Part shown: in pieces, positions 1 to 16,836 of the stretch
Numbering within the stretch: the first letter of the stretch is position 1
Layout: every line of letters starts with the position of its first letter
Assembly: GCA_003245525.1 (NCBI GenBank)
Contig: QKCY01000525.1
Coordinates: 1-16,836, forward strand
Length of the DNA: 16,836 nucleotides
Direction of reading: 5' to 3'
Source of the DNA: Victivallales bacterium
Lineage (GTDB): Bacteria; Verrucomicrobiota; Lentisphaeria; Oligosphaerales; Lenti-02
Program-made: the position numbers and the translations under genes
The notes under the pieces: model-generated
Told to the model about the DNA's origin: nothing
Databases searched by the model: none
The model's input: the letters and a program-made list of their open reading frames with translations, nothing else

Positions 1-2
1 CC

Positions 3-500
3 GTGCTCTTCCCCTTCTTCCCCCTACAGCGGAGTTTCCCTTTCTTCAACCACGCCACCTGGGGGATGTACACGACCCACCAGTCGATCTACTGGCGGAT
101 CCTGACCGGTTCCCTGTCCTCGCTGCTGGTCGGGGTCGGCCCCCAGGCGTTGTGCGGCATCTATCCGACGCTGGCGGACCCGGAGCACATCCGGGCCGTG
201 CTGGCCCAGTACGACCAGGCCTATCTGACCGAGAGCTTCTGCACCTACATGGATTCCCACAACGAATACCTGAACACCGGGGTCGCCTTCGGTCTTCCGG
301 CTCTGCTGGCCTGGATCGGCTTCTGGGTGGGACAGGCGGTGGCAGGGTTCCGCCGCCAGCGGGACGAGCTGGTGCTGTTCTTCGTGATTGGCCTGCTGTG
401 TTGCTGCCTGTGGGACGATCTGGCCAGCAAGCGCTGGATCTGGGTGACGGCTGCCCTCCTGGTGGGGAACGCGCGCCGCGAAGCGGAGCCGGTACCATGA
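3..500 (+). CDS. O-antigen ligase/polymerase family (Wzy_C-like) integral membrane protein, C-terminal fragment; the 5' end lies outside the window
   Basis: The frame is open from the window edge to TGA at 498-500. The translation is hydrophobic and multi-TM-like, with the motif HNEYLNTGVAFGLPALLAWIGFW, which resembles the H-[NS]-x-x-L...G-x-x-G signature of the O-antigen ligase/Wzy_C family. Its stop overlaps the next start (ATGA), so it is probably translationally coupled to the glycosyltransferase. Confidence 0.5.
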   Translation: MLFPFFPLQRSFPFFNHATWGMYTTHQSIYWRILTGSLSSLLVGVGPQALCGIYPTLADPEHIRAVLAQYDQAYLTESFCTYMDSHNEYLNTGVAFGLPALLAWIGFWVGQAVAGFRRQRDELVLFFVIGLLCCCLWDDLASKRWIWVTAALLVGNARREAEPVP

Positions 501-1234
501 GCTACGCGGTCATCACCATCTGCCGCAATGCGGCCGCGACCATCGCCCGGTCGATCCGTTCGGTCCAGGCTCAGACCGTGCCGCCCGCGCAATACATCAT
601 TGTGGACGGGGAGTCCACGGACGGGACTTTGGAAGTGGTCGCGGAACTGGCCGAGGGGATGCCCTCCGGCTGTGACTTCCAGGTGGTGCCGCAACCGCCG
701 CCACCGCCCGGCGTGGCCGGTATCCCGAATGCCTGGAATCTCGGGCTCGGACACATCCACGCCAACATAATCTTCCTGCTGAATGCGGATGACTGGCTGG
801 AACCGGACGCCGCCGAGACGGTGCTCGCGGCCTTTGCCGAAGCTCCCGAGGCCGGTCTGCTGACGTCTCCGATCCGGATTGTCGCGGACGACCGCCAATG
901 GCTCCTGCGGCCCCGTCCGCTCTGGCTCTTCCCCTTCCTGATGCCGGTCATGCATCCCGGCTGCTTCGTCCGTCGCTGGGTCTACGACCGGGTGGGCGAT
1001 TTCGACGAGCGCTACCGGATCTCGGCGGACTACGATTTCGCCTACCGCTGCTGCCGGGCCGGGATTCCCTTCCACTCTCTGTCCCGTCCTCTGGTAAACA
1101 TGCAATGGGGCGGGGCTGCCCGCCAGAACCTGCCCACGGCCCGGCGCGAAACGCTGGAGATCGCCCGGCGGCACTGCCGCGTGCCGGGACTCCCGTTCCT
1201 GGCCTACGCCCTGCGCCGGATGCTGGGAAGGTAG
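497..1234 (+). CDS. Family 2 glycosyltransferase (GT-A fold)
   Basis: ATG at 497 overlaps the upstream stop. The N-terminus reads MSYAVITICRNAAATIARSIRSVQAQTVPPAQYIIVDGESTDGT, which is the classic GT2 nucleotide-sugar binding start. A D-x-D-like motif follows (LLNADDWLEPD). The length is 245 aa and the stop is TAG at 1232-1234. Confidence 0.8.
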   Translation: MSYAVITICRNAAATIARSIRSVQAQTVPPAQYIIVDGESTDGTLEVVAELAEGMPSGCDFQVVPQPPPPPGVAGIPNAWNLGLGHIHANIIFLLNADDWLEPDAAETVLAAFAEAPEAGLLTSPIRIVADDRQWLLRPRPLWLFPFLMPVMHPGCFVRRWVYDRVGDFDERYRISADYDFAYRCCRAGIPFHSLSRPLVNMQWGGAARQNLPTARRETLEIARRHCRVPGLPFLAYALRRMLGR

Positions 1235-1240
1235 GGCGGA

Positions 1241-1406
1241 ACGATGGAATACTGGAATGCTGGAATCATGGGAATACGTCTAGCATCCATGTCCAGTATT
1301 CCACCATTCCATCATTCCAGTATTCCACCATTCCATCATTCCAGTATTCCACCATTCCATCATTCCAGTATTCCACCATTCCACCATTCCACCACTCCAT
1401 TCTCCC
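1241..1406. repeat. Low-GC intergenic repeat array. Four 8-bp NNNGGAAT units (1241-1280) are followed after a 12-bp spacer by about 4.5 copies of a 24-bp tandem unit, ccagtattccaccattccatcatt (1293-1388, degenerate to 1406). Each 24-bp unit is made of three NNNATTCC octamers, so the array is an inverted GGAAT/ATTCC architecture.
   Basis: Read directly from the sequence. Units 1293-1316, 1317-1340 and 1341-1364 are identical. Unit 1365-1388 has one substitution (ccaccatt for ccatcatt). The 1389-1406 stretch ccaccactccattctccc is a degenerate tail that runs straight into the asnB ATG at 1407. The upstream gatggaatactgg is the exact reverse complement of ccagtattccatc. This AT-rich segment sits in a genome that is otherwise about 65-70% GC. 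Confidence 0.9.
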
Positions 1407-3299
1407 ATGTGCGGCCTAGCTGGCATTTTTGACCTGCGCGAAGAGCGCACTCCGGACGAAGCCCTGCTCGCCGGGATGGGGCAGCGTTTGTTCCATCGCG
1501 GTCCCGACGAGGGGGGGACGGCGACCGGCCCCGGCTGGGGCCTGGCAAGTCGGCGGCTGGCGATCATCGGTATTTCCGACGGGCACATGCCGATGGCCAA
1601 CGAGGACGGTTCCCTGCGTCTCGTCTTCAACGGCGAGATCTACAATCATCACGCCTTGCGCGAACGGTTGCGCCAGCGGGGCCACGTCTTCCGGACCCAC
1701 GCGGACACCGAGGTGATTCTGCATCTGTACGAGGAACGGGGAGCCGCCGTGGTCGAGGAACTGGAAGGCATGTTCGCTCTTGCCCTCGTGGACGAGCGAC
1801 AGGGAACCGTGTTGCTGGCGCGGGACCGGCTCGGCCAGAAGCCCTTGCACTACGGGTTCACCAGCGATGGATTCCTGGTGTTCGGCAGCGAATTGCAGGC
1901 GCTTCTGACGGTTCCGACACTCCCGCGTGAATTGGAGACGCGGGCGCTGGCGGACTACTTCGGCTTGGGCTACGTGCCTGCGCCGCGTTCCATCTACCGG
2001 GCCGTGCGGCAACTGCCGCCGGGGCATCGGGTGCTGGTCCGGCGTGGTCAGGAAGTCGGTCCGGCGGAACGTTGGTGGTGCCTGGACTACAGCCCCAAGC
2101 TGAACTTGTCCTTCGCCGATGCCGTCGAACGGACGCGCGAATTGGTAGACCAGGCAGTGGCGGCCCGGCTGGAATCGGAAGTGCCCTTGGGTGCGTTCCT
2201 CTCGGGCGGCCTGGATTCCTCGGTGGTGGTGGCCTGTATGCAGCGGCATCTGGCCCAGCCGGTCCGCTCCTTCACCATCGGGTTTGCGGAGGCGCGCTAC
2301 GACGAGCGCGATGCGGCGACGACCGTGGCCCGGCACGTGGGCACCGATCACCACGAGCGGCTGGCCGAACCCGCTGATGCGGCCCTGTTGCGCCAGTTGG
2401 TGCGCCACTATGGCGAGCCCTACAGCGATTCCTCCCTGCTGCCCACGGCCCTGCTGTCCCGGTTCACCCGCGAACAGGTGACCGTGGCCCTGAGTGGCGA
2501 CGGTGGCGACGAGCTGTTCGGCGGGTACCGGCGCTACCAGTTCATGGCTTTGCACCGCTATCTGCGGTTGGTTCCCGGCCCGTTGCGTCGCGGATTGGCT
2601 CGCCTGCTCCTGGCAGCGCTGCCTGCGGAACGGGCAGGGCGGACCAAGCGGGGCGAACTGCGCCGGTCCCTGGCCGCCTTTGCCCAGGAGCCCTTGGCCT
2701 GTTTTGCCGGTTTCCAGGAGATCCTGAACCGGGATGTGACCAGCCGCCTGCTCGCGCCGGTCGCGGGTTCATGGACCGGACATTATCTGGAGGATTGGGA
2801 GCGCTTCCTGGCTGCTGGCACAGCCAGCGATCCGGTGGAGCGGTTCCTCGAACTGGATACGGCCTGCTATCTGCCCGACGATCTGCACCGCAAGGTGGAC
2901 ATCGCCTCCATGGCCTTCAGCATCGAGGTCCGGGCTCCGTTCATGGACCGGGCGCTCCAGGAGTTCGTGGCCACCTTGCCGCGCGAGTACAAGTGCGGCG
3001 TCCGCTACCGCAAACGGCTCCTGCAAGCGATCGGGCAACCCCTGTTGCCGGAAAGCATCTGTCAGCGGTCCAAACGGGGGTTTGGCGTGCCCGTGGCCGA
3101 GTGGTTGCGCGGTGGCCTGCGGGACGAGACCCGGGCCTTGGCGGGCGACCTTCGTTCCTGGGATCGGCGGGGCCTGCTCGACCCCGCGACGGTACAGACT
3201 CTGGTGGACGATCATCTGGCAGAACGGCAGAACCATGCCTTCGTGCTCTGGGCCTTGTTCTGTCTGAGGCTATGGTACGAGGAAGTCGATACGTTGTAG
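1407..3299 (+). CDS. asnB: Asparagine synthetase (glutamine-hydrolysing) family amidotransferase, AsnB/WbpS-like
   Basis: The protein is 630 aa and starts MCGLAGIF, with the catalytic Cys directly after Met as expected for a class II Ntn glutamine amidotransferase. The synthetase domain carries the PP-loop SGGLDSS. Family features recognised include VFNGEIYNH, the LEGMFA region and the C-terminal FxxPxxxW region. The gene lies in a glycan-biosynthesis context. Confidence 0.9.
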   Translation: MCGLAGIFDLREERTPDEALLAGMGQRLFHRGPDEGGTATGPGWGLASRRLAIIGISDGHMPMANEDGSLRLVFNGEIYNHHALRERLRQRGHVFRTHADTEVILHLYEERGAAVVEELEGMFALALVDERQGTVLLARDRLGQKPLHYGFTSDGFLVFGSELQALLTVPTLPRELETRALADYFGLGYVPAPRSIYRAVRQLPPGHRVLVRRGQEVGPAERWWCLDYSPKLNLSFADAVERTRELVDQAVAARLESEVPLGAFLSGGLDSSVVVACMQRHLAQPVRSFTIGFAEARYDERDAATTVARHVGTDHHERLAEPADAALLRQLVRHYGEPYSDSSLLPTALLSRFTREQVTVALSGDGGDELFGGYRRYQFMALHRYLRLVPGPLRRGLARLLLAALPAERAGRTKRGELRRSLAAFAQEPLACFAGFQEILNRDVTSRLLAPVAGSWTGHYLEDWERFLAAGTASDPVERFLELDTACYLPDDLHRKVDIASMAFSIEVRAPFMDRALQEFVATLPREYKCGVRYRKRLLQAIGQPLLPESICQRSKRGFGVPVAEWLRGGLRDETRALAGDLRSWDRRGLLDPATVQTLVDDHLAERQNHAFVLWALFCLRLWYEEVDTL

Positions 3300-3310
3300 A
3301 ATCTGGTACC

Positions 3311-5704
3311 ATGGACTCCCACGCACTTACGGTTCTTGAATTCCCGGCCTTTCTGGCCGAGTTGTCCTCCCAGGCGCAGACCGCGCTCGGGATGGCCCGC
3401 ATTCAGCGTTTCCACCCGGCCACCGGCATCGAGGAGATCGTGGCCCGGCGGAAACCTTACCTGGACACCATGCGGCTCTTCGCTGGCGGTGCCCATCCTC
3501 CCGGTCTCTGGTGCGAGGATATCGACGACGTCCTGCGCCGTCTGGCCCCGGCCGGATCGGCGGTGGACGGCGACGAGTTGGTGCGCTGCCGGGCGTTGCT
3601 CGACGCCTGCGCCGATGCCAAGAACTTTCTGCTCAGCGAAACCTGCCGCGATCTGCCGACCCTGATCGGCTGGGGCGATCTCCTTCAGGACGCGCCCGAA
3701 CTGCGCCAGGCCCTGCATCGGGCGCTGGACCACGACGGCACTGTCCTCGATTCCGCCAGTCCCCAGTTGGCCGAATTGCGTCGCCGCAGCCGTTCGCTGG
3801 AACGGCGCTTGCAGGAGACGCTGGACGAGATGACCCGGCAGACCGAGTACGAGAGCGTGATCCGCGACCGCTTCGTGACCGTGCGCAACGGGCGGTTCGT
3901 GATCCCGATCCGCCGCGAGCAGCGCGCCGCCCTGCCGGGCGTGGTCCACGATCACTCCAACAGCGGGCAAACCGTCTTTGTCGAGCCTACCGCCACGCTG
4001 CCCATGGGCAACGAATTGGCCGAGACCCGGCTCCAGGAACGGGATGAAATCCTGCGTATCCTCCACGAACTCTCCGGTCGGGTGCGGGCCATGATCCCGG
4101 GTCTGCGCACCAATCTGGAGGTGCTGACCGAACTGGACGTGGCCTTCGCCGTGGGTCGCTGGTCGGCGCGCGATGGCTGCCGGATGCCGCTCTTCGGGAA
4201 ACGGCTGAACATGCGGAGCGGTCGTCACCCCCTACTCGAGAAACAACTGCGCAGCGAGGGCAGGGGGGCGCAACTGGTGCCCCTCAGCCTGGAACTGCAA
4301 AAGGGGACACGGGTGCTGGTTATCACCGGCTCCAACACCGGCGGCAAGACCGTGGTGCTGAAGACCCTCGGCCTGCTGACCCTGATCGCCCAGTGCGGCC
4401 TGCCGGTGCCGGTGGGCGAGGGCACGGAACTGGAACTGTTCGACCAGGTACTGGCGGACATCGGCGACGAGCAGTCGTTGGCGGCCAGCCTGAGTACCTT
4501 CAGCGGGCATCTCAACCAGATCGGCCGGATTCTGGCCGCCGTCGGCCAGGGACGCAGCCTAGTCCTGCTGGACGAGTTGGGGTCGGGCACCGATCCCCTC
4601 GAAGGCGGGGCCCTGGCCTGCGCCGTGCTCAATGCCTTGTCCAGCCGCAGTGCCCTGACCTTGGCCACGACCCATCTGGGCGTGGTCAAGAACTATGCCC
4701 ACGAGCAACCCCACATGCTGAACGCGGCGGTGGCCTTCAACGTGGAGACCCTGCAGCCCGAGTACGTGCTGGAGGTGGGGCGTCCCGGGGCCAGCCATGC
4801 CTTGCAGATTGCCCGGCGTCTGGGTCTGCCCAAGCAAGTGGTGAACCAGGCCGAGCAGTTCCTGTCCTCCGATCATCTGCGCCTGGAAAGCATGCTGGCC
4901 AAGATCGAGGAGGATCAGCGCCGCATCGCCAGCCAGGAGAAGGAGGTGGCCGAGGCCCATCAGCGCATGGTGCGCGACCGCGATGACCTCAAGACGGAGC
5001 TCGATGGGCTGCGCAACGAGCGGCGGCGAATGCTCCACGATGCCTACCAGCAGGCGGCGGGTATCGTCGAGAACACCCGGCGGCAGATGGACGAGCAGCT
5101 TCGCGAGTTCCGTGGCCAATTGACCGATCAGAAGCAGAGCGAGCGGGCTGCCACGGCTGCCCGCGAGAAGCTGCGCTCCCGCAGCGAGAAACTCGCCGCC
5201 GGGGCCAAGGAAACCACGGAGAAACCCGGCAAGCCCGTGCGGGCGGACCGGCTCAAGGTGGGCGACCGGGTTCACGTGCCCCGTCTGCGCGGCAAGGGGC
5301 AGGTGGTGGACATTCTCGATGGCGGCAAGAAGGTCACGGTCGAAGTCGAAGGCTTGCGTTTCACTCTCGCGATCGCCGAGTTGGAGGCTGGCAGCGGCCA
5401 GCCCGAGGCGGAGGAAACCCAAGTGATGGTGAGCCGTCCCCGGGTGACCGGGAGGACGCCCACCGAGATCGTGCTGGTGGGGTCGCGGGTGGACGAGGCG
5501 CTGGACAAGCTGGACCTCTTCCTCAACCAGGCCATGCTGGCGAATATGGAAGAAGTCCGCGTTGTCCACGGCTTCGGTACGGGCCAGTTGCGGCGGGGCA
5601 TCCACGAATGGCTGCGCACCCAGCGTTCGGTGGCCCGTTTCCGCCTGGGCAAGCACGAAGAGGACCCCGGTGGCGCCGGGGTGACCATCGTCACGCTACG
5701 CTAG
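3311..5704 (+). CDS. mutS2: Endonuclease MutS2 (MutS domain plus C-terminal Smr domain)
   Basis: The start MDSHALTVLEFPAFLAEL aligns with the MutS2 N-terminus (B. subtilis MutS2 ...VLSALEFHKVKEQV...). Walker A is ITGSNTGGKTVVLKT and Walker B is LVLLDELGSGTDP. The C-terminal Smr domain reads IVLVGSRVDEALDKLDLFLNQAMLANMEEVRVVHGFGTGQLRRGIHEWL. I chose the ATG at 3311 rather than the upstream in-frame extension to 2771, which overlaps asnB. Stop is TAG at 5702-5704. Confidence 0.85.
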   Translation: MDSHALTVLEFPAFLAELSSQAQTALGMARIQRFHPATGIEEIVARRKPYLDTMRLFAGGAHPPGLWCEDIDDVLRRLAPAGSAVDGDELVRCRALLDACADAKNFLLSETCRDLPTLIGWGDLLQDAPELRQALHRALDHDGTVLDSASPQLAELRRRSRSLERRLQETLDEMTRQTEYESVIRDRFVTVRNGRFVIPIRREQRAALPGVVHDHSNSGQTVFVEPTATLPMGNELAETRLQERDEILRILHELSGRVRAMIPGLRTNLEVLTELDVAFAVGRWSARDGCRMPLFGKRLNMRSGRHPLLEKQLRSEGRGAQLVPLSLELQKGTRVLVITGSNTGGKTVVLKTLGLLTLIAQCGLPVPVGEGTELELFDQVLADIGDEQSLAASLSTFSGHLNQIGRILAAVGQGRSLVLLDELGSGTDPLEGGALACAVLNALSSRSALTLATTHLGVVKNYAHEQPHMLNAAVAFNVETLQPEYVLEVGRPGASHALQIARRLGLPKQVVNQAEQFLSSDHLRLESMLAKIEEDQRRIASQEKEVAEAHQRMVRDRDDLKTELDGLRNERRRMLHDAYQQAAGIVENTRRQMDEQLREFRGQLTDQKQSERAATAAREKLRSRSEKLAAGAKETTEKPGKPVRADRLKVGDRVHVPRLRGKGQVVDILDGGKKVTVEVEGLRFTLAIAELEAGSGQPEAEETQVMVSRPRVTGRTPTEIVLVGSRVDEALDKLDLFLNQAMLANMEEVRVVHGFGTGQLRRGIHEWLRTQRSVARFRLGKHEEDPGGAGVTIVTLR

Positions 5705-5766
5705 TCCCATTCCCGCAAGTACCGATATCGGGATATACCCAGTCTGCGGCCAAAGGCCGCTCTGGA

Positions 5767-5790
5767 GTGCGGTGCTCTGCACCGCTTTTC
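5767..5790 (+). terminator. Putative rho-independent terminator downstream of mutS2
   Basis: GCGGTGC-tct-GCACCGC forms a 7-bp GC-rich stem with a 3-nt loop and is followed by TTTT at 5786-5789. It lies about 60 nt after the mutS2 stop. A second small hairpin sits just upstream at 5746-5760 (gcggcc-aaa-ggccgc). Confidence 0.45.
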
Positions 5791-5965
5791 GTCCACGCTT
5801 GCCGTTGATGCACCGGATAGTCCTGTCTTTGGGCGGAAGCCGGGAAGGATCAAAGCAGCGCAGAGCGCCGCACCCCAAAGCGCCTCCGCAGGGGCGCAAG
5901 GCTCTTCTCCCAATGGGTACCGTTCCTTCAGGAACCTACGCATAGTGCTCGGGTTGCGAGCAGTC

Positions 5966-8900
5966 CTACTTGCCCGTGAGGTGCTGGCGGAGGTCGGCGA
6001 GGAGCTGACCCTGTTCGCGCATGGCTTCCATGATCGGCAGCAGGCTTTCGAGGATGAGCACCTGGCGGGACCAGGCGCGGCCGTACTCCGCCGGGAACGT
6101 GGTCTGCACTTCGAGCGCCCCGGTCGGCTGGCTGCTTTCCGGGGGACGGAGCGCCTGGAGGGCGGTCACGAGCGGAGCGAGGTCCAGGGGCTTGCCGAGT
6201 CGGTCGCGGACTTCGCCGAGGGCGGCGGCCAGGGGGTGAAGATCGACGCTGGCGCTCTGCTTTTCGGCCAGGGCGGAGAGCGCCGCCACCACGGGGGCGA
6301 AATCCGTGGCGGGAGGACGGTTCTCGCGGGCCGATTCGATGAGGGCGGCACCGAGCCGTTTCAGCCCCGTATCGAAGCCCTGTTCCAGGGAGTTGTGGAC
6401 GTGCCCCAGATTGGCGTTGAAGGCGGAGAGCTGGGCGAGGATCTTGCCCATGTCGTCGCTGTCGTCCACGCCGGAAAGGGCCTGGCGGCGGTTGAACTCG
6501 GTCTTGATCTCCTGCCAGCGGGTGCGCTCGTCGTCCGACTGCATCCCCATCATCTCCTTGAACTTGAGGATGTTGGCCTCGGCTCCGGTGGTCAGGGTCT
6601 GGGCCTCGTTGTAGTAGTGGTCGACCACGAGCTGGGTCACCTCGGCGTCGGTCATGACCGGGAAGACCTTCTCGGCCATGCGGCACATGTTGCGGTAGGA
6701 GCCCTGGAGCTTGAAGGGCGGTTCGGTACGGTATTCGTCCTGCTGGGCGGCGGACCGGATGTACTGCTGGTTGACCCGCAATACGACCTGCTGGATGCGG
6801 CGCAGCTTGCGCAGGACGTTCTGGATGTCGTCCGCCTCCGAGACGGACCAGGAGTAGGCGAAGTCGATGCCCTCGGTGGAGCCCGCCTCCACGGCCTGGA
6901 CGAAGCGATAGAGGTCCTCGTGGCTGTGGCTGGCGATCTCCGAGAGGGTCGCGTTCGAGGTCATGGCGTTCTCGATGAAGGAGAGGGCGAAGGCGCTGGC
7001 CGCCGTCTCCGAGATGTCGCCGAGGTTGTAGGTGTCGGCGCGGTTGGCGAGCATGTCGGGAATGCGGAACTTGGCACCGGACTCGGTGTAGGGGTTGCCC
7101 GCCATGACCACGGCGACCTTCTTGCCGCGCAGGTCGTAGGTGCGGGTGACGCCCCGGTACACGCCCTCGATCTTGCGCTGGGCGTCGCACAGGCTGATGA
7201 ACTTCTGGAGGAACTCCGGGTTGCAGTGTTGGATGTCGTCCAGGTAGACCATCACGTTGTTGGCCATTTCCAGGGCGAGATTGAGCTTGTGCAACTCCTC
7301 ACGGGCGGTGGCATTGGGTGCTTCGGCCGGGTCCAGGCTGGTGACGCCGTGGCCGATGGCGGGGCCGTTGATCTTCATGAAGGCCAGCCCGAGCCGGTTG
7401 GCGATGTACTCCATGAGCGTGGTCTTGCCGTAGCCGGGCGGCGAGATGAGGAGGAGCATGCCCATCAGGTCGGTGCGCTTGCTCTCGCCCGCCACGCCCA
7501 TCTGCTTGGCGAAGTTGGCCCCCACCAGGTTCAGATAGACGTCGTTGATGAGCTTGTTGCGCACGAAGGAGCCCATGACGCGGCTCTGGAACTCGCCCAG
7601 GCGCATCTCCCCGCGGCGCTGCTCGACGACATCGGCCCGCCGCCGGGCGTAGCGCCGGAAGCGCGGCACGCGGATTTGGGCGAAGTGGCTGAGCCGGGCC
7701 AGAAAGAGATCCAGGTGCAGGCTCAGCACCCGATTCTGAATCCGGGGATGCTGGCCCAGCAGGCCCTCGATGGTGGCCAGAGTGCTGACCCGCGAGGCGT
7801 CGCGGCTGATGATGTTCCCCGCCGCGACCAGAGCCACCACCTCCCAGACCAGATGGCCGGAGTCGGCGGGTTCCCGCACCTCGACGAAAGCGCCGACCCA
7901 GTCATGGATCAGGGCGATCCGGGCGGGCACGTCGGCAACGGTGGCAATCGCCTCGGCGAACCGCTTCTCCCGGCGGGCGTCGCGCAGGGCGGTGAGGAAG
8001 CGCTGGTGCAGCTCGATGGCCAGGGCGTTGACCGTGAACTCCAGGTTCTCCTCGTCCTGCAGCTCGTGGTAGAGGTACTCGGCGGCCTGGCCCAGCATGA
8101 CCGGACTGAGGTCCAACCCCATGTGCTCGTAGAAGTGCTCGACCAGAGTGCGGATCTCGGCGACGTACTCCTGGCGCACGGGCAATTCGCCGAACAGCCG
8201 GGGCAGTTGGCCGAAGGACTGCAGCCGCGTGCGCAGTTCGGCCTTGCGGGTGGCGTCGGGGTAGAAGCACCAGAAGATGATGGCGTAGGCCCGGCACTCG
8301 GAGTCGTAGCGCAGCAGCTTGCACTCCCCGTAGAGCCGGACAAGGTGGGGCAGGATCGTGCCTGCATCGGCGTCGTGGACGCCCTTCTCGTAGCCTTCGG
8401 TGTAGAGCCCGGCGGCGAACCGGCGGACTTCGGCCAACAGGGCCGCCCCATCCTCGACCAGTTCCGTCAGACGGGTCAGGGAGAGCTCGTTCCTGCCGAG
8501 GATAGCGGCCTGGAGCATCTGGTAGGCCAGGTACTCCGACCGGTAGACCTCGGGGGTCTCGCTCACCAGTTCCTGTTCCCACAGGTCGCGGCATTCCAGC
8601 AACTCGGGATCGTCCACCCGTTCCAGGAAATCGGTGCCGGTGAGGTGGAAGAACAGGTCGCCATCGCGATAGACCGTGGTCAGTTCCAGCGGCTGGGTGT
8701 TCACCGTGAAGTGGTAGTCGCCGAAGGAGATGACATTGTCGCCGCCCTTGAAGAGGTCGAGTTTGTCGCGCAGGCGGCGGATGATCTCGTCGCGGGCGCT
8801 CTTCAGGCGTCCGGTAAGGTCGTCGGCCTTCACCGACTCGCCCATGTCGTGGAGCTTGGCGATGTTCTCGCGCAGCTTGGCCACCATCATGTCCGAGGCG

Positions 8901-11302
8901 AAGTAGGCGTTGACCTCGTCGATGCCCTTGAAGCTCTCGGCCCGGTTGATGGCCCCCTTCAGAACCCGCTCCGCGCTGGCGACCATGGTGCCGACGCGGC
9001 GCTGACGCTGCTCGTCGAGCACCTGCTTGCGGGCGGAGAAGGCGCTGTAGGCCTCCTCGCGCTTCTCGGTGAGCTGGGCGACGTATTCGTCGTAGTCGGC
9101 GAATTTCCCTTCCAGCTCCTCGATGGTGACCATGACCTTGGTGAGGAACTCGTCGCAGCGGGCGACGGAGTCGCACATGCCGATGTAGTTGGTGATGGCC
9201 TGGCTGACCAGTTTGAACTGGGCGGCGAACTCGGCGGCGGCCTCCTCCTTACCCAGGTCCCGGCGCTGGTTGCGCAGGGCGGCACGGGTGCGGTTCACCC
9301 CGGCGTAGACCTCGGTGATGGCATCGACGATCTGGGTGGTCTGGGTGGCGTCCTCGATCTCCAGGTTGTTGACCACGTCGGTCAGCAGGTCGAGGCGGGT
9401 GGCCAGTTCCTCCAGTTTGGCGGCGGTGGCATCGAGATCGACCAGTTTGGCGATGCCGGGCAGGGAATCGGCGATCTGCTGGTTTTCCTGGCGGTAGGGA
9501 TCGAGGGCGTCGGGGCGGAGCAGGAACTTGGCGCAGGCGAGAGCGAGGACTTCGGCGGCTTCGCCCAGCTTCCGGTCCAGTTCGGCGATCCGGTTCCCGT
9601 CCGCGTAGCGCAGCTCGCGCAGGCTGATGACCTGGCCCCGGCGGGTGCGCAGTTCGCCCAGGCCCTCCACGAAATCGTCGATGTTGCCCATGCGGTCGGG
9701 CACGGCATCGAGCAGGCACTCGCGGACGGCGGCTTCGCTGGCGCTGATCTGCTTCTCCGTGGCGTTCCGGAGGTTGACCACCTTCTCGAACTCGCCGACC
9801 GCCGCCACGGCGGCGGCCTTCACCTGCTGGACGGTGTCCGCGACGTTCTCCGCCTCCTCCCGGCCCAGCCAGTAGTGGCCGTCGAGCATGTTGGTGGTGG
9901 CACGGATAAGGTCGTGGTAGGTGTAGAGCGTGACCGGTTCGGCCAGGGCGAGGCGGCTGACGGCATAGCCTTCGGAGACGGCGCGGACCAGATCGCGGTT
10001 GCCGATCTTGGCCAGGAAGGGATCGCCCTTGGCCTCGGGCTGGAAATCGTCGCTACAGAAAGGCGTCTGCCAGATCTGCATCGGGTGGATGCGCTTGGGC
10101 TCGTCGTCCGGGGCGCTGAACAGCACCATGCGCCCGTCGTCGTAGAGCGAATAGCCATGGCAGAAGATCGGGTTCGCCAACTGCTTGGTAATGAGGTTGT
10201 ACTGGAACAGCAGGTGGCGCCCTTGCTCGACATGGTAGAAGATGTAGAGGAAGTCCTCGCCGTTCGGGGAGGCGATGCTCTCCAGGAAGACCATCCCCGC
10301 CACATCCTCGTCGAAGAGCCGTTCGCCGCCATCCTGGAGGTAGTAGCCCTTGGGGAAGATGATGCCGTGGCTCTCGGGCAACTCCACGCAGGCCTGGGCG
10401 ATGGCGTCCACGCGCAGGGCGGTCTGCCGCTTCTCGTTGAAGATGAAGTGCCGCCAGACCTCCTCGCGGTAGGGGCGGATCCGCAATAGGATGAGTTCGC
10501 CCACGGTGGCGTAGTGGATCGCGGCGTCGTCCAGGGTCTGGTCGGGATTGTCGACCGGCTCGGAGTAGATGCCCTCGCCGGACTCCGTGTTGTCCTCGAT
10601 CTTGATGGTCAGATCGCCCTCGATGCATTCCACGAACACCCGGTCGAGGATGTTGATGTGGGGGTGCATGCCCTGCACCTGGTCGTCGCGGGTGGTGGGA
10701 TGCCATTCGAACTGCTGCTGGGGGGGCAGTTTGTACTCGGTCTCGCCCCGGTCGTCCACATAGGTCAGCGTGTTGTCGCGGGTAATGGAGAAACGGAAGA
10801 CGCGGATCTCGTTGGCGGTGTTGCCAACCTGGAAGATCAGCAGCAGTTGTCCCGTCTTCTTGATGAACTGGAGGAAGCGGGCGTTCTTGTAGTACTTGTA
10901 GAGTTCCCCGAAGTCCTTGCGGAAGCCGCCCTGGTCCAGCAGGTCCAGCCCCGCGTTGCGGAAGCCGTTGCCGTCGAACTCATGGACGCTGAACACGTCT
11001 TCGAGCTTGGTTTCGCTCTTCAGGCCGAGGTAGACGTTGTAGCCGAAGACCAGGGAACGTCCCACCCCCGTGATGTCGCGGGGCACGCAGTTGTTCTCGG
11101 TCGGGATGCGGTCGTTGCCGGCGATCTGGCTTTCCTGGCTGCCGAAGGTGCCCTTGCGCCGGGAATTGAGCGCTTCCAGACGGCGGATCAGCTCGCCGTT
11201 GAGCCCCAGCAGTCGTTTGTGCAGGACATCGTAGGCACCGCCGCCCAGTTCGGCCGACTGCTCGTCGGGGGGGGCAGGTTGGGTTGGTTCTTGCTCGGCC
11301 AT
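5966..11302 (-). CDS. Giant (about 1,778 aa) uncharacterised protein with one dynein/MoxR-type AAA+ (AAA_5-like) ATPase module near the C-terminus, a long N-terminal region and central coiled coils
   Basis: A continuous ORF on the minus strand with normal amino-acid composition. Walker A is LLLISPPGYGKTTL (nt about 7424-7444). Walker B plus the post-Walker-B loop reads VMVYLDDIQHCNPEFLQKFISLCD (nt about 7225-7260), which matches the AAA_5 pattern hhhhDEINRAxPEVLNALLSLLDE. Sensor-1 is VAVVMAGNP and an Arg-containing element is RIPDMLANRAD. The ATG at 11300-11302 is preceded by GGAG with a 7-nt spacer. An in-frame GTG at 11314 is an alternative start. The opposite-strand ORF 5945..10489 is a G/L/V/D/A-rich antisense artefact. 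Confidence 0.8.
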   Translation of the reverse strand: MAEQEPTQPAPPDEQSAELGGGAYDVLHKRLLGLNGELIRRLEALNSRRKGTFGSQESQIAGNDRIPTENNCVPRDITGVGRSLVFGYNVYLGLKSETKLEDVFSVHEFDGNGFRNAGLDLLDQGGFRKDFGELYKYYKNARFLQFIKKTGQLLLIFQVGNTANEIRVFRFSITRDNTLTYVDDRGETEYKLPPQQQFEWHPTTRDDQVQGMHPHINILDRVFVECIEGDLTIKIEDNTESGEGIYSEPVDNPDQTLDDAAIHYATVGELILLRIRPYREEVWRHFIFNEKRQTALRVDAIAQACVELPESHGIIFPKGYYLQDGGERLFDEDVAGMVFLESIASPNGEDFLYIFYHVEQGRHLLFQYNLITKQLANPIFCHGYSLYDDGRMVLFSAPDDEPKRIHPMQIWQTPFCSDDFQPEAKGDPFLAKIGNRDLVRAVSEGYAVSRLALAEPVTLYTYHDLIRATTNMLDGHYWLGREEAENVADTVQQVKAAAVAAVGEFEKVVNLRNATEKQISASEAAVRECLLDAVPDRMGNIDDFVEGLGELRTRRGQVISLRELRYADGNRIAELDRKLGEAAEVLALACAKFLLRPDALDPYRQENQQIADSLPGIAKLVDLDATAAKLEELATRLDLLTDVVNNLEIEDATQTTQIVDAITEVYAGVNRTRAALRNQRRDLGKEEAAAEFAAQFKLVSQAITNYIGMCDSVARCDEFLTKVMVTIEELEGKFADYDEYVAQLTEKREEAYSAFSARKQVLDEQRQRRVGTMVASAERVLKGAINRAESFKGIDEVNAYFASDMMVAKLRENIAKLHDMGESVKADDLTGRLKSARDEIIRRLRDKLDLFKGGDNVISFGDYHFTVNTQPLELTTVYRDGDLFFHLTGTDFLERVDDPELLECRDLWEQELVSETPEVYRSEYLAYQMLQAAILGRNELSLTRLTELVEDGAALLAEVRRFAAGLYTEGYEKGVHDADAGTILPHLVRLYGECKLLRYDSECRAYAIIFWCFYPDATRKAELRTRLQSFGQLPRLFGELPVRQEYVAEIRTLVEHFYEHMGLDLSPVMLGQAAEYLYHELQDEENLEFTVNALAIELHQRFLTALRDARREKRFAEAIATVADVPARIALIHDWVGAFVEVREPADSGHLVWEVVALVAAGNIISRDASRVSTLATIEGLLGQHPRIQNRVLSLHLDLFLARLSHFAQIRVPRFRRYARRRADVVEQRRGEMRLGEFQSRVMGSFVRNKLINDVYLNLVGANFAKQMGVAGESKRTDLMGMLLLISPPGYGKTTLMEYIANRLGLAFMKINGPAIGHGVTSLDPAEAPNATAREELHKLNLALEMANNVMVYLDDIQHCNPEFLQKFISLCDAQRKIEGVYRGVTRTYDLRGKKVAVVMAGNPYTESGAKFRIPDMLANRADTYNLGDISETAASAFALSFIENAMTSNATLSEIASHSHEDLYRFVQAVEAGSTEGIDFAYSWSVSEADDIQNVLRKLRRIQQVVLRVNQQYIRSAAQQDEYRTEPPFKLQGSYRNMCRMAEKVFPVMTDAEVTQLVVDHYYNEAQTLTTGAEANILKFKEMMGMQSDDERTRWQEIKTEFNRRQALSGVDDSDDMGKILAQLSAFNANLGHVHNSLEQGFDTGLKRLGAALIESARENRPPATDFAPVVAALSALAEKQSASVDLHPLAAALGEVRDRLGKPLDLAPLVTALQALRPPESSQPTGALEVQTTFPAEYGRAWSRQVLILESLLPIMEAMREQGQLLADLRQHLTGK

Positions 11303-11329
11303 GAACAGCTCCACGTGGCACGGAAAGGC

Positions 11330-11351
11330 GGGGAGCCGGAGCCGGCTCCCC
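11330..11351 (-). promoter_or_regulatory. Perfect GC-rich inverted repeat (hairpin) in the 67-bp spacer between the flotillin gene and the giant ATPase gene; a candidate intra-operon attenuator or processing site
   Basis: GGGGAGCCGG-ag-CCGGCTCCCC is a 10-bp perfect inverted repeat. On the transcribed (minus) strand it is followed by gccTTTCCgtg, a weak U-rich tract, and then by GGAG-N7-ATG of the giant gene. Confidence 0.4.
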
Positions 11352-11369
11352 GTGGACAGGGGGAAAGAC

Positions 11370-13451
11370 CTACTTCTTGGTCACTTGCGCGAGCAGGTCC
11401 TTGAGCTGCCCCATCACGCCTTCGCCGCCCTTGCTGGCAATCTTGGCGAGCAGGTTGGCCACGGTCAGGTTCTTCACGTCCTCGCTGCTGACGCCGGAGG
11501 TGGCGATCAGCTCGGCAAGCTGGGTGGCGATGTTGGCGCTGTCGCCCGCCACCAGCTTCTTGGCCTGGTCGCTCTTCTCCACGAAGCCGTCCACCGACTT
11601 GGCGAGACTGATGGACCGGAAGAAGTTCTCCAGGAAGGTGCCGTCGCCGCCCACGATGTCGATGTTCGCCTGGCGGACCGCTTCGCCCAGCACGCGGGCC
11701 TGGGCTTCGGCGATCTGGCGCTGGACGTCGATGCCGGCCAGTTCCACCCGCTCCTGCTTGGCCAACTGGAGCTTGAACTCCTCGTGTTCGCGGCCCACGC
11801 CGTCGAACTTCTTCATGGCGTCGGCCTTGAGGTCGATGGCCTTGGCCTCGGCTTCGCCGCTCTGCTCGATACCGAAGGCTTCCGCCTTGTGCTTCTCGAT
11901 CCCGGCATCGGCTTCGGCCTTGCCGCGCAGCACGATGGCGTTGGCCTCGGCTTCCTGCACCTTGACGTTGGCCAAACCAAGGGCGGATTCCTCGGCGATG
12001 ACGCCTTCGGCCAGCAGCTTCTTGGCCTGGGCTTCCTTCTCGGACTTGGCGAGGACGGCCGCGCCCTGCTTCTCGGCGAGCACCAGTTCGGCTTCGCCCT
12101 GCTGCTCGGCCTTGATGCGGATCGCCTCGGCCTGCCGCTGGATCTGCTCCTTCTCGGCGTCGGCCATGGTGATCTTCTCTTCGTACAGGCTCTTGGCGGC
12201 GCGCTCCTTGGACTCGGCCGCCTTGACCTCCTTGACCAGGAGCTGTTCGGCCTCGCGCTCGGCCTCGATGATCTGCGCCTTGCGCTCGCGCTCGGCCTCC
12301 ATGATACGCCGGGTGTCCTTGATGCGCTCCTCCTCCTCGGCCACGGTCTTCTCGACCATGACGCGCTCGCGGATCACGTCCTGGATGTTCTTCTTCTCGA
12401 CCTCGACCGCCTTCTCCTTCTCGATGGTCTTCAAGGTCACCAACCGCTCGCGCTCGACCACTTCGAGCTGGCGGTCGCGCTGGACGCGTTCCTCCTCGAT
12501 GGCGATGGCGCGCTGCTTGGCCTTCTCGGCGACGGCGATCTGGCGGTCCTTGTTCTCGACCGCGACCGCGACCTCCTCGTCGGTGGCCAGGGCGGCCTTC
12601 TCGGACTTCAGGCGTTCCTCTGCCTCGACCACGCGGGCGGAAGCGTTCTCGCGGGCCTGGATCTCGGCGATTTCGCGCTTCTTGCGCTCCTGGGCCTCGG
12701 CCCGCTGGCGCTCGAGCTCGGCGATGGTGGCGTCGGCCTCCACGTTCTGCTTGGTGATGACCTTGCGCTCGTTCTGCTTGGCCTCGTTGGTGGCCATGTG
12801 CTCCACGGCGGTGAGCTGGGTGATCTTGCGGATGCCCTGGCTGTCCAGGATATTCTGGTCGTCAAGGGAGGCGAGGGGGGTCTGCTCCAGGTAGTCGATG
12901 GCCACGTCTTCCAGGCGGTAGCCGTTGAGGTCCTCGCCGATCACCGTGATGATCTGCTCCTTGAAGCGCTCGCGCTCGGTGAACAGGGTAGTGAACTCCA
13001 TCTGCTTGCCGACCGTCTTCAAGGCCTCGGAGAACTTGGCCTGGAACAGCTCTTCCAGGGTGGCCTGAATCGAGGCGCGCTGGCAACCCACCGACTGGGC
13101 GACCTTGAGCACGTCCTCCTGGGTCTTGTTGACCCGGACGTAGAAGGTGACGCGGATGTCGGCGCGGATGTTGTCCTCGCAGATCAGGCCGTTGCGGCCC
13201 GACCGCTCGATCTCCATCCCCTTCACCGAGATATCCATGTACTCGGCCTTGTTGAAGATAGGAATCACCACGCCGCCAGTGAAGGTGACGGTATTGCCGC
13301 GGAAGCCGTTGATGATCAGGGCTTGTCCCTGGGCCACCTTGCGGTACATCTTCGCCACGAAGTAGATCACCGCGAAGAAGACGAAGCAGACGGCGGCGGC
13401 CCAGAGCAGGACGACTTGGTAGTAGAGGAGGGCGGGGGTGGGCAGTGGCAT
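11370..13451 (-). CDS. yqiK: Flotillin-family SPFH/band-7 protein, YqiK-like (N-terminal TM anchor, SPFH domain, long E/A-rich coiled coil)
   Basis: The N-terminus has a hydrophobic anchor LLYYQVVLLWAAAVCFVFFAVIYFV followed by AKMYRKVAQGQALIINGFRGNTVTFTGGVVIPIFNKAEY. This parallels E. coli YqiK ...ARLYRRASAEQAFVRTGLGGQKVVMSGGAIVMPIFHEI.... It is followed by about 330 aa of E/A/K/R-rich heptad-like coiled coil typical of bacterial flotillins. An AAGGAA RBS precedes the ATG at 13449-13451, and the stop is TAG at 11370-11372. Confidence 0.85.
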   Translation of the reverse strand: MPLPTPALLYYQVVLLWAAAVCFVFFAVIYFVAKMYRKVAQGQALIINGFRGNTVTFTGGVVIPIFNKAEYMDISVKGMEIERSGRNGLICEDNIRADIRVTFYVRVNKTQEDVLKVAQSVGCQRASIQATLEELFQAKFSEALKTVGKQMEFTTLFTERERFKEQIITVIGEDLNGYRLEDVAIDYLEQTPLASLDDQNILDSQGIRKITQLTAVEHMATNEAKQNERKVITKQNVEADATIAELERQRAEAQERKKREIAEIQARENASARVVEAEERLKSEKAALATDEEVAVAVENKDRQIAVAEKAKQRAIAIEEERVQRDRQLEVVERERLVTLKTIEKEKAVEVEKKNIQDVIRERVMVEKTVAEEEERIKDTRRIMEAERERKAQIIEAEREAEQLLVKEVKAAESKERAAKSLYEEKITMADAEKEQIQRQAEAIRIKAEQQGEAELVLAEKQGAAVLAKSEKEAQAKKLLAEGVIAEESALGLANVKVQEAEANAIVLRGKAEADAGIEKHKAEAFGIEQSGEAEAKAIDLKADAMKKFDGVGREHEEFKLQLAKQERVELAGIDVQRQIAEAQARVLGEAVRQANIDIVGGDGTFLENFFRSISLAKSVDGFVEKSDQAKKLVAGDSANIATQLAELIATSGVSSEDVKNLTVANLLAKIASKGGEGVMGQLKDLLAQVTKK

Positions 13452-13501
13452 GGAGAGTTCCTTTCTTCTCGGTCAACTGGGCTTGGATGAAACGCGTTGC
13501 G

Positions 13502-14281
13502 TCAGAGTTTGCGGACTTCGTAGGAGTCGGACTCGGCATGGTATTCCACAACCACCGCCTCGTCCCGCTTGCCGAGCTTCTCCTCTTCGGGAGCCCGGAC
13601 ATCGATGGTCAGGAACGACTCGCCCACGACCATTTCGGCCTGGCCGAAGGAGGGGGTGACCCGTCCGCTGCGGATACGGCAGATCTTGCCCACCAGATGC
13701 TCGTGGCCCCGCTGGGTGTGGCGCCGGAAGAAGCGGCGCAGGGGGCGGGTGCTGATGCCGGTGAGAACGAAGGCGACGACAAAGCAGACCGCCAGCACCG
13801 CCAGGAAGAACACGATGGGCGGCAGCCAATCCCGCAGCCACGCCGGGGCGTAGCAGGTGATGGTGTAGGCCTCGATCCACATGAAGGAGATCAGCAGGCT
13901 GAAAATCAGCGTGGCAGGCACCTCGCCGAGGTTGATGAAGCCCAGCACCGCGCGCAAGGCACTGCCAGCCCCCTCGGCAGCCCCTTCCGCCGCGCCTTCG
14001 GCAGCCCCTTCTGCTGCCGCCTCTGCGGCCCCTTCCGCGACTCCCTCGGCGACTCCCTCGGCCACCCCTTCCGCAAGACCTTCGGCCAAGCCTTCGGCGG
14101 CCCCCTCCGCCACGCCTTCGGCAGCACCATCCGCCGCGCCGAAGATGCCGTCCAGGAAGTCGAGGTCCAAGGCACCAATCAGGACGACCACCCAGTAGAG
14201 CAGCATGAGCAGCATCAACAGGGTGTAGAGCAACATGGACGGACCGAAGACGAGTTGCACGAACTCTCGGATGTTGTCCAT
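13502..14281 (-). CDS. yqiJ: YqiJ/NfeD-like inner-membrane protein (flotillin partner) with an inserted AEGxA pentapeptide-repeat linker and a C-terminal OB-fold-like domain
   Basis: The N-terminal TM helix ends in LIGALDLDFLD, compared with E. coli YqiJ ...GHMLSGALDAHLDH. There are two further TM segments. The C-terminus HLVGKICRIRSGRVTPSFGQAEMVVGESFLTIDVRAPEE parallels YqiJ [39 protein letters not shown]. It sits immediately upstream of the flotillin gene with a 50-bp spacer, which is the canonical NfeD-flotillin pairing. The RBS AGGAGC lies before the ATG at 14279-14281. Confidence 0.65.
   Translation of the reverse strand: MDNIREFVQLVFGPSMLLYTLLMLLMLLYWVVVLIGALDLDFLDGIFGAADGAAEGVAEGAAEGLAEGLAEGVAEGVAEGVAEGAAEAAAEGAAEGAAEGAAEGAGSALRAVLGFINLGEVPATLIFSLLISFMWIEAYTITCYAPAWLRDWLPPIVFFLAVLAVCFVVAFVLTGISTRPLRRFFRRHTQRGHEHLVGKICRIRSGRVTPSFGQAEMVVGESFLTIDVRAPEEEKLGKRDEAVVVEYHAESDSYEVRKL
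13962..14141. repeat. In-frame 15-nt tandem repeat, about 12 units, encoding (A-E-G-x-A)n within the yqiJ-like gene
   Basis: The + strand reads ccttcggcagcccct / tccgccgcgcct / tcggcagcccct ... with 15-nt periodicity. Its minus-strand translation is GAADGAAEGVAEGAAEGLAEGLAEGVAEGVAEGVAEGAAEAAAEGAAEGAAEGAAEGAG. The antisense + ORF 13881..14198 (APSAAPSA...) is the mirror artefact of this repeat. Confidence 0.8.
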
Positions 14282-14321
14282 TTCTCGCTCCTGGGGTTAC
14301 GGGGGGTCTTCAACCGTTAAC

Positions 14322-14350
14322 AGATTACGGCGAGCCACTCCGCTTTACAA
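14322..14350 (-). promoter_or_regulatory. Putative sigma70-type promoter for the yqiJ-yqiK-ATPase operon: -35 TTGTAA, 17-bp spacer, -10 TAATCT, read on the minus strand
   Basis: The minus strand reads TTGTAA (rc of 14345-14350), then agcggagtggctcgccg (17 nt), then TAATCT (rc of 14322-14327). This lies about 45 nt upstream of the yqiJ ATG. The -35 element is part of a 9-bp direct repeat GCTTTACAA (+ strand 14342-14350 and 14370-14378). Confidence 0.35.
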
Positions 14351-14409
14351 GGACCAAGCCTGCCTCCCGGCTTTACAATACCGCACCTTGTTTCCACCGC
14401 TGGAAAGGA

Positions 14410-15750
14410 CTAGCGGACGGAAAGGTCCAGCACGCGGAGCGCGCTGGGAGCCCCCGGTTTTTCCGGTCTATCCTGAGTGTAGACGGAGAGGATGCCCTCG
14501 TTGCGCCAGCGGTCCAGGTCGAGCAGGGGCTCGCCGACCGAGATCCTGTCCGCCTGCCAGACGGTCCGCCACTCGGTCCAGCCCGTGGACTCCGAAGCGA
14601 TGGCAACGGTCAGTCGGCTGCCGTGGTCCTGCCCGTGGTAGCGGCGGTCCTCGCCTTGGCCGTAGACCACGTAGGCTGTTCCCGCATCATCGACCACGAT
14701 CTGCGGTTTGCGCCCGTAGAAGGGCAGGGGATTGTCGTGCCAGACCCCGTCCGGGTCCCGCCAATAGTGGTAGTAGCGCCAAGTGTTGAGGTCCGTGCTG
14801 GCCGTCGGGGCATCCTGTTGCTGCTGCCAGTTGATCACGTGGACCCGGCGGCGGGCATCGATCCACTGGGTGGTCGTGTTCATCTGTCCCCAGAGGTAGC
14901 GGGTGGTCTGGACGACGGTTCCCGGCGTGGCGATACTGATCCCCGTACTCTTCCCGTCCAGGACCGCGATGGTCTGCCCGGCGTTGTTGCACCAAGTGCG
15001 TCCCCGGTCGTCGCTGTAGGCGTAGCAGACGTCGTGGTTGGTGCGCAGGTCGCGGATGCCCTCGCGGGGACGCTCGCGCCAGCACCAGGTGATGTGCAGG
15101 CGATGGTTGGGACCGTAGCGGACGGGATTGGGGTACGCACTGCGGGAGGAGCTGGTCTCGTACTGTCCGGCGCGGGAGAAGAGCATGCCGAGTACCTGCC
15201 AGCCCGCCGCGCCGTATTCGGCCAGGTACCAATCCCCATCGCCGGAGGCACCAAGACGGTAGAGGAGTTGGAGCTTGCCCTCGGGCGTGGCAAAGAACTG
15301 GGGATAGGTGACCGGGTTCAGGGGCTGGCCGGGCACCAGCGCGGAGGTGGTGGCTCCGAACAGCGAGGCGTTCCACGCGAAGTCGCCGGGCCGTAGAGCC
15401 ACTTCCGGTACCGACCGGCGGTAGTGGAGCGGATGTCCGTGGTGGTCGAAGGAGAGATGGATCGTGCCATCCTGGGGACAGATGCCGATCACGGCCACGT
15501 TGTGGACATCGTCGTGATGGATGGCGTAGTCGGCGAAATGGATGGTCTCCCACGGGCTGTCGGGCAACTGCCGCCGCGCCACGGCCAGCACCCCGCCGTC
15601 CGCGAAATAGGCTGCGTATTGGCAGCCCCGGAAGGAGACCACGGCCTCCTGCTGGAAGGTCTGGCCGTTGATGCAGGTGCCAAAGGGACCGCTCGGCAGA
15701 TTCAGGGCTGCCGCGTCCACCACCGAATCGCCCACCCGTTCCACTGTCAT
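14410..15750 (-). CDS. BNR/Asp-box repeat beta-propeller protein (BNR_4-like); putative polysaccharide lyase or glycoside hydrolase
   Basis: The protein is 446 aa and contains the Asp-box YSDDRGRTW (S-x-D-x-G-x-T-W). Aromatic/His-rich propeller-like segments include HHDDVHN and HLSFDHHGHPLHY. The RBS AAGGAG sits 8 nt before the ATG at 15748-15750. It lies 24 bp downstream of the partial hydrolase gene, so the two are probably co-transcribed. Confidence 0.55.
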   Translation of the reverse strand: MTVERVGDSVVDAAALNLPSGPFGTCINGQTFQQEAVVSFRGCQYAAYFADGGVLAVARRQLPDSPWETIHFADYAIHHDDVHNVAVIGICPQDGTIHLSFDHHGHPLHYRRSVPEVALRPGDFAWNASLFGATTSALVPGQPLNPVTYPQFFATPEGKLQLLYRLGASGDGDWYLAEYGAAGWQVLGMLFSRAGQYETSSSRSAYPNPVRYGPNHRLHITWCWRERPREGIRDLRTNHDVCYAYSDDRGRTWCNNAGQTIAVLDGKSTGISIATPGTVVQTTRYLWGQMNTTTQWIDARRRVHVINWQQQQDAPTASTDLNTWRYYHYWRDPDGVWHDNPLPFYGRKPQIVVDDAGTAYVVYGQGEDRRYHGQDHGSRLTVAIASESTGWTEWRTVWQADRISVGEPLLDLDRWRNEGILSVYTQDRPEKPGAPSALRVLDLSVR

Positions 15751-15774
15751 GGGGCCGTCTCCTTATGCCCGGCG

Positions 15775-16836
15775 TTAGGGAGCGGCGACAGTCAGGATGC
15801 GGGCGAAGCGCAGGCGGACGGGACCGAGCAGGCCGGAGGGCAGCAGGGGATCGCCCGCGCGGTAGTGCTTCCAGGTGGTCCAGGTGATGCGGCCGGTGTC
15901 AGGTGGCGGCGTGTTGTTCAGGGCATCCGGCGGCCAGGACTTGAGGGCGGCACCGCCCCAGTCGCGGTAGTCGGGCTTGGCCTCGTCGCCGATGAGGCGG
16001 TTTGGCCAAAGGTTGGTGACCCGCACCTGAAGGGTGTTCATTCCCGGTTTCAGGCCGTCGGTGACGTCGACCCGGAACGGCGGCTTCCAGAGGATGCCCA
16101 GAGGCGTGCCGTTGAGGACGGGTTCGGCGATCACCTGGACCTGGCCCAGATCGAGCATGGCCTTGGTGCCGGGCTGGCAGGCTTCAGGCGGAACCGTGAA
16201 GGCCAGTTCGTAGGTGGCGGTGCCGGAGAAGTGCTGCACGCCCTCGTCGGGATGGGTGGTCCAGGAGATCAGCTTGGGGAGGGAGACTTTGGTGGGAGCC
16301 CCAAGGTTGGGGGGGAAGCGGAGCGTCCAGGGACCGGCCAATGGCACCTCGGCAGGCGGCGCGGCAGCCGTCAGTTGGCGGCTGGTGCCATCGGCAAACT
16401 GAACTTGGAAGTCGCCCTTGTCCCAGGCCACGAGATGCAGTTGTCCGTCCGCCACGGCCAGTTCGCCGGGCTGCCAGGCGGGGGCCTGGGAGAGGGGCAG
16501 TTCCAGCAAGGCGTTTTCGCCCAACGTCATCTCACCGGGCATGCCATCCACGGCGTACTCCACATGCAATTGCTTGCGGATATTGGGGGCAGGATCGCCC
16601 GCGATCTCGTTGCCGGTCCGGACCACGAGGTGACCATCGCGGATGCGCTGGCGCAGGGCTGCTTGCAGGGGGCCATCCGGAATGTCGCCGTACGCGGCGC
16701 GGCGAATGAGGAGGGTGCCTTGCTGGCCTTCCGGCGGCAGGCGGAGGGTCTGGTTCTCGCCCACACTTGCCCGCAGGGGCTTGCCGTCGAGTTCGTACTC
16801 CACCACCATCCGCTTGACGACCTGGTTTGCGGGATC
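15775..16836 (-). CDS. Glycoside hydrolase, C-terminal portion (GH2/GH106-type C-terminal jelly-roll/carbohydrate-binding domain); the 5' end lies beyond the window
   Basis: The minus-strand frame is open from the window edge to a stop at 15775-15777. The C-terminal segment DLGQVQVIAEPVLNGTPLGILWKPPFRVDVTDGLKPGMNTLQVRVTNLWPNRLIGD matches the conserved C-terminal domain seen in GH2/GH106 (alpha-L-rhamnosidase-type) hydrolases, which reads ...V.VNG..VG..W.PPYRFDIT..LK.G.N.L.I.V.N.W.NRLIGD. The family assignment is tentative. Confidence 0.5.
   Translation of the reverse strand, partial: DPANQVVKRMVVEYELDGKPLRASVGENQTLRLPPEGQQGTLLIRRAAYGDIPDGPLQAALRQRIRDGHLVVRTGNEIAGDPAPNIRKQLHVEYAVDGMPGEMTLGENALLELPLSQAPAWQPGELAVADGQLHLVAWDKGDFQVQFADGTSRQLTAAAPPAEVPLAGPWTLRFPPNLGAPTKVSLPKLISWTTHPDEGVQHFSGTATYELAFTVPPEACQPGTKAMLDLGQVQVIAEPVLNGTPLGILWKPPFRVDVTDGLKPGMNTLQVRVTNLWPNRLIGDEAKPDYRDWGGAALKSWPPDALNNTPPPDTGRITWTTWKHYRAGDPLLPSGLLGPVRLRFARILTVAAP

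Follow-up and report, generated by a model that had tools for sequence, protein, structure and literature searches.

A gene-less palindrome of GGAAT and ATTCC octamers ahead of asnB in a Victivallales bacterium, probably a miniature of a dispersed IVS-like element

The stretch of DNA analysed here, which we call the window, is 16,836 nucleotides long and comes from a Victivallales bacterium (assembly GCA_003245525.1, contig QKCY01000525.1). A gene for a family-2 glycosyltransferase (GT2) is followed in it, on the same strand, by one for a glutamine-hydrolysing asparagine synthase (asnB), and an array of octamers fills the whole gap between the GT2 stop codon (1232–1234) and the asnB ATG (1407). 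The features are as follows.

497–1234, + strand: upstream gene, family-2 glycosyltransferase (Pfam Glycos_transf_2), 245 aa, ATG at 497, stop TAG at 1232–1234.
1235–1275, no strand: left arm, with GGAAC at 1238–1242 and then GGAAT at 1246, 1254 and 1262, a register of 8 nt.
1244–1432, + strand: 62-aa ORF through the repeats, (SIPPFHHS)n, from the ORF list and its translation; judged spurious.
1276–1292, no strand: loop or junction between the arms, acgtctagcatccatgt, 17 nt and ORF-free.
1292–1391, no strand: 24-bp higher-order repeat (TCCAGTATTCCACCATTCCATCAT), 4.2 copies, 98% identity (Tandem Repeats Finder).
1293–1337, no strand: proximal right arm, the ATTCC units paired to the left arm when 1225–1440 is folded at minimum energy.
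1338–1406, + strand: surplus ATTCC/ACTCC units, a C-rich, G-poor leader on the mRNA that reaches the asnB ATG with no Shine–Dalgarno (SD) sequence before it.
1407–3299, + strand: downstream gene, glutamine-hydrolysing asparagine synthase of the AsnB family (Pfam Asn_synthase and GATase_7), product beginning Met-Cys.

The length and start of the GT2 gene agree with those of its orthologues in the relatives L120–L125, and AsnB orthologues in Lentisphaerota/Victivallales are 75–88% identical. An N-terminal cysteine is an established trait of class II glutamine amidotransferases, and because the product begins Met-Cys we take the ATG at 1407 to be the true start of asnB. The small ORF was already suspected of being spurious in the original prediction, and we agree: its frame stays open through repeat units that, by inspection, hold no stop codon in any frame, and the peptide is not conserved in an alignment with L120.

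The array lies where the original prediction had placed it, as both the sequence and Tandem Repeats Finder confirm, and the window holds one copy. Its composition is slightly different from the four GGAAT and roughly fourteen ATTCC octamers first counted: across 1235–1406, 4–5 GGAAT octamers face 12 exact ATTCC octamers and one or two degenerate ones. The left arm begins immediately 3' of the GT2 stop codon, with spacers gat, act, gct and cat between its cores, and its fifth GGAAT (1271–1275) is out of register by one base. The right arm has one of its 12 exact ATTCC cores every 8 nt between 1298 and 1390, followed by ACTCC at 1394–1398 and a degenerate tail to 1406. Tandem Repeats Finder reports a period of 8 with 12.8 copies (1298–1399) and a period of 24 with 4.2 copies at 98% match (1292–1391), and copies of the direct-repeat family D1 within the array are 100, 100 and 98% identical; we read the 24-bp repeat as a recent expansion of the right arm. 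Allowing up to one mismatch, the window has 16 occurrences of ATTCCNNNATTCC, of which 15 fall in the array, when shuffles lead one to expect 0.57. The G+C content of the array is 0.44–0.45 against 0.66 over the whole window, and the right arm (1293–1406) is 42% C and 3.5% G. The two arms are indeed inverted copies (34–45 nt, 73–85% complementary, inverted repeats I1–I13), but not perfect reverse complements as had been proposed, since the 13-mer quoted for them matches at 12 of 13 positions, the right arm reading CCAGTATTCCACC with one A–C mismatch.

Folding 1225–1440 as RNA, the check that had been suggested, gives a stable predicted hairpin of −64.1 kcal/mol (z = −4.1), and none of 200 shuffles is equally stable; the predicted fold of the L120 element has z = −4.6, against −4.1 in the window. 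The claim of a long imperfect hairpin therefore survives, but not the claim that it takes in the start codon. Only the first five or so ATTCC units enter the predicted hairpin. The mean predicted probability of being unpaired rises from 0.17 in the left arm to 0.28 at 1298–1337, 0.46 at 1338–1377 and 0.82 at 1378–1406, such that, among the surplus units, only the last 30 nt or so (1378–1406) are predicted to be largely unpaired, which puts the initiation region outside the stem. There is no SD before the asnB ATG, as originally noted from its upstream context. Such absence is common in this lineage, where about half of the relatives' genes, including mutS2 in every relative, have none. A scan of 900–1800 found no promoter-like and no terminator-like sites; an intrinsic terminator was considered and rejected, the arm having no T-run after it. 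Rfam 15, searched with the window at E values up to 1, returned only sub-threshold miRNA-hairpin noise and no rRNA match, and Rfam had no match at the elements in 20 related loci. Spacer covariation between facing arms is 0.488 within elements and 0.529 for shuffled partners (z = −1.4), and sense and antisense folding are evenly split across elements (11 versus 11). Thus there is no positive evidence that selection maintains RNA pairing.

The GT2–asnB junction looks very different in relatives. In four of them (L121–L125; AsnB 75–78% identical) the element is absent and the junction consists of TAG or TAA, 16–18 nt and ATG. The closer relative L120 (AsnB 88% identical) has a 155-nt spacer with about seven GGAAT-like and four to six ATTCC-like units, and the alignment bears out the expectation that repeat copy number would vary between relatives. 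A second case of presence and absence comes from the pdxB–rluD junction: in the Kiritimatiellia locus L159 an element sits 22 nt past the pdxB stop codon, whereas in L569 and L570 the stop and start codons overlap. The left arm in L159 is identical to the window's at 32 of 34 positions and has the same unusual series of spacers (gat, ac(c/t), gct, cat), which counts in favour of the two arms being related by descent. At the empty sites the stop codon is followed directly by AGGAAC/GGAATCC, from which local seeding is conceivable. The flanks show AATT/TAA-like bases and no clear target-site duplication, the window's flanks being too diverged from the empty sites.

The element is not confined to this operon, an outcome that the original prediction had itself named as speaking against control specific to asnB. 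The architecture (GGAAT-R-N-T)x3–4, loop, (A-N-Y-ATTCC)x3–4 recurs as 56 pairs of arms in 53 unrelated loci, in Desulfobacterota, Bacteroidota, Planctomycetota, Verrucomicrobiota, Lentisphaerota, Kiritimatiellia and others, and only one pair has the opposite order. Among genomes the pattern matches at least 119 loci, and among metagenomes at least 120; counting exact matches, 30 of the 119 listed genome loci have a partner arm in the GGAAT...ATTCC order and none in the reverse order, compared with 1 of 98, 4 of 117 and 0 of 37 for control pentamers. Viral contigs often contain octamer arrays built on arbitrary pentamers (37 to at least 120 loci), and some single-arm ATTCC matches must therefore be unrelated repeats; (ATTCCNNN)4 is not enriched there over the controls (69 versus 98, at least 120 and 37). 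The case therefore rests on architecture and not on counts. The unit consensus is T-GGAAT-R-N, with six of eight positions nearly invariant over 338 units, and junction features (aatt outside, ggg/ccc inside) are common to several phyla. A typical arm has 3–4 units (mode 4); the window's right arm has 13. Elements are intergenic and adjoin gene 3' ends (22 co-directional, 6 convergent and no divergent settings), with median distances of 42 nt to the preceding stop codon and 127 nt to the start codon that follows. Single metagenome-assembled genomes can hold several copies whose interiors are nearly identical but whose flanks differ (L020/L038, L056/L111), and DAOVOU01 has five loci with the element. 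The arrays break short-read assemblies, as is seen from the many copies at contig ends. A BLAST search of a full element against 72,556 plasmids found no match. Around the elements we found no recurrent neighbour proteins or transposase beyond generic clusters (ABC-ATPase-like and two-component-like, named by size and ubiquity with no Pfam check). A longer form in Desulfobacterota has extra modules (AACGTCTCGGAATTTCTACAAC..., ...GTGAGCGAAGCGAACTAAGTTC) that are absent from the window; its target-site duplications and terminal inverted repeats are unconvincing. No terminal cleavage site was identified for the family. A sigma-54-like TGGC...TTGC reading of the left module failed on inspection. 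Neither Rfam nor the literature, searched by sequence string and topic, yielded a description of the family.

Loop lengths are bimodal, 13–235 nt in gene-less elements and 441–545 nt in those carrying an ORF, and the sole product encoded by the longer form is a four-helix-bundle protein. This belongs to the TIGR02436/PF05635 family ('23S rRNA IVS', S23p), first found inside the intervening sequences (IVS) of 23S rRNA. For one subfamily (at least 50% identical to the seeds, mostly at least 53%), the gene lies in the loop between arms at all seven distinct loci examined, four of which came from pattern-selected loci. An hmmsearch of all six-frame ORFs found four four-helix-bundle genes, each between arms. 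Approached from the opposite direction, four proteins chosen by protein profile alone led to three new distinct loci and the known L170 locus, with arms at all of them. None of the PVC loci examined has the gene, no relatives of the protein were found in viral contigs, and short loops contain no remnants of the ORF. Proteins of this family assemble as pentamers (2GSC and 2RLD, each with five chains).

We consider it probable that 1235–1406 is a gene-less miniature of a dispersed, IVS-like palindromic element, and that it was not built for the control of asnB. The family's arms are tandem octamers, GGAAT-R-N-T facing A-N-Y-ATTCC, and its full-length relatives hold the four-helix-bundle gene in the loop. 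A copy would have entered the 16–18-nt gap between GT2 and asnB in the common ancestor of the window organism and L120, after which slippage, or unequal exchange, of a 24-bp block of three units may have lengthened the right arm from some 4 units to some 13. Co-transcribed with the operon, as it presumably is, the element would form an imperfect hairpin of about 130 nt immediately 3' of the GT2 stop. If IVS stems are a guide, this hairpin could be a substrate for RNase III, splitting the GT2 message from that of asnB–mutS2. The surplus units would then serve as a C-rich, SD-less asnB leader, its last 30 nt or so predicted to be largely unpaired. A bolder idea, which we offer tentatively and think some way short of even odds, is that octamer-armed hairpins and the S23p/Avd-like genes they enclose are one unrecognised class of selfish element in FCB, PVC and Desulfobacterota, with 23S rRNA IVS merely its best-known landing site, and T-GGAAT-R-N the recognition site of a pentameric protein that maintains or mobilises full-length and miniature copies alike. 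We know of no role for the four-helix-bundle protein as a mobility enzyme.

Several other readings deserve a hearing. An 8-bp protein-binding array, one of the original suggestions, is possible, and a fuller version of it holds that the octamers are recognition sites in DNA or single strands, the pentameric four-helix-bundle protein being the candidate binder, and that inverted arrays are binding platforms and not an RNA stem. The near-invariance of six positions in eight would suit this, as would the lack of covariation at the arms' variable positions and of strand bias in folding, a modal arm of four units, the pentamers that the encoded protein family forms, and the 8-bp spacing of tandem sites known for ribbon-helix-helix repressors such as MetJ. 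Set against it are the pairing of 6–7 of every eight positions, by which a stem forms regardless, and the occurrence, within limited sampling, of gene-less copies in genomes that showed no four-helix-bundle gene. On balance we think it unlikely.

It is more doubtful still that the array arose in place, AGGAAC seeding 8-bp slippage and a fold-back making the opposite arm, with likenesses elsewhere due to convergence among octamer repeats. The seed-like bases at the empty sites, the frequency of octamer arrays of many kinds and the plainly local expansion of the right arm are what one would expect from such an origin. Convergence has much more difficulty with the 56:1 bias in arm order, with junction features common across phyla, with an L159 arm that shares even the rare spacers, with single genomes holding multiple copies of identical interior, and with a conserved gene enclosed by the same arms.

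The identity of the 24-bp blocks (98–100%) implies recent change and invites a third reading, in which the array is a contingency (phase-variation) locus whose unit number switches or tunes asnB–mutS2, possibly with the C-rich tail as a Rho loading site. Unit numbers do differ between the window and L120, a difference between species, and the tail has the composition and, over its last 30 nt or so, the predicted lack of pairing to fit. The units nevertheless lie outside the coding frame and any recognised promoter (the scan found no such site), and most family members have only 3–4 units; we regard this reading as very improbable, and a phase switch as having no support. The weakest reading, which the dispersal of the element already comes near to refuting, is that of a translational riboregulator specific to asnB, in which the hairpin occludes the initiation region or GGA clusters bind or titrate CsrA/RsmA: the stable predicted hairpin, the SD-less ATG and the 4–5 GGA-containing units made it attractive, but dozens of unrelated loci across many phyla carry the same element, four relatives have none at this junction, the region around the start is predicted to be unpaired, and the CsrA idea is disfavoured because the GGA triplets sit in the predicted stem and not in loops, the consensus being T-GGAAT-R-N and not A(N)GGA (an A stands two bases before GGA in only about 40% of units). 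The element is also common in Bacteroidota, from which CsrA is, to our knowledge, generally absent. CsrA and riboswitch readings are without support.

If we are right, the array is a passenger in the GT2–asnB–mutS2 operon, and a tempting regulatory story that had no support can be set aside. Repeat finders could mistake such octamer arrays for regulatory or CRISPR-like repeats. Thousands of genes annotated 'four helix bundle protein' lack a known role, and the arm pair offers a concrete handle on them. The origin and movement of 23S rRNA IVS have been a question since the 1990s, on which arms that are easily searched now give a purchase. Arms, miniatures and empty-site controls together would allow the ends to be defined, copies counted, insertion sites compared and the protein tested on the 8-nt motif.

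Known systems share parts of this anatomy. Correia/NEMIS, ERIC and RUP are MITE-like palindromic repeats co-transcribed with neighbouring genes. Like them, the element is 100–300 bp long, intergenic and, in other genomes, multi-copy, with inverted ends that form a hairpin, presence and absence between relatives, and longer gene-carrying relatives. It has the terminal inverted repeats, small size and lack of coding capacity of a MITE, with presence/absence at the GT2–asnB and pdxB–rluD junctions. Unlike them, it has no target-site duplication or transposase partner that we could find, and its ends are arrays of 8-nt units and not a unique terminal inverted repeat. A transposase-encoding parent with the same ends, which a MITE should have, was sought in the longer form, but this encodes only the four-helix-bundle protein.

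Cyanobacterial STRR are intergenic direct repeats of heptamers. TAACTGA heptamers are intergenic direct repeats of Beggiatoaceae, Cyanobacteria and Bacteroidetes (PMC4679880). Both resemble our arrays as short intergenic tandem units, often just upstream of SD-less starts, that are patchy over distant phyla, expand to tens of copies and have no known function; they differ in being mostly direct, with neither a facing inverted arm nor an enclosed gene, and in a unit of 7 nt compared with 8 here. REP/BIME and REPIN sequences are 20–40 bp long, with a GTAG or CGTC tag and RAYT transposases (PMC3733652, PMC3116915), and are likewise extragenic palindromes mainly 3' of genes and within operons, which have been proposed to act in mRNA stability or termination. 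We rejected membership, as inspection of the window copy found no GTAG/CGTC tag and the neighbours included no RAYT-like cluster; those two surveys make no mention of an octamer-hairpin family.

In the Coxiella IVS, the loop holds an S23p ORF, RNase III cuts a terminal stem of 28 bp, and heptamers vary in number (PMC4990558). Our element departs from S23p-type IVS in several ways: the window's loop is 17 nt and ORF-free, the location is between the protein-coding genes GT2 and asnB and not in helix 25 or 45 of 23S rRNA, the arms are built of tandem octamers that conserve a GGAAT core, and the element reaches high copy number and occurs in several phyla. RNase III excision is known for the IVS, whereas the stem here is a predicted one. 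The likenesses are nonetheless extensive. As in the S23p-ORF IVS of Coxiella burnetii and Leptospira (PMC4990558), where inverted repeats form a stem of about 30 bp, inverted arms bound what we read as a selfish insert; full-length copies, at seven distinct related loci, carry a PF05635/TIGR02436 ORF in the loop; and short tandem repeats of variable number lie within an insertion tolerated at a dispensable position that here is presumably transcribed.

Between the gene for a family-2 glycosyltransferase (GT2; stop codon TAG, 1232-1234) and that for an AsnB-type amidotransferase (ATG at 1407) is a 172-nt gap, which holds an array of GGAAT octamers facing ATTCC octamers. The original prediction had placed it there, and the sequence, Tandem Repeats Finder and a motif count all bear this out. 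Its parts, read from the window sequence (forward strand), are:

1238, 1246, 1254, 1262: left arm, GGAAC followed by three GGAAT, in register
1271: fifth GGAAT, one base off the octamer register
between the arms: junction of 17 nt
1298-1390: right arm, 12 exact ATTCC at 8-nt spacing
1394-1398: ACTCC, then a degenerate tail up to the asnB ATG

Tandem Repeats Finder resolves the array as period 8 (12.8 copies) and period 24 (4.2 copies, 98% match), and the motif pair ATTCCNNNATTCC is 28-fold above shuffled expectation in the window, with 15 of 16 matches within the array. G+C drops to 0.44-0.45 here; in the right arm, C makes up 42% and G 3.5%. The arms (34-45 nt) are 73-85% complementary and the array RNA folds four standard deviations more stably than shuffles, so the proposed pairing stands, although the 13-mer quoted for it contains one A-C mismatch. 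A hairpin that takes in the initiation region does not: the last ~30 nt before the asnB ATG are predicted to be unpaired. No Shine-Dalgarno sequence (SD) precedes this ATG, as had been remarked, but this is no oddity, SD-less genes being common in this lineage.

The array belongs to a dispersed family. Four ATTCC units spaced 8 nt apart occur at 119 loci or more in a scan of 185,579 species genomes, and a metagenome scan for CCACCATTCCACCAYTCC gave at least 120. Many listed matches share the window's architecture, (GGAAT-R-N-T)x3-4, loop, (A-N-Y-ATTCC)x3-4, the arms being frequently flanked by aatt on the outer side and by ggg/ccc on the inner side. Among the matches listed, 338 units give the logo G G A A T R N T, and a tolerant detector found 56 GGAAT...ATTCC pairs, spread over 53 loci, and one pair with the arm order reversed; a modal arm comprises four units. 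Their hosts include Desulfobacterales, Bacteroidales, Saprospiraceae, Planctomycetota, Verrucomicrobiota, Lentisphaeraceae, Pontiellaceae, Calditrichia and Gemmatimonadota, among others. With 13 units, the window's right arm is a length outlier; its 24-bp blocks are 98-100% identical to each other, which points to recent local expansion. Several copies can occur in a single MAG, their interiors near-identical and their flanks different, and many copies sit at contig ends. Among the matches listed, the elements are intergenic, lying between co-directional (22), convergent (6) but never divergent (0) gene pairs, at a median of 42 nt from the upstream stop versus 127 nt to the next start. Neighbouring genes revealed no transposase or other recurrent protein, and no Rfam model matched the element in the window or in 20 related loci. 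The element is an intervening sequence (IVS)-like or MITE-like palindromic repeat whose family-level features appear to be undescribed in Rfam and in the papers searched.

Octamer arrays in themselves are not special; the architecture is. In viral contigs, ATTCC arrays occupy 69 loci, versus 98, at least 120 and 37 for three control pentamers of the same composition. By exact-match count, a facing arm occurs in one fixed order in 30 of the 119 bacterial ATTCC loci listed (reverse order, 0) and in 1/98, 4/117 and 0/37 control loci, and spacers vary in 76% of ATTCC arrays versus 23-35% of control arrays; because the controls come from a different collection (viral versus bacterial), this comparison is indicative only. 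The arm-order asymmetry, measured within one data set, is robust. Some single-arm matches are unrelated simple repeats (ATTCCcct, GGAATgga, GGAATcag and similar). Octamer tandem arrays seem common in viral contigs too: TCACT x4 at 8-nt spacing occurs at 120 loci or more in IMG/VR contigs (L413-L529), with a facing inverted array in four.

Variants exist within the family. Some arms have a sister unit, GGAGT/ACTCC, in place of GGAAT/ATTCC or interspersed with it (L048 3376-3760, e.g. GGAGTACT; L026 3000-3130 and 3490-3570; L587 1-55 and 487-540); the window's last unit, ACTCC, is of this type. A Desulfobacterota subfamily (L004, L014, L036, L040, L047, L052, L055, L056, L058, L061, L079, L109, L145, L155, L168, L184), which lies either way round with respect to the adjacent genes, carries a further two conserved modules around the arms (e.g. 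L056 815-1055): AATTnAACGTCTCGGAATTTCTACAACnnATTGAAAT, ~45 nt upstream of the left arm, and ATTCCAATTGTGAGCGAAGCGAACTAAGTTC, past the right arm, which includes a GCGAAGC mini-hairpin motif. One copy has a c-di-GMP-I-GGC riboswitch ~60 nt away (L056 680-759, minus strand), whose 64.8 bits exceed the gathering score.

AsnB homologues assign the window to Lentisphaerota (Victivallales/Lentisphaeria), and the order Wzy-like, GT2, AsnB, MutS2 is kept in six related contigs. In L121-L125 (AsnB 75-78% identical), the GT2 stop lies 16-18 nt from the AsnB ATG, for example TAG aaggaacccttgccgaca ATG. In L120 (AsnB 88% identical), the gap is 155 nt and contains the same kind of element, with ~7 GGAAT-like units, 4-6 ATTCC-like units and a 50-nt loop (fold z = -4.6). 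The element was therefore acquired before the lineages of the window and L120 diverged, and its presence in two independent assemblies argues against an assembly artefact. Unit numbers, which the original prediction proposed comparing, differ between the two and have changed since acquisition. The window copy is without a gene and inserted at an operon junction.

Other high-G+C PVC copies closely resemble it. One (L152) begins 3 nt past a stop codon and extends to the next ATG by a C-rich tail that consists of the last ATTCC and 16 nt more; another (L182) begins 4 nt after a stop. A third, on a Kiritimatiellia contig (L159), lies 22 nt past the pdxB stop, and its left arm, GGAATgatGGAATaccGGAATgctGGAATcatgg, is identical to the window's at 32/34 positions, rare spacers included. 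At the pdxB-rluD junction in two relatives the stop and start codons overlap, giving a second empty site. The pdxB-rluD spacers of Kiritimatiellia relatives L567 (4165-4714) and L568 (4162-4489) lack GGAAT arms and contain TTCAGAGT-type octamers and TTCACGG heptamers in short tandem arrays, and a palindromic unit, ccgtccgcaggcttgccacgccatgggcgtggacgtgg, repeated three times; several repeat kinds accumulate in intergenic gaps of these genomes. At L182 ~2590-2660, the ATTCC arm leads directly into the codons for the N-terminus of a prepilin-type protein (..RGFTLVEILVV..), with no canonical in-frame start codon seen after the array.

The window copy would be co-transcribed with its operon, 1230-1350 forming a stem immediately past the GT2 stop codon that RNase III may cut, by analogy with IVS stems. 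Such a cut would make the insert tolerable and split the GT2 message from that of asnB-mutS2, leaving asnB to be translated from a C-rich, SD-less leader, its last ~30 nt predicted to be unpaired. At minimum, the insert would have ended the tight 16-18-nt GT2-asnB coupling of the relatives. The positions that vary in one arm show no covariation with those in the other, and the two strands fold equally well; both results speak against a simple selection for RNA pairing. They lead to the main rival reading, in which the conserved unit may itself be a site recognised by a protein. Alternatively, the array could have grown from a local seed: at empty GT2-asnB junctions, AGGAAC or GGAATCC directly follows the stop (L121 5982-6000, L124 5306-5322, L125 5982-6000) and resembles a half-unit of the element, which could reflect target preference or such a seed. 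The asnB-specific regulation originally suggested is unsupported, the array being dispersed over many unrelated loci and missing at the asnB junctions of L121-L125.

Elsewhere in the window, the real gene at 5966-11314 lies on the minus strand and encodes 1782 aa with the domains DUF3686 (described as 'ATPase involved in DNA repair'), DUF7902 and AAA; the 1514-aa ORF that overlaps it on the plus strand is without Pfam matches. So is the next minus-strand ORF (11370-13451), part of whose translation resembles flotillin/SPFH by eye only. Two overlapping ORFs, 13445-14320 (plus) and 13502-14281 (minus), neither with Pfam matches, both contain a degenerate 12/24/36-bp tandem repeat at 13966-14140 (CAGCCCCCTCGG-like, 70-77% match).

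Some copies of the element carry a gene. While seeking long versions, we found that the loop of locus L170 encodes a 136-aa ORF, a TIGR02436 four-helix-bundle protein (Pfam 23S_rRNA_IVP) related to pentameric Xanthomonas XCC0516 (2GSC) and to 2RLD. An hmmsearch of every six-frame ORF in ~570 loci yielded four such genes, each bracketed precisely by the arms, GGAAT/GGAGT on its left and ATTCC/ACTCC on its right. As an independent test, we took the contigs of four homologues from a protein-database profile search (6,920 proteins at E <= 1e-10, many on contigs <2 kb), chosen without regard to DNA pattern. They proved to be the L170 locus and three new distinct loci; arms were present in all, in one case abutting the ORF's start and stop codons. 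Loops fall into two length classes, 13-235 nt where there is no ORF and 441-545 nt where there is one. The genes sampled represent one subfamily, and no full-length, gene-carrying copy was found among the loci examined in PVC genomes.

The closest described system is the S23p-type IVS of 23S rRNA. The selfish insert of this type in Coxiella carries an S23p ORF in its loop, has heptamer repeats that vary between strains, and is closed by a 28-bp terminal stem that RNase III cuts (PMC4990558). Genes of the same family (PF05635) have also been noted here and there in cas loci (PMC3936711). Gene-carrying copies of our element resemble the Coxiella IVS in having the ORF in the loop, whereas the window copy is gene-less.

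Follow-up and report, generated by a model that had tools for sequence, protein, structure and literature searches.

A conserved YqiJ-like/flotillin/AAA+ ATPase trio in a Victivallales bacterium, best read as a self-contained membrane-stress or membrane-remodelling module

Introduction

Why should the gene for a giant AAA+ ATPase stand directly behind a flotillin gene and its membrane-protein partner? In E. coli (yqiJK) and B. subtilis (yuaF-floT), an NfeD/YqiJ-type gene lies immediately upstream of a gene for a YqiK- or FloT-type flotillin, and in E. coli the pair stands without a third member, yqiK being followed by sibD/ibsD. The same pair occurs in a Victivallales bacterium, in the 16,836-nucleotide stretch of DNA analysed here (the window), where the third gene encodes a protein whose database name is "DNA repair ATPase". 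The arrangement thus ties a flotillin/NfeD scaffold to a dedicated and very highly conserved AAA+ protein. Bacterial flotillins, like the ESCRT-III-like PspA/IM30 proteins, form large membrane assemblies, and the wider question is how these are dismantled or recycled.

Organization of the locus

The trio consists of three co-oriented ORFs on the minus strand. Gene 1 (13502..14281) encodes a YqiJ/NfeD-like membrane protein of 259 aa, gene 2 (11370..13451) a YqiK-type flotillin of 693 aa, and gene 3 (5966..11302) the AAA+ ATPase of 1,778 aa. The ATG start of gene 3 agrees with its homologues, and the closest relative of its product (P0001) is also 1,778 aa long; an alternative frame from a GTG codon spans 5966-11314. 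Spacers of 50 nt and 67 nt separate gene 1 from the flotillin gene and the flotillin gene from the giant gene, respectively. Inspection of the ORFs and the sequence thus bore out the initial annotation as to the order and strand of the genes, the spacers and a hairpin between genes 2 and 3. Two of its statements about the setting were not confirmed. It had given the trio its own sigma70-like promoter, and a consensus scan of 5500-14600 found no sigma-70-like promoter anywhere; the 128-nt minus-strand spacer upstream of gene 1 (14282..14409), the putative promoter region, offers by eye only a weak TTGTAA-17-TAATCT. It had also drawn attention to a position between variable glycan loci, a context that is not conserved: in a relative with 81% identity the flanking genes are entirely different. 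The next gene downstream of the giant gene in the window encodes MutS2 (Pfam) and is convergent.

The hairpin is a GC-rich stem-loop, GGGGAGCCGGCTCCGGCUCCCC (11330..11351, minus strand), that lies 19 nt past the flotillin stop codon and folds, from 11351 to 11330, with a 9-bp stem and a centroid energy of -22.9 kcal/mol. It is followed by CCUUUCC instead of a U-run, and a terminator scan of 5500-14600 did not call it as an intrinsic terminator. The 81%-identical relative (L084) has an 11-bp stem of different sequence at the same position after the flotillin gene. Among the 30 loci with a flotillin-giant spacer of 20-300 nt, stems of at least 10 bp follow the flotillin stop codon in 14, whereas shuffles yield them at a rate of 2.7% and coding segments at 7.5%. 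The element is probably a partial terminator or an mRNA-stabilizing element that sets the stoichiometry of flotillin to ATPase.

The three proteins

The gene 1 protein has three transmembrane (TM) helices, the first separated from the other two by a disordered acidic (A-E-G)n linker, and ends in a cytoplasmic NfeD-type OB-fold domain (~aa 198-259) like that of B. subtilis YuaF. The linker between TM1 and TM2 is encoded by an imperfect 12/24-nt tandem repeat (13966..14140, minus strand; TRF period 24, 7 copies, 73% matches) and differs widely in length between homologues; residues 72-102 of the protein have pLDDT values below 50. At curated thresholds the protein does not match Pfam YqiJ_N, YqiJ_OB or NfeD, and among 32 homologues the matches are all sub-threshold (YqiJ_N in seven, best E 0.0024; YqiJ_OB in one, E 0.0084). 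The family profile, on the other hand, aligns to E. coli YqiJ (hhalign 83%, E 8.9e-6). Together these results place gene 1 as a divergent relative of YqiJ, set apart from it by the acidic linker and by scores below the Pfam thresholds, rather than as a Pfam-defined member. The TM helices, the OB-fold tail and the profile match agree with its original description as a YqiJ-like membrane protein, as does its place directly upstream of the SPFH gene.

The flotillin begins with a TM segment, the hydrophobic N-terminus being evident from the translation, after which an SPFH/Band_7 domain occupies aa 38-185; a long coiled coil rich in E, A and K comes next, and the region at the C-terminus is conserved. 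Pfam Band_7 was missed when the full-length protein was scanned, probably because of coiled-coil bias, and is matched by aa 1-249 alone (E 1.9e-10; 41.5 bits against a cut-off of 23.6). BLASTP aligns the protein to E. coli YqiK with 28% identity over 455 aa (E 3e-37), so that its assignment as a YqiK-type flotillin with an SPFH domain and an E/A coiled coil is upheld; it is ~140 aa longer than YqiK. The NCBIfam FloT match is weak, the C-terminal part lacks the Pfam Flot domain, and a sequence comparison with solved structures (PDB) gave no match. Majority identity is 60-80% over 69 orthologues from many phyla, and purifying selection on both the flotillin and the giant protein is strong.

The giant protein is cytoplasmic, without a TM segment. 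From the N-terminus it runs through a helix, the beta-propeller, the spectrin-like rod, a small beta domain and a helical domain; the C-terminal half holds a single AAA+ module with its lid and then a poorly conserved tail. Pfam identifies DUF3686, DUF7902 and one AAA module. DUF3686 corresponds to the propeller (9872..11194, minus strand; aa 41-481 in GTG numbering; E 7.6e-186), and in the AF2 model of aa 1-1196 (pLDDT 82.9) residues 59-412 are all-beta, with Foldseek matches to kelch, WD40, prolyl-oligopeptidase and PON1 propellers at probabilities of 0.98-1.0. The rod, which includes DUF7902 (8765..10030, minus strand; ~aa 425-846 from the ATG), is made of spectrin-repeat-like helical bundles with helices of up to 58 residues. 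The fold search of the N-terminal ~1,200 aa that had been proposed resolved the propeller and the rod, but returned only generic propellers and spectrin-like bundles and no functionally informative relative. Homologues number more than 3,500; the full-length ones measure 1,650-1,900 aa. When the best 150 out of 707 representative clusters were examined, the propeller was N-terminal in the full-length proteins (1,600-1,930 aa). Identity across phyla is 45%, with an AAA core that is nearly invariant.

The nucleotide-binding core (7085..7456, minus strand) was defined by Pfam matches to AAA (PF00004; E 7e-7, 30.2 bits) and AAA_5 (E 3.1e-5, 24.4 bits), both over their cut-offs, and by its invariant columns. 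Walker A (SPPGYGKTT) and Walker B (VYLDDIQH) are both invariant, the latter with D-D instead of D-E and therefore without the catalytic Glu, so robust ATP hydrolysis is not assured. An invariant N in MAGNPYTE is sensor-1-like and an invariant R in MLANRAD is a candidate arginine finger, both roles having been assigned just by eye. Nor can a classical aromatic pore loop be made out by eye, in the conserved NGPAIGHxVTSLDP segment or elsewhere, which weakens a model of unfoldase-type threading. PDB profiles match only the P-loop region (p97, VAT, Rix7, NSF, RuvB). The single AAA module of the initial annotation therefore stands, but AAA_5/dynein/MoxR-type is not its best-supported label: the generic AAA family scores higher, the module is a lone one, and the neighbourhoods show no recurrent VWA gene. 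Proteins of the MoxR/RavA (AAA_5) group are typically of 300-500 aa, far smaller than the giant protein, for which no VWA partner gene was found.

Conservation of the trio

At least 584 species-representative genomes from about ten phyla encode the giant protein. Synteny was counted at 67 species-representative loci, again from about ten phyla, with at least 3.5 kb of upstream sequence. At 65 of these the flotillin gene is directly upstream of the giant gene on the same strand, and at 62 both the flotillin gene and the small gene are. The genes abut or overlap at their stop and start codons at many loci, and the trio is found on plasmids and megaplasmids as well. It is therefore inherited as a unit, in the same order and on the same strand, regardless of surroundings. 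The exceptions are few: two loci (L036, L039) have a giant gene with no adjoining flotillin gene, and a sensitive HMM search for the YqiJ-like gene found none at these two or at L001, L020 and L066.

These counts bear on the reading that the giant gene and the flotillin pair are merely adjacent or co-transcribed and functionally uncoupled. The two loci without flotillin speak for it, as does the possibility that the intergenic stem-loop ends transcription; yet this hairpin has no U-tract and the scan did not call it as a terminator, many of the genes overlap or abut, and order and strand are kept almost throughout. The synteny data effectively refute this reading already, which leaves it scarcely credible. 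The initial annotation had proposed that the ATPase is coupled to the flotillin/NfeD pair, and had named a failure of the genes to co-occur in other genomes as what would overturn the proposal; the retention of flotillin across genomes, far more regular than chance would give, upholds it. Extra genes between flotillin and ATPase in Bacteroidota proved to be two small lipoprotein-like ORFs at L010, and the "cluster 18" ORFs turned out to be low-complexity frame shadows; neither qualifies as a fourth component that is conserved.

PspA/IM30 is the only recurrent neighbour of the trio. Of the families represented in the 134 nearest flanking genes it is the commonest, with 15, and it lies immediately upstream of the trio at 16 of 80 loci, being absent from the other 64; a CesT/Tir gene is present in 10 of the 80. 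Bacteroidota, Hymenobacter among them, have the genes arranged as LexA-like regulator, CesT/Tir, PspA, DUF1449, SPFH, ATPase. Plasmid pQBR103 carries the trio fused to a PspA operon of yjfIJKLMC-like type, in which YjfI, PspA, a rhomboid, DUF2491, DUF350, DUF1190 and a GSP-synthase-like gene are followed directly by the trio, with a DNA methyltransferase upstream and a phospholipase D (PLD) protein downstream. In gammaproteobacteria the ATPase gene may be followed directly by a gene for a rhomboid (L031, L050, L060) or a PLD protein (L040, L051).

Relation to described systems

The trio had been put forward as an undescribed system, a claim that has to be withdrawn: Ravi et al. 2024 (mSystems, PMC11237479) reported it within CesT/Tir-PspA operons and also in a widespread "abbreviated" three-gene form without PspA. 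Their treatment, one paragraph of comparative genomics without experimental data, takes the neighbourhood of Dokdonia donghaensis ANH61663.1 as the prototype and proposes chaperone-like or membrane-dynamics roles. The trio proteins described here share domain architectures, order and orientation with that operon, and the Bacteroidota loci reproduce its full form, divergent cHTH-protease regulator included. The window contains no PspA or CesT/Tir ORF; without the CesT/Tir-PspA dyad and the regulator of the full form, it represents the abbreviated form. The present analysis adds that a stem-loop recurs behind the flotillin gene, that Walker B reads D-D and that a variant with a rhomboid exists, and it puts the synteny into numbers. 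Since the association had already been flagged, the idea is not new, and the additions serve to consolidate it and to guide experiments more than to discover. A 2025 review describes the roles of the band-7 partners of PspA as undetermined and no Vps4-like ATPase as known in bacteria. A survey of SPFH proteins in P. aeruginosa does not cover the trio system, and a literature search on DUF3686, on "DNA repair ATPase" with flotillin, or on SPFH with anti-phage functions found nothing.

Beyond the homologues of YqiK and YqiJ, two groups of systems invite comparison. SPFH cages enclose or organize AAA+ machines, as in HflK/C-FtsH, prohibitin with the m-AAA protease, and SLP2-PARL-YME1L. Like these, the trio would combine an SPFH scaffold with an AAA+ ATPase at the membrane, and the rhomboid added at some gammaproteobacterial loci echoes SLP2-PARL-YME1L. 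Unlike FtsH, the m-AAA protease and YME1L, the giant ATPase has neither a protease domain nor a TM segment, has a propeller and a spectrin-like rod instead, and comes from a different AAA+ lineage; the analogy is one of function and not of homology between the ATPases. The second group, ESCRT-III/Vps4 and PspA-PspF, shares with the trio the linkage of an AAA+ ATPase to an ESCRT-III-superfamily protein, which for the trio is a linkage by genomic context, to PspA/IM30 at 16 of the 80 loci. Neither an MIT domain nor homology to Vps4 was detected in the giant protein, and the constant partner is flotillin rather than PspA, which most loci lack.

Function of the trio

The trio very probably belongs to the class of band-7/YqiJ/AAA+ operons that is linked to PspA membrane-stress systems. 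The fuller account, in which it is an abbreviated module of this PspA-linked class whose AAA+ protein targets either the flotillin scaffold or its clients, is the best explanation as a whole and a reasonably probable one. In such a module the flotillin, with the NfeD-type partner attached by its OB domain, would assemble a large SPFH cage or patch on the cytoplasmic side of the inner membrane, onto which the AAA+ protein would dock by its propeller and rod. ATP hydrolysis might then remodel, disassemble or recycle the scaffold during envelope stress; PspA-type polymers, or clients held within the flotillin scaffold, would be alternative targets. The stem-loop after the flotillin gene would probably lower expression of the ATPase relative to the scaffold, and PspA encoded elsewhere in the Victivallales genome may cooperate with the trio. 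The step in which the ATPase remodels the scaffold or its clients under membrane stress has a little less than an even chance of being right. A sharper version is doubtful: that the giant protein is a hexameric ATP-driven remodeller, docked by its beta-propeller, that disassembles or reshapes polymers of flotillin (and of ESCRT-III-like PspA where present), with the stem-loop setting the ratio of scaffold to motor. If true, it would be a bacterial functional counterpart of Vps4 or of FtsH-HflK/C, drawn from an unrelated AAA+ lineage.

The motor might instead serve client-directed quality control, the flotillin cage being a passive compartment whose contents, damaged membrane proteins or lipid-bound clients, the ATPase would extract, unfold or hold instead of remodelling the cage, while a rhomboid or PLD protein would cleave them where present, as a functional analogue of the HflK/C-FtsH or SLP2-PARL-YME1L hub. 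The rhomboid or PLD genes directly downstream of the ATPase at five gammaproteobacterial loci, the rhomboid within the pQBR103 string, the frequent binding of peptides or proteins by beta-propellers and the general precedent of SPFH-AAA protease pairs are all in keeping with such a role. It is nevertheless unlikely, given that Pfam detects no protease domain in the giant protein, that the rhomboid and PLD genes occur at few loci only, and that the conserved NGPAIGHxVTSLDP segment has by eye no canonical aromatic pore loop. A quite different proposal is that the database name is right, the giant protein being a DNA repair ATPase (Pfam: "ATPase involved in DNA repair") beside which the flotillin gene is incidental. 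The Pfam and NCBI names, a weak P-loop similarity to RuvB and the MutS2 gene next downstream in the window are what it can draw on. The likeness to RuvB, however, is confined to ~45 residues at Walker A and does not exceed that to p97, and the domain and fold searches of the giant protein gave no DNA-binding, nuclease or helicase domain. The MutS2 gene runs convergently and does not adjoin the trio at other loci, no repair genes recur nearby, no paper was found that pairs DUF3686 or the "DNA repair ATPase" name with flotillin, and the conserved operon partners are membrane proteins. A repair function is therefore highly improbable, and the widespread annotation is probably a misnomer.

Anti-phage defence or abortive infection, in which the flotillin/NfeD pair would sense or act at the membrane and the large NTPase would be the switch, had been among the roles suggested for the trio. 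Its autonomy and its presence on plasmids and megaplasmids would suit a defence system, as would the DNA methyltransferase and PLD protein that flank it on pQBR103 and the few flanking genes elsewhere that match PADLOC models (SspH, mad2, mad8, MkoB, DrmC-like PLD). Against PADLOC, however, the three trio proteins give P-loop noise only (best E 0.0013), and the ~10 of 134 nearest neighbours that match at E <= 1e-8 are scattered, with no recurrent defence family and no sign of a defence island among them. The neighbours are largely housekeeping or metabolic, the one that is consistent is PspA, and tblastn found no homologues in 50,697 phage records. The slow evolution of the proteins (~45% identity across phyla, with uniform architecture) is likewise unlike that of typical fast-diversifying defence genes. 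Defence was accordingly dropped as the lead hypothesis and is quite improbable, while membrane remodelling and envelope stress, the other roles first suggested, gain from PspA being the only recurrent neighbour. The best reading of the flotillin-ATPase trio is thus a self-contained membrane-stress or membrane-remodelling module. Its hosts include cultivable Pseudomonas (plasmid pQBR103), Myxococcus, Hymenobacter, Proteus and Vibrio, so that the question of remodelling can be tested directly in standard organisms.

Organization and conservation of the module

Three co-oriented minus-strand genes lie where the initial annotation placed them, and encode a YqiJ/NfeD-like small protein (13502-14281, 259 aa), a YqiK-type flotillin (11370-13451, 693 aa) and a giant AAA+ ATPase (5966-11314, 1,782 aa counted from GTG). 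The intergenic spacers are 50 nt between the small and flotillin genes and 67 nt between the flotillin and giant genes. An ATG at 11302 agrees with homologue N-termini and shortens the giant protein to 1,778 aa, which is also the length of its closest relative, the 96% identical P0001.

Relatives of the giant protein occur in at least 584 genomes in a one-genome-per-species scan, and the best 80 loci come from Lentisphaerota, Planctomycetota, Bacteroidota, Myxococcota, Desulfobacterota and Verrucomicrobiota as well as Kiritimatiellota, Acidobacteriota, Gammaproteobacteria, Actinomycetota and Clostridia. Among the 67 loci having at least 3.5 kb upstream, to which the synteny count was restricted, a flotillin orthologue is found directly upstream of the giant gene on the same strand in 65, and the small gene precedes that flotillin in 62. 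All-against-all clustering of the loci leaves the three families of the trio as the only universally shared ones, the other large clusters being frame shadows. In the locus of an 81%-identical relative (L084) the trio is intact and all flanking genes are unlike those of the window, while in many loci the trio genes abut or overlap. In light of this synteny, the shared-family clustering, the differing flanks and the abutting genes, the adjacency is that of a conserved, autonomous module, and the coupling of flotillin and NfeD-type genes to a giant ATPase, suspected from the sequence of this one locus, is real.

Departures from the arrangement were also seen. The giant gene stands without an adjoining flotillin or NfeD gene in a Cytophagaceae MAG (L036), where its upstream neighbour is a 7TMR-DISM/SpoIIE phosphatase, and in a Desulfobacteraceae MAG (L039), where a STAND NTPase with a TPR protein lies upstream. 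A Pontibacter locus (L010) has two small lipoprotein-like ORFs inserted between the flotillin and ATPase genes (6621-7707), and several other Bacteroidota loci have flotillin-ATPase spacers of 0.5-1.6 kb, the content of which is not conserved.

The system had been proposed as a candidate undescribed one, but its flotillin/NfeD-giant ATPase association is already published, in silico. Ravi et al. 2024 (mSystems; PMC11237479; bioRxiv 2020) described a class of CesT/Tir-PspA operons, and a supplementary row for Dokdonia donghaensis has an architecture equal to that of the Bacteroidota loci found here. There is little doubt that the locus belongs to this class; what is new is a Lentisphaerota-type member of a computationally known operon class. 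When the literature was searched, nothing turned up under DUF3686 or under "DNA repair ATPase" combined with flotillin.

The giant ATPase

Pfam assigns to the giant protein DUF3686 ("ATPase involved in DNA repair", E 7.6e-186), DUF7902 and one AAA module, which scores higher with PF00004 (30.2 bits) than with AAA_5 (24.4 bits). The database holds more than 3,500 relatives, of which the full-length ones measure 1,650-1,900 aa and share about 45% identity across phyla. The AAA core (7085-7456, minus strand) contains an invariant Walker A motif (SPPGYGKTT) and a Walker B motif (YLDDIQH) with an invariant Asp-Asp in place of the canonical Asp-Glu. The loop past Walker A, NGPAIGHxVTSLDPAEAPNATAREE, is nearly invariant; inspected by eye, it shows none of the aromatic pore-loop motif that classical AAA unfoldases carry.

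In an AlphaFold2 model of residues 1-1196 (pLDDT 82.9), an N-terminal helix is followed by an all-beta domain (59-412), a stretch of some 420 residues of long helices (429-850), a small beta domain and then another helical domain. Foldseek matches the all-beta domain to kelch, WD40 and prolyl-oligopeptidase propellers. In the best 150 of 707 representative clusters (50% identity), the proteins of full length (1,600-1,930 aa) have this propeller domain at the N-terminus. Matches to solved structures (p97, VAT, RuvB) are confined to the P-loop region, beyond which no related solved structure was found. Because the similarity stops there, the earlier "dynein/MoxR AAA_5" label has no specific support.

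The flotillin and its NfeD-type partner

A Pfam scan of the full-length flotillin gave no match; its N-terminal 249 aa, scanned alone, match Band_7 above threshold (E 1.9e-10). It is 28% identical to E. coli YqiK over 455 aligned residues (E 3e-37). Neither the small protein of the window nor any of 32 homologues scores above threshold with a Pfam model; seven of the homologues give sub-threshold matches to YqiJ_N (best E 0.0024) and one to YqiJ_OB. In hhalign a profile of the family pairs with E. coli YqiJ (83%, E 8.9e-6), some homologues are named "DUF1449" or "OB-fold-containing" by NCBI, and the AlphaFold2 model (pLDDT 80.7) comprises TM helices, a linker of (AEG)n type and a five-stranded C-terminal domain. 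Together these lines of evidence identify a divergent YqiJ/NfeD-type protein.

The acidic (A-E-G)n linker, which the model predicts to be disordered, is encoded by an imperfect 12/24-nt tandem repeat (13966-14140, minus strand). Its length differs widely between homologues, some having a few repeats and others more than 25, and it may act as a tether or spacer of variable length that joins TM1 to TM2. By the positive-inside rule, the OB domain and a basic RPLRRFFRRH segment are predicted to be cytoplasmic.

Expression signals

The sigma70-like promoter proposed for the trio was not confirmed: none passes a consensus scan, and inspection by eye of the 128-nt spacer upstream of the small gene yields only a weak TTGTAA-17-TAATCT. 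The hairpin noted ahead of the giant gene does exist, as a 9-bp GC stem at 11351-11330 on the minus strand (centroid energy -22.9 kcal/mol); no U-tract accompanies it, and the scan does not call it an intrinsic terminator. At the equivalent place in L084 (about 9912-9937) the stem is 11 bp long and differs in sequence. Among the 30 loci with a flotillin-ATPase spacer of 20-300 nt, 14 have a stem of 10 bp or more after the flotillin stop codon; the corresponding rate is 2.7% in shuffles and 7.5% in coding segments. These strong GC-rich stem-loops, which lack a U-tract, recur in unrelated phyla, and their sequences are not homologous. Such a pattern suggests an RNA element that may set stoichiometry, through partial termination or 3'-end protection, which would favour scaffold over motor.

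Neighbours of the module in other genomes

A PspA/IM30 gene (Pfam E 1.5e-53) lies directly upstream of the small gene in 16 of the 80 best loci, from Bacteroidota and Pseudomonas. In ten Bacteroidota loci PspA is itself preceded by a CesT_Tir_1 protein (E 8.6e-56), together with a divergent HTH regulator, annotated as LexA family in a Hymenobacter record. A scan of the window revealed no PspA or CesT/Tir ORF. When the genes closest to the module on either side were tallied (134 ORFs), PspA_IM30 came first (15), followed by rhomboid (4) and PLD (2); the remainder are singletons, mostly housekeeping genes.

In gammaproteobacteria (Pseudomonas, Xenorhabdus) a rhomboid intramembrane protease gene (L031 13193-13756, L050 13238-13732, L060 13198-13761) or a PLD-family gene (L040 13161-13847, L051 13408-14094) comes directly after the gene for the giant ATPase, in the same orientation. 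The combination of SPFH, rhomboid and AAA proteins in these loci recalls the mitochondrial SLP2-PARL-YME1L hub. On the P. fluorescens SBW25 megaplasmid pQBR103 (L082, NC_009444.1 84437-97641) the trio comes immediately after a complete yjfIJKLMC-like PspA/polyamine operon (YjfI, PspA, rhomboid, DUF2491, DUF350, DUF1190 and a glutathionylspermidine-synthase-like gene). This well-studied plasmid thus offers a ready experimental system. Past the trio, on the opposite strand, pQBR103 carries an MvaT/MvaU-family gene.

Possible function

Large cages are built by SPFH proteins, and AAA+ machines are organised by HflK/C, by prohibitins and by SLP2. By analogy, the flotillin and its NfeD-type partner would assemble into a membrane scaffold on the cytoplasmic side. 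The soluble ATPase would dock there via its propeller and rod and, under envelope stress, would spend ATP on remodelling or recycling this scaffold, or else PspA polymers or clients inside it. This mechanism, drawn from SPFH-AAA+ precedents, is put forward tentatively, at slightly less than an even chance; the membrane role suggested for the trio is in itself plausible. A 2025 review calls the role of PspA's band-7 partners "undetermined" and states that bacteria are not known to have a Vps4-like ATPase. For the question of how bacteria remodel their flotillin/PspA assemblies, the locus is a tractable point of entry.

Two other readings fit the evidence less well than scaffold remodelling. Anti-phage defence, raised in the initial annotation, could draw on the presence of the module on plasmids and megaplasmids, but this shows mobility rather than defence, and the reading is not supported: PADLOC matches to the three proteins do not rise above P-loop noise, the roughly ten matches among the 134 neighbours are scattered and non-recurrent, no relative is encoded in the phage records searched, and the family is slowly evolving with a uniform architecture. 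Nor is there support for the DNA repair ATPase of the database name, which was apparently taken from the Pfam entry's title; no DNA-related domain and no conserved repair neighbour was found for the giant protein, and the adjoining MutS2 gene is convergent and not conserved.

Genes flanking the module in the window

The window has a G+C content of 65%. Upstream of the trio, on the minus strand (14410-16809), are genes for a BNR_4 family protein (E 1.4e-67), weakly resembling alpha-L-rhamnosidase BT3686, and a rhamnoside jelly-roll protein (E 6.1e-48), which look like a polysaccharide-degradation pair with no relation to the trio. Downstream, on the plus strand, MutS2 (MutS_V and Smr; longest ORF 2771-5704) is preceded by GT2 glycosyltransferase and asparagine synthase genes. 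Read from the ATG at 2771, this longest ORF of MutS2 has 977 aa and shares 529 nt, in another frame, with the asparagine synthase ORF (1407-3299, plus strand). Since the first MutS domain match begins at aa 306, the true start of MutS2 probably lies farther along, close to 3299 or beyond it. MutS2 is followed by a hairpin with a T-run that resembles a terminator (plus strand, 5769-5785), and a weaker 7-bp hairpin followed by TTTG (minus strand, about 5850-5872) lies some 95 nt past the stop of the giant gene. The 261-nt gap between these two convergent genes holds an unconserved 80-aa ORF (5701-5943, minus strand).

Follow-up and report, generated by a model that had tools for sequence, protein, structure and literature searches.

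We found that the giant gene of the window, by which we mean the whole 16,836-nt stretch of DNA analysed here, is an ordinary orthologue of a widespread bacterial DUF3686-DUF7902-AAA+ family, and that it closes an operon whose other products are membrane proteins. Considering all the evidence together, a docked AAA+ motor that remodels a flotillin/NfeD scaffold during envelope or membrane stress appears to us the best explanation, which we favour with modest confidence. For the window itself the outcome is mainly a correction. The sequence-only reading rightly recognised a single MoxR/AAA_5-like core in a giant chain but could not place the protein in a named family, whereas the protein matches a catalogued one (PF12458, PF25472) and is a standard orthologue of it.

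The open reading frame runs on the minus strand, like all features whose coordinates are given below, from 11302 to 5966 (ATG 11300-11302, TAG 5966-5968) and encodes 1,778 aa followed by a stop, so the protein of about 1,800 aa proposed earlier is real. Its length falls within the family range of about 1,600-1,930 aa, and its identity to full-length homologues is 44-96% over 91-100% of the length, with 42-47% retained across phyla. At 50% identity, the family falls into only a few hundred clusters (among 1.84 billion representatives). Matches were found in 0 of 50,697 phage records and in 13 of 72,556 plasmid records, and we therefore rejected a phage or mobile-element origin. No transmembrane segment is predicted, hence the ATPase is predicted to be cytosolic. 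Family members are labelled "DNA repair ATPase" at NCBI. Our NCBIfam search of the protein returned P-loop noise only. A genome comparison (Ravi et al., mSystems 2024, PMC11237479) has described the family as "β-propeller + coiled-coil + AAA+ ATPase", leaving the AAA+ module structurally unclassified and including no experiments. Our literature searches on DUF3686, PF12458, DUF7902 and flotillin/SPFH or MoxR pairings returned nothing relevant and no functional study of the family, and searches of the PDB with the full protein and an 86-sequence profile found no solved structure of any relative. In what follows, invariance of the nucleotide-site motifs refers to 86 homologous sequences, Pfam architecture to 13 members and gene neighbourhoods to 80 related loci.

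The N-terminal part is occupied by the DUF3686 domain (9872..11194; aa 37-477), which matches PF12458 over the full profile (1-448/448, E 7.6e-186) and consists of an N-terminal helix, β-strands and helices. AlphaFold2 models cover the two ends of the protein, N-terminal and C-terminal. In the former, a helix (aa 22-53) precedes about 27 β-strands (aa 59-412), and helices at aa 428-499 form a bundle together with the N-terminal helix. The number of strands is consistent with a roughly seven-bladed β-propeller, a fold that had been suggested for this region as something to be checked. Accordingly, the β-rich character assigned earlier to residues 100-480 holds, but its range does not, since the strands span aa 59-412 and give way to helices at aa 428-499. 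Two of the short motifs listed for this region, LLFQYNL (aa 364-370) and YSLYDDGR (aa 384-391), are present; "FxYV" is absent as a literal motif, the nearest sequence being FGYNV (aa 86-90).

The propeller is followed by a helical arm (aa ~500-850) that contains DUF7902 (9260..9511; aa 598-681; PF25472, E 1.9e-25), a domain found in 13/13 members. The arm is probably a coiled coil, as had been proposed for aa 500-800, judging from its low Pro/Gly content, its high charge, the presence of DUF7902 and the coiled-coil label used in the literature. Of that range, only aa 699-754 stood out in a crude heptad score, which we discarded as evidence because it also missed the coiled coil of the flotillin. 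Between the arm and the ATPase lies a conserved middle region without a Pfam model (7583..8755; aa ~850-1240), whose conserved motifs, drawn from invariant alignment columns, include F865-V-N868, H886..G889-T890 and Y971..G974-H976-D977. We found no internal repeats with hhalign in aa 480-1245 and the C-terminal tail (best probability 9.7%).

The MoxR/AAA_5-like α/β core (7013..7555; aa ~1250-1430) is the only AAA+ module that Pfam detects in the chain. Walker A (PPGYGKTT; 7418..7441, aa 1288-1295), in which G, K and T are invariant, is followed by Walker B (VYLDDIQH; 7226..7249, aa 1352-1359), by the post-Walker-B stretch CNPEFLQKFISLCD (aa 1360-1373) and by sensor 1 (AGNP; 7091..7102, aa 1401-1404), all at the places reported from sequence inspection. 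Walker B departs from the canonical hhhhDE in carrying D-D instead of the usual D-E, and this variant is invariant in the family. A pre-sensor-1 β-hairpin (7133..7174; aa 1377-1390) sits between α3 and the sensor-1 strand, with DSSP strands at aa 1377-1382 and 1385-1390 of the AlphaFold2 model (local numbering 228-233 and 236-241). Owing to its position after sensor 1, the invariant R1421 in LANRAD (7034..7051) is the probable arginine finger. To this set we add a probable sensor-2 arginine, R1537 in QGSYRNM (6686-6706), part of an invariant L-Q-G-S-Y-R-N-M. Since seven nucleotide-site residues (K1293, T1294, D1355, D1356, N1403, R1421 and R1537) are invariant in the 86 homologues, a P-loop arising by chance is excluded. 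The loop between β2 and α2 reads IGHGVTS, without an aromatic pore-loop residue; together with the D-D Walker B, this counts against the motor we favour, as the module may switch slowly instead of unfolding clients processively.

The assignment of the module to an AAA+ clade relies on a predicted structure. AAA_5 is matched with 24.4 bits against a curated cut-off of 22 (profile 2-125/139), a small margin, and by 13/13 members (best E 1.2e-7); PF00004 scores higher (30.2 bits) but aligns only over positions 1-72 of 131. The closest fold of the module is that of MoxR, midasin or dynein, and the model would thus place it in a MoxR/AAA_5-like clade. Against the PDB, the match of the full protein and the profile to solved AAA+ proteins (RuvB, p97) is limited to the P-loop/β2 segment. 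MoxR proteins are about 250-500 aa long, stand alone and work with a VWA/MIDAS partner. In comparison with CbbQ, NorQ and RavA, the module described here is preceded by a propeller and helical arm that together take up about 1,250 aa, has D-D where MoxR proteins have D-E, and carries an insertion of ~50 aa in its lid. At the position of the MoxR helix-2 insert, a β-hairpin in α2, the AlphaFold2 model has 14 conserved residues (aa ~1317-1330) that form a loop of high pLDDT with no DSSP hairpin. The lack of a VWA domain noted earlier is borne out by the Pfam search of the protein, and no conserved VWA/MIDAS gene family occurs in the 80 neighbourhoods. Midasin (Rea1/Mdn1) and dynein heavy chains join six AAA+ modules in one chain, and their binding elements are a C-terminal MIDAS domain and a microtubule-binding stalk tip, respectively. 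With one module per chain and an N-terminal propeller the present protein differs from both, and any ring must be homo-oligomeric. Other P-loop classes do not fit: the protein gave no STAND (NACHT or NB-ARC) NTPase profile match with C-terminal sensor repeats, and an ABC-type site is contradicted by the spacing of Walker A and B, which lie within a single C-terminal AAA+ domain at a distance of 64 aa.

Upstream, a gene for a 693-aa protein (11370..13451) ends 67 nt before the giant gene, and its product is flotillin-like, as it combines one N-terminal transmembrane segment (aa 5-37) with an SPFH/Band-7 domain of divergent sequence and an extended coiled coil rich in Ala, Glu and Lys. NCBIfam FloT is matched at E 1e-4; Pfam Band_7 stays below threshold in this copy and is matched by 4/28 orthologues (best 7e-14), so that the ATPase-linked flotillin-like proteins form a divergent subgroup lying mostly under the Band_7 threshold. 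Their profile finds QmcA in the PDB (E 0.0085), the RefSeq orthologue is named "SPFH domain-containing protein", and a transmembrane scan predicts that the SPFH part faces the cytoplasm. Ending 50 nt before the flotillin-like gene is one for a 259-aa YqiJ/YuaF-like protein (short NfeD-like, DUF1449; 13502..14281), with several predicted transmembrane segments, an (AEGx)n linker and a C-terminal soluble domain. YqiJ_N is matched by this copy at E 0.12 and by 4/24 orthologues (best 3.6e-8), NfeD by 1/24, and the RefSeq orthologue is named "DUF1449 family protein". The order is thus yqiJ-like, flotillin-like and ATPase last, on the same strand.

This arrangement is widely kept. The flotillin-like gene lies directly upstream of the ATPase in 73/80 loci and the YqiJ-like gene is present in 63/80; two loci (L039 and L042) lack a flotillin-like gene despite 10 kb of upstream sequence each, which counts against the explanation we favour. 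Overall, the linkage of ATPase and flotillin spans at least 10 phyla. The 80 neighbourhoods hold no further conserved gene family, save PspA, CesT-like, HTH-S24 and PLD genes in subsets. With these genes, our loci from Bacteroidota and Pseudomonas match the long operon as published, CesT/Tir-PspA-YqiJ/YuaF-Band-7/flotillin plus ATPase, exemplified by Dokdonia donghaensis ANH61663.1 (PMC11237479). The window differs from it in having no PspA, CesT/Tir or PLD gene and corresponds to the widely distributed "abbreviated operon" of the same study. The upstream pair shares gene order and domain types with E. coli YqiJ-YqiK, B. subtilis YuaF-FloT (NfeD2-flotillin) and Shewanella SO1376-SO1377 (PMC2636767; PMC1468410), but these are two-gene units without the ATPase, which here comes third; a terminator closes the SO1377 unit (PMC1468410). 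The ATPase goes unmentioned in the papers on SPFH evolution (PMC2636767), Pseudomonas aeruginosa SPFH proteins (PMC13086221) and Shewanella SO1377 (PMC1468410).

From gene linkage only, we infer that the ATPase contacts the flotillin-like protein. We propose that its AAA+ modules would come together as a ring, by analogy with MoxR ATPases, and that propeller-tipped helical arms would substitute for the VWA/MIDAS adaptor of ordinary MoxR ATPases. These arms would dock the motor on the cytoplasmic flotillin/NfeD assembly; where the operon is longer, PspA/IM30 polymers could be a second docking site. By binding and hydrolysing ATP, the motor might then drive the assembly, disassembly or other remodelling of the sub-membrane scaffold, or of clients held by it, in response to envelope or membrane stress. 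Pairings of SPFH or ESCRT-III scaffolds with AAA+ proteins are known from HflK/C-FtsH, prohibitin-m-AAA protease and Snf7-Vps4. HflK/C-FtsH and prohibitin/m-AAA couple scaffold and ATPase at the membrane, and here the almost invariant operon points to a similar coupling. The differences are considerable: FtsH is membrane-anchored, belongs to the classical clade and carries a protease, whereas the present ATPase is soluble, MoxR-like and protease-less; likewise, the HflK/C cage is periplasmic, whereas the SPFH partner here is predicted to face the cytoplasm. In a bolder and more doubtful form of this proposal, a homo-hexameric MoxR-like ring would grip flotillin/NfeD (and, where encoded, PspA, which is ESCRT-III-like) with six propeller-tipped arms, as a dedicated machine for assembling and disassembling the cage, driven by ATP. 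If true, bacteria would have in it a functional equivalent of Vps4, which serves ESCRT-III, and flotillins their first known energy-consuming regulator.

To our knowledge, no energy-dependent regulator of flotillins has been described, and the protein bears on how flotillin/SPFH scaffolds assemble, turn over and are coupled to envelope stress in bacteria. As an AAA+ protein of 200 kDa that is highly conserved and operon-locked to flotillin in at least 10 phyla, it offers experiments an obvious place to start. This opportunity is not a discovery of the present analysis, as it is visible in published comparative genomics. The membrane-protein context of the "DNA repair ATPase" label had been overlooked.

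Some of the same evidence could be read differently. The ATPase might be an unfoldase or extractor for membrane-protein quality control, with clients corralled by the flotillin/NfeD cage as its target instead of the scaffold. It would then act as a protease-less analogue of FtsH inside HflK/C and pass its substrates to other proteases. The operon linkage serves this explanation as well as the one we prefer, SPFH scaffolds repeatedly pair with AAA+ machines, the set of nucleotide-site motifs is complete and invariant, and proteases do occur nearby, namely a rhomboid protease in the long operon of pQBR103 and a LexA/S24-type regulator-protease adjoining the Bacteroidota versions. We nonetheless consider it unlikely. 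Rather less probable, in our view, is a nucleotide-dependent switch or scaffold, in which ATP toggles the oligomerisation of the long arms and thereby nucleates or stabilises flotillin and PspA assemblies, with slow hydrolysis due to the D-D Walker B, in the manner of DnaA/ORC-type AAA+ switches. The D-D-I-Q invariant in this family resembles the DDIQF motif of DnaA, a switch ATPase of the initiator type; the missing pore-loop aromatic residue points the same way, and the very long arm with its propeller suggests scaffolding.

A role in anti-phage defence or conflict, with the propeller sensing infection and the flotillin/YqiJ pair acting as a membrane-disrupting effector, seems to us quite improbable. 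In its favour, defence systems often include giant NTPases that carry sensor domains, a few megaplasmids (pQBR103 among them) harbour the operon, and an HKD/PLD hydrolase accompanies some proteobacterial versions (5 loci; cf. PMC11237479). Yet PADLOC-DB v2, which includes BREX and DISARM, gave no component match beyond P-loop-level noise at E 1e-3 or worse (IetA E 1.3e-3 at 16 bits, TRIP13 E 0.011). The scarcity of phage and plasmid matches argues against defence too, as does the level of identity and clustering across phyla, unlike that of fast-diversifying defence genes. Moreover, the core operon lacks a nuclease, TIR or protease effector, and the genes beside it in the window serve housekeeping or glycan functions (MutS2, AsnB, GT2, BNR_4, GH-like) and do not make up a defence island. 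We give hardly any credence to the DNA-repair enzyme implied by the database name, an SMC/Rad50/RecN-like coiled coil acting on DNA, perhaps with MutS2. It appeals to the Pfam DUF3686 text ("ATPase involved in DNA repair") and the NCBI product name, to the long helical region, to the adjoining MutS2 and to weak RuvB_N matches. Against this, the enzyme is AAA+ and not ABC/SMC, having one contiguous module from Walker A to sensor 2 and lacking both a signature motif and a split head, and neither Pfam nor NCBIfam gave SMC, RecN or AAA_23 matches. The similarity to RuvB does not extend beyond the P-loop segment and, at 23.5 bits, stays below the cut-off of 27, and no DNA-binding or nuclease domain was detected in Pfam, NCBIfam or structure searches. 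MutS2 is transcribed convergently and adjacent in 0/80 related loci, and we rejected this link. The conserved partners are instead membrane proteins, a context that contradicts the name, for which we found no support. Because the ATPase almost always follows flotillin-like and YqiJ/NfeD-like genes, a remodelling motor in membrane stress is more likely than a DNA-repair enzyme.

Finally, the 340 residues behind the ATPase core are helical, as described from the sequence, but do not form one region: about 170 of them are the sensor-2 lid domain (6503..7012; aa ~1431-1600), modelled as helices and bearing the insertion mentioned above, and only aa 1601-1778 (5969..6502) are a poorly conserved helical tail. 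This tail is modelled with a pLDDT of 37-83 and carries three short, similar Ala/Leu-rich motifs.

Genomic context provided the most informative evidence on the giant protein, the 1,778-aa DUF3686-DUF7902-AAA+ product. We observed a near-obligate operon linkage of genes of this family to flotillin-like and YqiJ/NfeD-like genes: a flotillin-like gene lies immediately upstream of the giant-ORF homologue, on the same strand, in 73 of 80 loci (median gap 146 nt), and a YqiJ-like gene precedes the flotillin-like one in 63. Five of the seven exceptions to the flotillin linkage are cut by a contig end. The other two, L039 and L042 (loci in a Cytophagaceae MAG and a Desulfobacteraceae MAG), are genuinely without a flotillin-like gene; each has 10 kb of upstream sequence, with neither a flotillin-like nor a YqiJ-like gene beside the ATPase, and the partner genes may lie elsewhere or have been lost. 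No conserved gene was found downstream of the homologues across the 80 loci.

In the window, the flotillin-like gene (11370-13451, minus strand, 693 aa) stops 67 nt short of the giant ORF. Its product has a single N-terminal transmembrane (TM) segment and then a long Ala/Glu/Lys-rich region; since basic residues follow the TM segment, most of the protein should face the cytoplasm. It is weakly FloT-like (NCBIfam), 4 of 28 orthologues match Pfam Band_7 (best E 7e-14), and the family profile matches the SPFH protein QmcA in the PDB. The YqiJ-like gene (13502-14281, minus strand, 259 aa) ends 50 nt before the flotillin-like gene and encodes a multi-TM protein whose orthologues match YqiJ_N and NfeD. 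Imperfect 12/24/36-nt repeats at 13966-14140 (aa ~48-105) encode a low-complexity (A-E-G-x)n linker that separates its first TM segment from the later ones, and account for spurious FliH and serine-rich NCBIfam matches. PspA, CesT and PLD genes are absent from the window.

Such genes do occur upstream in subsets of the loci: 16 (Bacteroidota and Pseudomonas) encode a PspA/IM30 homologue, 10 a CesT/YbjN-like chaperone, 10 an HTH-S24 (LexA-like) regulator that is transcribed divergently, and 5 an HKD/PLD hydrolase, identities that are confirmed by RefSeq annotation. In Hymenobacter, RefSeq lists, in this order, a LexA-family regulator, 'molecular chaperone Tir', 'PspA/IM30 family protein', 'DUF1449 family protein', a hypothetical protein corresponding to the flotillin-like one, and 'DNA repair ATPase'. 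A long operon is carried by the P. fluorescens SBW25 megaplasmid pQBR103 (L081, NC_009444.1 85.4-104.4 kb), with PspA/IM30, rhomboid, DUF2491, DUF350, DUF1190 and glutathionylspermidine-synthase-like genes followed by those for a hypothetical 217-aa protein, putatively YqiJ-like by position and size only, an 'SPFH domain-containing protein' and a 'DNA repair ATPase'. This well-studied environmental megaplasmid would be a convenient genetic system for the family.

Ravi et al. (mSystems 2024, PMC11237479) described operons joining CesT/Tir-PspA with three further genes, with PLD additionally present in some Proteobacteria, and more widely distributed abbreviated operons in which the flotillin and YqiJ/YuaF genes stand alone or are joined by that for the ATPase. 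The Dokdonia donghaensis neighbourhood in their Table S3 has exactly the order we found in Bacteroidota. Architecture and operon are therefore already published as a comparative-genomics prediction, and the locus itself will not surprise a specialist. Literature and PDB searches returned no experimental study or structure, so that the giant protein belongs to a computationally described, experimentally uncharacterised family, an attractive putative link from flotillins, NfeD/YqiJ and PspA to an AAA+ motor.

The window has a G+C content of 62-68% and consequently many spurious long ORFs; the plus strand, for instance, carries a 1,514-aa shadow ORF across from the real giant gene, which is on the minus strand with its ATG at 11300-11302 and its TAG at 5966-5968. 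Its architecture had been considered atypical and unplaceable in the sequence-only reading. This was wrong, as Pfam assigns DUF3686 (PF12458, aa 37-477, E 7.6e-186, whole profile covered) and DUF7902 (PF25472, aa 598-681, E 1.9e-25) at once, and the family is widespread. At E ≤1e-10, a search of 5.8 billion proteins gave more than 6,224 clusters. All 120 best matches carry the identical Pfam set, the seemingly complete ones being ~1,650-1,900 aa long and the closest coming from Lentisphaeria and Victivallales MAGs (96%, 82% and 69% identity). When 1.84 billion 50%-identity representatives were searched exhaustively with phmmer, the first 500 aa of the protein gave 714 matches, 532 at E ≤1e-10; among the 150 listed, all but a few have this domain at the N-terminus, and seemingly full-length matches, down to 30% identity, are mostly ~1,600-1,930 aa. 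Judged from these searches, the architecture is effectively the sole one of its family. When one genome per species was scanned, homologues with 42-60% identity to the window protein appeared in at least 585 species of Lentisphaerota, Planctomycetota, Verrucomicrobiota, Kiritimatiellota, Bacteroidota, Myxococcota, Desulfobacterota, Gammaproteobacteria (Pseudomonas, Xenorhabdus, Marinibactrum), Actinomycetota, Clostridia, Acidobacteriota and Omnitrophota.

Nearly all the motifs quoted earlier were found where expected in the translated ORF: LLFQYNL (aa 364-370), YSLYDDGR (aa 384-391), Walker A PPGYGKTT (aa 1288-1295), Walker B VYLDDIQH (aa 1352-1359, window 7226-7249), CNPEFLQKFISLCD directly after it (aa 1360-1373) and sensor 1 AGNP (aa 1401-1404). 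Only 'FxYV' has no literal occurrence, the nearest string being FGYNV (aa 86-90). The described observation is confirmed with small boundary corrections, and its interpretation is partly supported; Pfam shows a single AAA+ module and, in agreement with the earlier reading, no VWA domain. The catalytic positions K1293, T1294, D1355, D1356, N1403 (the sensor 1 residue), R1421 in LANRAD (the probable Arg finger) and R1537 in QGSYRNM (probably sensor 2) are invariant in an alignment of 86 homologues, which indicates that the AAA+ site, complete in its motifs, is real and under selection.

The AAA module matches PF00004 at 30.2 bits (profile positions 1-72 only) and AAA_5 (PF07728) at 24.4 bits, above the cut-off of 22 (positions 2-125 of 139). 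The proposed AAA_5/MoxR type is supported by the fold that AlphaFold2 predicts from the 86-sequence alignment for two segments of the protein, and by near-complete AAA_5 matches in 13 of 13 family members, with the caveats that sequence resemblance to solved AAA+ proteins (RuvB, p97) is confined to the P-loop/β2 segment, that the helix-2 insert is modelled as a loop, and that Walker B reads D-D-I-Q-H rather than D-E, invariantly in the 86 homologues and similar to the DnaA-type DDIQF. The β-rich N-terminal region, for which a propeller or a sensor domain had been considered, is predicted to be a propeller. No hydrophobic stretch reaches TM-helix length, suggesting that the protein is cytosolic. 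The region aa ~850-1240 is well conserved, with no Pfam match and no internal repeats. In the poorly conserved C-terminal tail, three similar Ala/Leu-rich motifs (APVVAALSAL, HPLAAALGEV and APLVTALQAL; aa ~1655-1715, window ~6160-6340) could be short partner-binding helices or merely low-complexity sequence.

We propose that the AAA+ module would assemble into a ring, as in MoxR ATPases, with the propeller-tipped helical arm standing in for the usual VWA/MIDAS adaptor of MoxR systems. The arm might dock the motor onto the flotillin/NfeD assembly, and onto PspA polymers where these are encoded, and ATP turnover would then remodel this scaffold or its clients under membrane stress. SPFH/ESCRT-III scaffolds are recurrently paired with AAA+ machines (HflK/C-FtsH, prohibitin-m-AAA protease, Snf7-Vps4), a theme that a docking motor fits. 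With a D-D Walker B, which may confer slow, switch-like hydrolysis, and no aromatic pore loop in the AAA+ module, the protein could be either a motor or a slow switch, and its target either the scaffold or the clients; we regard these alternatives as rival explanations.

Where sources name the best matches, they use 'AAA family ATPase', 'MoxR-like ATPase' or 'DNA repair ATPase'. We found no support for the last label: the ATPase differs in type from the SMC/ABC enzymes, searches for a DNA-binding domain in the protein came back empty, and the genes conserved beside it encode membrane proteins. The convergent MutS2 gene (2771/3299-5704, plus strand; MutS_V, MSSS SH3 and Smr domains), separated from the giant gene by a 261-nt gap with a hairpin at 5769-5785, could reinforce this misleading label, yet the adjacency recurs in none of the 80 loci. 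A role in defence is likewise unlikely, given that PADLOC reported nothing, no phage matched, only 13 of 72,556 plasmid records did (mostly megaplasmids or chromids), the window neighbours are housekeeping genes and the sequence evolves slowly.

Upstream of the operon and on the same strand, 14410-16809 (minus) holds a 446-aa BNR_4 gene and a GH2-N-like/GH106-related gene, which probably make up a glycan-degradation unit unrelated to the operon; their order is kept in the 96%-identical relative, whose contig reads BNR_4, YqiJ-like, flotillin-like, giant ORF as in the window, and not in other phyla. Elsewhere, a near-perfect 24-nt tandem repeat, TCCAGTATTCCACCATTCCATCAT (1292-1391, 4.2 copies, 98% matches), sits between a GT2 glycosyltransferase gene (ending at 1234) and an asparagine-synthase gene (starting at 1407).
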